Source: Blasia pusilla (lineage: Eukaryota). From it: 64,000 bases of DNA. The notes beneath the pieces are model-generated. The model did no database searches. It worked only from the letters and a program-made list of their open reading frames with translations, and was not told the DNA's origin. The stretch is from positions 28,458,001-28,522,000 of the forward strand of contig CM114271.1 of the NCBI GenBank assembly GCA_050084515.1, given 5' to 3'. A program made the translations under genes and the position numbers. Of this stretch, positions 1 to 64,000 are shown in pieces (within the stretch, counting starts at the first letter, position 1; every line of letters begins with the position of its first letter).

Positions 1-3000
1 TTCCCCCTTACTAGTACTTATGGGGTTCTCCATCAACCCCCCTTTTGGAAAAGGAGGGTCGGGCCCTTCATTGTGGCCCTCAACCCGACTCTACTTACAG
101 TCGTTTCTGGGTTTCTTCTTAGTCGTTGCTTATGCGTTTGCAAAGATCTTTAGTGCGTTTGAACCGGCTTTCCATAAGCCTTCCAACGCACCCTTGTTTA
201 ATCCAAATGGATCTTGGCGCTAAAAGTTATGGTTATAAATACAGTTGGAAACTCTCAAACACTAGTGGTGTTCCAAATCCGGATTCTTCCTTTGGCAAAC
301 CACTTTCTAGACTCGACTCCTTTCAAGTCTTATTGCGCGTTTGGTCCAGGTTTCTTGGTCGCGACCACAACATCTGAAACGCGAAGCCTCGCTTGCGTCT
401 CGTCTCTTGTCTCTTCTTCGAGACTACTCCAATGCGCAAACCATCTTAGCGTGAGCCCGCTAATGTTCCGATGTTCCGCTTGGCACTCGTTTGGTCATGA
501 GGGTCGCGACAGTATTGGCAAGTCATTCGCTATTGCATGCAATTCCTGTAGTTATATTCTGAGTGCAACATGGTCCACTTCAGGCAGTGTAAATTTAGCA
601 GAAGATTGGGTGAAGTATTATAGTAAGGAAGGTAGGATAGAGGATGTGTTCCTCAAGTATTGACATTTTCAATGATAGAAATAATCCAAGTTATCCTAGT
701 TACTATTGGTTCTCTTCCAACTTGGAATGAGTTGGGGTTTCATGCACTTTCAAGTAAATGAAGGTTTTCTTCAAGTACTGTAATCCAAAGCTCAGTCAAA
801 AGCAATAAGAAAATGGTGGTTTAACAGCTATTGTGCTCAGAGTAATAGGTATGTGCATGATACACGTTGTTTAGACACAACTCATTGCATGGACATGCTA
901 GAGTACTCATTTTAGCAAAAAAGTCCCTTTCAAGCAATGGGAGATTAGCTCCAAAGCGAGCACACACATACAACAAGCTAGGGCAGGGGAAAGGGTAAGA
1001 TTCCTGCAAGCCCCCTATCCAGATTTGGATGAGGCATCTAGGGTTCTTCAATGGAACCTTGGTTTTTGTAGTTTACTTAGACTAGAACAAAGTTCTATAT
1101 TTCCTAGCAGCAACCTAGCAATCAGAACAAAAACACACAGATACTACCCCTAAGGGCAAGTCTACCAACATACCTTAATGTAGCTACACCTTTTGACTAG
1201 AACGTCAATTACACTTCAAAATACTTGCACGAAAAAATATCCAAATAAGTAAATAAGATCCAAATAACTAACCAGATGGTAAGGGGGTAGTGACACCGAT
1301 AGTTGGCCTTGCATGAAGAGATTTGCAGTAACAGATGCGAGAAGAAAGCAGAATAATGTACAAAAATTCTTATTGCAGTGTTGAATACTTAGGCAATGCT
1401 GGATAGTAAAACAAACACTTGTATTCAGTGAGATAGAAGGACATAATGGAATTGATAAGAGAAAATTCAGACATAAACAAAAATTCCTGCATAGTAGACC
1501 TTGGGCAGTAGCAGAAATATTGGTCCAACTCCCGAAAAATTGACTCAAAATGTGGAGCTCTAAATGTACAACTTGAAGTTCGCTTAGGTTCACTAGAGCA
1601 ACGAAAGTAAAAAAGTTTGGCTTAAAAAATGTCGCAGGATTCAAATGGCGAAGGACTTGCTATTGGCAGAGCGGGAGATTTTCCTTGAATCCGACAGGAA
1701 GACAAATTAATTTGCACCATATAGCACATTATATCAGATAAACCTTTAGATACAATCTTAACGATCACTAAAGAGTAATAACCCAGTGAATAGCACAATG
1801 GATTCCCTTGATTTCTCTTAGGACTCTAAGAGCCTTTGCCCAATGCTATAGTCATTTGCGACTTCCCTCATCCATTGCCCCAAAATTTCAAGGGCTTAGA
1901 AGAATGGTGGTTATCAAGGTATGGTTAGGGCTACTCAAAGCCCTACTTAGAAATCCTTGTGACAACGGGTGATAATTGGCATGACGATCATTTTGCTCAC
2001 TGGCGCACGAGAATGGTTTATCGTCTCCTTCCACGTTTCCAAACATCACGAAAATGATGCATCAGTCCTCCTCCTTGGCAAACATGTGAACTTAGAGCAA
2101 TGACATCAAGTTTGGGTAGTGCAATCGTAATATTGGCCCAATTCTCAAAAGATCAGGAAGACTCGGCAGTAGGGAATCTACCATAAACAACCCGTTCATA
2201 TAATTGATTCTGACATTCCAGAAGATAGAAAGGACAAGATGTGAACATAATTGTGTTGTGAGAAACTTTCAGGTCAAGGTTCACAGGCTAAATGAATGTC
2301 ACAATCTAACCAACACCTAATATTACACTTTGCGTGCCAAGGACACAGGGGCTCTCAAGAAGCTTTTTGAATTTGAGTTCCATACGCAAGTCGATGTGGA
2401 ACAAGGGAATAAGGTGCGGGCATCAAAGCTAACACGTAGCAACTCGAATCGATGGCAAAAAGGCCAGCAAAATGAAGGTAAAATCTGTATTTGAGGCGTT
2501 TGCAAGAAGAGAGGTACAAACCTCAAGAGGTACGAGGTAAATCTCTTCAAATGGAAAGGAGTGAAATGAAGGAAATGGAAGCAAGCGTGACACTAAGCAA
2601 CAACAAGATGATTTTAAGGACTAGAATACTTGTACATAGTAAGAGCCAACCACATTATCTGAATGATGAGGAAGCCAAGTGTGAGATACCAAAACCAAGA
2701 CCTAAAAGAAATGATGCGGAAACATAAGGTGAATAACCAAGCGAATCATGTGTGGATGGGTAGTCTATTGCAGTTGACAACTTAGAATTCCTCATCGCAC
2801 ACACGAGAACAAAAATTTTTGCCAGGATTGATGGAGGATCGATCGAGCAGGAGAAGAGAGGCGTGAACGTTCGGCGATAATACCAAGGAGAAGCAATGGA
2901 GGAGAAAGCAACGCTGTTGCGCTTGCGCAAACAAAGTGGACTCGGGCCAAGAATCCAAAACATTGGCTGACGGCTGGGTCTAATTGTGGTCTTTTCATTG

Positions 3001-6000
3001 GAGGTTGGAGATTCGCGATCAATCAAGCATTCAACGCAACGGCCCAAGGAGCATCCTATGCTTACAACCCTAGGAGGCTACGCATGTGACCTTATGCCAC
3101 GTAGTGACATACATTAATTGGAGCCCAGCCCATCGAGGATGAAAATTTGCGACGTGGAGTTGCCCCTAGCAGATATTTATGAAGAGGTGTGTTTGTAGAG
3201 GTCGTAAAAAATTCATCAAATAAGTGATTTTCTTTTACTTATTGAAAGATTAGGATTGGAAAGGGGATAATATTTTTCCCATAATTAATAAAGGAAAATC
3301 TATGAAAATTTATCTTCGACCCAAATTAGATGTATTAATTTTTGTTCTATCTTTCTTATGTTTTGTCATATTTTAAAAGATAAAACTTTATTCACTATGT
3401 GCCCATTAATTTCATATTATGGTCTTCCATATGTGAATCTTTTATTCCCCATCATCTCAACCGGTGCATCTCAAGGGAAAAAAAATATTAGTAGTATCTA
3501 TATCATTATCAAAGGAGTAATTTTCAAACGACGACACCTAATAGATCACCTAACGTCCTTTGAACCCAAAAGGGCAAAAGCATTGGGTAGGGGGGGGTAA
3601 CGTAAGAGGGCATTTAGGGTTATGGGCTTGTGGAGTGGATCCGCAATCACGGGTCCTAACTAGTAGAACCAAATGCTTTTCATGTGGAGGAATGCCTCCT
3701 CCACAAGTTCACAGTGTATCATCGAATCTCAAACGTAGTAAAGCCATAAAATTCTTAGATCGACTGCAGTCGCAGGCTACAGCATTGTACGAACCGAGAG
3801 GCACTTAGAAAATTCTACGAGGCATTGAGAAACCCTAATTCCGCAAGCCTCTAGAACCCTAACGCAGCTTTACATGTGAGGGAGGGTTTATTCCACAAGG
3901 CGTTAGAAACCGCAACTCATCTGTTTATTGAGTTAGGGTTTACAAACCCTAACTCTTGGCCCTGGAACCCTACACGTATGCGTTCTGGAGATAGGTATAT
4001 AGTGGCCGTCCACGCGATGCTGGAAATGGCGTGTGGCATTTGGAGTTGGATTGCAGGGAGCGGTGAGGAGCAGCCGATGTCGGATTGGAGGTACTTCCCT
4101 TCCCTCACTGTCCTGTCGGAGTTGTGAGGTAGTCGATTCAGAAGTTCTGTGAGGAGGAGTGACATTGAGCGTCCAAAGATATTTATGTCGCGTGGAGTCC
4201 CACTCTGCATGACGAGACGAATCGATGAAACTCCACAACGCACGTTTGTGAGCGACTCTACGTCAAAAGACCGGTCACGTGAATATCAGAAGCTCTTAGT
4301 GTCTGTCATTTCGCAGCGTCAATCGTGTTTTTCTCTGGGATTCATAATCCGGCAGTACTCAGGGATAGCGGCAGCCCGTCCGTCTGGGGCTGCCGGTTTA
4401 GCGACTATGTTCCCACTCGGGCATTGTGCCCAGTGTCGTCGTTGTCTCTTGGTCGACGAAGACGACCAAGAGACAACGACAAGAGATGTTTGGCAAGTCT
4501 CATCTGGTTCCCTGAAAAGACTAGCCGACGATGCAAATGAAGAAGACAAGCATATAACTGAGTTTTACAATGCTGACGGTCACGCGTAGTTCGTTTGACT
4601 CCACACCGTGGTGTCGTAGTAGTCTCCCCCTAGGCCGAGAGCTCTTTCTATTATAACCTACGATTCTAATCCTAGCTGGCCTTTGTCATTCGTAACCCTT
4701 CCATATCTGGCTTCCTTGACGTTCAGGGGTTGAGTTAGAGACACATAAACCAAAGAGAGGTCGAAGATGCAAACAAAGAAGACAAGCATATATCTGAATG
4801 CAATCTTGCTGATATCTTCTGTGACTACATGCCTGAGGCTGTTCTCTGTAGGTTTGAGTCTATTAGCTCCACCGACATCGGGATAAGTGCGGGAAGTTCT
4901 CTCAGGACGACTTTTGCCGTGTTGGGAAGCTTGCTGATAGATCCATGTCCTGTGTCTCCCAACGCTTTACAATTTTTTTGTTCGTATATCGATTTTTTGC
5001 ACCAATTTTTGCACACGTTTGGCCGGTGATTATTAACTGCTTCAGAGCTTTGGCACTGCTGAAACTATCAACGAGACTAGGACGATATGAGGCCATCAAA
5101 ATGGTGCACAGCAGATATCTCGCTTAGCAGCATTATTGGAGAGTGTGCGGGCATGCCGAGGATGAAGAGAATCACCAAATCAGTTATCCCTATCTGAACT
5201 TGTGATGAACTGGTATTACTACGGTTCTGACTCGATCCATGTCCGCCTTCGAAATGGAAATCGCCACTTAATGCTGCGAAGTGTCGCACTACTCGACCAA
5301 CCAGACTTGTAATTTGTCAGCGGTGTGGGCGGACAGTGAGGGGAGCTGAGTGAGAAGTCGTAGCGGCTATGAGACCACGCCCTATGATGTTGGAGAAAGC
5401 CAATCCCTGTTTTGAATGTCCGACAGATAGGTTACAACATAACTAAAGCAACAATCTCATCGTGTATCTACCTGGGTGTGACGTACGATAACGGAACGGA
5501 GAAGGTGTAATAAATAATTTAACCGTCGCACTTCTAACCACTGCACCATAATTCCATAGACTGCAAATTACCAAATGACCAACCGTTGCGCCTTCCCCAA
5601 CGTCACCAATGTCCACCCAGAATTCACCTGGGGAGTATGGGAGAGGTGAGTTCTTATGATACCTCTAATCCTCTTGCTATCTCGAGGAGGAAAATAGCAA
5701 GAAAATTCTCGATGCGGGAACAATTTACCTTAAACAAGTACCGAATTGTGTAAAGTAAGACTATTCACAAAGTCCGATAGAAAACCTTACGGGTGGAGAT
5801 AGTTTCCACATCGATCGAATCGTAAGTGATCACCCTAAACCCTAAAGTCATGTGCCATTGAAAATCAGAATAGTGGTGGATTGGAAAAGCCAACGAAATG
5901 AGCAAGGAGTCGAAGGTTGGGTCGCTGGGGAAGAGCGGCAAGAGACAGGCTGAAAGAAGATCAGGCGTTACACGTGGCCGGGTAGAAAGTGGCAGAGGAC

Positions 6001-6699
6001 GAGAGCACGTCCATGCATTTGGGACATTCCATAGGGAGGTGTGCCATCTCGATACACACACACAGGCAAGGGACGTACACACAGGCAAGGGACGTGAATG
6101 GAGGAAGGTGGGAAAGAATGCCGAGAGGAGCAAAACTGAAAGAGGGGTCACGAGCAAGGTCCGGGGAGTTTTTTATGCGAGAGGGTAAGGATCTGGCAGT
6201 AGGTTGAATCAGCCGGTAATTAAACATTTCTAACCGGTTTCAAATGCCAATAATTGAAACTCCCAGGAAATATCTGGGTTTAAAATTTTTTTTTCAGTAA
6301 TTTACCAAAATTTGATTCTTCTCCACGATTCATTTCTCATTACTCGAAATGTTGTCCGGCTGATGACCGGGAATTTGAAATACTAATCGGAAAATTTCTT
6401 CGGACTCTACTCCACTTCAGCCTCTTGTGGACTTTAATTTTATTGGAAACAATCATTTCACACGTTTTTTTGCTACATCATCTTTGGCGGGAATTGAACC
6501 TGGCTAGGCCTCCCACCGGAGTGGGGACTAAGGATTTTACTCCTCTGCAATACATTGAAGCTTGTTAATAAAAGTTTCAATGTATTAGAAAAGTGATCCC
6601 ATTATCCCTACCACTAAGCTTTTCCCTTTCATCTTACACATCCACAACAGTTTCATTTGGGTCTAAAGCATTTAAATTTACGTGAACCATTGATGGAAT

Positions 6700-8793
6700 T
6701 TCTATCTCAGAAATAAATCTCCCATGATTGGCATACACATACCTAAAGTGCGTTGAATTCTTCCAAAGAATTACAGATTCAACCAACAAAGCTTCATCAC
6801 ATCTATTTCCCCCTCTAAGGCAATTCTAAGAACAACATCCAAATGCTTTGTCATTAATCTATTCCTACTTTTAGTCTTAATCATATTTTGCACAGAGAAA
6901 GCTCTCTCACAAATAGCAGTACTAACACATTGTACCCTAGCAATATTAGATAAAATGAGTGAGTTAGAGAACTTACATTGCAAGGACGGGCTCCAACTTA
7001 CCATAGCCCACAAGTCCTTGAAGTTCCGATCTTTCCACTCTGTGGAGGTCATGAGCTTAAATGATTGAAACTCTTGTTTCACAGCTCCTACACTTAGTAA
7101 AGAAGGTTGCAAGTGACCTTTGAAGGGTAAGTCCGTCCCAAAATGTGCACAGAGGTCATCCAATTCCTTACAACCCCAGTTGTGTAGTCCCACTTGCCTT
7201 GAAGGCATGTGTAGAGGATTCATTATCCTCATAGCACTAATCAAGTTGTTATCACTAAACCGATCTCGTAAAGCTACACAAACACTCTCTGAAAAATTCT
7301 TTTGAAACAAGAAGGCAACCTCTAGATCCTTCCCTGTCCAACGTTTCAAATAACCCCATGGAGGACCAAAGTGTGGGAGAATGTGATAACCACTTTCTTC
7401 AAAGAAAGTGGAGGCATTCAGATCAGGGTTCTCCATTAAAAAATCATTGTTATGGAAGCTCTTTTAGAAGTCACTATACTACCTATGGTACTAACATCTA
7501 AAAACTTATATTGGAACGCCTTATTCAAGTTAGCAAGAAGAAACAAAATATTTGCCAACAAATACAAGCTGATAGATCATTTGAAATGATCTGAGTTTGT
7601 TATACAAATTGGCAGCATTACCATGATCTTCAGAGGGCGAGATATCTCTGAAATATGTAAGGACAGATTCCAATGAGTCACATAAACAAGTAACAGCCTG
7701 CCAACGTGACAACCAACGAATTTTGTGGTACCTCCTCATCACTTTCTGAGAATCATTCAACCTCTCTTGCAAAGTTGCAACATCACACTTCCTCTTAAAA
7801 GACCTTCTAAAATATCCAGCTACTGCATTCAAGATTGAACCTTTTGCTGCTGTTAAAGCAACCACGTTCGTCCTGTGCGCCACATAATGTACAAACAACA
7901 TGAAAGGATTTAACTTTTGTTTCATCTGAGAGGCTACTCCGTTTTGGCTTTCTACCATAGTGGAAGCTCCATCACATCCAAAGGCCACAGATTTTGATCC
8001 CTCTAGTCGCGAAATCCTTTATCAACTCCAACAAATTGTTAGTGATTGCATTCAAACATTTCTCTGGACATTGTAACAATCCTATAAAACAACTCTCCAC
8101 CTGGCACTCATCTAAATAAGTTGCAAATACAACAAGGTGTTAAGTGACAGAAATATTTGTGGACTCGTCAATCATTATCCCAAAGAAAGGAGATTGTTAC
8201 ATTTTAGAAAGGTTCCTCCTAAGAACAAATTGGCTAGTATAATAACACATATCAGCACAAATTTATTCATCTTGGTACAAATCGTGGATTACAGGTGCAT
8301 TCACAGAAATCAATAACTTACACAGATTTGAGAATTTTGAAAATGGCAAGGCTTCCTTTGCAATGAAATATGCACATTTGAACAGAGTCAAAAGTGCAAG
8401 ATCACAAGTCCGATTCGTAGTCGCTATAGCCTTGACCATGGATCTGCTCCCCATATTCGCAGCCCATGCAAGCTTCATGTGCTCATTCGACTTACCATGA
8501 TCTGTGAAGCCTGAAACCTTACAGTTTATAGCTCCATCCCTAGCAAAGGAGCTTTTCCCCTTACCTTGTCTACAAACTTTACAAGAAATCCTACCGGATT
8601 CTACATGGAATTCTATCCAATCGAACATGCTATACCATAGGTCCTTCCAAGCCAACCGATTCTTTTTAATTGAACTTGCCAAAGGAGCATTCGATTGGTC
8701 CATCTCTCTCCCATCTGATGATCATGATCTAATGCTATCTTCTACAATATCGTAGTACAACATCTCATTCATGGTTTGCTGCCTCTTAGCCAT
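6700..8793 (-). pseudogene. hAT-superfamily transposase (ZNF862-like), disrupted
   Basis: Collinear ORF pieces 8263-8703 (W..F.W, CKVC...H zinc finger, AYFIAKEALPFSKF), 7530-7988 (FGCDGASTM, HYVAHRTN, IRWLSRW) and 6771-7436 (STAICERAFSVQNMIKTKSRNRL, hAT dimerization motif). Interrupted by stops and frameshifts; no TIRs identified; limits approximate. Confidence 0.88.
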
Positions 8794-9749
8794 GTAGAGG
8801 CTAATGAGACTGTGAGTGGGATGTACACTAAATTAGGGTGGAAGTAACCTATTGTACGGTGAGTAGAGGTTATGCGACCTTCTGTACCGTGAGAGGCTCA
8901 AGAAGAAGCTACCAAGCCAAGCGGCCGGCTTACAACGATGGGCGGATAGCTTGTGAGGGTGGCAAGCGACAAGAAGGGAGTTACACCCTAAGACAAGCCC
9001 CAAACTCCAAGCAAGTAAGTCAAAAAATGTGAAGCAGCTTGGGCACAATGCAAAGGTGGAGTAGCCCCCGAGAGCAAGGCTGAGCGAGCAGATTATGAAG
9101 AGTGAAACGGCAGCCCCGAGTCCCCAACCAACGACCCCCGCACTACCTCTTCGAGCCACACACTGGCACACAGTGTCGCCCAACCCCAAAAGCCGAAGAC
9201 CCACTTTGTCCGAGCTCTTGAGTTTCCTGAATCCCAGAGTGAAACACTTTGCCAACCACGAAGCTACGCGGCGTAGTACCCGCGCAAAATCAAACAGCTC
9301 CCGAGCCCGAACTAGATGAAAGGAAACTCCCTCAAGAGCAACTCTCACTCCATGCAAAACTGGAGCAGCTCGAGCTCAATACAGACGAGCAAATGTGACT
9401 CACAGAAGAAAAGCACCTAGCTCCTATGCAAGAGCCAAAGAGTCCCGGGCCCAAGCTTGATCAAAAAGTGAAGCAGCCCAACCGCAATTACAGAATGACA
9501 ATATGTGAAGAGACAGAGTCACAAAGAACAACCGCGCGGAAGCAAAGAAACTCTTCGAAGAGAGAGAGAACGAAAGCAGAGGCTGCAGTTCTGAACGACA
9601 AGAGTAAACCCCTCCGAGGCTCAGGAGCGACAAACCCCGCGGCCCCACACTACCCCTATGAGGCTCAGAGGCGCACTTCCGCCGAATCCACCCCGCAGTG
9701 CCGCACTACCCCTCTGAGAGTCTGAGCCACATTCCTACTCATAACACAC

Positions 9750-10395
9750 CAACCTATGAGTCATTCATAGTCATAAAGTCAAACTCTCAAAGTCATAAAA
9801 AACCAGCTCGATCAATCATACATAGTCATAATGGAAAAACTCCGTTAGTCATTTATAGTCATTCCTTCACAACCAGACTCGTCATTCTCAGTCATTACAT
9901 GCTAATATTAGTCATATATGAGTTACTACGCCACGCTTGTGTACACGTGTTAACATATTATTGGATATTATAGGATCTTTTCAAATTACTCTACGAATGA
10001 TATGACTCGAGTAGTCGTGAATAAACAATGACTACTAATTTTGTCCTTATGTGTTGACATGGCAGTTGCTCAAGTCAATGTGTCATTCCTCTTGCTGAGG
10101 TGTCTTGTCCATTTTGGCCCTTTGGGTCCCACGAGCTTGAAATATTTACCATTTACCATTTCATATGCTGACATGTCATTTGTACACATCATGTTCATGG
10201 CGTGGCAGTCGTAATGAAATGACTACGTGTTTGACTCCTCCACGTCATTTGACTAAGTTAGTAATCTTAGTCATTTGGCATATATGACTTGGCTTTTGTG
10301 TCTCTACGAGTAAGCAATCATTCCTAGTCATTCATAAGAATATGACTCAGTTTAGTCATATATCCTAGTCATAAAAGCAAGCTTTTCTTCTAGTG
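9750..10395. mobile_element. Probable CACTA-type terminal fragment with AGTCAT/ATGACT subterminal repeats
   Basis: Ends in GCTTTTCTTCTAGTG (10381-10395), the reverse complement of CACTAGAAGAAAAGC. Preceded by ~650 bp dense in AGTCAT/ATGACT motifs in both orientations. Confidence 0.45.
10117..10161 (+). repeat. Very short 5'-truncated copy of the LINE 3' tail
   Basis: CCCTTTGGGTCCCACGAGCTTGAAATATTTACCATTTACCATTT matches the tails at ~11150-11190, ~28813-28853, ~47343-47390 (reverse) and ~49270-49326. Confidence 0.7.
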
Positions 10396-10799
10396 ACGAG
10401 TCTTACGTCTCCCATGTCCTGGACTTGGGATGTCCCTCGAGCTTAACAAATCTAAGCGATTTAGACACCGACCTAATCCTTCACTCCCTGACACAAGCAA
10501 GCCCTTCAAGACTTGGGACATACTTTCTTCATAGTCCAGGAATCTAAAATGACGGTAGTGCACCTAGAGGTCCCCACTACCCAATGGATCTCGAATGAGT
10601 CTCTAGCCAGTCTAAATGTTTGAGCCACAGATCAAGGTCCAAGGTTGATATCCAATAATTAATCCTCTTGGGCTTGGTTTCTTATTCGCATCTTGAAACC
10701 AACCTATTGATCTATTTTGTGCCCTTGGTTCATTCCCACGGTACCCTATGGTTCTCCAAGGTAGGGTTTGGGTCCCAAACTTCCTTGGAGACTCTCCCC

Positions 10800-11192
10800 T
10801 TATCGCACGACATCGGACTAGATCTCATAGACTAGGAATTGAGGAAGGAAAATGGCTCAACGTTAATAGAAGCAAACAAATATGTAGGTTATGCGACTTA
10901 GGAAGTATTGAGGATGAAGAGCATGTGTTTGTTACATGTTCTAGATATGAAGAGATTAGACTAGCTGCTCATAAAACAGATGTTGGGAATTTCTATTCTT
11001 TACTACAACTAGTGCCTTATGATTTTGGTTGTTATATTAGGGTTTTCATTATTCGTTGCTCAAGTGCTCTAGGCATTGGCTAGGATAAGGCTCATAGGGT
11101 CTTTTCTTGATTCGGTGTATTACTTATGATGTGTTTTTTAGCCTTTTGACCCTTTGGGTCCCATGGGTTTGATTTATTTACCATTTACGATT
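10800..11192 (+). mobile_element. LINE 3' fragment (C-terminal CCHC region, 3' UTR and TTTACCA tail)
   Basis: HRTRSHRLGIEEGKW...CRLCDLGSIEDEEHVFVTC is typical of an APE-type LINE ORF2 C-terminus. The 3' UTR is shared with four other copies in the window. Confidence 0.8.
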
Positions 11193-13404
11193 TGTCATTT
11201 ATAAAGTTATAGAGATCTCCACCCCTCCCTACCTTTGGGAAAGTCCTATTGGGCAACTCCTTGTGGCTCTCAATCCAACTATCATTCTGATGATTCAGGG
11301 GTGGTTTCTTAATCTCTATTCATGCATTTGTCTGGATCCTTAGTGTGTTGGAATCGTCTTTTCCTAAGCTTTCCAATGCTATCTTATTCATCCTAAACAC
11401 ATATTGTGTCTAATGGTTATGACCTCAAATGCTAAGAAACCCCAAATGCTTAGTGAAGTTCCAAGTCCCTTGGCACTTGACTCTTGGGCGACTTGAGCTC
11501 CTCTCAAGTATTGTTTGGCATTTGGTCTAGTTCTACTAGATCACAAAAATCATCACTTGAGATGCCCAACAAGTCTCGCGTCTCTCTTAAAACTTATGTC
11601 TTATTATAGAGACTCTAACACGCTTCTATCATAGTGTGAGCCCACTAGAGTTCTGATGTTCCGCATTATCTTCGTTTGGTTGTGAAAGTCGCGATATTTA
11701 TATGCCTCAACGTACAATGAGACGCCTTGTTGCAAACTTCCACCACCCTACATAAGAATAAAGATGGTGGTGAATTGAATATGAGGAGGCGTTCTCCGTG
11801 TCACATCTACCTTGTTGATGGCGTAGAGGGTCAAAGGATTCGGGCATAACTTATGCCCGAGATGAAAAATGAGGTTGGAGAAAACTCCATTGCGCCCAAA
11901 TTTTTGTTTAGAACAATTCTCTTCTTTTTCAATTTTAGGCCAAGTGACTCGTTGATCGAGTCAACAATCATTGGTAACTTGTTTGCTAGGGTTAATTACC
12001 AGTTTGGGCTATTTTTGGAGAAAGAGCTCTTTTGTTTTTTTCCCAAGGGTATGAGGATGAGGGAGAGGGCTTTTATAACCCATCTTTCTTATGTTGAGCC
12101 TTTGGAGCACCTCTCTTGTTTGTGTTTAGTAGGCGCTAGAGTGTTAGAGTCTAGATTCCCTTATGGTGGAGGGTGGATGTGACTTGATATATTGATGTAG
12201 AGTTGAGAATAGGATTGGTCATGTGAGCCATTTTTAATTAGATTTCTTTTTGTGTGATCTTGATATACATGCATGAGTCGGTTTTTTGTGCGTGTTAGGA
12301 AGATCGGTGTCGAGTGTTGTGTAGATATGATCAATAGTATAAATTATGTAGTCATGTGTATGCGCACCATATCTGGCTAGCCTGGATGTGAGTGACAAAA
12401 TTTGGCATATTGCTTGTAAGTCCGGGCTGCCAATAGGCAATGGGAGATGAGAGTTAGCTTTGGGCTGGCCCGCGCGGGTTTTCTACGGGATGCGGAAGCA
12501 TACGCGTGGGGCATGGGATAATGCTTGTCCTGTCGAGGCGGATAGGTCGGTAGATACCCCATTGGACATGACGGTCATGCGGCGAACCTACGGTAGATAA
12601 CACCCCCTACTGGTCCATAGCGGCATATGGAGCAAAGTTTAAATTAAGTCATACATAGCAAGAACCCAACATGCTCGACCTTACTTCCCGAGTAGCATCC
12701 AACTCTTCCCCATCACTCCTGTCACTGGGATTGCGATTGAAGCTGCGGACGTAGTTTGGGTGGGGACGGCGGGAGGCATGGACGGGGACGGCGGGAAGGA
12801 GAACGGTGGGCGACGGGGAAGAGAGGGAACGTGCTACATATCGAAACGGAGAGTGTGACGAGGGCTTTGTTTTGATCCAGACCTTGATGCATGGGGTGAA
12901 GTATTTTTATTTTTATTCATCTTTTTAGAATTTGGTTCATATTAGGGTTCCAAATGTGAGTATTAGAGCTTTGCTCATTGTCATTTGGAGAAATTTCCCA
13001 AGGTAACGTCCTCTATTCATCCACCCTTCCCCTCCTTTCCCAAGTCCTTCCTTGTTTGTCGTATTTGATTCTCATTTTGGTTCAATTCACATTTGTATTT
13101 GTTACCCCTCCCGTAGATACACCTTTCTTCTCATCTATTTTATCTCGATTGGCCCATGATCTTTTTACACTCTTAGCAACTCTAGGTATTCATGAGTTCG
13201 TTTTTGGGAGGGGGTTGGGACTAGAAGTCCTAGGTGATGTCGGTAGGTGAGAGTTTATGTTAGAGGGAGCATTACCGTGGACGGGAAGAGAGTTGTTTGC
13301 CAGGACCGCTTGTTCGAATGGGGATGATTGGACTGTTATTGGCGGGGGATTGTCGCACAATTTTATTGGAGGAGGCCATGTCCTCTTCTTGGTGAGTTGC
13401 ATCC

Positions 13405-16400
13405 ATGCCTCAACCCGCATCGGCTCCCTGTGTGGAGACCCGTGGGTCATCTAGTTGGGATACTAAATGCCCATGTTGTCCCAAATTCTTCACTCGTTCA
13501 GGAATTCGGAACCACTTAGCGGCTAAACATCCTGACTTTGATAGATTTGGATGGGTGGTCCCTCCTGTCGACCATGAATGCTCTCCGGTGCTTCCCGCAT
13601 CATCGCCCCTTCCTGAGGCATGGGAGTGGTTGAGGTCCCACCAGGGCAGCATTATAGGTCTCTTTGAGACCCGTTTTCCCTGCCCGAGGTTGTTCCATAG
13701 GATCCCCCATGCTATTCGGGATGACCTCCACCACGCATTCCTCCTTCCCCTAGCTAGGATCGCTCTTGATCCTATGGATGAGCTCTCTTGATACCTACTA
13801 CTTCTCCTCCCATGATGATGTCTTTGTTACACCTGGGGAGGGGGAAGGCCGGTCATAGAGAGGTTGTGGCACGTCTGAGACGCTTTCGAGGAGGTGATTG
13901 GGAGTCTCTGCAGAGTGAGTTTGTGGCATTTGCCAGAGGTAGCAGTTCACTTGGTTTTCCGGCGGACGATCTTGTAGCAGCCAAGTTGGGACGATGTAGG
14001 ACATTGGGACGAGCCTGTGAGTACTCGTGAGTTGCACGTGCTCTATGCCCGATGGACATGGCTCCTTCTTCAGCTGTTACCATCGATGCCCTTCGGAGGC
14101 TACATCTTCGTCCAACGGTTGACATTCCAGCTTTTGCACGTGACTTCCATCCTGACACGACTATATTCCTTGATCCGTCCCTCTTTGCACGGGCACTCGG
14201 ACGTTCTCCGAGGATTGCGGCCGGAGGTTTGTCTGGTATGATGTACGAACACCTTCGTAATTGCTTTCCTTCCGAGGACACCGCTAGCGGCTTCTCCGAG
14301 TTGCTTCAGGCTGCCTCTCACCTAGCTCAGGGGAGAGTGCCAATAGCAGTGGCCCAAGTATTAGGGGCGGGGTGACTTTTGGCGTTGTCGAAGGAGGGTG
14401 GTGGTATCCGTCTGATTGCCATAGGTGAGGTGCTCTTGCAGTTGGTGAGTCGTACTCTCGCTTTGCAATTCCGTGAGGCTTTCCAGTCACATCCGAGTCC
14501 GCATCAGTTTGGAGTTGCCACGTCAGCTGGATGTGAGACGATTGCCTTAGGTTTCAAGGCTTGTCTAGACCCATCCAGAGTGGGTGATTCTCCAAGTGGA
14601 CGTGGAGAACGCCTTCAACTCAGTATCTCGGGCTACTATATTCACAGAGTTGAGGGACGCGGGTGGCCCCATGGCAAGCCTCATTCCCTTTGTGCAGGCT
14701 TTCTATGGGGCCCCTTTGGCCCTCTATTTCCACCATGGTCGATTCGAGGAGGAGGTCACGGTCTTGGAGTCTGCTACCGAGACTCGTCAGGGTGACCCTC
14801 TGGGTGGCGCGTTGTTTGCTGTGGCTCATTACCGAGCGGTTCTTTCTATGGTGGAGGCTTTCCCGAGTTGCATGTTCCCTTCGTTGGCAGATGATACTCA
14901 TATTGTTGGTCCTGGAGATCTGGTTTTCCCAGCATTCGAGCACTTTTCAGCACAGTTGGGAGGTGTCGGCCTGGCGGTGAAGATGGGAAAGTGCAAGGCT
15001 TGGTCTCCATCAGGCCTACGTGATGATCTATATTTACCTGACGGCTTCTTGCGACCTGTCGGAGGGCTTCGAGTCTTGGGAGTCCCGCTCGGGAGCCAGG
15101 ACTTTGTATCGAGTTTTGTGGCGGCGGCTCTTACCGAGGATCTTCTCCACGTTGATGATCTTACGAGGATTGGTGACCCTCAAGTCGCCTTTGGCATTCT
15201 CTCTTCTTGTTTTGCTCGTAGACCTGGTTACCTCACTAGAACGGTCTGGACATCTAGTCACCTTTCTTCCCTATATAGATCCTTTGATAGGAAGCTCATG
15301 CAGGTGTTTGGGGATCTTCTAGGACCCGGCTCCTTAGAGTGCCCCATGGGGAGTTAGTTAGTCAGAGAGGCCTCTTGGCCGATTTATTTTGGTGGAGTAG
15401 GTCTTCTCTCGACCGAGTTAGTGGCGCCCTCCGCTTTTTTAGGGAGTTGGGCCACAGTGGCACCCCTCCTTTGCTCCCAATTTTTGGTTAGAGATAGACC
15501 GCTACTTCTACACTACGTATCTCAGGTTGAGGATGGCTCTTTCCCACTTCACTCTTCACTCACAGCTTGTAGAGATTCCCTTCGAGTTGAGGCCAGAGCC
15601 GTTCTCCCCACTTTCTCCTCCTTAGTTACCTCCGGTCAGTCTGGGCTCCAATCTTCCTTGATGGAAGCCCACTTTGAGGTAGTTTTTAGAGGCACTATGT
15701 CTGACGGGAATATCCCCATGGAGGTTAGGGCCCGTATTCGCTCTTGCTCCGAAAAGGGGGCAGGCTCATGGGTAGGGGCGCGCCCCCTTCTCCCGGCTTT
15801 CTATATCGCACCACTTACCTATACCACAGCGATGCGGTTCCGCTTGGGCCTCCCCCAACCATCGGTGGTTGGTTCGACACACTGTGAGTGTCGCCGGAGC
15901 CGGGATCCACTTGGTGTGCATTTGGCACGCTGTCTAGTTGGGGGTGAGAGGATAGCCACTCACGATGCAGTGCGGGATATCATGTTCAGTATTGCTCGGG
16001 AGAGTGGCTTCCATGTGCAGAGAGAGAGGCACTACTCCATGCGGGATTCCCTTATTCGAGCTGATCTTTACATGACACGAGAGGCTGAGGTGGTGGTGGC
16101 GGACGTGGTAGTTACAGATCCTATGCGGGAGGCAGTGCGAGCCCAAGTGGTGGCCCAAGGGCGAATGCTACAAGGAGCGGCGGTGGCGGCGGTAAAGAAG
16201 ACACATATCTACAGTCGACTTCACGAGGGACACATCTTCATCCCCCTAGCCATAGAGATGTATGGGGCTATGGGGGAGAGGTTTGACTCGTTCCTTACGG
16301 ACTGTGCCCATCATCTCCAATCGAGAAATGGGTTGTCCTTAGCTACTGCGATTCTCTATTGTAGGCATCGGGTCTCCATAGCGTTGCAGCGCGCCCAGGC

Positions 16401-16524
16401 TAATGGGCTTTTGCGGTGGGCTCAGGTTGTGGGAGACGCCGACGCTAGAGGCCCACTTAGTAGTAGTCATAGCTCTCTTGTTGTTGCTGATATTGTATTT
16501 GCTGTTGGTGAGTTTCGTCGTTAG
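13405..16524 (+). mobile_element. CRE-clade-like non-LTR retrotransposon (C2H2 zinc finger, RT, CCHC, restriction-like endonuclease), disrupted
   Basis: CPCCPKFFTRSGIRNHLAAKH zinc finger; RT motifs GGIRLIAIGE, DVENAFNSVSR, RQGDPLGGALF, LADD, LRVLGVPLG; C-terminal CEC...HLARC, RIATHDAVRD, RADL...ADV, K..Y and FIPLAIEMYG RLE motifs. Several in-frame stops and a frameshift near 14570. Confidence 0.9.
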
Positions 16525-17413
16525 GGGAGGAATGCCCCCTTCTTCCTTTTCTGGTCTTGTTGTGGCCTTCAGGTTTTGACTCTTTGAGTCCCCCTCTTTT
16601 GTACTTCCGATGGGTTTTCCATCACACGTTTTTATCCAAGTGCATCATTTCAAATGGGGTTTCCTATATGAACCCTAAACCTGACGTTGGACAAGAATAC
16701 ACCTATCATCACAACCAGTCCCCGGTGTGTGGGCGATCAAGTGGGCACTTCATTGGGGTGGTAGTTAACCCTTTTTATACGGCGTTCGCCGGAGGGGGGG
16801 CGATCGAGTTGAAGTTTGATGGGATTGCCCACCCAGTGCAACCAGGGCGTCGAGTACTTCCAAAAGGACCCAACATATGCTGAAAAGCCGGTTTTATGTC
16901 TCCTCTCCTCGTATGCCTTTCCCGAACACGTTGCGTGTTTCAACGAGAGCTGGTACTGGCCTACCAGGTCCTATCCGGAGAGCAAGATTTTTGCGAGTCA
17001 GAAGGAATCGATACCAGCCACGTGGCCCTCTGAGGAGATGTGTTGGGGATTGTTACTGTCGTCCGAGGAGACAAGAATAAACCGGAGATGGTGAAACCAA
17101 TCCGGCGGTGGAATGTGCGCTCGGGGGACATTTAAGCGCACAACCGTTCCATAAAACTAGCCCGGTTTCAAGGTGTTAAACAATCGGAGAAAATTAAACC
17201 CGAACATAGAGAAGCTCCCTGGCATAATCCCAATTCACTGAGCTTTCATGCGCAAGGATTTGGTCGCGTGTGGGAATTTGAGACAAGGCATTGATCTCAG
17301 AGCCGCGATCGTTACGAGGGAATCGAGTGTAGAAGGCCCACTTGATGGAGATGCAAGTGATGCGATTGGTTGACTGGTAGCTTTTGAGGAAAGACACGGC
17401 TGCAGCACCATCT

Positions 17414-20400
17414 ATGGCTGTGTCTCTTTATGACACTCCAGTGTCGAGGTCAGTGAAATCGAACTTCCAGTCGGAGGCGAAGTGGGGATGGAGGGGTAGT
17501 TCGCACATCCTCCTCAGTCTACGGAAAGGGGTAAGGTCTTTGAAGTTAGCAACATCTAATGACGTGTAAATGTCCTTACCGTCACCATATTACGCTGGAA
17601 CGTCGTGTTTGTTTCAGCTTCCATCGCATTAAGTCATGATCTTCACCTCTGAGGTATATCACACCCTACGAAGCTCAACGAACTTTCATGATCCTCATAT
17701 CGGCCTTGAGGGTGGGGCTTTAGGCTTTCACCTCCTTTCTAGTGGGAGAAATTGCTTACGGGGCACCATGAAGGCACACAGCTACCTTCAACTTTACCTT
17801 GGAATGACTATGATGCAATTCGTCATTGAACTTGGAAGGTAGTTTGGAATTTGAGAGGAAAAGTACCAAGCGATGCAAACTAAGTAGAAGTGGAATCGTT
17901 GGCTCGTGATTTCACTTCCTGATAGAAATTTGATCAAGGTTTTGTTCACTTGTCTCTTTTATTTAATGGAGAAAGATGTATTTAGACCTATCTTCGGAAG
18001 TGATATTTTCGTGTAGCATCTCTGATTCTAGTATGCAGTTGAATGACCAATGAATCTTGATGTATCTATGTCTCATCCTTTTTTTTTTTTATCTTGAACT
18101 TAACAGGGGATTCAAACTTTCTCTAGGTGTGCGTCTTGCAGACTTAACTCGGGCAGTTTTGTCTACCAGCTACCATCTGTTCAGTTATCCCCGACCTGCA
18201 GAGATGGTAACTACAATTGACTTCCTGCAAGCAGGATGGTAATTGTGTTGATGACTGCAGGCTTTTAAAGAAATAGTTCGTGTATTGTATGCCAGGGATT
18301 TTCAGATTACTGTGTTGTAGGTTCCTAAATATTTGTTGAGGAGTTATTCAATTATCCCTTTACCTCTCCAACCATTAAGATTCCCATTCGCAAGAACTCT
18401 GATTGAAGATTTTTGTACTCACAGTTTTGTCCTGGAGATTCGGGTCTATCATCTGTAGTCAGGTGTGCTGTTCTAGGGAATCTGGGAAAGGTGAAAGTCA
18501 AACTTCAGGTATGTGCTGGGTTCATGAAAGATATTTCGTGGTACACAGTGATCAGATGTTCATTTCACCACACGTGTCTTTTTGCTCATTTGCTTAGTCC
18601 TGAGCAAGCCACATATTAGTTGGTAGATCGCTATTCATCATTGTAGATATGGCCGTGGAAATGCTGAGAGATAACTTTGAGGGTCTCATCTCAAAGTCTT
18701 GTCAAATGGCTTTCATTGACCACAAGGACCCAGACTTTGTCCAAAGGATGTCAATTGCAAAAATATAATACTATCAGTTACTGAAAGCTTAGTATTTCCC
18801 CCGGCTTTGTTTCCTCATGGAAGGAGTGTCTTTGCACTTAGGTGAAACTGTCAAATGTCTAACTTGGCAAATTTCTTACGTATCTCTTCAGTCTCAACAG
18901 AGGATGGAATACAAGGGGCGAATATGGAGAAAATTGTACATCATCACGGGCGAAATTTCCTTCAAAGACCTGAAAGGATTGATGATTCAGCAGATCTGGG
19001 TGAAGAAACCAAAGGCGTGAAAGAAAGCCAGAGTCTGCTACACAGTCCTGAAACCAACGATGGTCTAGCAGACTTTGGAGAAGAAACCAATCCCTCCAGT
19101 ACGAAAGAAAGCATCAGGATTGATGGAAATCTTGGGGAAGGAACCCGGTCTAGGCTTGAAGAGAGTCTGGGTGCGGTTGTAGTAGAGGCTGAAAAAGGTT
19201 GCTGAAAAGGTTGCAGAAGTTGCAAGTTCAGGAATTGAAGCTGTTGCAGAGACTGTTGAGGTGGCAGTTCAAACTGTATCAGCTGTTGGAGAGATAGAGC
19301 CTCCCGTGACCATTGAAGAACCTGTTCTAGACCATACATCGGCTTTGAAGACAGTTGCTTTCTGGGTAACTGCTACATTGAAATGATGCCTCTGTCTGCA
19401 CTGGTAGTAGGCGAGTGCTCCTTGTTTAAAGGCATGGAGTTGCTTAACAGTTTGCATTCATGAAACACTAGTCATAATGGCAGCACGATAAATGTTTAAT
19501 GTTAATACCCCACTTCCCTACAGGGTTAACGTTAAATCTTAATTCCCACTTCACACTATTTGAAAAGCACCTTGTAATAAGAGCTAAAGTGCAAAAGTGC
19601 AAATACAAATTTCTGCTTCCACTCCCCCCAAAGAGTCCAAAGGCACTGTCATTCAAAGAAGTTGACTCTGTTGTGGTTTAGAGATAACTAGTGTCTCTTA
19701 TAATAACGTACATAAGGAAACTACTTTGAAACCAAATAAAGTGATGGATCCGGTTAGATATCAAATATTGAATTCATCAATGGTCTTGCATGATGGAGTG
19801 ATTGTGTTCAGACCTTGAAAATGTTCAGGAGTTGACTAAGGGTACTATGGTAAAGAAGATTGCCATGACAACTGAATGAAGGGTATGGATATTTTTTTCA
19901 ACTGCTAGGGCTCGACGAAAGGAAATACCTGGAATAGAAAACAACAGAAGTATGCTGATGTGGATAGAGACGGGAGTATGCTGATACCACCTCCAGTATT
20001 GGATTTTCTTAGAAGTTGATTATGTGAACCTGGATTGCAGGTAAGTGCTGCTGTAGCCTTTGGAGGGCTTTTGGGCTTTAAAGAAGGAACGGGCAAGGCA
20101 TCTGAGTTTTTTGCTGGGTGAGTTTTTTGTTTGGCAGGCAATCTGATCTTTTCATTAGCAGCAGTGATCAAGACAGTCCTACGTACTATTTGAAATAAGT
20201 CCATTGTACCCACCCACATTGCCAAAGAGCAAGGGGGTCCAGATGCATTATTCAGAACTCATCAATTGCCCTTTGGTTTATGCGTTTAATTTTATGTTTG
20301 ATGATTGCAACAAAATTACAGGTACCTTTTGGAGCAAAGTTTGTCAGTTGACAATCTATTTGTATTCGTCCTCATCTTCAACTATTTTCGAGTACCGTTT

Positions 20401-23400
20401 ACTTATCAGGTTGTTGTTAATTTTTGGACCTGTTTTTCATCCTGTGTGTGTTTCTCATTTTTCTTTCGTGGCTTATCCAATGAAATAGTTGCTCTGTTAT
20501 GTAATTGTTCCGAGAATTTATGGTAAGTCATGGAATGTCACACCAAACCAGGACATGTCACTAGTATCTCACAAAGATAATGAACTTGGATGAATGTGCA
20601 GAATCGTGTTCTAACATATGGAATAGCTGGAGCTGTTGTGTTCAGAGCTACAATGATTGGTCTTGGTATTGCTTCTTTAGAGGTATGTTTTAATCTACAG
20701 ATTTCATTTGCTCATTTTGGTCAAGCCTGGATTTGAAACCAGAATTGTAAACCTTAAATACCTCTGAGCTTGATTCACCAAGTCTGTAGATTCTTAACAT
20801 TGGTTTTACTGCATGAACTTAAATGATTGAGACTGAATCAAGTCTCATGGTGTCTTGAGCCATTTCCCTTGCTCTATTGGTGTTTGTAGGCAGGTCCATT
20901 GCAGGTGTAACACTGATCTAACTGTGTGAACTGGGACTCTTTTTTTTGCAGAGGTTTGAAGGCTTGAATTTGTTCTTTGCCACAATATTACTGTTCTCAG
21001 CTTACAAGGTGTTTCTCGGCTTCTTGTATCTCATTTGAGCAATCATTAACTCTCAAAGAACTTGTCTATAGCTCATATTGTCATGTGCATTCAATTTCTT
21101 TATTGCAATTGCATTTTATGCATTTTTTACAAATCATCTCATGCCTTAGATATTGTTCAGGATTGAATCATGGATCAGCTCCAAAGATTGCTAAGTATTT
21201 AAAAAATACAAAGAAATTATCCCCAGTGCAGGATGATTATCTGAGAACATCACCTCTTTGGTTGCTGAGCGTATACATGGGGGATTCCCAAAAAAGTATA
21301 GTGCAAGCAGTTTAAGATTTGTCTAGAATTGTATGTAATTTGCATCTTGAGTATGAATGCTTCTGACCTTATCGAGTGGTAGAGATGGAGGATTGCTCCT
21401 CTTATTACTGAATAATATGCCTATCTAACTTGGATTCTATTTGCTATGTGGCTCCTTGCTTTATCTGCAGCTTTTCAACGAATCTGAAGATGAAGATGAT
21501 GACCTTTCAAATAACTTCATCGTAAATCTGTGTCGAAAATTCATACCTGTAACTTGTATGTCTTATGAGTATGGACTTTATGATCTAGAAATTGTTAGAA
21601 TATTGTGGTCAAAGAATGGAAGGCACTCAAATTTGGAATTGTATATTTGACTTTTCTGTTATAATTCTCCTTCCATTATGGGGATGAACAAATAATTACA
21701 CATGTGTTGACTGGCACCCGGTCTTGTTTATTTGTGCTTTGGTTCTCTATTTCAAATCTGATAATTTGCCATTGTTTGAAAGCTGATACTCATTATACAG
21801 CTAGTTACATTGCTGGCATTGCTATCTTGCAGCTACTTATGATGGGAACAAGTTTCTGACGACTGTAGGCGGCATCCAAAAAGTGATCCTATTTTGAACT
21901 CTGGGCTGGGATATGTTTTTCCTTGTTAAGCTTTATGTAAATTGTTAGCTGTATTCTCATGCATGTTTCCTACTTTCCAGTTTAGTCCATCCTGGACATG
22001 AAAACATCACAAATAAGTTGATGCTTCTTGGTGCATGTCTCGCCGGAATGGGTATCCTCCAGCTACTTCTCATAGGTTTCTGGCAGGTGCCAAAAGAGGA
22101 ATTACGGATGGCTTTCAATCGTTTTGACTCTGTAACTTTCTGTGAATTTAGGCAACACCTTTGCTGCTTACGTTAGTTGTGGTGGAGCTCAGTGACATCG
22201 CATTTGCGGTAATGAGATTTATTGGAGGAATTTCTCTGGTTGTGTAATGAAAGCTGCCATCAGAAGTATTGAGGGTGATCCGTGCAATCTATTGCTTCTT
22301 GGAGCTTCCGTGAGGAATGTGGAATGGGCTCTTAGCTTATTTGTCAATCAAAATGCATTAGTTCTTAATATAAGAGATAGGTGCATCATGCTTTGAGTAA
22401 TTGTACCTCTTAATTACTCTTTCGTGGAAGTTTGCTTTTACTACAAACAAGTCCCTGAGTTATTGTTTCTTGTGGACATCATTCTGCACGTGTAAGTGTC
22501 TTTGATCTGCCTCCAGATGCTCTAAACTAAAGAAATAGGTCATTCTCTTCAGGTGGATTCAATTCCAGCGGTATTTGGTGTAACAAAGGATCCATTCATC
22601 GTTTTCTCATCAAACATGTTCGCTATTCTTGGTGAGTGGAGAAACTATGCAGTCACTATATGACATTGGGATTTTTGATAGATATTTTAAGCTCTCTTCA
22701 GAGTGCGTATAGCATGTATATGCTTGTCTGATTCTAAAAGCAGTCTTCCGAAGTTTGCTATTCTAATTCTTTTCTCCTATGTCTGAATTCAGGGCTTAGA
22801 TCTCTGTACACACTTATTTCTGGTAGCATGGCTGAGCTGAAGTATTTGCAGGTTATTTCATTACCTATATACAAGCAAGTGACAAGTTTTGTGGAAAATT
22901 GGATTGACATGGACCTCACTGTTGTCACTGTTGGAATAACTATTATTTATCATTTCTAAGCTGTGTGGGTGGACCTGATAACTCCTCAAGTAGGCAGTAA
23001 TCTTGCATATTTCTTCCGAAGTATATCACCTAGGCATCATACATTTTAACCTGGGAAAGGGATAATTGCTCTAAATTCTGTTCACAGATCTTCTCCAGTT
23101 TGGTCATGGACTTTACTGGAGAAACAAATTCAGTACTCTCTCTTCCTAATCACTGTTCATGCTTCTTACTAAGTTTTCCTCAAGCTTCCAAAGTTAGGAG
23201 TTCCCACCGAACCTCTGGTTAGCAAGCACATGCAAAAGTTACAAATGTGAGAAATTTTTCGTATCCCAATTTAGCCTGAAATTTCATGTTGTATGACGAT
23301 AATTCTAATTTTGAGAGAAGGGAACTTTCCGGGTTTTACTTCATCTACTTACACTTCACATCTTGCCGAATGTCTGACATTACTTCTCTGTGAACAGCCT

Positions 23401-23965
23401 TCCGTCGGAGTTGTGCTGGGCTTTATCGGTGCCAAAATGGTCCTGGAATTCCTTGGTATTTTTACTTTGTGCTCTTTACAGTGAGAGACGAAACACCTCT
23501 AGATGAGTTCTAAAGCATCTTGGGATCTATTGTTGCCTGATTTGTGTGACATAAACTTCATAAATCCTTTTTTGTCTGTGAGTTTGACACTGAGGTTATC
23601 GGTTGAACTCAAAATGTGCTAACCTCGCCCGATATAAGCTCTAGAGTGTTCTAATTTTTCATGTACGTGACATTGCTGACTAATGAGGATGAGTTCTTGA
23701 GATTGTAATGAATCAAGGATCTGAGATGGCAAGCTTTACTCCCAGGGCATGACTTGGAAAAGTTATGGGTAGTTAAGCTTGGATCTGTGGAAGAAGTAGG
23801 AGGATCTATATTTTCTGGTTTCACAGTGGCATTGATATTTTTTACCTTGCTGTGTCTACAGGTTTTCATTTGCCAACTGAGGCTTCCTTAAGTGTAGTAG
23901 CAGTAGTGCTTGGCACTGGTATCGCCATAAGTCTTACTGACCAATCAAGCGAAGAGAAAGAATGA
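17414..23965 (+). CDS. TERC: Thylakoid membrane TerC-family protein (plastid-targeted), 15 predicted exons
   Basis: GT-AG exons read by hand: 17414-17530, 18107-18206, 18425-18508, ~18901-19365, 20041-20117, 20322-20409, 20602-20682, 20952-21008, 21471-21555, 21833-21882, 22152-22208, 22553-22631, 22793-22851, 23398-23455, 23862-23965. They give [89 protein letters not shown] and VLGFIGAKM. The first four exons are less certain, and exon 4 has an apparent +1 frameshift. Confidence 0.93.
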
Positions 23966-26276
23966 TAAAGATATGGCATGGCAGGGGAATTGTCATTGTG
24001 CACATTAGAAATATACAGCGTGAAGTAGAGCTCTATCACCAAGTAACACCTAATTCAAAATTAGCCAGATTTTTTCATAAATTTCATGATTTAAGACAAT
24101 TTTCATATCCATATTTTATGTGATGTGTCCTTTTTAAAGGCACAACGGCAAAGAAAGCAATGTCAATGTGTAGTTTTGGAAACTTGTTGACATGGCTTCC
24201 TTTGGAAAGCTGACAAGTTCATTTTTGTTTAACATAGTCTTATAAGTAGGAAAAATGGTTTTAGAAAGAAAATACATCCAAGAGTACACTTATTTACTCG
24301 CATTTCATCCAGGGCAGTTAACTTTGTTAGTTTTGCAGTGGAGGATAGATTACATGCTTGAGTAACAGGTTGGTACTTCATGAGAAATCATCCTGCAAGG
24401 AGAGTAGAAGTGAGGTTCAGATCTGACCTAAACGCTTTTCCTCCCTTCGAAGTTCCCTGTCATCCCTGATTATAATTGTGCTAGGCGGGTTATGTGATGC
24501 CTTACCTTTGTGGGCAAATCAACCATATCAATGACATAACCGGTCTGGAGTTGTGGCGCAGCATTTCCTGGTAAGTAGGTTTTAGCACTGCTGCTTAGTT
24601 GATCCACCATACCCAAGATCTGTATGTAATCAGATGGGCACGTTAATGGAAGCAGGAGAGCCAAGTTAGTTGAGTTTCAACAATGCGGGTGGACCAGACT
24701 TGGAATGATCTTAACCTAGACTAGCATGTAACTTTTATCGTGAGTCGATCCATCAAGTCCATCTTAATATTAGATCAAGTCATGCATCTCAATTCTATCT
24801 TGTCCTAATTTATGGTAGTGGAATTAAGTTTTCCAATCTTCTTCTTGGGGTATGGCCTTCTCCAGTTTCTTGGAAGGTGGTTAATTATTCACAAGTTTTT
24901 TCAACTGACTTATTAGATTTGTAAGTGATCAACTAACTAAAGGAACTTAGAAGACATGCTAAAGAAGGTCAACAATTCTTGGCCTCTCCATATCTATCTG
25001 AACATGGAGCTTCCCCTACTTGGGAGTATTAATTATTCACATACTAGTAGATACTTGCTTAAAAGAAATAGATACATCTCACATCAATAAGCACACCATC
25101 ACCTGAAAGGGGTTATGCAACCATTCCCCTTATTGGTGTTTTGGTGTAGGTAATCTTGTCAAAGGTAACATGCATAATTTTGGAGTAAGTTCAGGAGATC
25201 AAGTGTTCACTTGCCCCATTGTCAGCTACCCACTTGCAATGCATGCCTATCTATGGATAATGATCATCTAAAATACCTAACGCACATTTGGGACATAATC
25301 ATTATCCTCGAGGAATCATATCTAAAGACAGTGACAAGCACATCATATGTTACCCTAATGAACAACCTTCGCAAAAATAGACATGCATACTTAATATAAT
25401 GAAATGTATCAATTCTTGCACAATGTCCATTGTCTTGAACCCTCATATATTTCAAAGTGCCACAATGTTGAGCAATAGGTGCGTTCTCAAATATCTTAGG
25501 CCTGTATGTTCGAAAAAGCTTTGCCTAATGAGAACACATCTTTATCCACACATCTAGTTTGCATGGTTGTACAAAAACATACAAGTTTGTTTAAAAGACG
25601 GACAAATAGAGACAAGTTTGGACATATCAACGAACATAGATTATAAGTGGTGGGGCCCACACTTATAATTCATGGTGGAAAGTAGGCCAAGAGCAAGTGG
25701 GGCAACAAGGGGGAGGAAGATGGGATGAAGGGAGGATGAAACGGGAAAATATGGAACACGTAGGCAAGTGGGAGGAAAAAGAAAGAAGGGGAAGTTGAGG
25801 TCCCATGGAGAAGTCCTTTCATAGGCCAGACATAAGTCCACGGACTTGGACATGTCCGTAGACATGAATTTTTTTCACATACAACCTTACTAGTTTAATG
25901 GGATTGATAACCTTTGCTACATCCCGCCAAATTTTCTTAGGAGAATTAAGCACTCGCCCATATAATAGAAAATAACATAAATGGAGGCCAATGATGGTTG
26001 ATGACTCAATCGATAACCATGATAGATGTAGGTTCTAATCTTCCAAATGCCCCTAATTCAAGGCATACTTGAATAAACTAATCTTCATGACCATTTGCTC
26101 CACCAATCCACGGACTTCACGATGATCCCGAGGTAAATGGATTGGCGCAACGAGATTGAATCCTACAACAAGCCAAGTGGATGGTCAAATGCTTTCGACG
26201 AAGTGGATTGGATTGCTTGGATAGCTTCCATATCAAGGGACTAGGATACTGCACTTGGATATTTTCGGAACATAAT

Positions 26277-26632
26277 TGGAGGTCAAAATCTTGTGGGGGC
26301 CATATCTTTCTAGTAGAGTGTCATGCTAAGCTGAAATTTTTAGGAAACGTGAATGTTGAGTAGACGCCAAGCCCTCCAAATTCAAGCCAAACCGAGTTAT
26401 AGCGAAGAAGTTGTGTGACATCTGAGATTCAACTCTTCTAAATTTAAGGATCGGAGGTCAGAATCTTGCGAAGGCCATATCTTTGTGGTGGAGTGTCATC
26501 TCAAGCTGAAATTTTCATGAACAGGGAAGGTTAGGAGGCGCCCTAGCCCTACAAATTTAAAACCAAAATGAATTACACAGAAGAAGTTGTGTGACATTTG
26601 AGACTTTTCTCTTCTGCATTTGAGGATTGGAG
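26277..26632. repeat. About two tandem copies of a 175-176 bp unit
   Basis: The GGAGG(TCA.AATCTT) anchor recurs at 26281, 26456 and 26632. Homologous to 42764-43075. Confidence 0.8.
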
Positions 26633-26639
26633 GCCATGC

Positions 26640-27620
26640 AACATCTGAATGTATTGAATTCCATTTCATGATGACTACTCAAGATGAAGTTTTAAATCTG
26701 GTACAAGTTGTCTTGCATGAAGTGAAAGAGCTTCCTCAAGAAGTCAAGGTACAAACTTCTCAATTGAACCTTGCACATGTTCCAATTAGAGAGTCGAAGG
26801 CAATGCAGAAGGTCTTGAAGAATGCGATGAAAGATAGTTCTATTGTGATGATGGATCTTTCCAAATTTGTTGCGAATATTTAAGAGACGACATCATCATT
26901 AGAGACAACTGCAAATAGTTCAGTTGCATGAGGTTGTTGAAACTTTGGAAGTGAAAATAAAATCATATGTTGAAGCTGCAAAGATTGCCCATATTTCTTT
27001 CTTCCAAGAGCAAGAGGTAGAAAAGGAAAACCAATCTTCACGTAGGAAGAACGTGAGAATCTTAGGATTATCGGAAATAGAGAATGACGAGGTGAAGAGT
27101 GTTGTCACGAAGTTCTTGGTTGATACACTTGATGTTCAAAACTTGGACTTGGCTCAAGCTTTTCGCATTGGGAAGAAAACACACCACCTCATAGTATTTT
27201 GGTTAAGTTTTTTGATCAAGCTCAACGTGATACCACTTTGGATAACAAGGCCATTCTCAAAGGATATCATTGGATCCCAATCTTAACCCTCTACAAGGTG
27301 AAGCTAAGTGGAAGGAGCTTGCTAATGTCAAAGATGCTAAAGAAGCAAGTTTTATTTCTTTCTATGTGACGGTCAAGCCATCATTACTCCGGGGAAGAGA
27401 GACTCATAAACATAGTAATCCAAGGATATACGAGTCTTGATGTGGAATATATAAGGTCTTACATCAACATAGTAATCGCGTGCTCTGCATGTTTGGGAGA
27501 AAGAGGATATCTTCAATTTTGTGGAGACATGGGAACATGAGAGCAATACGATTGGAGAGAGAATTATAAGGGTTTACTTTGGTGGGATCAACATGGAACA
27601 AAAGAGGCAATGGGAAGGAA
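26640..27620 (+). mobile_element. LINE 5' fragment: ORF1 plus start of the APE endonuclease
   Basis: Coiled-coil-like stretch, then RRKNVRILGLSE and AFRIGK (LINE ORF1-like). Then RVLMWNI*GL...DIFNFVETW (APE N-terminal motifs). Interrupted at 27621 by a Gypsy terminus. Confidence 0.72.
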
Positions 27621-27621
27621 G

Positions 27622-28676
27622 TATTATGCGTATACACATCACTACACAACATACATTTTTGTCACCGAACATACACACAAATACAAACGATCCCCTGCTA
27701 ACTCATGGCATCCAACCATCAACGTGATAAGTACCAAAAATATCTCCCATCGCCCACTAGTTGGTGATTAGGTCCCTCAAACTCCATATAACCATATATC
27801 CCTACCTACCATAACATGCATCTTTAGGATGCTAAGAGCAAAAAGGCATGGTGCTCATGAGCCCCCATCATTAATCGCCTTCTTGTCATCCATATCACAG
27901 ACACAAGTCTAAATCTATAACTACATACTCTATGTACATCTGGGACACATCCATCGTCCGCGATGAACACTAGTGAGAAGTGACGTTAGAGAAGCTATAT
28001 GCCACCCTCTCGAACATCCATCACAGACTAGCATAGTGGTTGCATCACGGGCAGAACTACAAAACATACAGTGCAATCTTGCAAGAACCATTTCTAAGCT
28101 CGAATTAATTGTATTGTCAATGTTAGGAAGGTGATATAGGGCACATTTACGCATATGGTCTTTCCAAACCATACCATGATGTCCCTCCAATAAAAGAAAA
28201 CCAGATGGCAAAACATCACGCACTCTCAAGATAGTGCGCCATGCAATCACATCCAACGTCGTGGATGCCATTTGCTACAAGTAGACATAGTCCCTTATGA
28301 AACCTCTGGATAGTAGGTTGATAACCACCTCCTTGAATAGTTGCATGCCTCAAAGTATCCCGATGCTGCGCAATTGCCAAGTTCTCAAATGCCATGGGCA
28401 TTTCTGTCTGAAACAACTCAACCCTCTAAGAACATGCTTGCATCCATACATTAGGGTCATCAAGATTCAGCACCTCACCAACATCTTAACAAATGGTCGG
28501 AGGTAAACTTGGCTCTCGGCCATAAAGCAACAAATATGGTGAGAAATATGCTAAGGATTCTTGCGTTAAGAATTTGTACCCATCGCCAACCACGAAAACT
28601 AAAGGTCCCAATCTCTTAGGTGACCTCTGTACAAGCCATACTTGCGTGAACCTCTCTCCAATGTATGCACAACCCT
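27622..28676 (-). mobile_element. Ty3/Gypsy PHD-family copy D: integrase C-terminus, PHD, PPT and a single B repeat
   Basis: MPMAFENLAIAQHRDTL...WKDH...CMFC...CDGCSRGWH...WMCPRC. The terminal ~128 bp (27622-27749) matches the B repeat at 46303-46428. Confidence 0.88.
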
Positions 28677-28853
28677 TATGATTTAGGTTGTTATATTAGG
28701 AATATCATTATTCATCGCTCAATTGCTCTAGGCATTGGCTAGGATAAGGCCTGGCCTCTAAGGTCTTTTCCTCTTTTGGTGTATTACTTGTAATGTGTTT
28801 TTTAGCCTTTTGACCTTTTTGGTCCCACGTGCTTGATTTATTTACCATTTACT
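28677..28853 (+). repeat. LINE 3' UTR/tail copy
   Basis: CCTTATGATTTAGGTTGTTATATTAGG...TTTACCATTTAC closely matches 11015-11190. Confidence 0.85.
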
Positions 28854-28859
28854 ATGGTT

Positions 28860-29300
28860 TTAAGAAAAAAAAACTTGGATGGAGTGATTTTGAGTGGTTG
28901 AGTTAGTTGGAAGCTTGCCTTTTATGGATGATGATTCCATACAATGTGTGTCAAGATTTCTAATGAATATGTCATGGAAATGTTTTCTTAAAAATTTTGC
29001 AAGGATCTAAGCAAAGTTTGGAAGAATATAAAATGGATTGACATGATGAAAGTGGATTTATTGGTCAATAATGAAAAAGTAAACCAAAGAGGATTATGAT
29101 CCGATTCAAGTTGAGGTTCAAAAATTTCAAATGGAGAGATATAAGAGTTATTAATGGGAGAAGAAAGAAGATATTCAATGGTGCCAGCAGCCGTAGGAGA
29201 GAAATATGTAAATGAGAGATTCCATTGAGAACTTTCAAGGAGGTGCGGTAAGAGGAGAGGAAGAGAGGAGAGAGGAGAGAGGAAACTACCTTCAACCCAA
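28860..29300 (-). mobile_element. LINE APE endonuclease C-terminal fragment
   Basis: LKVLNGISH / FTYFSPTAAGTIEYLLSS...ESDHNPL match the APE 'T.IDY' and 'SDH' motifs. Confidence 0.65.
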
Positions 29301-30266
29301 AGAGATACTTTTTTTTGAAGAGAGCCTCCTGTTATTTGAAGAGAGTTTCCGTTGGGTTGAAGAGAGGACATTTTTTTGGTGAGCATTTTTGCAATTTTGT
29401 TCTCTGTGCTTAGTCACTCGCACAAAGTGATTTTTTCTTTGAATCCGACGGGTTGCAACTTGCACAAAATAAAAAAAGTGAAAAATCATTGGAATCATAA
29501 ATGTGGAACAAATCACGTTTCCATCCAAGGTCCGAAAAAAATTTATCATTTTTCTATAGCTTATTAGTGTTCAAGCTTATAGTGAACATTTTGGCACTTC
29601 AAAGTACAATCTAAGACCTCATTTTGCATCCTGAAAGTGGTTTGTTTAGGATACTTTGCACTTCTTTTAGGGACAAAATTCGTTGATGGATTCCTACTCC
29701 TTCCTCCGACTCTCTAAAAACTACAAGCAACACATAGTATATGTGGTTACAAGGGAAATATCTTTTCCCACTTGTCTCTCGTTGGACAAAATCATCACAA
29801 GAACATGTGGGAAAGCAACAGATGTGTATCACATGCACCCTTGTGACACTTGAATTCACAGTGTTGTTCCTGACCCAATACATCCTTCCTATTCGATTGC
29901 CATAATGAATGTCTTTTGTGGCAATGATTTCCAATTTTTTTCCTTCCGAGCTGATGTGATTCGCTTTGCTCTCTCCATATTCTGTTTCTCTTCATCCCAT
30001 TTCTTGACTTGAATAGAAACAGTGGATTGAGATCATCCACCTTCTCTGGATACATGTGAACATCAATCTTAGGTTAGATTCGAAATGCAAAGATTTTTGT
30101 AATGCGAACATGTTCTAAACTCCCTTCGTCTACGAGTCTGAATCCGAAACTTGTAAGATTGTCCACTTCCTCCTAAGTGCAATTGGTACTTGCAGCAATG
30201 GGCCAAATGATGGGGGTATTCCCTGGAGCACCAATGGCAGCCGCATAAGACTTTTGGAAGGCGCAT

Positions 30267-30355
30267 GATTCATTTGGGTAGAAGAAGTACTCGATACTCG
30301 ATTCATTTAGGTAGAAGAAGTACTCGATACTCGATTCATTTGGGCAGAAGAAGAC
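30267..30355. repeat. 33-bp tandem repeat, ~2.7 copies
   Basis: GATTCATTT(G/A)GGTAGAAGAAGTACTCGATACTC repeated. Confidence 0.9.
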
Positions 30356-30518
30356 TTCAATTGATCCTTGGTCCTTGTAAAATGATCAAAGGTTTTGAGC
30401 CCCCATAAGCCAGGTTCTGTAAGCGAAGAAAATAAGAACTGTACAAGGATTAGTGCCTGGTTTTTGGGTCAGATTCCATCAGCCGGATGGCTCCGACTTG
30501 CAAGAAGTAAAGAAAATA

Positions 30519-31300
30519 GCAACTTGTCGGAACCGGACGGTTTGCAAGTCGGAGGCATCCTAGGAATATCTATGTGCGACCCGTCGCAATCTGACGGGTT
30601 GCAGCATCCAGGAACCTCCTACTGCAACCCTTCGGAATCGGATTGATTGCAAGTAGGGGGTCAGTCTGACCTGGAAAATCCATATGCAACCTATCGGATT
30701 TCGACAGCTTGCAAGAAGTATCCAGAGACAAAGGTCTGCAACCTGTCGGAATCCGACGGGTTGCAGTAAATCTACACTGATGCAGCCTGTCAGAATCCGA
30801 TGGGTTGAAGATTGAGTTAACTCGTACCCTTGCAACCAACGAGCCGTCGGGATCCGATGAGTTACAGACTGATGCAACCTATCAGAATCTGACGTATTCT
30901 AGGATGTTGCATCTTGCAACCCGTCGGAAACCGACGATTTGCAGACTCAATATACTTTCAACCCGTCGAAAACCGACGGTTTGCAAACCTAGTATACTTT
31001 CTTACTTGCAACTTGCAACCCGTTATGATCTGGCCGATTGTAGGTTGATGCACCTTGCAACCCGTCGGAAAGCGACGATTTTTAGACTTAGTATACTTTC
31101 TTACTTGAAACTTGCGATCCGTCGGGATCGGACGGATTGCAGGAAGATGCACCTTGCAACACGTCGGAAACCGACAGTTTGCAGACTTAGTCTACTTTCT
31201 TGCAACTTGCAATATGTTGGGATCTGACGGGTTGCAGACTAATGCAACTTGTCGGGTTCTGACGACTTGCACACTAAGGCAACCAATCCTATCCGATGGG
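30519..31300. repeat. Array of ~16 degenerate 29-bp palindromes (TGCAACCCGTCGG-nnn-CCGACGGGTTGCA)
   Basis: Copies at approximately 30519, 30575, 30622, 30685, 30737, 30781, 30840, 30872, 30915, 30957, 31014, 31056, 31113, 31155, 31208 and 31243. They lie between a minus-strand AG|GTGAG donor (~31402) and acceptor-like sites (~30420-30445). Confidence 0.9.
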
Positions 31301-32952
31301 ATGCTTGGCTTCTGAGGTTTGGAATCGCTTTTGTTCCAACAGGACATGAAAAAAAATGTGTGTTCTCAACATGAGCTGGAAAGAAAAAATGTTGAACTCA
31401 CCTGCCGCATGAAGTTTTCCCATTGTCTCATTCGTACGGTCCACTACCTGAGCCAAGAACACAACTCTTTATACTTCCCCTCAATCGCATGCTTCTTCCA
31501 CCACCATGAAGTTCCTCTTGGCACTCCATGGCCTGTTTAAAGGGTTTGTTGTCCTTGCATCGTTGGAGTAGAGCAACATGCTCTATTCTCTTATTCTCCT
31601 TGATGCAAGATTTGGTGTACAGAGTCACAGACTGTTGCATATGGAAAGCATCCGACCTTTCCCTCTCTGGTTGAACTTCTCCATCCCACAACACTTCCCT
31701 GATAGCAATCCATCTCGGTTGTGCATTTTCCGCCATGAACCCATAAATTTCAAGAGGTGGCCTTTTGTTTTCCTTCACCACCTCCAATAAGAGTAACCAA
31801 CACATCTTCAAACTACCAACGTCTTCTGCTTTTACCTCACAGACAAATATGGTTTTGAGTCCCTTCTCCACATGGTTGTAAACGTGAGCACCCATGGTCA
31901 ACCATCCATTCAACACCCTATAGCAAATATCAAAGCTTACCCAGCTGCCATAAAGCTCTTCTCCTTCCCTTATTCGATGAATAAGATCGAGGCCACTAGA
32001 CGACCATGTCGTAGATATTTTGAAGATATAAGCTATGTATCCCTCGCATCCCTGGTCCATGAACTGACATCTCTAAACAAATTGAAATCAGGAGTTAGCC
32101 TTGATCCTCGCGGTGGCATCCATTTCGGCTGTCTTTCCATCAAGTACTCGTATTTGACGCAGCAAGTTCCAGAAGCATTCAGGATCAGCGAGAAATGCCA
32201 AATTTTCCCATAGTTGTTTCTCCTCAACAACCATGATCTTGTCTTGGCTAGGGATTCCAAGCAGTTATTCACAAATTTATGATTTTGATCAAATTGACAA
32301 ATTTGTGATTTGTCCATTTGATCACTCCGCGCTTTGATCCCAGAGAATTTCTATATATCTCAGTCACTTTCTTTGCCACATCCTCCTTGATGTGACTCTG
32401 AATTGCACCGATAATAGGATGAGTGTGGGAACCAACATGCACTGTCAGCCTGGTGTACTCAGACGTAGAATTGTAGTCGTGCACAATGAAAAATATGTAT
32501 GTTGGACACGCTTTAACGTAGAAAGGGGATGCGTAACAATGAGGACATCGATGGCCTCGTAGCGGTATGGTCGCCATATGGAGTTTCTGTATTCTTTGGG
32601 GGGGATTGGGACGTATTGACTCGCCCATTGCGCTCTAGAAATGGGCAGCGAGGATTTCTACATTCCATGGCTCCAACGCATTGGCGGCGAGAAACAATCC
32701 AAGGACCACCAGGAATTGAAGCATTAGTCCCTAATAGTCTGCACCATCGATGATAGTCACACTTTTTGTCCATACCCTTCAAGCATCCTCCATCTTTATT
32801 TTGAGCAGGACTAGCAAGTGGAGGCAACTCAAAATGAAATTACCATCGTATGTGGGCGGCAGCTCGTCGATAAGAATGTGCTTGAACATTTTAAAGAGCA
32901 AAGACGAGAGTAAACTATTTCATGCAACAAGAATGAGTAGGTAGAGGCAGGA

Positions 32953-33532
32953 TGTCGTGCGAATCCACATCGTCATATAACATACATCATTGACATACCA
33001 TACTCACATACATACATAACATAGACGAGAGCATACACAAACACAAATGTACCACAACTGAAATCCGTGAAAGACCTACTATCATAAAACACATATAGAA
33101 TCACATACAATCCAGCCAAACCCACTCCACGATGGGAGAATCCAGGTCGAAGCTTGCGGGAACCACCATAGCCAAGAGCTCTACTCACTACCAAGGCTAA
33201 CTCCCAACGCAACACGCTCAACTCAAAGAACTAACTGTTCTTTGAGTACACTCCACACTATATCCTCCAACCTAAGGGCGGGCCCTATTGGAAAAGTCAT
33301 CCTCAACGGAGTAACCCCCAACCCTATGTTTGAAACGGCATCCCTACCTAGACACTACGGCCCTACATAAGGTATGGCCTATACTAGCACACTATACTCT
33401 ACGACATAATCCGTATGGTCATGACAACTGTCGTGCAAATCCTCATCGTCATACAATATACATCGCTGACATACCATACTCACATACATACATAACATAG
33501 ACGAGAGCATACACAAACACAAGTGTACCACA
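32953..33532 (-). repeat. Terminal repeat block of copy A: LTR 32953-33426 plus an extra 104-bp B copy at 33429-33532
   Basis: 32953-33056 and 33429-33532 are direct repeats. The LTR is bounded by TGTCGTG...CATGACA. A purine tract (plus-strand CGCCCCCCT) is at 33536. Confidence 0.85.
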
Positions 33533-35423
33533 ACTCGCCCCCCTAACTGGCGGTTAGGTCCCTCTAACTCCCAGGTAGCCCTATACATCTCCTACATGCT
33601 ATACACCTTCGTGGGAGCACAAATCAGAAGGTCGGATGCGAGGTTGCCCCATCGTTAGTTGCATATCTGTAATCCATATCATGCAAAGATCAAGTCATCT
33701 ATCCCTCCTAAGTACATCCAGGACAAACCCACCTTCCAGTAGGAACGACATCCACACGTGGAGTCAAACACATCATGTGCCAACCCCTAGAACACCAATC
33801 ACACTCCAACATACGGGCTACGTTACCAGCAGACCCACACAACATGCACCTCAAGCTAGCACGTATCATGGCTAATCTTGGGTCAACAGTACCATCCACA
33901 TTTGGAAGATGACATGGCGCACAATTACGCACATGCTCCTTCCAAACAACTCCGTCATGACCCTCCAAGATGAGAAGTCCAGAAGCTAACACTGCTCGCA
34001 CTCGTAAAATAGTGCGGCATGCCATCACATGCAACGTTGTTGGTACAATCTGCTGCAAATAGACATAGTCCCCCACATGGAACCTACAAATCGATGGTCG
34101 ATAATCTCCACCCTGAATGGTTGCATACCCCAAGGTATCCCTGTGTTGAGCAATGGCAAGATTCTCAAAGGCTGTTGGCATAACTCTCCGAAAGAGCTCT
34201 GCCCGCTGAGAACACACTCTCATCCACATCTTTGGGTCATCAAGGTTCACCACCTCACTAGACTCCTGATGAATTTCTGCTGGCAAGTCTAGATCTCGAA
34301 AATAATAGAAAATAAAAAAAGTCCGTATAACAGAAAATAAGGTGAGAAGGAAGCCAAGGATGCTTGGAAACTAAACCTATACCCCATGGCTAACCATGGC
34401 AACAGAATATCCCAGTCTCCAAGATGCCCCTTATGTAGGCCATACTGGCGCAATGCCCTCTTCACCTTCTGAACCACACGCTCAGCCAAACCATCCGCCT
34501 CTGGATGATCTCGAGACGTGGTTCGATGATCAATCAACGCCTTGTCACACAAGACCTGAAACTCACCCTGAAACTCTGTACCCCGTTTGGTCAACATCTC
34601 AGCTGGTGCACCAAAATAACTAAGCACTCTATCAAGAAACGCATACGCCGTTCCCTCACTTGCCTTGTCAGGTAATGCCACCAACTCAATCCACTTGGAG
34701 AAGTGCTCCACCATCACCAACACAAATCGATGATGTCGTACAATCAACGGTAACGGTCCTGCAAAGTCCACACTCCAACGGTAACCCAACCCCATAATAG
34801 GCAAGGGGTGTAACTGTGGTGTAGGGGCATTGAATGATGCCCTCACCTGGTGGCAAACCATACAACGTGACACCAACTGCTGCACTTGAGTATGCATGCC
34901 ACGCCACCAATACTCGCCAAGGAGTAAGCTATACGTACGCTTTACCCCAAAATGTCCCAACTCCTCATGGGCATGTCGCACAATGCGCTCTCTCTAAGCC
35001 AAATGCGGCACCACTCGTACTCTACCATCCTCCCACATACGGAGAATATGTGTTCCCTCCAATCGATACCTCCTAGCACGTTGAAGAACACGGTCTCGCT
35101 CCTTGGCACTCACTATGCCTCACACCCTATTGGTCCGTAGGAACTCCAACACCAACCCATAATCATGAATATCACGCTGATCCGTACCACCATCTCCAAC
35201 CTTAGGATCTGAAGGCTGGCCATCTTCCCTCTAACTAGAGTAAGATGTCATGTGGTCCTCCATATTAGAGTCCGCCCCTAACCAACATAAGAAGGCAAAT
35301 GCATGCCAACCTGGCACCATCTCCTCATCAACCTCGCCATGCCATCTAGCCCCAGTTGCATCCTCTTGGCTAGTACATGGTTTCCTACTCAACCCATCAG
35401 CATCAAGGTTGGCAACTCCAGGT
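32953..35423 (-). mobile_element. Ty3/Gypsy PHD-family copy A: end of RNase H, integrase, PHD and B-A-B terminus; interrupted at 35423 by copy B
   Basis: ORFs 34289-34981 (HAHEELGHFG, CMVC, WSVDFAGP, GLAER) and 33708-34286 (PHD). The RNase H motif PGVANLDADGLS abuts the copy B terminus. Confidence 0.93.
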
Positions 35424-36178
35424 TGTCGTGCGTATAGATATCGCTATACAACATACATCCCTGGTCACATCTACACCACACAACACCGATCTTCCCCACA
35501 CACGGGTCGATCCACACATGTACAAAAATAAACTTATACATATACATGGAGATCAAACAAAAAAGTAAAGAGTAGTAAAAATGGCACACCCGGCCTAAAA
35601 CTCCACTCCTCAATCTACATCGGCATATCAAGCCTCGTCCACCATGTGCTATCAAGGAATCTGGACGCTAGCACCCTAGTCCTATCCCACACACATACAA
35701 GAGAGGTGCTCCAACAACCCAACATGAGAAAGATGGCTTAAGAAAACCATCTTCCTCTCTTATATAGGGTTGGGAAGAGCCAAAAGGATCTTCCCCTAAA
35801 AATAGCCCTCCCCTTCGTAACCAGCTCGCATAGGTTACCAGGGGCGGGTGACTTGGTCAACAAGTCACTCGGCTAGGAAAGACCTCAACATGAAAGTTGT
35901 CAAAAATGACGTTCCTGACACAATGGACCTATCCTCAACCTCATCCGACACCATGGGAAAAACTTACACTCAAGATACTCTGATGGCTCCTACGCCCTAT
36001 CCACAATAGATCTCGGCCTATCGGCTACTCAGATGTGACAGCTGTTGTACGCATACATATCGCTACACAACATACATCGCTGATCACATGTACACCACAC
36101 AACACTGATCTTCCCCACACACGGGTCGATCCACACATGTACAAAAATCAACTCATACATATACATGGAGATCACACA
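35424..36178 (-). repeat. Terminal repeat block of copy B: LTR 35424-36040 plus an extra 136-bp B copy at 36043-36178
   Basis: 35424-35559 and 36043-36178 are direct repeats. The LTR reads TGTCACA...CACGACA on the minus strand, with a TATA-like CCTATATAAG at ~35757-35768. The PPT-like tract is at 36180-36190. Confidence 0.85.
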
Positions 36179-36256
36179 ACCGCCCCCCTAGTTGGCAGTT
36201 GGATCCCCCCAACTCCAGATAGAAAATATCACATCTCTCTGACATGACCTACTACC

Positions 36257-36397
36257 CTATACACATCTTGGACACATCCATCGTCACGTGGGAACCACAT
36301 CAAGAGGGGGGGTTAGACATGACATATGCCACCCTCGAGAACAACCATCACATACCAACATGGTGGCTGCATCCCTCGCAGATCCGCACAACATACA
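36257..36397 (-). other. PHD finger (Cys4-His-Cys3) at the integrase C-terminus
   Basis: CMLCGSARDAATMLVCDGCSRGWHMSCLTPPLDVVPT*RWMCPRC. Also present at ~33708-33850, ~27930-28075 and ~46560-46700. Confidence 0.93.
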
Positions 36398-36399
36398 CC

Positions 36400-37570
36400 T
36401 CAAGCCTGCAGGTACCATTGCCAAGCTCGGATCCACCGTCCCATCTACATTCGGAAGATGACATGGCGCACAGTTGCGCACATGATCCTTCCAGATCATG
36501 TGTTTCAGGCTTTGTGTGATCAGGCGCTGATAGATCACCGCAACACGTCCAGAGATCATCCTGAGGCGGATGGGTTGGCGGAGAGAGTGGTACAGACGGT
36601 GAAGAGAGGATTGCGCAAGTATGGCTTCCAGCAGGGACAGTTGAGGGAGTGAGACCTACAGTTGCCATGGTTGGCTATGGGTTATCGCTTTAGTCGGCAG
36701 GCATCCTTGGCGTCATTTTCACTGTACTTTTTGCTCTTTGGGAGAGAGCCACATTTACCTACAGCAATTTGAGGTGACATGGCGAAGGTGTTAGATCTTG
36801 ATGATCCAGATGTTTGGGTACAAGCATGTTCTCAGAGGGCAGAGGTTTATCGTAGAGTTATGCCTATGGCCTTTGAGAACTAAGCTATTTCCCAGCATAG
36901 AGATACATTGAGGTACGTGACCATTCGTGGAGGAGGTTATCGTCCAAGGATTAGGAGGTTTCATCCTGAAGATTACGTGGATGTCACTACAAGGCACCGC
37001 ACCCACGACGCTAGATGTCACTACAAGGCGCACGATCCTACGTGTGCGCAAGGTATTATCGACCGGAGTCCTCATGTTGGAGGGACGGGATGGTATGAAC
37101 TCGATACTCTGGTCAGTCAACACCTCCGCCGGTGCACCAAAGTGACTAAGCACACGATCTAGAAACGCATAAGTTGTTCCCTCGCTCGCCTTGTCTGGTA
37201 GTGCCACCAACTCTATCCACTTGGAGAAATGCTCCACCATGACCAACACGTACCTATGATGATGCCCCGTCAATTGCAAAGGTCCCGCAAAGTCTAAACT
37301 CCACCAATAACCTAAACCCATAATCGGCAAAGGATGTAACTGCGGAGTGGGAACATTGAAGGATGCTCGCACTCTCTCACATACCATACATCTAGCCACA
37401 AACTGTTGTATCCCAGTATGCATGCCGCGCCACCAATACTGAACTTGGAGTAAGCTGTAAGTACGCTTTACTCCAAAATGTCCCAACTCCTCAAGGGCAT
37501 GTCGCACTACACGTGCTCGTTGGGAAGGATGAGGTACCACTCGTATCCTACCATCTCCCCATACCCGCAA
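36400..37570 (-). pseudogene. Gypsy integrase (zinc-binding and DDE core), with 36500-37094 inverted
   Basis: HALEELGHFG...CMVC, WSLDFAGP and VLTDQ on the minus strand. The continuation (HPEADGLAERVV...) is on the plus strand at 36500-37094. Confidence 0.92.
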
Positions 37571-37899
37571 AATATGAGTCTCCTCCCACCTGAACCTCCT
37601 GGCTCTCTATAGGATCCGATCCCGCTCCCTAGCACTCACTGTACTCGCTATGATGCTAGTGCGCAAGAACTCCTCAACCTCCACGTCGTCATGGATATCA
37701 CGACCACCTGTCGCCTCCTCACTAACCTTTGGATCAAAAGACTCATCATCCAACCCCACCACTCGAGTCATCACCTGTGGCTGACCTGCCATAGTCAACC
37801 AAGAAAGATAGGCATATGCATGCCAACCGGGCACCATCTCCTCATCACTCTCTCCGTGCCATCGAGCTCTTGTGTCGTCTCTCTGACTCGGACATGGGT

Positions 37900-39333
37900 T
37901 ACGACTCAACCCATCCGCATCCTGGTTTAGCCGACCTGGCCTATGAACCACCTCAAACTCATATTCCTGTAGTAATAGAGCCCACCTGGCAAGCTTTCCC
38001 GTAAGCTTGTCGGACTCCATCAACCACCTCAACGGCTGATGATCAGTGATAAGTGTGAAAGGGTTTCCGAATAAATAGCACCTGAAATGTGCCACGGCCC
38101 ACACTACGGCCAAGCACTCTCCCTCGTAGGAGATGTACTTTGCCTCTGCAATGTTGTTCGATCGGCTCGCGTAGCCACAACGAACTCCCTCTCCTCATCA
38201 TCCCTCTGAGTAAGCACTGCTCCTAGACCCAACATGCTCCAATCCGTATGTAACTAGAATGGGCGACCCCTAACCGGTCTCTGTAAAATGGGTGAGGACG
38301 TCAACCTGTCCTTGAGCTCCTAAAATGCTCGCTCTAGATCATCTCCCCACAACCAAACCTGATCAAGTCTCATCAACAAGGTCAAAGACTTTATGATCGC
38401 ACTAAAACCCTTGACATATCGTCCATAGAAGTTCGCCAGTCCAAGAAATGCTTGGACTCGACTCACATCTGTAGGGCGTGGAATCTGCGCAATAGCCTCT
38501 ACCTTTGTCTGCTAAACGTCTAACCCACTTGGGTATATGATGTGTCCCAATTATTCAATCTGCTCTTGAAAGAATCTGCACTTGCCTGGATGTAACTTCA
38601 GTCCATGTAACTGCAATCGCCGAAACACCTCCTCCAAGTGTCGCTCATGCTCCTCAACCGTAGAACTGAAGATAAGAATATCATCTATGTAACATCGTAC
38701 AAAATCCAAGCCAGCCAGAATCCTATCCATCACTCTCTGAAACTCTGCAGGTGCGTTCTTCAACCCAAATGGTAAGAACCGCCACTAATACAAGCAATCT
38801 CTCCCGAACCGATCTATCCCCCAAAATGCTGTCCTCTTGTTGTCCTCCAACCTGATAGGAAGCTGATGATAGCCAACACGGAGATCTAAAGTACTGAAGA
38901 TCTTTGCATGCCCTACCGCATCAAAGATCTCTTCAGGAGAAGGCATGGCATATCGATTTGACCTCGTCTGTCAGTTGATAGGACGATAATCTCCACACAT
39001 CCGCCTATCCGTCCAATTGCCATACATATCCTTCTTCGCCGGCATGACTGTGGTAGATGCATACTCCCCATGTGATAACTCCACAAGTCCTGCCTCCAAC
39101 AAGTCCTGACTCTAGTTCTGAATCAAGGCTCGCTCCATATCAGAATACTTGTAGGATCGACGAAAGATCGGCGTATCGCTATCCAACTCAATCCGTATCC
39201 CTGGACCCTTCAGCGTACCCAAGTCTCTCATACTGAAGGCAAAACAACTGACATGCCTTCTCAGAAACCTATGAACTCGCCGTCGCTCTCCTCCTATCAA
39301 CTTGAGACCTATCATAGGTTCCCAAGTCTCCAT
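37900..39333 (-). pseudogene. Gypsy reverse transcriptase and RNase H
   Basis: RMCGDYRPIN, FSTLDLRVGYHQL, PFGLKNAPAEFQ, YIDDILIFS; RNase H TDWSMLGLGAVL, EGECLAVVWAV, TDHQPL, DADGLSR. Confidence 0.95.
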
Positions 39334-39639
39334 CGTGACCTCACTCGAAGAGAACGCAACCTCTGGCTTTGGTTGTATGTAGCAACCCTAGCCACCTCCG
39401 CAACAACCACCCCACTCTGACCTCCTACATCATGCTCCGCATCCGAAAAATGAACATGTGCTACTCCAGCAGGCTTCACACTCTCTGCTCAAATGACGTC
39501 CCAGGAAGTCCATGGGTGCCTATCTCTCCTCGTCTCGCCCCCAGCCAATGCCTGTACAGACCCTGTAGGCAATGGTCCAACTTGTGGAGGTTGACGTGAC
39601 GGCATGGATGACACTCGCATCCGTATCTGCTCAGCCATA

Positions 39640-40590
39640 CCTAGGCTGACTATCCATGTGAGACAGTTGAGGTCCATCGCCTGCCCCAACACCTATCTCT
39701 GGGATGCTTCAGTCATCCCTCGCACCGCCGTAGTATCGGTTGCGAACCCCATGGCGCGCTCGCACTCATTTGCTGTAGGCTCCTCCAATGCTCCGGTCAC
39801 CTCATCCCAAATCATGCCTGGCCCTCCCTAACAAAAGGCATGGGATGTTGGGAAGCTCACCAACGTAGGTAAGGCTGCCCTCAACTCCTCCACCCTATTG
39901 GCCATGGCCAACGGTGGTCTATCATCCCGTGTGACCACTTGAGATCGACGCCCTGAGCCCAAAATAGCATCCAGTGTGAGATGTGGTGCTCTTTGGACTC
40001 CATCGTATGCTCGATTCAGTTCCTCTGATAGTATCAGGTTCGTCCACCACAATCGTGGATGATAGGCACGTGATCCAACTCTCTCCGTATCTAATAACAC
40101 AGCAGGTCCCAACTATGACCTCACCTGATACACACTCGTCATCACACGTGCACGAGTGTCTCCCAACAATGGCACGTTCTCCAAGATGTACGTTGGAGAA
40201 TATGTCGGACTCTCCTGCAAGTGTCGTACTACTCGCAGTATCTCCCAAAACATCCCTGACCTCGGATCCTGCAATCCAAATCCTCGGCCAGCTGATGAAT
40301 GACCTTGACATGGCCATCCAGCAATCACCAAATAAATGGTGCCAACTCTATCCAGATCCTGTGCCCCCACCAAAGAGATGTCGGCGGGTAGTGTATGCTG
40401 ATATCCCCGTACTGCAGATACCGGAAACAACTCATGATACCTCTGGACCAATCTCGCCACGTGACGTAATGATACTCGCCGCGCGGTCTCATCTTTCTCC
40501 ACATAAAGGTACTTATGCACCTGTAAGCCCGCCTGCAATACTGCAGCTAATCCGGTGCTAATCCCTCCGAAGAGATCTAACACCCTAACA
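39640..40590 (-). pseudogene. DNA (cytosine-5)-methyltransferase catalytic domain, DNMT3-like, embedded in Gypsy pol
   Basis: Motifs in canonical order and one reading frame: I VLDLFGG, II VEKD, III ADI, IV AGWPCQG, V DPRSGMF, VI ILENV, VII LLD, VIII SRAYHPRLWWTN, IX ECERAMGF, X LGQAM. Three in-frame TAG stops. Confidence 0.93.
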
Positions 40591-40943
40591 CCCTCCTCTG
40601 GGCACTGCCACACAACGGGTGTGGTATTTAGTGTGGTCAACGTCTCCACTCCAAGAGCCCGATTGCCACGTGACTCTCGCTGCTCCGAGATAAAAGCATG
40701 ACTCCACGCCTGCCTCACGAAGTCGTCGACACTCCTTTGTAGCTCTCGAGTCGTACCCCACAATGGCGAAGAGGTCTCGCCAACATGGGAAGAGATACCC
40801 GCCATGGCCTGTCTCTCCGTGGGACTATCCACTATTGGGACATCCTCTGCATGTGCGTTCCCCTCCAAAAACTCTCTTGGCCAGCTAACACTACCTGTGA
40901 AAGCCGCCAACGTGGTCACAGACTCGCCTCGTAATCGACCACC

Positions 40944-42620
40944 TCATCCCGCAAATTGCACGGGTAACTGACTCATCCAGCCGTCACCTGACCGCCACCC
41001 TAGCCGATAAGCAACGGTCTCCTCCCAGAAGTCAAGGATGAATCCTAGGGGATATAACACTGTACTCCCCACCACCACATCGTACGACTCAGTTGGTGTC
41101 ATAATCGCACGTGTGCGCACCATAGCACTATCCATCTCATGCTCTGGTTGGACTCTGACAACTATCTTCTGTCGAGTCATATACTGCGTGGGTGACACGC
41201 CTCCAATCGAGGTCTGTATCTGGAAGGGACAAGGCTCAATGTCGGCCTTCCGTAACCCCAACGCTAAACACGCCGCCTTCCCTAACATCAAGGGTTGCAC
41301 TCCCGAATCAAGTAGGACGCGCTAGTGTCCCCGTCGGACTAACCAAGCAAAATACTCCAGCTTGGTAATCCAGTAACACTACTCTAGGTGTCACCACTGC
41401 TCGCTCGGTGCATCTCGCAGCACCTCGAGTTACCACTGCAGCTGCCTCAACCTGGGCTGCACTACACATAAACCCCATACTAGCGAGATCCTCACACGGG
41501 TCAGGGTAAGAGGTAGAAGTTGGAGTCACACTAGCTACTCGTAGCTCCGTGCCTTCCCTAAGCTGCATCATCGTCGTGGCAACAATCCTATGCTCCAACT
41601 GATCGATGCGTGAGAGAAGTGACGGCTGTGGTGCTCCTGCTCCATCTCCTCTGGCTGGTGGTGGTCCTCTACCACCACGTTGAGGAAGGACTCCCCAACC
41701 TCCCCCAGGACAACCGCCCCCAGGCCCTCAGCCTACCTCTGGACATGCCCCTCGGCAAAGGTCAAAACATCTATCCCTAGTGTGACCATATCTGTGGCAA
41801 TAGTCACACTGGTGCTGTGGTGGGGCCATCCTCTGTGGCTCCTGAGCAATCGGAGGCACTAGTGGTCCTCTCCCATGCTGTGGGCAGTCTTTCTGCCTAT
41901 GGGCCCCTCCATACGTCCAACAAGACCACATCGGTCCCTGTTGGGCAACATATGTAGGTATGCGTCGTTGCCTCATAGGCTCATGGTAACCGCCCTGCTC
42001 TTTGGGCACACCGACCCGCTTTCGTGGTACTGGTGCTCACTGTGGCATCTCTGGGGTCACCGTCGCTCGTGGACCGGTCGACTCTCGAGAAAATCCAGCG
42101 GTCACTACTTGCTCCTCACTCATGTTGAGCTCAATATGCTCAGACAACTCAAAGACCACCTTCAATGTGGGCTTCGCTATGTGAATGAGCACCACATCTC
42201 GGACTCTCCTTCGTAGTTCTCGGTCCAGAACCCCGTACCAATAAAGGACTGACTGCGCCTCAGTCACTCCATACGAAGCAATGATCAGCCTCCTCATGCG
42301 TGTGAATGCCTTTCTCAGACTCTCACCCGATCATCCCTGAAAATCTTGTAGACTCTTCAACTTGTCGGTACATACGCCCTGGTAGCTCTTCCCCAACTGT
42401 CGGAAGAACTCCACTTTGGGGCTGAAGCTGGGTGGCCCTCTACCACCAGAGGTCTCTGCCACATCGCCTCTCTCACTGCCCTCCTCTCCATCTAGTCGCC
42501 GGGCTGAGGGTGTGGGTCTCTCTCCTCCCACAATCCCATCATATGCCTCGCGACCACTAGTGGACACATACCCTGGACTCAATCTAGACTCCCTCTCACT
42601 GAGAGGTGTATTGTGTGACA
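40944..42620 (-). pseudogene. Gypsy gag (two zinc knuckles) and aspartic protease
   Basis: CWTYGGAHRQKDC and CDYCHRYGHTRDRC knuckles. Protease RVLLDSGVQPL (~41300-41325) and YDVVVG. Confidence 0.85.
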
Positions 42621-42763
42621 ATAAGCAACATGATGTGGAAACTTGCTAGTCTTTCCTCTTATTGACAGATCATCCTCTCAACTCTAGACATCCCATACAC
42701 GTCTATGAAAAGGAGATAAAAAAAGTAGAACCAATTTGCACGTAGAAAGAATGTGAGAATCTC

Positions 42764-43075
42764 GGGATTGGAGCTCAAAATCTTGCGGAGGCTGTATCTT
42801 TGTGTCAGGTCATGATCTCAAGCTAAACTTTGCAGGAAAATTGGAAGTTGCTAAGGAGCATAACTCTTGGAAATTTCAAGTACAACCAACTTATAAAGAA
42901 GAAGTTGTGTGGTGTTGGAGATTTTCCTCTTGAAGATTTGAGGATTGGAGCTCATAATCTTGCGGAGGCGATATCTTTGTGTCGGATTGTGATCTCAAGC
43001 TGAAAATTTATAGGGAAGTTGGAAGTTTCCAAGACGTAAAATTTTTGAAAATTTCAAGCACAATAAACTTATACA
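42764..43075. repeat. About two copies of a 177-bp unit related to 26277-26632
   Basis: The GATTGGAGCTCA.AATCTTGCGGAGGC anchor recurs at ~42773 and ~42950. Shares ATCTTTG...TCTCAAGCT...GAAGAAGTTGTGTG with the 26.3 kb repeat. Confidence 0.8.
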
Positions 43076-43079
43076 GAGG

Positions 43080-44640
43080 TGATGACACAACTAAGAAAAT
43101 AAACAAATGGAAAATGTAAAGATTTGGATGATCTTTCAATTGAACTTTTGAAGTGGGGAGGAGATTCTATCAGACTGATCCTCACCAATGTTTTGGGTGA
43201 TGCTACTCTCTATGGTTTTCCTTCTACTTGGTTACTACATGAGATTATTCCTATTCACAAATCAGGAATGAAGGATTTTAAGACAAACTATTGCATTATC
43301 ATGGTGAGTAGTATTTTTGCCAAGTTGTTTGGGAAATTGGTGGAGTCAAAGTTGAGGGCATGGACGGAGTATTTCCAAAAGAGAGCACGAGTTCAAACTG
43401 GTTTTTGCCCAACATACAACACCATCGACCATATCTTGGCCTTACGTGTTCTATGGGAGAAATCTAAGGGCAATGGGAAAGCTTTGTTTTGTGGTTTCAT
43501 CGATTTCAAGAAAGCTTTCGATATAGCATCTCATAAGCTCTTGAGGGATCAGTTGCAACCCATAGGGGTTCCAAAAAATCTCCTAGCTGCCATGGCCACA
43601 TTGTACTATTCCATTTGGGCCAATATCAAAGATTCACAAACTCAAGAGATTTTGAGTACTACCGGAGTCATTCAAGGTTTTCCTCTCTCACCTACTCTCT
43701 TTGGAGTTTTTATAGCTGCTATCGAAAAGTGATTGGAGTAATGTGAAAGTGAAGGTATAAAGCTTGGAGACTTTGATATCAAAGATTTATTGTATGTAGA
43801 TGATATCATATTACTTGCACAGGATGCCATTAGTTTACAAAAATATCTTGATACTTTGGAAAGTTTTTGTTCCAAGAATCAGATGGAGGTTAGTATGGAG
43901 AAGTCTAAAGTCATTGTAGTGGGTACTAGATCCAAGTTCTTCTTAATTTTCAAAGGTCTATAATTAGAATAAGTGAAGAGTTATAAATATATAGGCATTT
44001 ATTTCTCTCATGACTATAGTTGGGCACTTTGCTTACAAAAGAGAGTAGAAGCAAGTTACAAAGCTCTATACTCACTTTTCAATTGGTGTAGAAAAGCTCA
44101 TCTTATATCATGGGATCTTAGGAAGTTCTTATCTAGGAGGTTAGCTCTCCTTATGGTCTTATAGGGGACCCAAGTTTAGGGCCCTACTTGGAAGAAGATA
44201 GGTTGGGAGCGCGTGGAGAGGGTGCAAAAGATCTTTCTACCAGAAGAATTGGGTGTAAGAAACCAAACTCCTTATGCTATTCTTCTTGTGGAAATATGTT
44301 TTCTTCTTCGAGAGGATGAAGTTATCTACTTGACCATTAATTATATCGTAAGGTTGAGATTCTTGATATTTCTCACCTCCCTCATCAAGTTTTGCGAGTC
44401 ACACGTTCCATAGGGTGGATTGCAGATGTGGTAACTTGGTCTTCAAAGTGGAATATGGTCAATCATGATTGGGACTTGAATCTGATAGCACTCTGCGAGC
44501 ATCTATAGAACATTTTCTCACATTATTTGGAGTAGTCCAAGCACAAAAATGGAGTATTATCAACTTCATGTTAATCCTATGCTTGTATATTGTGAATAAG
44601 GGTACCTACTTGCGGGATCTCCACCTTCGTACATCATATT
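43080..44640 (+). mobile_element. LINE reverse transcriptase fragment, disrupted
   Basis: IIPIHKSG, QTGFCP, FIDFKKAFD, GVIQGFPLSPTLF, LYVDDIILL, YKYIGI. Confidence 0.88.
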
Positions 44641-45657
44641 ATCGGATGACAAAGCGGAAGACTATAAAGATAAAATTAGGAATGAAGTAATCATTATGAT
44701 GTAATAATAAATACAAATTTATTTAAACCAAGCAAGAAAAAAATATGAAAGTAAAAGTACATAAGAGATGGCATAATTACAGTTGTTAGAAGGGGAAGTA
44801 CATCGTATGCAATTATCATAATCGTAGAAAATAACCCAAATTTAGAATATAAAAATTTTAATTACGGCCTCTACATGTACGGTGTGTCATAAATTCTTGG
44901 TCCTCGCGGATCCACGTCGTTGTTTGTAGTTATGGATGCAGAGGCCATCCAGCGGTGACTGAACGCTACTTGTCACTACAAGAATGGTCATGCTACGTAC
45001 TAGGTTTCCTAGCCCGAGAGCATCCTAGGGCAAGTATTGCGGCTCTGCTGGCTAACACCGCGTGCAAAATTATGGCAGCCGTCTCCCAAGTTTTCTCACG
45101 CTCAATCTATTTTTGTTCATTAATTCGATTATAGAGCAGCATTGGTTCGTTGCTTCTTGGTTCGTGCGATGGCACGCTCGACGGTGGCACGCTTGGTACT
45201 AAACTTCCATGCTCCCACCGTGATGCTCTGCCTATCAGTTGCATTGTCTACTACGGGCACTCAGTGCCGTTTTCCTTTCGATCTCCTTTCAACGTTTTCC
45301 TTTCCATCCCTCTTCATTGACTGACAAAGCTTCTCCTTTCGTCCAGTTCTGGTCTTGCGCTCTCGATCATTTGCTTTGCACAATCTAGTTTCGGTCCGTG
45401 ACTGAAACTCAACTGCATTTGCTTTGGGACAACCCATTTCATTTCGATAACTTTTTGCCTTTGTAATAGTTGCGGTGCTTATTTATTGATCATCGGCACT
45501 CGAGCAGTTCTGCGCCCCATCACGATTCATTTACGGCGATTGATTGCTCATTCCCTTCTCGTTAGCTCTTCTTGTAATTCAGACTTTCTTGCAATCCCTC
45601 TTCTCTGGTTTAGGGTCTATTCTCCCAGATCTCCTCCTCTACGTCTTGTTTCGAGCT

Positions 45658-46820
45658 TGTCGTGCGCATACACATCGCTACACAACATACATCGTTGTCA
45701 CCAAACACACACAGAAACACACACGATCCCATGCTAACTCATGGCATCCAAACAACGAGACAAGAAGTACCAAAATATCTCCAATAAAATAAGATCCAAT
45801 CTTTCTCACAATACCATAATTCTCATATGTGTGCACTCTCACATGTCCCTTTCAATGTCAAACCAAACCCACTCTCCTAACGATAGGCTTGGGTTACACT
45901 CACAAGGCAAGGGACCATAGCTCTGCCGCCTCATGCTAAGAGGTTCAACAAAGAGAGAATGAGCTGTCAAGCTTTCTCTCCTTGAGGTATACTCGTCTCC
46001 TCCCTCAAGCTCTCTCCATGATAACCTATGCTCCCAAGTCACCTCATTGGCTCTTGACTTGATGTAGGAGCTTAAGGGCCACTTACCAAAAATATAAAGT
46101 GGACCATATACTCAAAATGGTACTTACCTAAGATAGTAAGTTCCTCAATATGGCTCCAAATGAGCCGAAACGAAGGGGAAATCTTCTCTCTCAGGTTTTC
46201 CGGGGCCTCAACAGGTCATCCTCAACCTCCTGAGCTTGTCCTCCACTACTTGAGAAGGAGCTCTACTAGATCTCACTGATTTATCCTAAAAGATATGACA
46301 GCTATCGTGCGCATACACATCGCTACTTAACATACATCACTGTCACCGAACACACACACAAATACGCACGATCCCATGCTAACTCATGGCATCCAAACAA
46401 CGAGACAAGAAGTACCAAAATATCTCCAATCGCCCCCTAGCTGGTGGTTAGGTCCCTCTAACTAAGAGCAAGAAGGCCGGGTGCTTATGTGGTCCCATCG
46501 TTAGTCGTCTTCTTGTCATCCATGTCATAGATACAAGTCAGAATGTAGAACTACCTACGCTATGTACATTTGGGACACATCCATCGTCCCTGAGGTATCC
46601 TAGTGAGAGGTAGCGTCAAACATGCCGTATGTCATCCTCTCGAACATCCATCACAGACTAGCATAGTGGCTCCACCACCAGCGAATTGACACAACATACA
46701 CCTCAAGCTGGTAGGAACTACTGCTAAGTTTGGATCAACTGTACCATCAATGTTTGGAAGATGACATGGCGCACAGTTATGCACATGGTCCTTCCAAACC
46801 ATACCATCGCGTCCCTCTGA
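45658..46820 (-). mobile_element. Ty3/Gypsy PHD-family copy C: PHD end, PPT, B (46303-46428) and LTR (45658-46300)
   Basis: EGRDGMVWKDHVHNCAPCHLP...CMLC...CDGCSRG. 126-bp direct repeats at 45658-45783 and 46303-46428. Confidence 0.9.
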
Positions 46821-47342
46821 TTGGTAGTCGCTGGACGACGATCGAGTACTATGTCGTGACATCGTAGCTATAAGGCGCCATTGATTGTCGGAAATTTGCC
46901 GTGTTGTGCCGCTCGTGGACGCACCGCATCATCTTGATCATGGAGCCACACCATGATTGGGGAGTAGAGCGTGTCTTTTTTATAAAGGAGAGGTATGCCA
47001 CTAAGTGCCGTATCTCATTTCTCGAGTGGCGTGCTGTTTATAGCCATTCCGTGTTGCCAGTGTTGAAGCGTATCGCTGGACCCACACTACACATCAAAGA
47101 GGTTGGGGCATTGTCAATACTAGAGGAGTGTGACTTGGTGATTGGAGGAGTTTGTCTTCACGACTGAGTTGGGATCGCAATTTGCAGTTTTTGAGGAGCG
47201 ATATTTACATTTGTTTAGGTTACGCATTCTGATCTTTTGCCTTAGGGTGAGGGAATTCCATGTATTGGGAAATTATTTGGGGATACTGGATTTTGATGCA
47301 GATGCAAATAGCATTATTGATGTAGGTGGCTTAGGAGACATA

Positions 47343-47633
47343 TAATGGTAAATGGTAAATAGATCAAGCTCGTGGAACCCAAAGGATCAAAAGGCTAAAA
47401 AACATCTTGCAAGTAATACACTGACTCAGGAAAAGACCCTAAAGGCCTTCTCTTAGCCAATGCCTAGAGCACTCCAACGATGAATAATAAAATCCCTAAT
47501 ATAATAAGCTAAATCATAAGGCACTAGCTATAGCTATAGAAAAGAATAGAAAATATCCACATCTATTTTATGAGCTAGTCTAATTTCTTCATACCTTGGA
47601 CATGTAACAAACACATGCTCTTCATCCTCAATC
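47343..47633 (-). mobile_element. LINE 3' fragment in reverse orientation
   Basis: AATGGTAAATGGTAAAT tail. Reverse complement of ~10905-11190 (IEDEEHVFVTC). Confidence 0.85.
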
Positions 47634-48504
47634 ATTATGCATAGCTAAGCGGAAAGAAAACTCAGACCTCATAAATCAAGAGGTCACCTGTCATCACTGG
47701 AAGGTACTCGCAAATAGTGGGTGTGCGACGGTCGATGATGACACAACTACACCGGTACGTCCTACTAATGTTATTAGAAATAACTCCACATTGCACTCTG
47801 TCACGAAGGGTTATCCGTGATAGCCAACAACAAAGTATAGTCTACTAGTGACAAAGTGGAAGTCGAAACATAAGTGGCGACATTAACAAGTCTGCATATC
47901 AATAACCGTTAATCATGATTGTTCAATGAGCAAGGATAAGAGACAACAACGCAATGTCGGCATTAACAAGGGTCCCCCACTCATGGAGTGGGATAGATGA
48001 CATCGATTGACTAGACGCGTGTTAGATAGACAACGGTCGAGCGACGTGGTTATTTGGATTGTCACGCAAGATTTTCACGACCACATCCAAGGTTATCGCG
48101 ATAGAGCAAAGCTAAGGCGTTGGCCTGCCATGGATGGTAAGGCGATAAGGCCGTAACAAGACAGGGACAATATCTAAGCTGCAAGGGTCTGCTATAAATT
48201 GGAAGTCAGTTGGCTTTTGCAATCGTTGGATGGAGGCAGGCTAGCACGGATTATGGCAGGTTAGTAGGCAAGCACGGCAACTGTGACTAGGGTGACCAGG
48301 GCTAGAGCCAACAATATAGCATGGGGAGCGTCCGAAAGCACAGGTAAGGAGTGCGGTTAGTGGCTCGTAGGGCGAGCCACAACTGGATACGGGCAGAGCC
48401 ACAGCACGGCCGGAGCAAGCGGATTGGCGGTAGCAACGCGGGTCGACAGGAAATATGGTGCGGGATGAGGGTTGAAGGTGGCGGTCGAAGGCACTTTCTA
48501 CAAT

Positions 48505-49326
48505 AGGAATTGGGTTTGAGAAACCAAACTCCTCATGCTTTTTTTCTTGTGGAAAGAAGTTTCTATCCCTCAAGGTAGAAGCTTTCTACTTGGCCATCAC
48601 TTATATCGGAAAGGCTCATCAGATCTTTTGATATTTCTTGCCTCCCTTGTCAAGTTTTACAAGCTGTACGCTTCAGAGGATGGCTAATAAGTATGGTAAC
48701 TTGGTCTAAAAAATGGAATGTGATTGAACAAGATCAAGAATTGAAATAGGTGGCGCATCGTAAGCATCCAAAAATATATTTCTCAGCATTCTTTGGAATT
48801 GATAGAGCATAAAAATGTAGTATTTTCAAATTCATATTAATCCCATACTTATATATTATGAACAAACAATACTTACTCACAGAGATCTCGACTTTCATAT
48901 GTGATACTAGTGCATCAAATCGAACTACCTCTCATAGACTATGCATAGTGGGTCCCACATGCTTGATTTCTTTATCATATATTGAGGAGAAATGTTGGCA
49001 CAATATTTATGGAATTGAATTAAATTATTGCTTATGAAATGTAAGAAGTATTGAGAATGAAAATCATATATTTATTACATGTCATAAGTATGAAGAAATT
49101 AGACTACCTCATAAAATTGATGTGCGAAATACATATTCTTTACTATAGTGTCTTATGATTTAGGTTGTTATATTAGGAATATAATTATTCATCTTTTGAG
49201 TGCTCTAGGCATTGGCTTCTATGGTCTTTTCCTCATTTTTGTATTATTTATGATGTGCTTTTTAGCCTTTTGACCTTTTGGATCCCATAGATGGGTTTGA
49301 TTTATTTATTATTTCTCTTTTACCAT
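48505..49326 (+). mobile_element. LINE 3' part (post-RT region, CCHC and tail), decayed
   Basis: GAATTGGGT.T.AGAAACCAAACTCC aligns with 44246 onward. Ends in the shared 3' UTR and TTTACCA. Confidence 0.75.
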
Positions 49327-49625
49327 AATTTTATCTATTCAGGTAATTATGTTCCATTTATCGTAGTAAAATTGGAGGCAAATTAAATTCTGATAAAGAT
49401 TATACAAACTTAATCTATAATATTAATAGAAGATGGGTTTAGAGATCCCTCCTCCTTCTCTCGACAAATGTCCTCTTAGGGCTTTATTGGTGTTGACACA
49501 TGTCAACACTAGAGAATTAAATATAATGAAGAAGACAAAGGAAAATGGGACAATAAATTCATTTTATTCCAAGATTTTATATCATCTGTCCATAGCACGA
49601 GCAACGCTCTAGTATCAAATTATCC

Positions 49626-50026
49626 TGTGAGAAAAAAAATATGAAGAAATCATTGAAATATATTACAGATCTTGGAGATACAAAGTGGCCTAGTTTTTCC
49701 GTGCACTCACAGAAGAGCTTTGATGGAACCTGAATATGGAGATAATTTGACATACGAGAATGCGCTACCACTACGGCTCGTGACTATTTCACTACTCGAG
49801 ACACTAGGATTTGTTACCTAATTTTCTTTTTTTTTAATTTATAGAATTTTTTTGTAAAATTTATAGGGTTAGATAATCCTAGTAACATTACTCCATAAAC
49901 CACCTACATCATATTACTATGACTCCTTTGACGTCTAAGTCAAAACTATCAATCTAGACCTCTCCTTACATAAGGGGGCATATTAGATTAATGGTGCTAA
50001 GAGAAGTGGATGTTGAGAATCCAACA
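49626..50026 (-). repeat. Copia 3' LTR
   Basis: Plus strand TGTGAGAA...GAATCCAACA; homologous to 53813-54197. Confidence 0.93.
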
Positions 50027-53000
50027 ATCACCCCCCCTCTCAATATCCACTCTCATGTGGACTAATGTCTTGGATTGATGCCAGACACTTCAGATGTCGT
50101 TGAAGCTCATCTCTGCTCAAGGCTTTGGTGAATACGTTTGCACGGTTATCCTCTGTTGGACAATTGACTAACTTTAAAACCTCTCTCTCGATCAACTCTC
50201 AAACAAAATGATAGTGAATCTCTATGTGCTTTATACAAGCATGAAACAAACGATTATGTGCTATGGAAATGCAACTCTAATTGTCACACCACATTACAGT
50301 AACACTTTGTGGTGCTTCTCCTATGTCTTCCAATATCTATCTCAACCATACTACTTCACAAGAAGCATAACAAGCCGCCTTGTACTCTGCCTTGGTAGAA
50401 CAAAGAGCCACTGTAGGTTTCTTCTTGCTGACCCATGATACCACACCTAATCCTACCAAGAAAAAATTAATACTAATACCTCCATTAGCGAGACCACTAT
50501 CTTACACTCGGTCATCCTGAATCCCTTCAAAATTTCTCTAGCATACTTTTGCTGAGATAGAAAAATAGAATCGGACTGTTGTCAAATCTCCAAGCCTATA
50601 AAGTAGTGCCAAAGGCCTAAATCTGACATTTCAAACTCAGATTTCAATACTTCCTTCATTTCCTCTATTTTCTTACTGTGGTCTCCTGTCATGATAAGAT
50701 CATCAACATAAATGACTATCACCATATATATCCCATCTTTGCAAAACACATACAAATTTGCTTCTGATAGACTTTTGATGAGACCCCTCTCTCGGAAGAA
50801 TGTATCTATTCGTTAATACCATACCCTTGAGGGCTTCCTTCAACCCTTACAATGCTCGATGAAGCGAACACACTTTCTCTTCTAATCTGAGTTTCTCAAA
50901 ACCTAGTGGTTGAGATATATATACCTTCTCCTTGAGACTCCCGTTCAAAAATACAGACTTAACATCGTGTTGGTATACAAGCCAACGTCTTGTTCCCGCC
51001 ATCGCTAGAACAATTCGAATGGTTTTCATCCTTGCAATAGGAGCAAAAGTCTCATAGTAAGAAAAATCTTTGATTTGTGAACATCCTTGTGCAACCAAAA
51101 TTGCTTTGAGTTTATCCAATGTATCATTGGACTTGTACTTGGTCGTGTACACCCATTTGGTGCGTAGTATCTTCTCGTCTTTTGGGTTTTCAACCAAAGT
51201 CCAAGTTTGATTTCTTTGAATAGCGTCCATCTCTAACTGCATGGCCTCTCTCCATTGAGGATGAGCAAGGGCCTTATCCAAGCATGATGGCTCTTCCACC
51301 TTCAAGACCTCTATCATCAAGGCCATGTTCATGAGATGTGCGGAAGCTCTATTCTACTCCTCTAGTCTCTTGGATCTCCTAGGATGTGTAGCAACTTCAT
51401 CAATTGCTGGTGGATCCTTACCATCCAAGAGTTGCTTAATCCACTTAGGGTATGACAAAAGTAGTGGAAGAGTAGGTTGTTGTTTGTAATCATCACCAAA
51501 TTCTTCTTCTTAATGATCCAATGTAAACATTGATCATGTGCTCTAGTAGGTTATCTCTTTTTTTGATGATAATGTGGATGGACCACTGATATTCGCCACT
51601 TGATGAGGATGCTCCTTAAACACCACATCACGACTCACAATCATCTTCTTTTCCTCAAGAAACCCTAGGCAATAAGCTTTAGACTCATCATTGTATCCCA
51701 TAAAGATGCACTTCTTGCTCTTGGACTCGAGCTTAGTCCTGGATGTATTAGGAATACGTACAAAGCACTCACTACCAAAAGTCCTGAAGTGTTGGACTGA
51801 TGGTACCTTACTTGAGTATGCTTGATGAGGAGGCATGCCTTGCACTGATTTGGTAGCAATTCTATTTAGAATGTAAACAACAGTATTAACGGCTTCAACC
51901 CAAAATCCTTCTATCAAACCTTTTGCTTGCATCATTCATCTTGCCATCTTCATCAATGTACGGTTTCAACACTGAACAACTCCATTTTGTTGTGATGTAT
52001 GTGCCATGGTTAAGTGTCGCTTGATTCCATTCTCCCCTAAATATTTGTTGAATTTTGTTGATAAGAATTCTCCTCCTTGATCGGTGCGAAGCTTCTATAC
52101 CTTCTTTCTTATCTCATTCTCAACCAGCTTGTGTCATACTTTAAATTTTCCAAAACACTTGCCTTATCACGAAGGAAGTACATCCACATCTTCCTACTAT
52201 AATCGTCGACAATAGAAAAGAAGTAGGAAGAACCACCTAATGCCATTGTTTGCATTTTACCATAGGTCAACATGTATAAGCTCTAGAGGAGCCTTTGCTT
52301 TATTGTTGAACTCTTGTGGAAATGATTGTCGGTGTTGCTTGCCCATCATACAAGCTTCAGATGTATTTGACACTCCATAAATTGTTGGTAAATCAACGAC
52401 CATGCCAGATTTCTGCATCTGACTCAGTAAGGGAAAGCTTAGGTGGCCAAATCTTTCATGCCCTAACTTACTACTATCAAGATTGATACCTACACTTTTT
52501 GTGAAAGCATACAACTCGTAGATATTTCCACAATATATATACCTTCATCCACTACTTTCCAATCGGCATCCTCAATGACTGCTCCAAATTTCTTGAAACG
52601 AACTTCTAAGTTGCAATCACATAATACAACTACTGAAAGAAAATTGCGCTTTAACTCTAGTACGTACAGTACATCAGTTAACTTCTTTTCATCTACTTTT
52701 TGTTAGACTAAATAAATTGTGTCTTTCCCTTCTAGAGGGCACTTTGCATTACTCCCAACAATAACAACGACGAACTCCTATAGAGGCTGTAAGGAGCTAT
52801 ACTAATCCTTATGATTGGTCATATGCCTAGATGCTCCACTATTGAGCACCCATGCATCTTCACTCTTTAACTTAGTGGAATTTTCTGCTTATATACAAAA
52901 ATCTTTGATTGCTACCCAAGCATCTATCTCATGTTCTCCTAGTTCTACAGAATTTCCAAACTCTTTCCTATGTCTTAAGCAATCGTTCTTCTTATCCTGG

Positions 53001-53812
53001 CTCCTATTTCTACAATCTTTGATTAGATGACCTAGCTTACCACAATAAAATCATTTTAAGGCTTTCTTTGGAGACTTATTTTTGACATATGAAGTGTAAT
53101 CATGATTTCTACCTCTCTATACGCTGGTAATAAATGTTGCATCTCTTCCCTCTCTTGCTTTGAATCGCATTTCCTCTTCTATCAATATCACAGTAAATTA
53201 TTTAAAAGTAAGGGGCGTGGGTCTTACTTGAGTATTCAATGCAATGACCATGCCAAATATTCTCTAGACTTTGAAATTCCTACGGCTGCCATCTAATCTT
53301 GAAGATTCTTGATCCTCGTAAAAAATTGCTCCGTGCTTTCTCCTTCTGAAAAGTTCTCGGATTGTCCAGATTCTAAATCTGAGTCTCATTCCTGGTTTTA
53401 TATTGATTCTTCAGAGTGTTCCATGCCTTAGTAGTAATGGTCGTATGTTGAGTGAGAGTCATGACAGAATCAATTACATTCAAAATAATCGCATATAGAG
53501 CATCAGCGTTTCTACGTTTACACGCCAACAATACAACATGAGTGATATCACCATATGAAGATGAACATGTAGAACTCAAAGTAGCTTGTGGATTTGAATC
53601 AATCCCTGTGGCTGTCTCTCAAATCTCAAATGATTCGAGGAAAATTATCATTTTGAACTTCCACAATGTATAGTTAGACCCATCTAACTTCCCTTCACAC
53701 AGCGGAGGAGAGCGACAAAAAACTGACAAAAAATAGCCATCTCTCAAGAATTTGCGCAAACACACTAGATCGCCACATACAAATTATTAGAAAACCTATA
53801 GCTTTGATAACA

Positions 53813-54197
53813 TATGAGAAAACAGAATATGACAAAATCAATGGAATCTGTTACAAATCTTGAAGATACAAAGTGGCCTAGTCCGTCCGTGCGCTCATAG
53901 AAGAGCTTCGATGTAAACTGAACATGGAGATTATTGACATACGAAGCTACGGCTCCTCACTATTTCACTACTCAAGAAACTAGGGTTTTTTACCTACATT
54001 TCCTTATTTTTATTTATAGAAAATTTTTGTACAATTTATAAGGTTATATAATCCTAGTAACGCTACTCCATAACATATGTCATATTATTATGACTCCTTC
54101 GAGACCTAAGTCGGAATCATCAATCTAGGATTCTCCTTATACAAGGAGGCTGATCATATTTATGATATTGAGAGAAGTGGATGTTGAGAATCCAACA
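53813..54197 (-). repeat. Copia 5' LTR
   Basis: Plus strand TATGAGAA...GAATCCAACA; adjacent to the PBS. Confidence 0.93.
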
Positions 54198-56836
54198 TAT
54201 CCATCCATATGGTTGTTTGAAATTTCATGCAAAAACATTTCCACGGATGTTGGATTAAGGCTTGACTAGTCATAAATCCCAATGAATCACCATGTATGGT
54301 CATTGTCTTTTAGTTATCAAAGATGTATTTATTATTGGACTAATGTATTTAATGCTCTCAAGAGTGACATCAAGAAACAATATGAGAATTCTTGGAGCTT
54401 CATCTCTTAAGGATTTCATAGTTTATGAATGATGAGTATGAAATGTCATTCCTTGATATTCATAGCTTTTTGGAAGTGCACCTTTTAGATTTTCAATCAG
54501 GTTTTTAGATGCGAGTCTACATCCAAGGCTCCTCTATCGTCACACATAAAAAAGAATGGTCATTCAAGACGTTCAGTCTACCTCTACCTCAGTTGATAAC
54601 ACAATATTAAGTAAGGATGATCAATTGATTCTATTTTTTTCTTCAAATAACTCAAATTTGTCTTTCAAATCCACACAAACATTTGTGATAGAACCATTAC
54701 CAAATGATGTAACTTTCAAGTAAAAAAATAGTTTCCCAAAAAATTATGTTTGTAGTTGTTCTTTGTTTGTATATGTAATACACTAATTTCATTACATCTA
54801 TTAGGGTCCAACATCTATCATTGACTCCACTCAAATGCTTCTTAAAGATATTCCAAGTGAGGGTGCTAATGGAAGAAGGCCCTTATGTGGGTTAAGGGTA
54901 CTCATGCACTCAATTAAGTATTCTTGTTTCCAATCCGCAAGATTGCTTAGTACATCTTTTTAACAGGAACCGTTTGTGCACGGAGAGGATCGTTTGCTTA
55001 TGGGGTCATTCACTCCATGAAGAGCGAGCTAGCTATAGCTTGATCACAGCGGAACGATGGAGTAGAGAGTGTTGATCGGAGGGAGGCAGAAGCTATGGAT
55101 TTTGTAGAAGGCTAGATCATGAATCTCATTATGTCTTCTAGTGACCACTACTGTTGGGGTTGTGACTGGAGTTTGGTGCATGCAGAGACAAGCTCAATCA
55201 GTCCTATAGTAGTTGTGGAGTAGGAAGCAAACAAGAGCACAACACTGTGCGCAATGCCCGTAGAAAGATGGCTAAGGGGGAGACCGAGAGGATTGATTGC
55301 TCCCTGATTTCATTGGTTGATTAATTGAGAGACTAAGTGATTGGGTGATTGGCGAAGAGGAAAGTAGCTACCGCCATATTGAGAAGCCATGGGTTGCTTC
55401 TTTACAGTACAGGGGCAAGGTCACATGGGCCAATCAGTATGAGGAAAAATCTTTGGGGCAGTAGCGTGCACCTTAGTTGGTTGTGCAATCTTCACATCTC
55501 TGACCCAATTGTAGACATTTAGTGAAGTGTGTAAAGCGTTGAGTGCCCATGGGGCGAAGAGTAGCAGTGGTGTGTCCGAGCCTGTTGTTGAAGCCAAATC
55601 TGCTCGAAAGGCCATAATTGAGAACATTTTTAGGCTTTGCGGCCACAACAGAGAGGTTGTTGCTTGTAGCACACTAGGAGTGGAGTCCCTATCTCCAAAA
55701 GTCCCCTATTTGGGAGGGCAAGTCCAGACCCATACGGTTCTGCTTCACACGTTGTAAGGGAACTATACTCTACCTTTGACTCCATCTCACCATTCTCTCC
55801 TCCTCACCAAGAGCTTCCCCGTTTAGCAATCCCTATTCCCATTCATTCAGAGAAATCGATCCCACCTGTCCACAAAAGTCGGATTCCCCAGCAAGACATC
55901 GCAAGTTCAGGAATGGGAACCCCTTCATACACCAGAAGCAGAACGATATGGGAACATCTAAGAAAATGCAAGGAGTGATTTCCTCAAATCCTGAGACAAC
56001 GTCTAGGGTGTCGGCCTCGCAGGGGTATTCAGTTATAGCTATGGCCAATGTGTACTACGCAGACGAGAACATGCCGATCAGCAATGTGGCTAGAGGATGC
56101 GAATCGCCCATGCCATTGCTCTGCAATGTGTACGTGCAATGTGTACGTGAAGTGGGAGTCCTCACAAGAGGTCACTTCTAGCAAGCTCATATGCGTGTTG
56201 AAGATCGCCAAGGGAGCTTGCCTTGCGGATTTGAGAAGGGTTTAGGGTTTAGCCACAGACGATCTTGAAACATATGAGCTAGGGTCCAGAGAGACTTGCT
56301 CCCTTGAGAGAATGCTTACCGTTAGAATAGAGGTTCGCTCTTGAAGAGCAAAAACGCAAGTGAATACGGGGCGGGGAGTTAGCAAGACAAGTCTTACCGG
56401 GCATGCAGCGGAGACAACAACACAAGTGTATGATCCGAGTGAGTGTAGTTTTAACTCAATCGTCAATTTCTGCATTGGTGTGTGATCTGCATTGCAGAGC
56501 GCACCTTTTTCAAGTAACCGAAGGTATTTCTTAGGTAGGTCGTCTCCTGGAGACAGCAAGGGAATAACTAGGAACAGAGAAGTACTTACTCAAAGGTGTT
56601 GCAACTGCTGATTCGCTCTGCTCAAAGTGTCTCCTATGTCCAATCTCCGAGAAGAGTAGACACTCTTGAATATCAATTCCCTTCTCATCGATGTGAAAGC
56701 GTTACCAAATCTGGCTCCAGAGAGCATGGGGAGATTAATGCACTCAAGTCCGAAGTCCGCATTACTATACTAACTTTCTGCTGATTGAGTCGTGTAAAAA
56801 TTATTAAAATTCTACTTTTTTATGTAAAATTTGATA

Positions 56837-56865
56837 CCGATCCATTGCATGAGCATTCTTACTAG
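56837..56865 (+). mobile_element. Probable degenerate Helitron 3' end (hairpin remnant and CTAG|T)
   Basis: CCGATCCATTGCATGAGCATTCTTACTAG followed by T resembles the typical hairpin + CTRR Helitron terminus. Confidence 0.5.
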
Positions 56866-59502
56866 TTAGTATATCTATACTATAATGTGAGGAGGGGGGG
56901 GGGGTTACTTCTTTTGGTAACTCCCCGTTCCCAAAGAAGTGAAGCTCCTCCACAAGTGGTCGTCTGAAATGTCCTCTTGTGAGAAAAAGTTAAAAAGATT
57001 TGCCTTAGATTTTATTCAGAAGGCCATCTATTTGAACGAGGTGAGAAGCCGCCTTATTTTTAACCGAGGAGGGGGGGTTACTAAAAAGGGAAAAAAGAAA
57101 GTGAATCTTATGAGGGTGTTGGGTTTTTCTTTTCACAGTCTTTTTTTCGACCATCTGTATTCGATCTCGGCCTATTTCTATTGATATCAGATCTCGCATT
57201 ATGCTCTAATCGTGCCTTGCTTGGCATTTGTTTGAGACATCTAGCACATAAGTATTGAAGGCTCTGGAAAAACATAGTAAGCACCTGTTACGTGGAGACA
57301 CATGCTGACGTTCGGAATTTTTGAATGGAGTTAAGTATTTGCTACTTCCCTCTCCCCTCTAAAGAGGCGCGCCAAGTAGGAAGGAGCGGGGAGAAGATCC
57401 AAGCAAGAAGCGGGGAGGGGGAGGATGATCCGAGCATCGAGTGTTTGAATGTGCAGCCTGTCGATTCGCTTATTTTTTGAAATTGCACCCTGTCAAATTT
57501 CCCTCAATGTGTAGCACGTCCGCCTCAACTCTATAGCCCGTCCGCTTCAAATCTGCAGCACGTCCACTTCAAATGTGAATATGCTATAGCATTCATCACA
57601 ATATTGATCGCATTGTGATCACGGTAAGAAGGATTCCGGTCCTCCTCTCTCTTTCTGCATTTATGGATAACTCTGGGGTAAACTTTCGTGAGAATCCCGG
57701 AAAGGAAATACCTTCACATCACTCTGCTGCCAATGCTAAAGCTGTGCACTTGGGCCACGACAAGAAGAGAGAGAACTCAGTCAGAGTAGCAAAACTCGGA
57801 GCAGACAATCGTGGCACACGGTTGTTTCGCTTTCTGTTCACTTGATTGTTCAACAACAATCAAGTGAACTTTTGCTTTCCATCCTTTTCATCGACCCCAA
57901 TTTCTAAAATCATGGTTCCTTTTGTGCTCTCCTCATTGACCTCCTTTCTTGTGAAAATGGGCTCGCTCGTGACATCATCCATTGATGATGATCTCGATTT
58001 GTTTCGAGGAAATTCACCCGCAGCCCTTGCCGGGCAGTTTGTCAAATTAGCGGTCTTATTAGTCAAGCCTGAACTGCTGAGGTCAGAGTTGAAATTCTTT
58101 CGGGTAATTTTAAGAATCAGGAAGAGTCAGAGATAGATAATGAGTGGACGTCACGGGATTTATGCGTATCTGCCACGCAGTTTATGGAGCTGACGTTGAT
58201 CACCACGGCAATGTAGAGATCCCACGGCGACTCCTGTATTACTCTGATATTATTGGGTTCGTATTCACCCAGGCTGGGATTCTAGAAATTGACCCTGGTT
58301 TTCCGTTGAAGTAGACTCAGTAGAGTGCGGATGCTGGTTAGATCGAGCTTGGTTGGTGGCTTGGGCACCGAGGTCTTCACTTTCAATCTTGGAAGGGTGT
58401 TGCTTTTCTCCGCGTCGAATTGTTTCAAGCTCTGCTCAGGACTGTACACCACAAACTCCTTGGTGTCCATACCTGCCTGCTCAAAAGTCAGCGTCGACAT
58501 GAATACTTGTACAATGTGCTGCTTCCAGTTGATCAAATGCGAACACCTCGAAGTATTGAAAGACACTTCAAATTCGCGGAAAACCACTCTCAATTTCTAA
58601 ACTCTCTGCTGTCCGGAGACCTGTTTCCCTGCAAAACCTAGATTCACGGATCTACCACGAGTGTCCGATCCATAGACCGAGGAATTGGAAGAACTAGACT
58701 GGACTGGAGAAGCTTCTTCAAGACCGGTGAAGCTCCACCGGATGCACACTATGGAAATGGAAGGAGTTTGCAGCAGAGACAAGCTTATCGCTGATTGCTG
58801 GCGACCGTTTGGCAAGGAAGGCTTCTGAGAGCTCATACCTTCTGTGACTAGCGAGAGAGATTTAAACACTGGATTCAGATAACGACTCCAGACTTCACGC
58901 CCAATATAAAGCCTTCCAAACGCGAGCGCTCCCACTTGTTTTGGAAAGACAGGGGACACGTTGCAACCAACACCGCCGGCGCCACCTAATTAAACGATAA
59001 AGTTTGCTTTTCGTCTATAATACGTGTAAGCATCTATCGTTCAAACATACCACTTTGTGAGCTTTTCATGTACAAATTTGCCCACTTTCCCGAGTATGTC
59101 TGCACTCAAGTCAGAAGCCTCTCCCGTCTTCTCTCCTTTTTTATCGCGTCTTTCTCTATCCTATCTCTCTCTCTTCGTCTTTGGACAACATTTTTATTTT
59201 TGTGCACAGGCTCCTCCTCCAGCTTCGATCTTCTCTTGTGGCTAGCTGCAACGGACGTCTGACCCACGTACCTCTACCACATGCCCATGTTTTTGGTGAC
59301 TACATGTAGGGTCTTAATTTATCTTACGTTGCTTAGGCGTTTTTGTCCATCCCCTGAGTGGATGCGTTGGAGCTCCTTAGGCATTTTCATCCGTCCTCTG
59401 AGTTGGAGCTCAGCTTCTCTCAACTGTTGGATTCTTATTTGCTTCTGTCTATGCAAACGAAATAGAGGAAGAGTAATGTTCCTTCGTCATTTTCGACCGT
59501 CA

Positions 59503-59735
59503 TGTGAGTTGGATCTCTGCTTCTCTCAGCTGCTCGAACAAAATAGAGGCGTTTTTGTTGTCCTATGAGTGGGGATGCTGTGAGTTGGATCTCCGCTTCT
59601 CTCAGCTGTTTTTGCTGTCCTATGAGTGGGGATGATGTGAATTGGATCTCCGCTTCTCTTAGCTGCTCGAACGAAATAGAGGCATTTTTGTTGTCCTATG
59701 AGTGGAGATGCTGTGAGTTGGATCTTCACTTCTCG
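59503..59735. repeat. Tandem repeats of 57-76 bp units, ~4 cores
   Basis: GTGA(G/A)TTGGATCT..GCTTCTC core and GTCCTATGAGTGG repeated. Confidence 0.85.
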
Positions 59736-62700
59736 CAGCACAACAGCTTCTTGGGAGAGCCGCTCCCACAAAGAGCAATGAGCCAAGTCAAGAGGAAAAG
59801 CCAATTGCGTCAGCAGCGGGTTTCGATCCCCGCCCACTTGATTCGAAGCCAACGACCCGGCCCTACTGACGTAGGCCTCCTAGATGTTTGGGAACAGGGG
59901 GATTCCAGATTTTATTTATGAAAATAGTTTTTTTCGTGCCCAAATCTTGTTCTCTTACAAATATCATAGGCTTTTTTTTAGGTGAGCTTTATGAAATTAT
60001 AGTTACGTTTTTCTTACTTGAAATATCTAATTTATATTGATAATTTAATCTGCTCTTGTTAAATTTGCAATGTCGGATTGAGCCTAACTTACGCCATGTC
60101 AACTCTCTCATTGAGCTACAAGAGGCCGTTAATTGTGAAAGAAATTGTAATAATTACGAGTCATGAATATGTGGTAGAGAGAGATGAGCATAGATTTTCA
60201 TTATTTTGCTCACAACGAAAACGAAAATTGTTTGATGTGGACTCTAAATTTTCTGCTGCTATTTCAACTGGTTTCAATGAGACTGAGGAGGTTAGAGAAG
60301 TCTAAATAGGCCAGGAAATTTTGATTACTCTCAATAGTAATAAGAGTTACTCTATAGATAGTTGCCCTCTTGAAGATCTTGACAATGGGGAATATTCTTC
60401 TACTTCCCTCTATGATTCAGAGGGTTGGTATGTTGGTGATGAGTTCGACCTGGAATATAGGCGTGTGGATTATGCGGATTTAGACATTAGTGACGATAGT
60501 CGAGATATTGGAGATAAGTAGCCAAAAGAGTACTATATATTGTTTATATTCAATTAATCATCAAAAAACCATCTTCGTTTTGTTTTCAGATATGTCTGTT
60601 TGAGATTGCTGAGTTGAGCAAACGATCAAGTTTCATTTCTTTGGGAGTGGAGTGACTCAAACAAGTAAGTCTTCTCTGCTTTTGTACTAATATTCATGTG
60701 TGGAAATTTAGTATCCTTTTCTATTGAGTATTTATTTTATTATTTTAAAATATTTATTTTATTAAAATAATTGTATGGATAATGCAAGATACTCTATAAA
60801 TGAGTGTTGAAGATTTACGCTTTAGCGATGGTGAGTTCTACGTTCCTCTTGATGAACAAGAAAGGGATTATACACCTATAGATGTCGACATCGTAGAGGT
60901 AATACAAATAGCAAGTCCGGAGTATGTTCCATCGCCGATCATTGAAAATAGGAATAATGCTTCAAGTCCTGGCTATGTTCCATGGCCGATTTTTGAAAAC
61001 AGGGATAAGGCTTCAAGTCCTAGCTATGTACCATTGCCGATTTTTGAAAATGGGATTAATGCTCCTAATGTTAGTATTAGCCCTTTGAGAAATGATCAGA
61101 GTTGTAGTTATGATGAGAGTGCATAAAGGATTTTACCGCGCCTGTGGTGAATCATCATTCTATTTCACAAGGAGTAGTTGGAGGTCATGAGGGAGAAGAA
61201 GATACAGATTCCACACATGATTGCATCCCTTCCTCGGACCCTATAGCATCTAGCCATTCATTGTTGCGGGTCGGGTCATGTGATTGTTGCGGGTCGGGGT
61301 CATGGGAAATTGGTGATTGTCATACAATTTGCTCGGAGGACTCAAGTGAGATGAGTACGGCTGAGTCTCACTGCCCGTTAGAATGATTTTCCCATTTCAG
61401 ATTTTTCTTAAAACTTAAGTTATGTGTTGCTCTATTTTTTATATAGAATATAATATTCACATACCAAGACTTGAGTTTAAGCTTTTTTGCAACAAAAAAT
61501 TCTTATTTTTTCTAATATTTTTTGATATATTGTCAATACATATTTTTCTTGGATGGTTGATTTTGTCACAAGATGGATGAATCTCAAGAGGAACCATCGA
61601 GGCGGAATGAAAAAAGACCATTCGCAGACATCACCAATGTAGTCTTTTTACCTAATGTGGAGCATGATCATCACATTTCATGTAGTCCACCATCTTCTAA
61701 GCGGATTTCGGAGGAAATAGAGAAGCTTGCATATAAGAAGGCTAGAAGGGTTGCATCTCAAAGAAACAAAAGGGCGCTTCAAGATATGCGATTTGTAACT
61801 CATTCAACGACTTTGTCATCTCCACTATAAGGATGCTTTGCATTATGATTATATAATGATATCGTAACCATATGTGCTCACTCTAGATTTGTTGTGTGAC
61901 TTTCATATCTTTCATGTTTGTGCTATAGACTTCCAAATCCATCGAACCCGCAACGGTTACGTGATATACATCAAATTGTGAGAGCTCAAGGACAAAAGCG
62001 AAGACATGCTAAATTAGTTCAATTGAGATCTACTGAAGCTATTGTGAATGTTCCTTCGATGGAAGAATTACAACCACCCATTATCGATGACTCATCTGCC
62101 ACAAATAGTAGAAGGTATTTATTTATGTATAACATTTCTACCTTTTCTTATAAATATATTTAGAATTATATTTCCTATTTTGACTTTTCTTATTCTTTGT
62201 CCAGGTTGGGAGCAACACCTACCAATGGAAATCTTCATGCTTCAATAGACACTACATCATCTCCCATGTATGTTTCTTCCACTTATTAATTTCTTATTTT
62301 TTATTGGTCTTTTTTGAAGTTGAATTTTTTTCTATAATTATTATGACTTGATTTTTATAAATATTTTTTTCTCAGTCTTCCACTTCCGTCCAACCCCCGA
62401 GGATTACATGCTATGCTTCAAGTTGCACGAGCACAATGCTAGAGAAGGAGGCACAATCTTCTTCCTACAGAAGAAGTCAAGGCCATGACTACTAATGACT
62501 TTCATGCTCAAGCTTATATAAGGTATGCTTAAATTTATAAGGTGGTCTTAAATTTTTATGAATGATTTCTAATAACAACATTTTATGCAGGCCAATATTG
62601 GTACATCATGAAGTTGAAGCTATTCCAAACTCTAGGATTGTGGTTGTACCATCTCCAATGTATATTTCCAAATTATATACTCAAATTATAATATAGATAT

Positions 62701-62847
62701 GTTTGTATGTATATTTATTTTTATTATAATCATATATATTAATTTCTTAACCTCTACTTGCAGTCTTCCAGTTCCTACCAATACTCTACAATTATGTCAC
62801 ATGCGTCAAGTAGCTCCAGTTGAGGGCCAAAGAAGAAGACGTGCTCA

Positions 62848-63117
62848 TTTGGATAAAGTACATGAGTTTACAGATGTTGGCGATCCGTTGATAAGGAGTG
62901 ATGCCAATGGATCTAATCGTGAAGGCCACATGGAAGTGAATGAAGACAATGTACATGCCTCGATTCCAAATGTGGGATCTTTTTTGGATGAAGTACATGA
63001 GATTGCACATGTTGGCGATCTGCTGATAAGGAGTGATGCCATTGGAGCCAATTGTGAAGGCCACCTGGAAGGAAATGAAGACAATGTACATGTCTCAATT
63101 CCAAATGTGGGATCCAG
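62848..63117 (+). repeat. 135-bp (45 aa) in-frame tandem duplication
   Basis: LDKVHEFTDVGDPLIRSD...SIPNVGS followed by LDEVHEIAHVGDLLIRSD...SIPNVGS. Confidence 0.9.
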
Positions 63118-63239
63118 AAGGGTTGTGAACTTGAAAAAGTTGCTTAATATTGCACGTATTCCTAACTTTGAAGAAAAGCACATTCGAATTCTTAGGTTGG
63201 GAGACCATATTGATAGTATGACTGGCCATTTTAGTGTTG

Positions 63240-64000
63240 GACTTATGAATGTTATTTGTCCGAGTTGCAATGCTCTACATTGGAAGTGTGAGAGAGTGAA
63301 GTATACTAGGTTTATAAGCTCGCCTTTTGGTATGTGTTGTGGGCATGGTAAGATTTAATTACCATATTTGACAGCTTCACCTTCTACACTAGCAGAATTA
63401 CTTTCTGGTAGGAGTTCAAATAGTCTTCATTTTTTGCGCAATGCACGTGCCTATAATAGTGCTCTTCAATTGGCATCTACTGGCGCCCATGTGACAGAGC
63501 AACGAGGTGGTACAAGAAACTTTAGGATTCAAGGTGGTGTATATCATTCTATTGGACCTCTTCATGCTGAAAGTAGTGCTCCTCCACAATTTGCGCAGAT
63601 TTATATTCATGATGATGAGCATCAGATGGAATATAGAAGAAGGATTATGAGTGGAGATTATCGGGAACAATTGAGGCGAGAGATCTTAAGGGGGTTACAA
63701 GATATGTTACATGCCCATAATCCATATGTGGATCTATTTCGAAATGTGGCTATTGATCCATGTAATTCTGACTTCCATATTGTTCTTAAGGGTAGTAAGC
63801 GAGGTCTCGATGCCAAACGATACACCTTGCCTGTTGCTTCAAAGATTGCAGCTATCTTGCCGGGAGATGGGAGTGAGCCAGTAGAAGGACGTGATATTAT
63901 TGTTCGCTTACATGGAGGAGGGATTCGTCATCTATCAGATCTGGATGAAGCCTATATCCCATTGCACTTTGTTTTGCCTTTTGTTTATGGTGAAGCAGGT
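63240..64000 (+). pseudogene. Helitron Rep/helicase N-terminal region, partial
   Basis: CPSCNALHW...CCGHGK, FLRNARAYNSAL, FRIQGGVYHSIG, FAQIYIHD, HNPYV, RYTLP...IAAI, RDII, YIPLHFVL. In-frame stop at 63356. Confidence 0.92.

Follow-up and report, generated by a model that had tools for sequence, protein, structure and literature searches.

LTR retrotransposons of the textbook kind insert ends that were made by reverse transcriptase, and in Tf1 the synthesis of the minus strand is primed by the RNA's own 5' end. The DIRS-order elements (Ngaro, PAT, SymbioDIRS), which use a tyrosine recombinase, have a split direct repeat, A1-X-B1-A2-B2, whose internal B-A junction carries information for both ends; TOC1 is also a DIRS-order element with a split direct repeat, and elements of this order are not known to make a target site duplication (TSD). 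The element KnitGypsy-Dnmt3 of the alga Klebsormidium nitens has been described as having DIRS-like repeats, A-coding-B-A-B, together with Gypsy domains (de Mendoza et al. 2018, PMC5890265), and a 2026 preprint calls this type "Gypsy-DNMT3 (streptophytes)". The passages of the 2018 paper that describe it give no TSD, primer site, position of the polypurine tract (PPT), mechanism or the form in which the element ends directly after B, and its supplements may add to this. For the Tf1/Sushi elements and the plant Tcn1 clade, with ordinary LTRs and a chromodomain, the sources report that a tRNA-type primer site is lacking and that the transcript's predicted 5' end is complementary to a site beside the repeat (Neumann et al. 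2019, PMC6317226; Novikova et al. 2010, PMC2864245). Finally, the integrases of foamy virus and HIV-1 are reported to cleave the palindromic LTR-LTR junction of two-LTR circles (PMC1180852, PMC1905944, PMC4372172).

In the window, the 64-kb stretch of DNA analysed here, the right ends of three minus-strand copies (A, B and C) show the order PPT-B1-2 nt-A-B2, as a previous sequence-only reading had proposed; its coordinates agree with ours except at the 5' boundary of B, where they differ by no more than 2-3 nt. The PPT of copy A is a G-run, AGGGGGGCG (33536..33544), identical to the motif of related loci. It is immediately followed by B1 (33429..33535), by the spacer GT (33427..33428) of junction J (ACA-nn-TGT), by A2 (33060..33426), which starts with TGTCA and is homologous to the A of related loci (41 BLAST hits), and by B2 (32953..33059), the right end of the inserted element, terminating in ...GACA. 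Where transcription is predicted to start, this A2 has a hairpin at 33247-33221 (ACTCAAAGAAC / GTTCTTTGAGT). The internal part of copy A (33545..35423) encodes the integrase (H2C2 and rve in Pfam) with a C-terminal PHD finger, and upstream it is cut off at 35424, where copy B has its right end. At this end copy B comprises the PPT (36181..36190), B1 (36043..36179), the spacer GC (36041..36042), A2 (35561..36040), with a TGTCA start, a TATA box and the hairpin GAGGAAGATGG / CCATCTTTCTC, and B2 (35424..35560). Its internal region (36191..42650) includes the N-terminal gag-like part, has many stops and frameshifts and contains an inverted segment at about 36499-37097; copy B is 5'-truncated near 42650, and therefore its 5' repeat is absent from the window. 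In copy C, the end of pol with the PHD finger and the PPT (46431-46440, within 46431..46930) is followed by B1 (46303..46430), the spacer GC (46301..46302), A2 (45786..46300) and B2 (45658..45785), and the remainder of the copy is missing.

The two B blocks of one copy are 91-94% alike in BLAST: 93% over 107 nt in copy A (E = 8e-40), 91% over 137 nt in copy B (1e-49) and 94% over 126 nt in copy C (5e-49). Between copies, B is strongly diverged: C and a fourth copy, D, are 84% alike in this block, and the similarity is much lower in the other comparisons. A degenerate pattern of 36 nt from the 3' end of B gave five matches where 0.00 were expected by chance, and an nhmmer profile of B, which finds each B1 and B2 given above, detects exactly eight copies within the window.

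Two family members had been overlooked in the previous reading. Copy D (27622..28677, minus strand; Pfam and nhmmer) contains the end of the integrase, the PHD finger, the PPT (27751-27760) and B (27750-27622); it belongs to the subfamily of copy C and has the form PPT-B|flank, in which unrelated flanking DNA comes right after B. The other is a solo A~B on the plus strand (11799..12371), found with the B profile, of the copy B subfamily and with neither PPT nor B upstream. It is the only member in which TSDs can be checked inside the window, and its flanks, TCCG (11795-11798) and TCTG (12372-12375), are alike at three of four positions, the mismatch being a CpG transition.

Copies A and B have Pfam matches in the pol order RT, RNase H and integrase, the last with the H2C2 zinc domain and the rve DDE core. 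In copy B (minus strand, Pfam) these are the RT at 38554-38970, the RNase H at 38000-38253 and the integrase at 36794-37606, with a DNMT3-type domain (PF00145) upstream of the RT at 40116-40943 and a PHD finger at 36287-36655. Copies A, B and D carry this PHD finger (PF00628) at the C-terminus of the integrase in place of a chromodomain. The best protein matches of the window copies are from liverworts and mosses; the copies are collinear with polyproteins of Marchantia and Sphagnum, and the DNMT ORF of copy B is 58% identical to liverwort polyproteins. When one liverwort polyprotein was compared with the PDB, all 25 matches listed were DNMT3A/B/C and nothing else. Judged from these sequences, the copies are decayed Ty3/gypsy retrotransposons of the streptophyte Gypsy-DNMT3 group, whose polyprotein includes a DNMT3-type domain besides a DDE integrase and a PHD finger that replaces the chromodomain. 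As in KnitGypsy-Dnmt3, a Gypsy-type polyprotein with a DNMT3-type domain goes together with A-coding-B-A-B repeats; the window copies reside in another host, however, and they are likened to the alga element through its published description (PMC5890265), with no K. nitens sequence among the 40 protein matches listed.

For the analysis of element ends, 80 related metagenome loci were fetched. The sequence-only reading had left it to be seen whether the 5' end is A, A+B or B. In all 17 loci with a visible 5' end, which come from one subfamily of metagenome contigs, A is followed immediately by the leader and has no B beside it; no 5' end was found for the window's own copies or for the B-, C- and L073-type subfamilies. 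The 5' repeat is A alone in L015, L023, L044, L053 and L062, where A1 and A2 match by 86-92%. At the other end, B follows the PPT in 57 of 57 loci that have a B match within 1.8 kb downstream of the match: 18 continue as B-nn-A-B, 6 have A2 without visible B2, 27 are of the B|flank form, every one with ...ACA as its exact end, and the remaining 6 are truncated. No member shows the ordinary PPT-LTR end that would have spoken against a special layout.

Moreover, 4-bp TSDs bracket the entire unit from A1 to B2. They are perfect in three of the four complete B-A-B elements, and in the fourth the TSD fits if a damaged 5' tip is allowed for; B|flank elements have perfect 4-bp TSDs in five of seven cases, so that overall 8 of 11 related elements with both ends visible are flanked by such duplications. 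The inserted element is thus TSD-A1-X-PPT-B1-nn-A2-B2-TSD, with a 4-bp TSD, a TGTCA start and an ACA end. The spacer of junction J is GC in 11 rows, AC in 6 and AT in 5, and the two remaining rows both stem from a single locus that carries a deletion. In 13 of 18 rows A and B are joined without any additional base; at this joint one locus has an insert of 19 nt, whose last two bases are those preceding B1. Between B1 and B2 there are zero fixed differences in 16 elements, which bears out the earlier proposal that the duplication is maintained by replication.

These ends weigh on three other readings of the layout. A composite, made of a short-LTR element with LTR B and an adjacent TRIM or solo LTR (A-B), or of an autonomous and a non-autonomous element in tandem sharing LTR B, would agree with a B that starts near TG and ends in CA. 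Yet the 5' end begins with A and not with B, A1 matches A2 as given above, the spacer is constantly 2 nt, A-B has no TSD of its own and a single TSD spans A1...B2, so that such an independent insertion, already raised in the sequence-only reading as a way to be wrong, is highly improbable. We give just as little credence to an LTR equal to A-B with ordinary replication, in which B1 and the 2 nt, lying between the PPT and the 3' LTR, would have been passed on as a remnant of a former LTR-LTR junction: the TG...CA ends of A-B and the solo A~B of the window suit it, but the 5' repeat lacks B in all 17 loci, a purine tract before A is absent, and B1 should have diverged from B2, whereas they lack fixed differences and covary between subfamilies. 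Internal direct repeats are quickly lost in reverse transcription, and this too counts against an LTR equal to B-nn-A-B at both ends. Such an LTR with an internal direct repeat would account for a PPT lying against B1 and an element terminating in B2; the 5' A without B on either side, in all 17 loci, makes its likelihood close to nil.

No TGG... site of the kind expected for a tRNA primer adjoins A in the related loci, and the search for a tRNA primer site suggested by the sequence-only reading led to a site after A that predicts self-priming instead. For the 11 nt abutting A1, 14 of 17 loci have the best complement at one shared position within A, and the complementarity reaches at least 10 of 11 positions in 7 of 17 loci versus none of 425 control 11-mers. 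In 11 of those 14 loci the complement lies 29-31 nt past a TATA-like box; the exceptions are L008 and L009, with 22 nt, and L048, with 137 nt, where the nearer box is decayed. Two sub-lineages differ from each other at two positions, with matching changes in the primer site and in its complement (CTCAAAGAACT/AGTTCTTTGAG versus TTCGAAGAACT/AGTTCTTCGAA), and in RNA folds the first 12 nt are paired with the primer site in the MFE and centroid structures alike. Furthermore, the homology between A1 and A2 ends exactly at the primer-complement site, which indicates that copying starts there. The primer site is probably complementary to the predicted first bases of the transcript, and self-priming as in Tf1 is predicted. 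The likeness to Tf1/Sushi and Tcn1 is one of priming site (PMC6317226, PMC2864245); the present elements have a PHD finger and split repeats. The conserved upstream hairpin arm, in which the primer site is repeated within A, has no role in the model presented below, and this counts against it.

The pol order and the short TSD are those of Ty3/gypsy elements, but the ends are not identical LTRs, A alone being on the left and B-nn-A-B or B alone on the right; the split direct repeats A1...B1-A2-B2 are those of the DIRS order, and here too the information for both ends is contained in the internal B-A junction. A replication like that of DIRS or Ngaro, with a full-length single-stranded or circular cDNA closed on a B1-A2 splint and inserted by recombination, would explain a repeat layout that is identical. 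Nevertheless, Pfam scans of the window ORFs found no tyrosine recombinase, the only integrase domains being H2C2 and rve, the 4-bp TSDs are a mark of DDE integration, and the PPT and primer site are placed as in LTR elements; it is therefore very unlikely. The split-direct-repeat layout with a DDE integrase noticed in the sequence-only reading is upheld by the A-only 5' ends, although not as a novelty, since the A-coding-B-A-B layout was noted once in print, for the related alga element, without explanation in the passages that describe it (PMC5890265).

Overall, the explanation that we consider the best, at somewhat better than even chances, is that reverse transcription makes an LTR2 equal to B-GC-A and that integrase uses the internal ACA-GC-TGT, giving permuted insertions. 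Reverse transcription would be ordinary in geometry, and the repeat produced would be B-GC-A rather than A-B: the PPT adjoins the first bases of B, and the 11-nt site, which is complementary to a stretch of A about 31 nt past a TATA box, adjoins the end of A. The genomic RNA would be R-U5 (the 3' half of A1)-PBS-X-PPT-U3 (B1-GC-5' half of A2)-R, with its own 5' end probably serving as the minus-strand primer as in Tf1, and the cDNA would be LTR2-X-LTR2. B1 and B2, like A1 and A2, would be equal because one template yields both copies of LTR2. Integrase would then bypass the cDNA termini and cut past CA on both strands of the ACA-GC-TGT palindrome within LTR2, leaving two recessed CA-3'OH ends with 2-nt overhangs. 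If the cDNA termini are joined, A-end to B-start, in a two-LTR circle or by an end-to-end template switch, opening at one palindrome would give A-X-PPT-B-GC-A~B; A-X-PPT-B would result from a circle with one LTR or from cutting a linear cDNA within both of its LTRs. Only the former would regenerate a complete RNA. The window contains all three products that this permutation model predicts, one represented by copies A, B and C, another by copy D and the third by the solo A~B.

The sequence-only reading had suspected an unusual priming or strand transfer. An odd step does seem to exist, but the PPT and primer site are ordinarily placed around B-nn-A, which makes the choice of integration ends the more likely odd step. 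Likewise, CA-nn-TG, which it had compared to an LTR-LTR circle junction, is best read as an integrase site inherited within U3, and the literal joint of cDNA ends would be A~B. The proposed cleavage resembles that of retroviral two-LTR circles in its CA-nn...TG palindrome, its DDE integrase and the formation of integration-competent ends from a circle. In retroviruses, however, that junction arises where the ends of the cDNA meet, and its use is a side route, whereas here the palindrome lies within the LTR and would be the sole route, hence the permuted insert. The stronger statement, that the integrase ignores the termini made by reverse transcriptase in favour of the internal CA-GC-TG, that viable, replication-competent insertions arise only from circular or end-joined cDNA and every insert is a circular permutation of its cDNA, and that this is an independent, integrase-based way to arrive at the split repeats of tyrosine-recombinase retroelements, combined with Tf1-like self-priming, we regard as tentative, with a chance slightly short of even.

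Against a circle, the mirror product A~B-GC-A-X-PPT-B was found in none of 17 5' ends, seven B-A-B elements having a visible 5' end. As a symmetric circle predicts equal numbers of mirrors, either the joint is asymmetric, or mirrors decay fast, or this part of the model is wrong. The missing mirror and the precise A~B joint of most copies would both be expected if reverse transcriptase itself made a linear A-X-PPT-B-nn-A-B by means of additional or atypical strand transfers, and if integrase acted on true termini without a circle or end joining, which is essentially the idea of the sequence-only reading. However, the only template that we find in which B follows A is a read-through RNA, whose extra part lies 3' of the first-jump acceptor and is not followed by a primer site, since B2 is bordered by host flank, and the PPT and primer site enclose B-nn-A rather than A-B. 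We therefore consider a linear route unlikely. The B|flank copies could alternatively be later deletions between B1 and B2, and TSDs are uninformative between the two origins; the least diverged copies are of the B|flank form, the sole hint that these are primary products.

RNA reads with the same species label as the best DNA matches cover pol, mostly in one orientation, and continue from the PPT into B of the copy C type, the repeats and leader of the reference being too unlike the expressed subfamily for coverage there. The reads show that a subfamily of this family is transcribed in the species of that label, so that the mechanism can be tested by observation alone.

For annotation, LTR finders that assume two equal LTRs will miss or mis-bound elements of this kind, dating by LTR divergence must rest on A1/A2 or B1/B2, and the solo A~B and B|flank forms each call for a class of their own. 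Here, the inserted ends are offset from the priming sites by exactly one repeat block, B. What had been a remark in a figure legend thus becomes a testable question, whether the normal substrate of a retroviral-type integrase may be an internal junction, which would make the enzyme dependent on DNA that is circular or joined end to end.

The 3' terminus that the sequence-only reading had claimed for three minus-strand Gypsy-type elements of the window (copies A, B and C; 32953-46440), in which the PPT is followed by a block B, two nucleotides, a block A and B again, was confirmed by self-comparison and by a reading of the ends of each copy. Comparison of 30-50 kb of the window with itself recovered direct repeat pairs of 107 nt (93% identity), 137 nt (91%) and 126 nt (94%) at the places expected, and on the minus strand each copy runs from a G-run PPT into B1, a 2-nt spacer (GT in copy A, GC in copies B and C), A and B2, and from there into unrelated DNA. 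In all three, block A begins with TGTCA and B2 finishes with ...GACA. A profile search with B found eight copies of this block in the window and none beyond these. A fourth element, copy D (27622-28677, minus strand), ends with PPT-B and then flank, and a solo unit in which the end of A joins the start of B (A~B) lies at 11799-12371 on the plus strand, with no family sequence upstream and with TCCG and TCTG as the 4 nt on either side. Within the 64-kb window, copies A, B and C all lack a 5' repeat.

According to Pfam, copy A encodes an integrase (H2C2, rve) with a C-terminal PHD finger, and copy B encodes RT, RNase H, integrase, PHD and a C5 DNA methyltransferase. The ORF of this methyltransferase shares 58% identity with liverwort polyproteins (Calypogeia, Marchantia) and also has Sphagnum polyproteins among its matches; one homologous polyprotein matches solely DNMT3A/B/C among solved structures (25 of the 25 matches listed). 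Since the homologous polyproteins align across 42579-35424, copy B is a single element whose 5' end has been lost. It breaks off near 42650 at an AT-rich repeat, and its right end truncates copy A at 35424. Decay is evident in all copies, which carry stops and frameshifts. In layout they match a known group, the streptophyte Gypsy-DNMT3 elements, and the likening of these ends to split-direct-repeat elements was right. This layout was already known, as the arrangement A-coding-B-A-B (DIRS arrangement) is described for KnitGypsy-Dnmt3 of Klebsormidium by De Mendoza et al. 2018 (PMC5890265), in which section 9 and the legends give no mechanism for it. A literature search, with subscription journals and Repbase reports outside its range, found the layout only in that article and no paper on its mechanism; the family names otherwise occur in one 2026 preprint, which mentions the family.

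Several other features of the window were recorded. Compared with copies A and D, a segment of copy B (36499-37097, C-terminal part of the integrase) is inverted, which may reflect a rearrangement or misassembly. A fifth, very decayed family copy at 25275-26130 (minus strand) retains integrase and PHD fragments, and no B repeat can be made out downstream of its weak purine run. The DNA from 12372 on, after the solo A~B unit, was rejected as gag of the family; the GC-rich stretch at 12372-18000 (plus strand, 48-54% GC), with a weak RVT_1 match at 14569-15354 and then a 388-aa open frame matching no Pfam family, is a retroelement unrelated to the family studied here. A tandem AT-rich repeat (about 177 bp) occurs at 26275-26636 and at 42765-43077, where it lies next to both copy B, on its truncated 5' side, and an RVT_1 ORF on the plus strand (43103-43729). 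A repeat of about 290 bp is found at 10899-11192, 28674-28855, 47344-47632 and 49042-49314; copies of it adjoin the truncated Gypsy copies C and D, and two inverted copies flank about 1.4 kb (47344-49314), like the TIRs of a non-autonomous DNA transposon. There are also a tandem array of about 99-bp units with internal palindromes (30873-31252) and, at 50850-51935 and 8266-8721 (both minus strand), Copia-type fragments (RVT_2, retroviral SH3-like domain) and an ORF bearing a C17orf113-type zinc finger.

To collect related copies, a pol C-terminus alignment was used to scan metagenome contigs. Most of the 80 loci kept belong to one subfamily near copy A, and none has an A sequence of the B or C type. 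Among 56 loci whose sequence extends 700 bp or more past the match, self-BLAST showed the B1...B2 repeat in 19. Probes for A, B and the leader, all taken from a single locus, were applied to all 80 loci, and the 3' forms were counted in the 57 loci having a B match at most 1.8 kb after the pol match: 18 show PPT-B-nn-A-B (nn being the 2-nt spacer), six have A2 with B2 unseen owing to a contig end or rearrangement, 27 have PPT-B ending exactly in ...ACA and then unrelated flank (B|flank), and six are truncated. Given that eight pairs of loci are near-identical and certain others have flank in common, these figures represent some 12-14 distinct insertions of the PPT-B-nn-A-B form and some 22-25 of the B|flank form. 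Loci of more distant subfamilies (L073, L075 and L076) have B-nn-A-B as well; L079 and L080 begin it, the sequence breaking off or being interrupted inside A, and a further subfamily (L070) ends in PPT-B|flank. The 5' ends of the other subfamilies were not found in the related loci, the reverse element of L080 giving no clear end, and a motif match in L073/L075 was rejected as a 5' end, being attributed to chance.

The sequence-only reading had asked whether the 5' end is A, A+B or B, and where target-site duplications lie. In five loci inspected at the outset, the upstream repeat corresponds to A alone. Every one of the 17 loci whose 5' end is visible has the leader directly after A and lacks B on both sides of A. 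Duplications of 4 bp lie immediately before A1 and after the last B, both in the B-A-B form (TCTC, AAGG and CATA, with a fourth, AATG, fitting if a damaged 5' tip is allowed for) and in the B|flank form (ACTA, TGTT, TACA, ATTA and TGTG; of two other loci, one matches at 3 of 4 positions and one has no match). Chimeric assembly can affect contigs of a repeat family; however, the duplications match across 6.6-9.9 kb (the B|flank copy L074, of 9887 bp, is the longest case) and copy D lies in the window itself, which argues that the forms are real.

The same reading had asked about a tRNA primer site. No TGG-type tRNA site stands next to A in the loci with a visible 5' end; the 11 nt adjoining A, CTCAAAGAACT, are complementary to AGTTCTTTGAG inside A, 170 nt before its end and, where the box is intact (most loci), 29-31 nt after the nearest TATA-like box. 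The best complement of the 11-nt site falls at this same place in A in 14 of 17 loci; it reaches at least 10/11 in seven of the 17, vs none of 425 control 11-mers, 12 of which reach at least 9/11. In the sub-lineage L044, L066 and L074 two positions are altered on both sides (TTCGAAGAACT with AGTTCTTCGAA). The AGTTCTTTGAG site is the 3' arm of a hairpin in A that recurs, with differing sequence, in copies A, B and C of the window and in L073-L076, and in RNA folds begun at this site the first 12 nt pair with the primer site, the overall fold energy being unremarkable (z -1.6 and -1.1). This predicted anatomy fits self-priming, which has also been predicted for the moss Tcn1 clade by Neumann et al. 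(PMC6317226). The upstream hairpin arm was dropped as a second primer site, its predicted products not being seen. Two motifs of A recur, in unchanged order, in the leader directly behind A1 (CTCAAAGAAC ... TTGGGAGTAGTT; about 1850-1900 and 2018-2050 in locus L023, and in other loci too), and part of the leader looks, from these motifs, like a shortened version of the sequence surrounding the predicted RNA start.

Among the sequencing runs listed, none with RNA was found for the window itself. Three RNA-seq runs (X22, X23 and X24), bearing the same species label as the best DNA sources, were mapped to L023:1600-10352 at 85% likeness and gave 2401-2630 reads per run, most of them less than 90% alike to L023. 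The reads fall on gag-pol, where the orientation 'first mate on -' strongly predominates (last-bin depths 85-143 vs 0.2-6), and at 85% likeness none falls on the repeats or leader of L023. Reads running from the PPT into B (44 in X22 and 106 in X23) have a B that starts like that of copy C (TTGGAGATATTTTGG...). Thus, a copy-C-type subfamily is transcribed, apparently in the sense direction, its RNA carrying PPT-B. Separately, 16, 25 and 37 reads (X22, X23 and X24) skip 1007 nt of L023 (8583-9591), with 8 other letters at the joint, which suggests a transcribed deletion derivative of the family.

To account for these ends we lean, somewhat, towards a permuted-LTR model, in which the repeat of the cDNA would be B-GC-A and insertion would take its ends at ACA-GC-TGT inside that repeat. 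With the PPT ahead of B and the primer site behind A, the repeat between the two priming sites would be B-GC-A. The template would be R-U5-PBS-X-PPT-U3-R, where X is the internal coding part and U3 is B-GC plus the 5' half of A, and ordinary reverse transcription would convert it to (B-GC-A)-X-(B-GC-A). The inserted ends, however, lie at the palindrome ACA-GC-TGT, TGTCA on the left and ...ACA on the right. If both strands of a single palindrome of this kind were cut behind CA, the result would have the geometry of two processed retroviral ends. Made on cDNA with joined termini (end of A to start of B), this cut would give exactly A-X-PPT-B-GC-A~B; made on a one-LTR circle, or on both LTRs of linear cDNA, it would give A-X-PPT-B; and two cuts in a two-LTR circle would also release an A~B piece bearing both ends. 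All three forms (the 3' end of the first type, PPT-B and solo A~B) are present in the window. The sequence-only reading had suspected unusual priming or strand transfer; an unusual choice of integration site is likelier.

The permuted-LTR model would explain why B1 equals B2, why A1 equals A2, why the spacer is constantly 2 nt, and why the A~B joint is the end of A plus the first base after the PPT. B1 and B2 have no fixed differences in 16 elements and co-vary between subfamilies, and A1 and A2 are 86-92% identical. The joint is without an extra base in 13 of 18 rows; among the others, locus L026 shows no more than mutation, another carries an 826-bp insertion, acquired later, within B2, and in a third 19 nt are inserted, the last two bases being those preceding B1. 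Copies of the B|flank form may have arisen later, by deletion between B1 and B2, rather than as direct products of insertion; the sole hint against this comes from the copies of lowest divergence (0.030-0.039 from the majority sequence), which have the B|flank form, with B-A-B copies at 0.041-0.090. A symmetric two-LTR circle should yield equal numbers of the observed form and of its mirror, A~B-GC-A-X-PPT-B, yet the mirror form occurs at none of the 17 5' ends, vs seven B-A-B elements with a visible 5' end. An asymmetric joint (made, for example, by extension of the plus strand at the right end onto the left) or fast decay of the mirror form may be responsible, or the model may be wrong here. 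If the permuted-LTR model holds, only A-X-PPT-B-GC-A~B would retain a complete U3-R downstream, and therefore only elements of that form could act as master copies of the family.

What the first reader, a model, noticed from the sequence alone, without database searches (positions are those of the whole stretch)
36257..36397. PHD finger in place of a chromodomain at the integrase tail: a possible reader-writer pair with the MTase
Seen: all four copies end pol with a Cys4-His-Cys3 PHD finger (CxxC...MLVCDGCSRGWH..CL.PPL..VP.G.W.CP.C; one Cys is lost in copy D). Known: chromoviruses carry a chromodomain at this position for chromatin targeting, and a PHD finger is known in the Chlamydomonas REM1 element. 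This pattern resembles PHD fingers that bind unmethylated H3K4 (CHD4/AIRE/BHC80 type), and animal DNMT3 couples its catalytic domain to an H3K4me0-reading ADD domain. Inference: the element may combine a histone reader that steers integration away from active promoters with a DNA-methylation writer, a self-contained epigenetic module.
Basis: partly seen in the sequence, partly recalled or inferred. Interest (0 to 1): 0.8.

Follow-up and report, generated by a model that had tools for sequence, protein, structure and literature searches.

The report
PHD-tailed integrase of a methyltransferase retrotransposon
The flagged stretch is a real but broken PHD zinc finger at the very end of the integrase of a decayed plant retrotransposon that also carries a DNMT3-type DNA methyltransferase, and in public data these two modules travel together across green algae and bryophytes.

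Summary
On the minus strand, four copies end pol with a C4HC3 PHD finger one codon before the stop, and all four match Pfam PF00628 over its full length.

The flagged copy is dead. Its finger has an in-frame TGA, its integrase has a 599-bp inversion, and its methyltransferase has four stops. Only this copy keeps enough upstream sequence to show the methyltransferase.

The element belongs to the known 'Gypsy-DNMT3' family, first described in Klebsormidium in 2018. It has gag-protease-DNMT3, then RT-RNaseH-integrase-PHD, and DIRS-like split direct repeats.

The finger was under purifying selection: dN/dS is 0.05-0.26 in five of six pairs. By sequence and predicted fold it sits among readers of the unmodified H3 tail.

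The two modules co-occur in public data:
- 17 of 18 assessable metagenome loci found through the PHD tail carry the DNMT.
- 41 of 43 assessable polyproteins found through the DNMT carry the PHD tail.
- The pairing appears in two different gene orders.
- Exceptions exist (Closterium, P0263, P0172, P0210).

In intact relatives the DNMT and the PHD lie in different reading frames separated by a TAG. A direct ADD-like coupling is therefore unlikely, and integration tethering is the better reading. Histone binding is untested.

The parts
36260..36397 (-). PHD finger of copy C (the finding). It has all 8 C4HC3 ligands and is the last 46 codons of pol.
   Evidence: Pfam PF00628 E 9.9e-12, positions 1-47 of 47, with TGA read as X.
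36284..36286 (-). In-frame TGA inside the copy C finger, at the position that is Gly in relatives.
36257..36259 (-). Natural stop codon of pol in copy C, one residue after the last Cys.
36398..36498 (-). Conserved linker (VWKDHVRNCAPCHLPNVDGTVDP...) between the integrase C-terminal barrel and the PHD.
   Evidence: A151, C153, H154 and L155 are invariant in 16 sequences.
36499..37097 (+). Inverted segment of copy C. It holds the second half of the integrase core and the C-terminal barrel, and now reads on the plus strand.
   Evidence: Self-blastn; tblastn. Reads and contigs from relatives join 36493 to 37097 on opposite strands, which is the un-inverted form.
37098..37702 (-). Integrase zinc-binding domain and first part of the rve core of copy C.
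   Evidence: Pfam Integrase_H2C2 E 1e-14, rve E 2.8e-10; tblastn.
37565..39339 (-). Reverse transcriptase and RNase H of copy C, with frameshifts.
   Evidence: Pfam RVT_1 E 1.1e-20, RT_RNaseH E 2.7e-24; tblastn.
39495..40943 (-). DNMT3-like cytosine methyltransferase of copy C. Motifs I (LFGGIS), IV (PCQ), VI (ENV), VIII, IX and X are recognisable. The 39495-41321 reading frame has 4 in-frame stops.
   Evidence: The Marchantia homologue P0076 hits only DNMT3A/B/C in the PDB.
40947..41321 (-). Aspartic protease region (LLDSGV) upstream of the DNMT in the same frame.
   Evidence: translation; homology to P0076 residues 634 onward.
41404..42462 (-). gag-like region of copy C.
   Evidence: tblastn with Marchantia P0076 residues 122-452, 44% identity.
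35424..36179 (-). 3' split direct repeats of copy C. The B repeat is 36043-36179, the A-type spacer is 35561-36042, and the second B repeat is 35424-35560 (91% identical over 137 bp).
   Evidence: The full A...B-A-B layout is seen in loci L014, L049 and L080.
33711..35419 (-). Copy B, a 5'-truncated fragment: RNase H end, integrase and an intact-looking PHD (33711-33848). Its 3' repeats are 33429-33535 and 32953-33059.
27933..28706 (-). Copy A, an integrase tail plus a PHD (27933-28070) with the fifth-ligand Cys replaced by Ser. One B repeat lies at 27627-27750.
46563..46817 (-). Copy D, linker plus PHD (46563-46700) with TGA in place of Trp. Its 3' repeats are 46305-46430 and 45660-45785.

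Best explanation
The flagged stretch is the C-terminal PHD zinc finger of the integrase of a Ty3/Gypsy-type retrotransposon of the 'Gypsy-DNMT3' family. The host is probably a liverwort.

An intact element of this family encodes ORF1 (gag, protease, DNMT3-like cytosine methyltransferase). An in-frame TAG follows, probably read through. Then comes ORF2 (reverse transcriptase, RNase H, integrase, PHD). Split direct repeats (A...B-A-B) bound the element.

Shown:
- The finger is real and was kept by purifying selection.
- It belongs by sequence and predicted fold to the PHD fingers without a methyl-lysine cage that bind the unmodified H3 N-terminus.
- It is co-inherited with the DNMT3 module across chlorophyte and streptophyte elements.

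Inferred: as part of mature integrase, the finger tethers the integration complex to nucleosomes whose H3 tail is unmodified at K4. This biases insertion away from H3K4me3-marked promoters, the role a chromodomain plays in chromoviruses. The DNMT3, made from the upstream ORF, acts as a separate protein.

The copy in the window is a dead relic. It has a stop in the finger, an inverted integrase segment and stops in the DNMT.
For: Real finger:
- 4 sites against 0.02 expected.
- PF00628 matches full length in 4 of 4 copies.
- AlphaFold2 model of the copy B tail: pLDDT 82-90 over the finger.
- The model superposes at 0.5-1.4 A over 44-53 residues on the ATXR5, DPF2/3, BAZ2A/B, UHRF1 and MOZ/MORF fingers.

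Selection:
- dN/dS is 0.05-0.26 in 5 of 6 copy pairs and 0.58 in the sixth.
- pS is 0.55-0.74 in those five pairs and 0.32 in the sixth (A-D).
- Repeats within an element are 91-94% identical, while copies are only 69-75% identical. The copies therefore diverged while active.

Class:
- None of the 60 PDB sequence hits listed (78 matched) is an ING, BPTF or TAF3-type finger. The best are KMT2C/D, CHD4, DPF2/3, ATXR5, PHF12, KDM5A/B, BAZ2A/B, PHF21A, UHRF1 and AIRE.
- The residue two before the zinc-binding His is Gly (G196, at least 90% conserved). H3K4me3 readers have their cage Trp there; this criterion is recalled.

Position: the finger follows directly after the SH3-like barrel of the integrase tail.

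Family:
- tblastn order is gag-PR-DNMT-RT-RH-IN-PHD.
- Homology to Klebsormidium KFL_009030040 (P0073) and to many Marchantia, Calypogeia, Sphagnum and Closterium proteins.
- B-A-B repeats match the layout described for KnitGypsy-Dnmt3 (PMC5890265, section 9 and the legends of Figs 1e and 4c, read).

ORF layout:
- L034 ORF1 is 1369 aa and ORF2 is 1047 aa, both without stops, separated by TAG CAG TTA. L036 has TAG CAA TCA.
- Seven further loci have a stop at one shared place: TAG in six, TAA in one. The next codons are CAA CCC in six and TAA CCC in the near-duplicate pair L029/L030, where a second stop follows.

Co-occurrence:
- 17 of 18 loci with an assessable 5' part have the DNMT. The 18th is a 5'-truncated copy that also lacks gag and PR.
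- 41 of 43 DNMT-found polyproteins with at least 280 aa after the integrase core have the PHD tail.
Against: - No binding, zinc or insertion-site data exist. The specificity class rests on similarity, and similar fingers (DPF, UHRF1, CHD4) read different combinations of marks.
- The acidic residue that contacts K4 in AIRE and BHC80 just before the first Cys (recalled) is not present here (LRC...).
- The loop-1 acidic pair common in relatives (consensus 'DD') is reduced to one Asp or none in the window's copies.
- The four copies sit in a transposon-rich stretch. This fits heterochromatin targeting but equally fits passive accumulation.
- PHD-less DNMT elements exist: Closterium P0197, P0263, and P0172/P0210. 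The finger is therefore dispensable in some lineages.
- Protease processing that would free integrase-PHD from the rest is assumed from other Ty3/Gypsy elements, not shown.
Confidence: 0.6

Rival explanations
1. Strict reader-writer module. The PHD guides or gates the element's own DNMT3, as the ADD domain does in animal DNMT3. It would act either in the unprocessed read-through polyprotein or through an integrase-DNMT complex, so that methylation is laid down where H3K4 is unmethylated.
For: - The pairing persists across two gene orders (PR-DNMT-RT... and RT-RH-DNMT-IN-PHD), and the DNMT modules are clearly homologous.
- Counts: 17 of 18 and 41 of 43.
- On an RT+RNaseH tree the DNMT-before-RT elements form one group (SH-aLRT 99) beside the others, with PHD on both sides.
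- Internal-deletion copies place the DNMT next to the integrase tail and PHD: L003, L008/L010 and the Marchantia gene model P0004.
- The nearest solved fingers read H3K4me0, as ADD does.
Against: - DNMT and PHD lie in different ORFs separated by a stop in the window's closest relatives.
- They are more than 1000 residues apart, with protease, RT, RNase H and integrase between them.
- Co-inheritance in one clade can be simple descent.
- Closterium P0197, P0263, P0172 and P0210 keep the DNMT without the PHD.
- The deletion copies carry stops, with no ORF longer than 233 aa across the junction.
Confidence: 0.15
2. The finger is not an H3K4me0 reader. It would bind another histone state, a host chromatin protein, nucleic acid or integrase itself, serving for multimerisation or nuclear import.
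For: - PHD-like fingers have many ligands.
- Key acidic contacts of the AIRE/BHC80 type are not conserved here.
- The barrel-plus-PHD tail resembles Tudor-PHD cassettes of PHF1/MTF2 and UHRF1 in Foldseek (ranks 1-11). The rmsd is 12-16 A, so only the order of domains is alike.
Against: - The finger alone superposes within 0.5-1.4 A on fingers solved with H3 tails, at 36-47% identity.
- Conserved features include CD.C, G-[WY]-H, L.P.L..[VI]P.G.W.CP.C.
- No non-histone PHD family ranks above them.
Confidence: 0.2
3. It is a chance Cys/His pattern, or an exon of a host chromatin gene unrelated to the retrotransposon.
For: None found. The region is full of decayed repeats.
Against: - Four copies stand at the same place after integrase homology.
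- Pfam E is down to 9e-12.
- 69 of 74 homologues of the integrase tail carry PF00628.
- 503 relatives were found in one metagenome scan.
Confidence: 0.01

Closest known systems
KnitGypsy-Dnmt3 / 'Gypsy-DNMT3' of Klebsormidium nitens (de Mendoza et al. 2018, PMC5890265; section 9, legends and term passages read)
   Same: - Ty3/Gypsy pol with a DNMT3-like domain before RT.
- DIRS-like A...B-A-B repeats.
- Direct homology to a Klebsormidium protein of this kind (P0073, 30-48% identity by segment).
   Different: - The host is a liverwort-like genome.
- The word 'PHD' does not occur in the held text of that paper, and its figures and supplements could not be seen.
- The Klebsormidium proteins in hand end before, or in an unclear stretch at, the PHD position.
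- In the window's closest relatives an in-frame TAG splits gag-PR-DNMT from RT-RH-IN-PHD.
Chromoviruses (Ty3/Gypsy with a C-terminal chromodomain on integrase)
   Same: A small histone-reader fold is fused to the very end of integrase, after the C-terminal barrel. The presumed role is integration targeting (passages in PMC6673714 and 10.1101/2021.11.30.470311, read).
   Different: No Chromo family was found in any window ORF. The likely ligand is the unmodified H3 tail rather than H3K9me.
PHD-bearing retrotransposons of Chlamydomonas (REM1, Gypsy-7a_cRei) and others
   Same: A PHD finger acts as an accessory domain of an LTR retrotransposon in the green lineage. See the PMC9940879 legend and passages in PMC8557442 and PMC6673714, all read.
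   Different: No methyltransferase is mentioned for those elements in the passages read. The REM1 paper itself is not held, so its domain order is recalled only.
'EpiLTRs' (bioRxiv 10.64898/2026.05.21.726589; sections 7, 8 and 11 passages read)
   Same: Single LTR retrotransposons that combine a histone reader with DNA methyltransferase(s). The idea of an 'epigenetic toolkit' in one element is in print.
   Different: - Those elements carry a chromodomain plus an adenine MTase plus a DNMT4-related DNMT.
- That preprint names Gypsy-DNMT3 as a separate acquisition.
Animal DNMT3A/3B/3L ADD domain
   Same: A cysteine-rich H3K4me0-reading module associated with a DNMT3-type catalytic domain (recalled knowledge). 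The catalytic homology was confirmed here.
   Different: ADD is adjacent to the catalytic domain in one polypeptide and gates it allosterically. Here the finger is a plain 45-residue PHD on integrase, in another ORF.

Membership tests
PHD finger (Pfam PF00628) | C4HC3 ligand pattern with canonical spacing | tested here: met
   Copies B, C and D have all 8 ligands. Copy A has Ser at the fifth ligand.
PHD finger (Pfam PF00628) | Profile score above the curated cut-off | tested here: met
   34-45 bits against a cut-off of 24, full-length match, in 4 of 4 copies.
PHD finger (Pfam PF00628) | PHD fold | tested here: met
   Model pLDDT is 82-90 over residues 175-219. The rmsd to solved fingers is 0.5-1.4 A. 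This is a prediction, not a structure.
PHD finger (Pfam PF00628) | Binds two zinc ions | not testable with these tools
   Needs protein chemistry.
H3K4me0 / unmodified-H3-tail reading PHD fingers (BHC80, AIRE, CHD4, KDM5 PHD1, BAZ2, DPF PHD2, ATXR5) | No aromatic methyl-lysine cage (no Trp two residues before the zinc His) | tested here: met
   G-W-H or G-Y-H, with Gly at least 90% conserved in 16 sequences. The criterion itself is recalled, not taken from a call.
H3K4me0 / unmodified-H3-tail reading PHD fingers (BHC80, AIRE, CHD4, KDM5 PHD1, BAZ2, DPF PHD2, ATXR5) | Nearest solved relatives are of this class | tested here: met
   (none of the 60 listed hits is an ING, BPTF or TAF3 finger). 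(entries titled with unmodified H3 peptides).
H3K4me0 / unmodified-H3-tail reading PHD fingers (BHC80, AIRE, CHD4, KDM5 PHD1, BAZ2, DPF PHD2, ATXR5) | Acidic residues contacting H3 R2 and K4 | tested here: inconclusive
   The Asp of CD.C is invariant (D191). There is no acidic residue before the first Cys, and the loop-1 acidic pair is weak in the window's copies.
H3K4me0 / unmodified-H3-tail reading PHD fingers (BHC80, AIRE, CHD4, KDM5 PHD1, BAZ2, DPF PHD2, ATXR5) | Binding to H3 peptides that is lost on K4 methylation | not testable with these tools
A peptide assay is needed.
Gypsy-DNMT3 retrotransposons | Ty3/Gypsy RT-RNaseH-integrase with a DNMT3-like domain in the polyprotein | tested here: met
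Gypsy-DNMT3 retrotransposons | Split direct repeats A-coding-B-A-B | tested here: met
   3' B-A-B is seen in copies B, C and D. The full set is seen in L014, L049 and L080. The 5' A repeat of copy C was not found in the window.
Gypsy-DNMT3 retrotransposons | Homology to the Klebsormidium type element | tested here: met
   P0073 aligns from DNMT to the integrase tail. It groups with the bryophyte elements at SH-aLRT 99.
Chromovirus | Chromodomain at the integrase C-terminus | tested here: not met
   No Chromo family was found in Pfam scans of the window ORFs or of 28 related proteins. A PHD stands there instead.
EpiLTR (chromodomain + adenine MTase + DNMT) | Adenine methyltransferase and chromodomain in the same element | tested here: not met
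   Neither was found in copy C or in the intact relative L034.
ADD-coupled DNMT3 (animal type) | Reader adjacent to the catalytic domain in one polypeptide | tested here: not met
   The two are separated by RT, RNase H and integrase, and in L034/L036 and seven more loci by a stop codon.

The most novel reading that the evidence does not exclude
The PHD tail and the DNMT3 module form a co-adapted pair that a Viridiplantae-wide clade of Gypsy elements has kept for a very long time, even while the DNMT moved from between RNase H and integrase to before RT. The integrase finger would place new copies in H3K4-unmethylated chromatin. The element's own DNMT3, made in excess from ORF1 through a leaky TAG, would methylate there. 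The element would thus write its own chromatin state rather than only being a target of host silencing.
Probability: 0.2. Interest if true: 0.75.

Novelty: new member of a known kind. Interest (0 to 1): 0.45.

Why it matters
Retrotransposons that carry DNA methyltransferases are a recent and poorly understood discovery.

If the DNMT3-bearing Gypsy family almost always also carries a histone-tail reader on its integrase, there is a concrete handle on how these elements choose and mark chromatin. The same holds if this pairing spans chlorophytes to bryophytes in two gene orders. The question can be tested in Marchantia, where chromatin maps and genetics exist.

The window's copy itself is only a fossil. 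The value lies in the family-wide pattern it points to. That pattern did not appear in the papers I could search. The figures and supplements of the 2018 paper could not be seen and may already show the finger.

Tried and rejected
- No whole genome is held for the window, so a genome-wide count in the host was impossible. Public metagenome loci and protein collections were used instead.
- Earlier-findings look-up: nothing on this genome.
- A PHD-H3 complex prediction was not run. No histone H3 gene exists in the 753 kb of session DNA, and memory sequences are not accepted.
- Sequencing runs: no RNA holder is listed.
- Laying two DNA and two RNA runs gave mostly short pieces 95-99% alike from related copies. 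57-60% of the laid RNA runs on into unlike sequence. This shows relatives, and an un-inverted form of the 36493/37097 junction. It does not show expression of this locus or confirm the TGA at 36284-36286.
- The REM1 paper (PMC1291216) is not held.
- The 5' A-repeat of copy C was not found. The sequence upstream of gag runs into another RT-bearing element at 43103-43960.
- The plus-strand region 12-17 kb shares a 330-bp repeat piece with copy C, but has no protein homology to the family at E 1e-2.
- Pfam's precomputed labels undercount the DNMT: 4 of 74. blastp with the DNMT domains found it in 22 of 74.
- No outgroup RT was available, so the tree is unrooted. It is a quick search with SH-aLRT only. 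Six rows drawn in its 'II_PHD' group are proteins that end before the PHD position.
- The Klebsormidium tail (P0069) ends in an unclear Cys-rich stretch, so presence of a PHD there is unresolved.
Full report
**1. The observation**

The finding's coordinates hold a PHD finger, but on the minus strand. Reading 36499 down to 36260 gives MIWKDHVRNCAPCHLPNVDGTVDPSLAMVPAGLRCMLCGSARDAATMLVCDGCSRGWHMSCLTPPLDVVPT*RWMCPRCV, followed by a stop.

A degenerate DNA pattern for the core CDGC..GWH finds four sites in the window, all on the minus strand, against 0.02 expected from shuffles. The four copies are labelled here by coordinate:

- A: 27933-28070.
- B: 33711-33848.
- C: 36260-36397, the flagged copy.
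- D: 46563-46700.

Each copy ends pol one residue after the last Cys. All four match Pfam PF00628 over positions 1-47 of 47. E runs from 9e-12 to 2.5e-8, and scores are 34-45 bits against a cut-off of 24. C and D were read with TGA as X.

The defects are as follows:

- A has Ser for the fifth ligand Cys.
- C has TGA in place of a conserved Gly.
- D has TGA in place of the Trp before the zinc His.
- B alone is unbroken.

**2. What surrounds it**

Pfam scans of all stop-to-stop frames of at least 70 aa and tblastn with homologues give the following order on the minus strand for copy C:

| Module | Coordinates |
|---|---|
| gag | 42462-41404 |
| Aspartic protease (LLDSGV) | from 41321 |
| C5 cytosine methyltransferase | to 39495 |
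| RT | 39339-38173 |
| RNase H | to 37565 |
| Integrase zinc domain and first half of the core | 37702-37098 |
| Rest of the integrase, reading on the plus strand | 36499-37097 |
| Linker and PHD, minus strand again | 36498-36260 |

The 599-bp segment 36499-37097 is therefore inverted in this copy relative to copies A and B.

The methyltransferase frame keeps motifs I, IV (PCQ), VI (ENV), VIII, IX and X, but has four in-frame stops. Copy C is a fossil.

Copies A, B and D are 5'-truncated fragments. B reaches back to the end of RNase H, A only to the integrase tail, and D only to the linker. Within the window, the co-occurrence of PHD and methyltransferase therefore rests on one copy.

Downstream of the PHD, copies B, C and D each have a pair of 107-137 bp direct repeats, 91-94% identical, separated by 370-520 bp.

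**3. What family it is**

The integrase-tail+PHD frame of copy B finds 74 longer proteins. The best are from Marchantia polymorpha (72%, 69%) and Calypogeia fissa (67%). Of the 74, 69 carry PF00628.

The methyltransferase frame finds 40 proteins. Most are Marchantia gene models at about 58% identity, with others from Calypogeia, Sphagnum and Closterium. The host is thus probably a liverwort. No genome is held for it.

A Marchantia homologue of the methyltransferase hits only DNMT3A/B/C among solved structures, in 25 of 25 hits.

A Klebsormidium nitens protein (P0073) aligns from the DNMT through RT, RNase H and integrase. This is the 'KnitGypsy-Dnmt3' kind of element described by de Mendoza et al. 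2018. In section 9 and the legends of PMC5890265, which I read, it is a Gypsy-type pol with a Dnmt3 domain and a repeat layout 'the same as that of a DIRS retrotransposon', A-coding-B-A-B. The full A...B-A-B layout is present in related loci L014, L049 and L080. The window's copies show the 3' B-A-B part.

**4. Intact relatives and ORF layout**

A metagenome scan with an alignment of integrase tails found 503 relatives. The best 80 were kept as loci.

L034 is intact. ORF1 (1369 aa: gag, protease, DNMT3) and ORF2 (1047 aa: RT, RNase H, integrase, PHD) have no internal stops. They lie in one frame, separated by a single TAG.

The context of that stop is TAG CAG TTA in L034 and TAG CAA TCA in L036. 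Seven more diverged loci have a stop at one shared place: TAG in six and TAA in one. The next codons are CAA CCC in six. In the near-duplicate pair L029/L030 they are TAA CCC, so a second stop follows. UAG-CAR-YYA is the tobamovirus-type read-through context (recalled), so programmed read-through is likely. A third, more distant group (L049, L059, L079/L080 and others) has no stop there.

The consequence is that the DNMT3 is made with gag and protease, while the PHD is made only at the end of the read-through product.

**5. Is the finger functional for the element?**

Copies differ by 25-31% in DNA, but the two B repeats of one element differ by only 6-9%. Most of the divergence therefore arose while the lineages were active.

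Over the last 80 codons, non-synonymous differences are few (pN 0.13-0.26). Synonymous sites are nearly saturated in five of six pairs (pS 0.55-0.74; 0.32 for A-D). dN/dS is 0.05-0.26 in those five pairs and 0.58 in the closest pair, A-D. Values for the finger alone are similar. The finger was kept by selection.

**6. What kind of PHD**

Among solved structures, the best sequence matches are:

- KMT2C and KMT2D fingers
- CHD4
- DPF2/3 PHD2
- ATXR5
- PHF12
- KDM5A/B PHD1
- WSTF
- BAZ2A/B
- PHF21A (BHC80)
- UHRF1
- AIRE

None of the 60 listed hits (78 matched) is an ING, BPTF or TAF3-type finger.

An AlphaFold2 model of the 220-aa tail of copy B used a 16-sequence alignment. Mean pLDDT is 67, rising to 81-88 over an SH3-like barrel (residues about 100-152) and 82-90 over the finger.

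Foldseek superposes the finger at 0.5-1.4 A over 44-53 residues, with 36-47% identity, on ATXR5, DPF3b/DPF2, BAZ2A/B, UHRF1 and MOZ/MORF fingers. Several of these entries are titled as complexes with unmodified H3.

The residue two before the zinc His is a conserved Gly. H3K4me3 readers have their cage Trp at that position; this criterion is recalled.

It is no proof of binding, and the acidic K4 contact of AIRE/BHC80 before the first Cys is absent.

**7. Do PHD and methyltransferase travel together?**

Forward test, loci found through the PHD tail. Of the 80 loci, 18 keep the 5' end of RT and at least 1.3 kb upstream. Of these, 17 have the DNMT between protease and RT. The 18th (L018) is a truncated copy whose homology to a full element starts 57 bp before ORF2, and it lacks gag and protease too. 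Some loci are near-duplicates (L029/L030, L079/L080). Even so, at least four lineages with 39-76% identity to the query are represented.

Among the 74 proteins, blastp finds a DNMT region in 22:

- 10 have the order RT-RNaseH-DNMT-integrase-PHD.
- 9 are DNMT-integrase-PHD fragments, including Volvox reticuliferus and Cymbomonas.
- 2 have a DNMT piece and the PHD tail but no integrase core: the Marchantia models P0002 and P0004.
- 1 (Klebsormidium) has the DNMT-before-RT order.

A further 16 are ORF2-like proteins that start at RT. The remaining 36 are too short to assess. Pfam's precomputed labels showed the DNMT in only 4 of the 74.

Reverse test, proteins found through the DNMT. The DNMT domain of L034 finds 2906 cluster representatives at E up to 1e-3 and 276 at E up to 1e-30. 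Of the best 150, 60 contain an integrase core. Of the 43 with at least 280 aa after that core, 41 have the PHD tail. All 43 are of the RT-RNaseH-DNMT-integrase order. A named example is 'pol' of Scenedesmus sp. PABB004.

Exceptions:

- P0172 and P0210 lack the finger.
- Closterium sp. NIES-54 P0197 has the DNMT-before-RT order and lacks the finger.
- The unnamed P0263 has the same order and also lacks the finger.
- Klebsormidium is unresolved.

The DNMT domains of both orders align throughout, including a stretch between motifs I and IV. On an unrooted RT+RNaseH tree of 56 rows, the DNMT-before-RT elements form one group (SH-aLRT 99), with PHD-bearing members on both sides of that branch. The simplest reading has three steps: an old PHD-tailed, DNMT3-bearing Gypsy lineage of green plants, one relocation of the DNMT, and a few losses of the finger.

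**8. Mechanism**

Shown: the finger's position, fold class, selection and co-inheritance.

Inferred: the finger sits on integrase exactly where chromoviruses carry their chromodomain, so integration tethering is the most economical function. The likely ligand is the unmodified H3 tail, which would keep insertions out of H3K4me3-marked promoters.

A direct ADD-like control of the DNMT3 is less likely. The two modules are in different ORFs, far apart, and presumably separated by protease processing. It is not excluded, because they could meet in the read-through precursor or in a complex.

Internal-deletion copies put the DNMT next to the integrase tail and PHD (L003, L008/L010, and the Marchantia gene model P0004). 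All of these carry stops.

**9. Comparison with print**

- PHD fingers in retrotransposons are known. Passages read: PMC6673714, PMC8557442, the PMC9940879 legend, and 10.1101/2021.11.30.470311 section 10.
- DNMT-bearing Gypsy elements are known (PMC5890265).
- A reader-plus-writer 'toolkit' in one LTR element is in print for chromodomain + adenine MTase + DNMT ('EpiLTRs', 10.64898/2026.05.21.726589, passages read). That preprint also names 'streptophytes (Gypsy-DNMT3)'.

I found no text linking a PHD tail to Gypsy-DNMT3:

- 'PHD' occurs 0 times in the held text of PMC5890265.
- 'Gypsy-DNMT3' occurs in only two held papers.
- Combined-term searches gave nothing closer.

Figures and supplements could not be seen, and most subscription journals are not held.

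**10. Read data**

Short contigs of two DNA runs and raw reads of two RNA runs of 'organism A' were laid on the element. Most pieces are 95-99% alike, and most RNA reads fit only in part. They therefore come from related copies. Some join 36493 to 37097 on opposite strands, which is the un-inverted arrangement. The RNA reads lie mainly with the first mate on the plus strand over RT, RNase H and integrase. This suggests that relatives of the family are transcribed in one direction. It says nothing firm about this locus.

**Verdict**

- The element is a new (liverwort) member of a known family.
- The family-wide PHD-DNMT3 pairing is a modestly new and testable point.

Noticed in passing
L034:5083-5085, L036:4661-4663, and the same place in L011, L014, L019, L023, L029, L030, L031: A single in-frame stop separates ORF1 (gag-PR-DNMT3) from ORF2 (RT-RH-IN-PHD). 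The context is TAG CAG TTA in L034 and TAG CAA TCA in L036. In the other seven loci it is TAG or TAA followed by CAA CCC, except L029/L030, where a second stop (TAA) follows. This looks like a programmed read-through site of the UAG-CAR-YYA type (recalled). A more distant group of loci has no stop there.
   Followed up: partly
window 36499-37097: A 599-bp inversion inside the integrase of copy C. Contigs and RNA reads from related copies show the un-inverted junction (36493 joined to 37097 on opposite strands).
   Followed up: yes
L003:9107-10699; L008:4143-6351; L010:8446-10654; protein P0004 (Marchantia Mp_7g09570): Internal-deletion derivatives have lost RT, RNase H and most of the integrase, but keep gag-PR-DNMT3 joined to the integrase tail and PHD. 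There are at least two different junctions. All carry stops. One is annotated as a Marchantia gene.
   Followed up: partly
proteins P0046, P0172/P0274, P0210/P0275 (C-terminal 250-330 aa): In the RT-RH-DNMT-IN order, many polyproteins extend about 330 aa beyond the PHD position. The extension has a Tudor-like motif (weak Pfam PTM_DIR17_Tudor hit in P0172). It also has a domain with DPFSGTG / DPWSGDG and SPYF / SPWF motifs that looks like an amino-methyltransferase. No Pfam family matched it.
   Followed up: no
proteins P0027, P0030, P0033, P0056, P0060, P0063, P0065: In many DNMT modules of the RT-RH-DNMT-IN order, the Pro of catalytic motif IV (PC) is replaced by Glu or Ala, while the Cys is kept.
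   Followed up: no
window 12006-12375 (+): A fragment 66-69% identical to the A/B terminal repeats of copy C, in the opposite orientation. It lies at the edge of a GC-rich region (12-17 kb) with a weak RVT_1 hit (14569-15354) and a 388-aa ORF (15358-16521) without any Pfam match. There is no protein homology to the Gypsy-DNMT3 family.
   Followed up: partly
window 42765-43077 and 26275-26636: A unit of about 180 bp is repeated in tandem just upstream of copy C's gag and again 1.3 kb downstream of copy A (70-81% identical). Its role is unknown.
   Followed up: no
window 25378-26130 (-): A fifth, more distant integrase fragment (32-39% identical to family members), with no PHD seen.
   Followed up: no
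window 43103-43960 (+), 50850-52544 (-), 8266-8721 (-): Other mobile-element remains: an RVT_1-bearing element abutting the 5' side of copy C, a Copia-type element (RVT_2, SH3_retrovirus, gag_pre-integrs), and a zf-C17orf113 frame. The whole window is transposon debris.
   Followed up: no
L068:3000-5029, L070:650-2679, L072:7953-9982, L075:2879-4908 (all minus): In one sub-family, an inverted DNMT/protease fragment starts only about 25 bp after the PHD stop codon. This may be a head-to-head arrangement, or the same locus sampled several times.
   Followed up: no

Follow-up and report, generated by a model that had tools for sequence, protein, structure and literature searches.

What does a transposon gain from carrying the kind of enzyme that its hosts use for transposon silencing? 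The question is raised by a locus of Blasia pusilla in which a cytosine methyltransferase (MTase) domain lies within a retrotransposon. We analysed this locus in a stretch of 64,000 nucleotides, here called the window and numbered from its first letter (GenBank assembly GCA_050084515.1, contig CM114271.1, positions 28,458,001 to 28,522,000). Elements of this kind are already known from one green alga through KnitGypsy-Dnmt3 of Klebsormidium nitens, described in 2018 in a paper whose text leaves the role of a transposon-borne DNMT "unclear" (PMC5890265). For land plants, a passage in print states that methylase-encoding transposons are absent (PMC6338049).

A dead retrotransposon copy and its relatives in the genome

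On its minus strand, the window carries a copy of a Ty3/Gypsy-type retrotransposon that is dead and has lost part of its 5' side (Table 1). Its damage comprises three frame changes, an inverted piece of integrase and about 20 stops. Pfam matches and collinear tblastn alignments give the Ty3/Gypsy order of gag, protease (PR), reverse transcriptase (RT), RNase H (RH) and integrase (INT), with a DDE integrase after RNase H; the MTase is added to this otherwise ordinary order between PR and RT. The protease ORF of the window has no Pfam match, and was identified by its DSG motif and by its alignment with relatives whose sequence matches Asp_protease_2. At the 5' side, DNA word depth drops beyond position 42595 from thousands to about 40, and other copies have a loose end at 42577.

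Table 1. Coordinates of the window element, its MTase motifs and the adjoining partial copy
Feature	Position	Strand	Basis or remark
gag remnant, 5'-truncated	41404..42577	(-)	tblastn of Marchantia and metagenome ORF1s; one frame off from protease
CCHC zinc knuckle in gag remnant	41767-41808	(-)	motif coordinates
Aspartic protease	40692..41321	(-)	same frame as MTase; LLDSGV at 41298-41315
In-frame TGA between protease and MTase	40944..40946	(-)	private to window copy
DNMT3-type C5 cytosine MTase domain	39498..40640	(-)	Pfam PF00145, PDB sequence search, motifs I-X
MTase motif DLFGG	40563-40577	(-)	protease frame
MTase motif YVEKD	40491-40505	(-)	protease frame
MTase motif PADI	40377-40388	(-)	protease frame
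MTase motif GWPCQ	40305-40319	(-)	protease frame
MTase motif DPRSGMF	40248-40268	(-)	protease frame
MTase motif ENVP	40170-40181	(-)	protease frame
MTase motif HPRLWW	40044-40061	(-)	protease frame
MTase motif ECERAMGF	39744-39767	(-)	protease frame
MTase motif LGQAM	39675-39689	(-)	protease frame
In-frame TAG stops inside MTase	40113-40115, 39828-39830, 39693-39695	(-)	exactly three
ORF1 tail after MTase	39378..39497	(-)	TGA at 39489-39491
Remnant of family ORF1/ORF2 stop and context (TA-CAA-CCA)	39370..39377	(-)	junction alignment
Reverse transcriptase	38152..39339	(-)	YIDD present; 7 in-frame stops; tblastn, 73% identity to L017 RT
RNase H	37607..38194	(-)	Pfam RT_RNaseH E 2.7e-24; one frame off from RT
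Integrase zinc-binding domain and start of catalytic core	37097..37606	(-)	Pfam Integrase_H2C2 1e-14, rve 2.8e-10; tblastn
Inverted integrase core piece	36494..37096	(+)	private to window copy; self-BLAST; L037 ORF2 residues 761-967 match plus strand
PHD finger, integrase C-terminus	36239..36490	(-)	2 stops; Pfam PHD E 3.1e-08; tblastn to L037 ORF2 residues 960-1042
Polypurine-like tract (TAGGGGGGCG)	36181..36190	(-)	directly before repeat B1
3' terminus: B1 (36043-36179), A2 (35561-36042), B2 (35424-35560)	35424..36179	(-)	ends ...ACGACAA
Second, partial copy of same family (RH-INT-PHD)	33708..35422	(-)	L037 ORF2 residues 487-1035 match

Several of these lesions can be followed in other copies. 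At position 40946, within the TGA between protease and MTase, 14 (X1) and 22 (X4) DNA contigs, making up all or nearly all of the local depth, carry another letter, and in relatives a single open ORF1 runs through the matching point. Other copies likewise have one more letter at 38172, where the window copy changes frame between RT and RNase H. The joints of the inversion (36493/36502 to 37093/37097, on "opposite strands") are present in both RNA reads and DNA contigs.

The ends of the element do not form a pair of identical long terminal repeats, either in the window copy or in the relatives L045, L057 and L070. These three relatives have split direct repeats of the form A1...B1-A2-B2, with the same polypurine-like tract before B1. 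The window copy retains B1-A2-B2 only, its 5' partner A1 being missing, and its B1 and B2 are 91% identical over 137 bp by self-BLAST. Repeats that are likewise DIRS-like and not plain LTRs are described in the text on the Klebsormidium element (PMC5890265). The second copy in Table 1 is 77% identical in nucleotides to the first (self-BLAST), and since its break abuts the 3' end of the first copy, we read the arrangement as a nested insertion. The window contains transposon debris only.

Related copies are present in high number in the same organism: the element has a DNA word depth of 1,578-11,881, and the sequence beside it one of 37-49. Most RNA reads are 90-95% alike to the window copy (650 of 792 and 672 of 796), with first mates almost only on the plus strand, so that the family is transcribed in sense, assuming a library of the usual stranded type. 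RNA depth over the MTase bins is low (0.6-6), and the RNA could stem from silenced or read-through loci.

At 188 places a C or G of other copies is matched by T or A in the window copy, and the reverse holds at 53 (X1). Its decay is thus mostly C-to-T and G-to-A, as expected of a methylated transposon. By observed/expected ratios of CpG and CWG, the window copy cannot be told apart from its flanks, nor from relatives that are uninterrupted.

This pattern of decay bears on whether the TAGs in the MTase are damage at all. The three stops inside the domain are without exception TAG, as they might be if the organism or the element read TAG as an amino acid. The same frame carries TGA stops just outside the domain, however, and the RT has seven stops, besides the frame changes and the inversion of the copy. 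Degraded relatives also carry all three kinds of stop in place of residues of the query (55 cases of TGA at Arg, 47 of TAG at Gln and 23 of TAA at Gln), and the 188 to 53 excess itself argues for damage. We give recoding next to no credence and take the TAGs as lesions. The first-pass annotation had described the three TAGs as the only stops, which holds inside the domain and fails just outside it, where the two TGAs lie.

An intronless domain of DNMT3 type

The Pfam DNA_methylase profile (PF00145) matches the window ORF 40113-40943(-) with E 6.6e-11 and 42.6 bits against a cut-off of 22, and the window protein read through its stops as X with E 1.8e-10; in the window and in relatives alike, the match is limited to profile positions 47-119. 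Nine motifs follow one another in non-permuted order, with motifs I, IV (PC) and VI (ENV) present, and 16 sequences of relatives show little or no variation at the catalytic PC, ENV and RxR positions. A complete C5-MTase with its motifs in order and its catalytic PC and ENV intact, placed between protease and RT in the protease frame without introns, is what the first-pass annotation had proposed from the letters, and the motif positions together with the profile search it suggested bear this out.

To which class does the domain belong? In a PDB sequence search, the window MTase matches DNMT3A/B/C best (E 6e-07), followed by M.HhaI (1e-03), DRM (6e-03) and DNMT2 (0.013 or weaker), and no DNMT1 chain is among its 52 matches at E up to 1. 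For the fold we used a relative, L017, whose MTase is 60% identical to that of the window, and not the broken window protein. Its AlphaFold model is confident over residues 8-352, and the Foldseek matches listed to rank 50 are all DNMT3A/B/C, with E from 1.3e-19 and TM-scores on the target of 0.78-0.84 for DNMT3 catalytic-domain chains. A profile of the family MTase finds retroelement proteins, then animal DNMT3s at 1e-10 to 6e-05, and nothing else; a search of the ESM Atlas returned generic PF00145 clusters only. Together with the modelled fold of the relative, these rankings support the DNMT3-like assignment of the earlier annotation and put the window domain closer to DNMT3 than to DNMT1, DNMT2, DRM or bacterial enzymes, where "DNMT3-type" refers to PDB and animal sequences and the tree outgroup consists of animal DNMT3s only.

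The domain shares motif order and predicted fold with the catalytic domain of animal DNMT3A/3B/3C at an identity of about 20-21%. It differs from these enzymes in being embedded in gag-PR, in its longer stretch between motifs VIII and IX, and in its company, as Pfam finds no PWWP or ADD domain, and we found no introns, in the window and relatives.

A family-wide, selected part of the polyprotein

A domain found in one badly rearranged copy, which is truncated, partly inverted and joined to a nested neighbour, might be a one-off capture, an assembly chimera, or a host DNMT3 gene hit by a retrotransposon. The distribution of the family argues otherwise. Homology searches found 40 homologues, including many Marchantia polymorpha gene models, which are collinear with the window gag, PR, MTase, RT and RH, and models from Calypogeia, Sphagnum and Closterium. 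The gag-PR-MTase order recurs in the models of all four. Relatives are encoded by 312 of 441 metagenome stretches, and 616 representative clusters match at E<=1e-30. The same order thus stands in independent genomes and in these 312 stretches, the relative L037 has a single open frame through gag, PR and MTase, and introns, PWWP and ADD domains are absent, as noted above. An origin peculiar to the window copy is, in our estimate, extremely improbable: the check for a one-off insertion, proposed with the annotation, found the domain family-wide at the same place. The MTase is a regular part of the polyprotein, and the family is already in public land-plant annotations as "hypothetical protein".

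In the MTase tree, with animal DNMT3s as the only outgroup, the window copy nests in a clade with liverwort and moss sequences. Members of this clade have the order PR-MTase-RT, and another clade has RT-RH-MTase-INT. Only 8 of the 80 fetched loci have an uninterrupted MTase domain.

Rates of substitution indicate what has been maintained. Between the uninterrupted relatives L037 and L031, dN/dS is 0.17 for PR, 0.13 for the MTase and 0.45 for the ORF1 tail, and 0.06 for RT, 0.08 for RH, 0.03 for INT and 0.06 for the PHD end. Between diverged lineages the MTase gives 0.10-0.25, far from the value near 1 named beforehand as evidence against the annotation, and deep pairs (dS 1-2) have a median of 0.15 (n=50); pairs without usable dS, 818 of 1,540, were dropped. 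Shallow pairs give 0.39-0.63, an elevation that we read as decay after insertion, with inner and outer branches pooled. These sequence comparisons put the strength of purifying selection on the MTase at about that on PR.

The uninterrupted relatives also reveal how the polyprotein is divided. ORF1 is gag-PR-MTase, about 1,280-1,370 aa, with the MTase as last domain and protein models ending 53-95 aa past it; ORF2, in the same frame, is RT-RNase H-integrase-PHD finger, 1,047 aa. In L037, an open ORF1 of 1,369 aa is followed by TAG CAG TTA and an open ORF2 of 1,047 aa. The annotation's placement of the domain "inside pol" therefore stands as to the polyprotein order PR-MTase-RT and needs correcting as to the reading units, since in relatives the MTase ends ORF1 and a conserved stop precedes RT-RH-INT-PHD.

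That stop has a marked context. It is in frame at 28 of 29 junctions (TAG 19, TAA 9, TGA 0), CAA or CAG comes next in 27 of the 28, and CAA CCN is the common context. The text of PMC2754532 gives CAR YYA after UAG as the readthrough signal of tobacco mosaic virus (TMV). The family's match to it is partial, because 23 of the 28 junctions go on with YYC and only 4 with YYA. As in TMV and in retroelement gag-pol readthrough, UAG or UAA is followed by CAA or CAG and by an open, conserved downstream frame (PMC2754532); in the family, by contrast, the stop comes after gag-PR-MTase and not after gag, and the third codon is mostly CCC. From these sequence features we infer a putative leaky stop of TMV type, at which readthrough would produce ORF2.

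Other routes to ORF2 have to be weighed, namely a -1 frameshift, reinitiation, splicing or a separate transcript. In their favour, the window copy has its RT one frame away from the MTase, one Marchantia gene model treats the junction as an intron, and most junctions have YYC and not YYA. Yet RT is in the MTase frame at all 28 junctions with a stop, the frame beyond the junction is open and under strong selection, and the constancy of TAG or TAA, never TGA, with CAA or CAG next at 27 of the 28, in lineages about 50% diverged in protein, speaks for the stop itself. The window frame change is explained by one missing letter of the junction stop. Other copies have one more letter at 39375/6 in 10 of 14 reads (X22) and 4 of 4 reads (X23), and, by DNA depth, in 72.1 of 72.1 (X1) and only 7.6 of 499.7 (X4). 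A programmed -1 frameshift from MTase to RT was rejected, as the RT of relatives is in frame behind a conserved stop. These other routes taken together are unlikely, and we retain readthrough of a leaky stop.

Possible roles, known systems and meaning

The leaky-stop layout predicts MTase in Gag-like amounts, much above those of RT or integrase. The protease may free the MTase through weakly constrained flanking stretches, of which the C-terminal one is predicted to be disordered (pLDDT below 50 over residues 353-438 of the L017 model, the tail after the MTase). The enzyme would most likely methylate new element cDNA or the DNA of the integration site de novo.

A different substrate or role has also to be considered. 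The enzyme might act on RNA, such as genomic RNA or the tRNA primer, or serve as a non-catalytic, DNMT3L-like partner of host methyltransferases. In yeast, no methylation was obtained with the Klebsormidium Gypsy-Dnmt3 domain, a result that the authors call inconclusive, and the same text raises RNA methylation for another TE-borne DNMT (PMC5890265). Gag-like amounts would also suit a function associated with RNA or with the particle. Against this, the nearest enzymes both by fold and by sequence are DNMT3A/B/C, which act on DNA, and not DNMT2, and PC, ENV and RxR positions invariant or nearly so in 16 sequences are unexpected of an inactive partner. We put the probability of an RNA or partner role as low, and favour de novo methylation of DNA.

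The integrase ends in a PHD finger, as the annotation had seen. Its best matches are CHD4, PHF12, PHF21A, KDM5 PHD1, ATXR5, UHRF1 and AIRE, PHD fingers that prefer the unmodified histone H3 tail. By analogy, the finger of the family appears most similar to readers of the unmodified H3 tail, and it would probably steer insertion away from active promoters. Chromoviruses likewise have a chromatin reader at the integrase C-terminus, thought to guide insertion according to the text of 10.64898/2026.05.21.726589; theirs is a chromodomain, and that of the family a PHD finger like those of CHD4, BHC80 and AIRE. The same text describes EpiLTRs of Cymbomonas and Euglena, also LTR elements with a cytosine methyltransferase and a chromatin reader, whose DNMT, in contrast, is sister to DNMT4 and closes pol on its 3' side, accompanied by a chromodomain and an adenine methyltransferase.

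The closest known system is KnitGypsy-Dnmt3 (de Mendoza et al. 2018, PMC5890265). It is of Gypsy type and has a non-rearranged, intronless DNMT3-type domain in its polyprotein, with Ka/Ks below 0.2 (0.10-0.17 in the family here) and repeats reported as DIRS-like (A1...B1-A2-B2 in the relatives here). Its host is a streptophyte alga, whereas the relatives here are found in liverworts, mosses, Closterium and chlorophytes, and neither a PHD integrase nor a leaky stop is mentioned in the text of PMC5890265, figure 4c and supplements aside. No Klebsormidium protein appeared in our homology searches or in a look-up by name. The shared Gypsy domains, DNMT3, DIRS-like repeats and purifying selection are resemblances, suggestive as a likeness and not proof of common descent. 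SymbioDIRS-Dnmt3 of Symbiodinium also has a DNMT3-type domain under purifying selection in a retrotransposon polyprotein, and this domain methylates CG de novo in yeast; it differs in its DIRS class and dinoflagellate host, and the authors describe its acquisition as independent (PMC5890265).

We conclude that, very probably, the window holds a dead, 5'-truncated copy of a Ty3/Gypsy-type family in which a DNMT3-type C5 MTase is a regular, selected part of the polyprotein, with the roles proposed above. The window copy itself is capable of none of these functions. A broader picture is possible but rather more doubtful, in which land plants (at least liverworts, mosses and the host of the window) keep a high-copy, transcribed lineage that would make its own DNMT3 in Gag-like amounts through a leaky stop of plant-virus type and carry an integrase with a PHD finger for the unmodified H3 tail, a kit kept since before the chlorophyte/streptophyte split, with the MTase moved between two places in the polyprotein.

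Literature searches, including by Marchantia gene identifiers and for PHD integrases, found no description of a land-plant Gypsy-DNMT3 element, and the accessible text of PMC6317226, PMC6453930, PMC5784723, PMC11982613 and PMC12344493 has none; the supplements of PMC5890265 and PMC12344493 may list such elements. The presence of the family in land plants corrects the statement of absence in PMC6338049, which the broader picture, if true, contradicts.

The known streptophyte case sits in an alga that is hard to manipulate. Marchantia polymorpha is a genetic model plant. With open ORF1 models in this species and a high-copy, transcribed family in the host of the window, the question of what the transposon gains becomes testable in land plants. 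The Gag-like amounts predicted by the leaky-stop layout would narrow the candidate roles to something in or with the particle. Should the enzyme prove active, bryophytes would have a supply of de novo cytosine methylation outside the host DNMT3, DRM and CMT pathways.

The methyltransferase domain and its decayed host element

The feature described in the first-pass annotation is real and was correctly read. In translation, the ten cytosine methyltransferase (MTase) motifs lie on the minus strand in the order reported there (40,577 down to 39,675), and the frame translated from 41,321 to 39,480 also carries a protease LLDSGV motif upstream of them, as described. Pfam returned a DNA_methylase match (PF00145; E 6.6e-11, 42.6 bits vs a cut-off of 22). 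The statement that the only stops are three TAGs holds within the domain but not just outside it, where the same frame contains two TGAs.

The proposed likeness to DNMT3 was supported by sequence and by the fold of a relative. In a sequence search of all solved structures, the best 25 distinct sequences were DNMT3A, 3B or 3C (from E 6e-07), ahead of M.HhaI (1e-03), plant DRM (6e-03) and DNMT2 (0.013 or weaker), with none of the 52 matches at E ≤1 being a DNMT1 chain. The fold was modeled, using a 16-row alignment, on the unbroken MTase of metagenome locus L017, which is 60% identical to the window MTase; mean pLDDT was 77, with residues 8-352 confident and the last 86 residues below 50. The best 50 Foldseek matches listed for this model were DNMT3A/B/C throughout (E from 1.3e-19, identity 19-21%), with TM-scores on the target of 0.78-0.84 against catalytic-domain chains and lower values against longer chains. 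A profile of four family MTases retrieved 79 proteins, 72 of retroelement type followed by seven DNMT3s from animals (1e-10 to 6e-05), which have PWWP and ADD domains. Together, the solved-structure ranking, the L017 fold and the family profile support an MTase that is DNMT3-like and not rearranged, the tree described below having animal DNMT3s as its only outgroup.

The window is collinear with its relatives through gag, protease (PR), MTase, RT, RNase H (RH), integrase (INT) and PHD finger, and the PHD integrase noted at first pass was recovered by Pfam.

Features of the window element, from translation, Pfam and alignment to relatives
Feature	Position	Strand	Evidence or remark
TAG stops within MTase	40113-5, 39828-30, 39693-5	-	translation
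TGA stops, MTase frame, flanking domain	40944-6, 39489-91	-	translation
gag CCHC knuckle	41767-41808	-	relatives' alignment
RT		-	YIDD present; between MTase and RNase H
RNase H		-	Pfam 2.7e-24
Integrase		-	Pfam H2C2 1e-14, rve 2.8e-10
PHD finger, C-terminal on integrase		-	Pfam 3.1e-08
Polypurine-like tract	36181-36190	-	then B1, A2, B2; element end 35,424
Second partial copy, same family, RH-INT-PHD	33,708-35,422	-	77% nucleotide identity to first

In-frame stops number about 20 across the aligned parts (gag 3, PR 1, MTase 3 and its tail 1, RT 7, RH-INT 1, inverted piece 3, PHD 2) and three frame changes. The integrase core holds an inverted piece (about 36,494-37,096), and the 5' end is missing from near 42,577, where DNA word depth falls from thousands to ~40 and other copies continue differently. 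Because of these stops, frame changes, inversion and lost 5' end, the window copy is dead. Its 3' end is intact, and its terminus at 35,424 adjoins the 5' break in the RNase H of the second copy; the first copy is thus nested in the second.

A tandem repeat of ~177 bp lies just past the truncated 5' end (42765-43077), with a related copy at 26.3 kb (26275-26633). No host gene was recognised in the rest of the 64-kb window, which consists of transposon debris. An integrase-PHD scrap at 27933-28706 (minus strand, 7 stops) belongs to a more distant family, with 37% identity to ORF2 of metagenome locus L037, and a PHD-only scrap lies at 46563-46817 (minus strand, 55% identity). Debris at 50847-51935 (minus), 14569-15357 (plus), 43103-43732 (plus) and 8263-8721 (minus) comprises Ty1/Copia pieces (RVT_2, SH3_retrovirus), two RVT_1 ORFs and one zf-C17orf113 ORF.

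The ORF1/ORF2 junction and the element termini

Models that extend beyond the MTase but short of the RT end 53-95 aa past the MTase. A recognisable RT start is present in 29 loci, 28 of which carry an in-frame stop at a common upstream place (TAG in 19, TAA in 9, TGA in 0), while the single exception has a tyrosine codon in its place. CAA or CAG directly follows the stop in 27 of the 28, the third codon is CCC (22), TTA (2), CTC, CCA or TCA (1 each), and the RT frame is that of the MTase across the junction. In L037, an uninterrupted 1,369-aa ORF1 (gag-PR-MTase) is followed by TAG CAG TTA and an open 1,047-aa ORF2 with a PHD finger at its end; locus L031 is built alike, its junction reading TAG CAA TCA. 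The MTase of these lineages shares only about 49% identity with P0003, the Marchantia query segment, which makes the stop with its surrounding codons a conserved feature and not an accident. UAG followed by CAR YYA is the leaky-stop signal of tobacco mosaic virus (PMC2754532), and that paper lists, among its references, work on the suppression of UAG and UAA by plant tRNA-Tyr in this context. A conserved stop in such a context, with the RT in the same frame, suggests that ORF2 would be reached by stop readthrough.

A -1 frameshift, based on the window's own frame change, was rejected: the change falls exactly within the stop. The window reads TA-CAA-CCA at the junction. Other copies contain one extra letter there in 10/14 and 4/4 RNA reads and, by DNA depth, in all of 72.1 in run X1 and only 7.6 of 499.7 in run X4. 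Other copies also fill in the second frame change of the window copy, at 38,172 (9/11 and 6/6 RNA reads). In a third group (L057 8989-11529, and L050), MTase and RT share one ORF that begins just before the MTase, so the ORF break is not at the same place in all groups.

Three loci with both ends present (L045, L057, L070) begin at the 5' end with terminal repeat segment A1 and close at the 3' end with B1-A2-B2, with a G-rich tract ahead of B1 and a terminus of ...ACA or close. This is a split-direct-repeat layout. The Klebsormidium element is described as having 'the same structure of repeats as a DIRS retrotransposon' (PMC5890265). In these loci and in the window (35424-36190), split-repeat ends occur with a DDE integrase in one element.

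Family distribution and selection on the MTase

The claim that the MTase is a family polyprotein domain was upheld: this is not a one-off insertion. The first homology search returned 40 proteins at 35-66% identity, including many Marchantia polymorpha 'hypothetical proteins', two Calypogeia fissa models, and Sphagnum and Closterium models. A metagenome contig scan matched 441 stretches, 312 of which encode relatives; 80 loci were retained for analysis. When 1.84 billion representatives were searched exhaustively with a profile, 616 clusters matched at E<=1e-30; of ten looked up, one carried an organism name ('pol', Scenedesmus sp.).

For a quick maximum-likelihood tree, 68 MTase rows were used, leaving out matches covering <300/346 profile positions (except retained species-labelled rows), matches spanning >420 residues, five gappy Marchantia models and 42 of 55 alignable loci. 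The window MTase falls inside a 16-row clade (SH-aLRT 99) with all five Marchantia rows, Calypogeia, Sphagnum and metagenome loci, its nearest row being P0006 (68% identical). The Closterium protein P0048 has the same domain order as the window. A second clade of the same MTase lineage (P0053, P0072, P0065, P0060 and a Haematococcus model) has the order RT-RH-MTase-INT-PHD. P0077 likewise belongs to this sister clade, with its MTase placed after RNase H and ahead of integrase. Among PHD-integrase Gypsy elements, the MTase module appears to have changed place or been exchanged.

For the L037 PHD finger, the closest matches are those of CHD4, PHF12, PHF21A, KDM5 PHD1, KAT6A/DPF3, ATXR5, UHRF1 and AIRE. 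These fingers bind H3 tails that lack K4 methylation.

Selection on the MTase was evident in the dN/dS comparison suggested at first pass. Between the uninterrupted L037 and L031 (NG86, dS about 0.8-1.6), dN/dS was 0.13 for the MTase, compared with 0.17 for PR, 0.21 for the PR-MTase linker, 0.45 for the tail after the MTase, 0.06 for RT, 0.08 for RH, 0.03 for INT and 0.06 for the PHD end. In a set of 56 MTase sequences, drawn from the window and 55 of the 80 loci with stops masked, 818 of 1,540 pairs were dropped for unusable dS; the median was 0.15 at dS 1-2 (n=50) and 0.39-0.63 at dS 0.05-0.6 (n=546). These values fit neutral post-insertion decay of copies on top of selected lineages. Only 8 of the 80 loci have an uninterrupted MTase, and most stops in degraded copies stand in for a query Arg (TGA, 55) or Gln (TAG, 47; TAA, 23), a pattern of C-to-T decay.

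Abundance and transcripts in the host, and standing of the family

In DNA contigs from two runs, summed word depth was 1,578-11,881 over 35,400-42,595 and 37-49 in the adjoining 500 bases. Raw RNA-seq reads under the same species label, sampled from 6% and 12% of two runs, included 792 and 796 that matched the element at low depth (0.6-6 in MTase bins). Most were 90-95% alike to the window element (650/792 and 672/796) and so derive from other copies. First mates were nearly all plus strand (for example, 15.8-21.9 vs 0.2-2.7 over 37,713-38,997 in RNA run X22), which means sense RNA if a standard stranded library was used. Compared with other copies, the window carries T or A in place of C or G at 188 positions in X1, and C or G in place of T or A at 53 (183 vs 55 in X4). 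The family is abundant and transcribed in this organism, and the window copy is a deaminated relic.

The element kind is known from KnitGypsy-Dnmt3 of Klebsormidium nitens, which is intronless, lies within the pol polyprotein and has Ka/Ks <0.2 (De Mendoza et al. 2018, PMC5890265); its lack of activity in yeast was inconclusive (PMC5890265). 'Marchantia' and 'Physcomitrella' are absent from the main text of that paper. A 2025 paper and a 2026 preprint (10.64898/2026.05.21.726589) place retrotransposon-borne DNMT3 and 'Gypsy-DNMT3', respectively, in 'streptophytes' solely by citing the 2018 work. We found no published description of a bryophyte Gypsy-DNMT3 element; supplementary data may contain some.

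The window copy is a dead member of this known element kind and belongs to a land-plant branch that apparently has yet to be described. As far as checked, the relatives, and not the broken window copy, point to new family details: an MTase that ends ORF1 before a conserved, putatively leaky stop, a PHD integrase, split repeats and two MTase positions.
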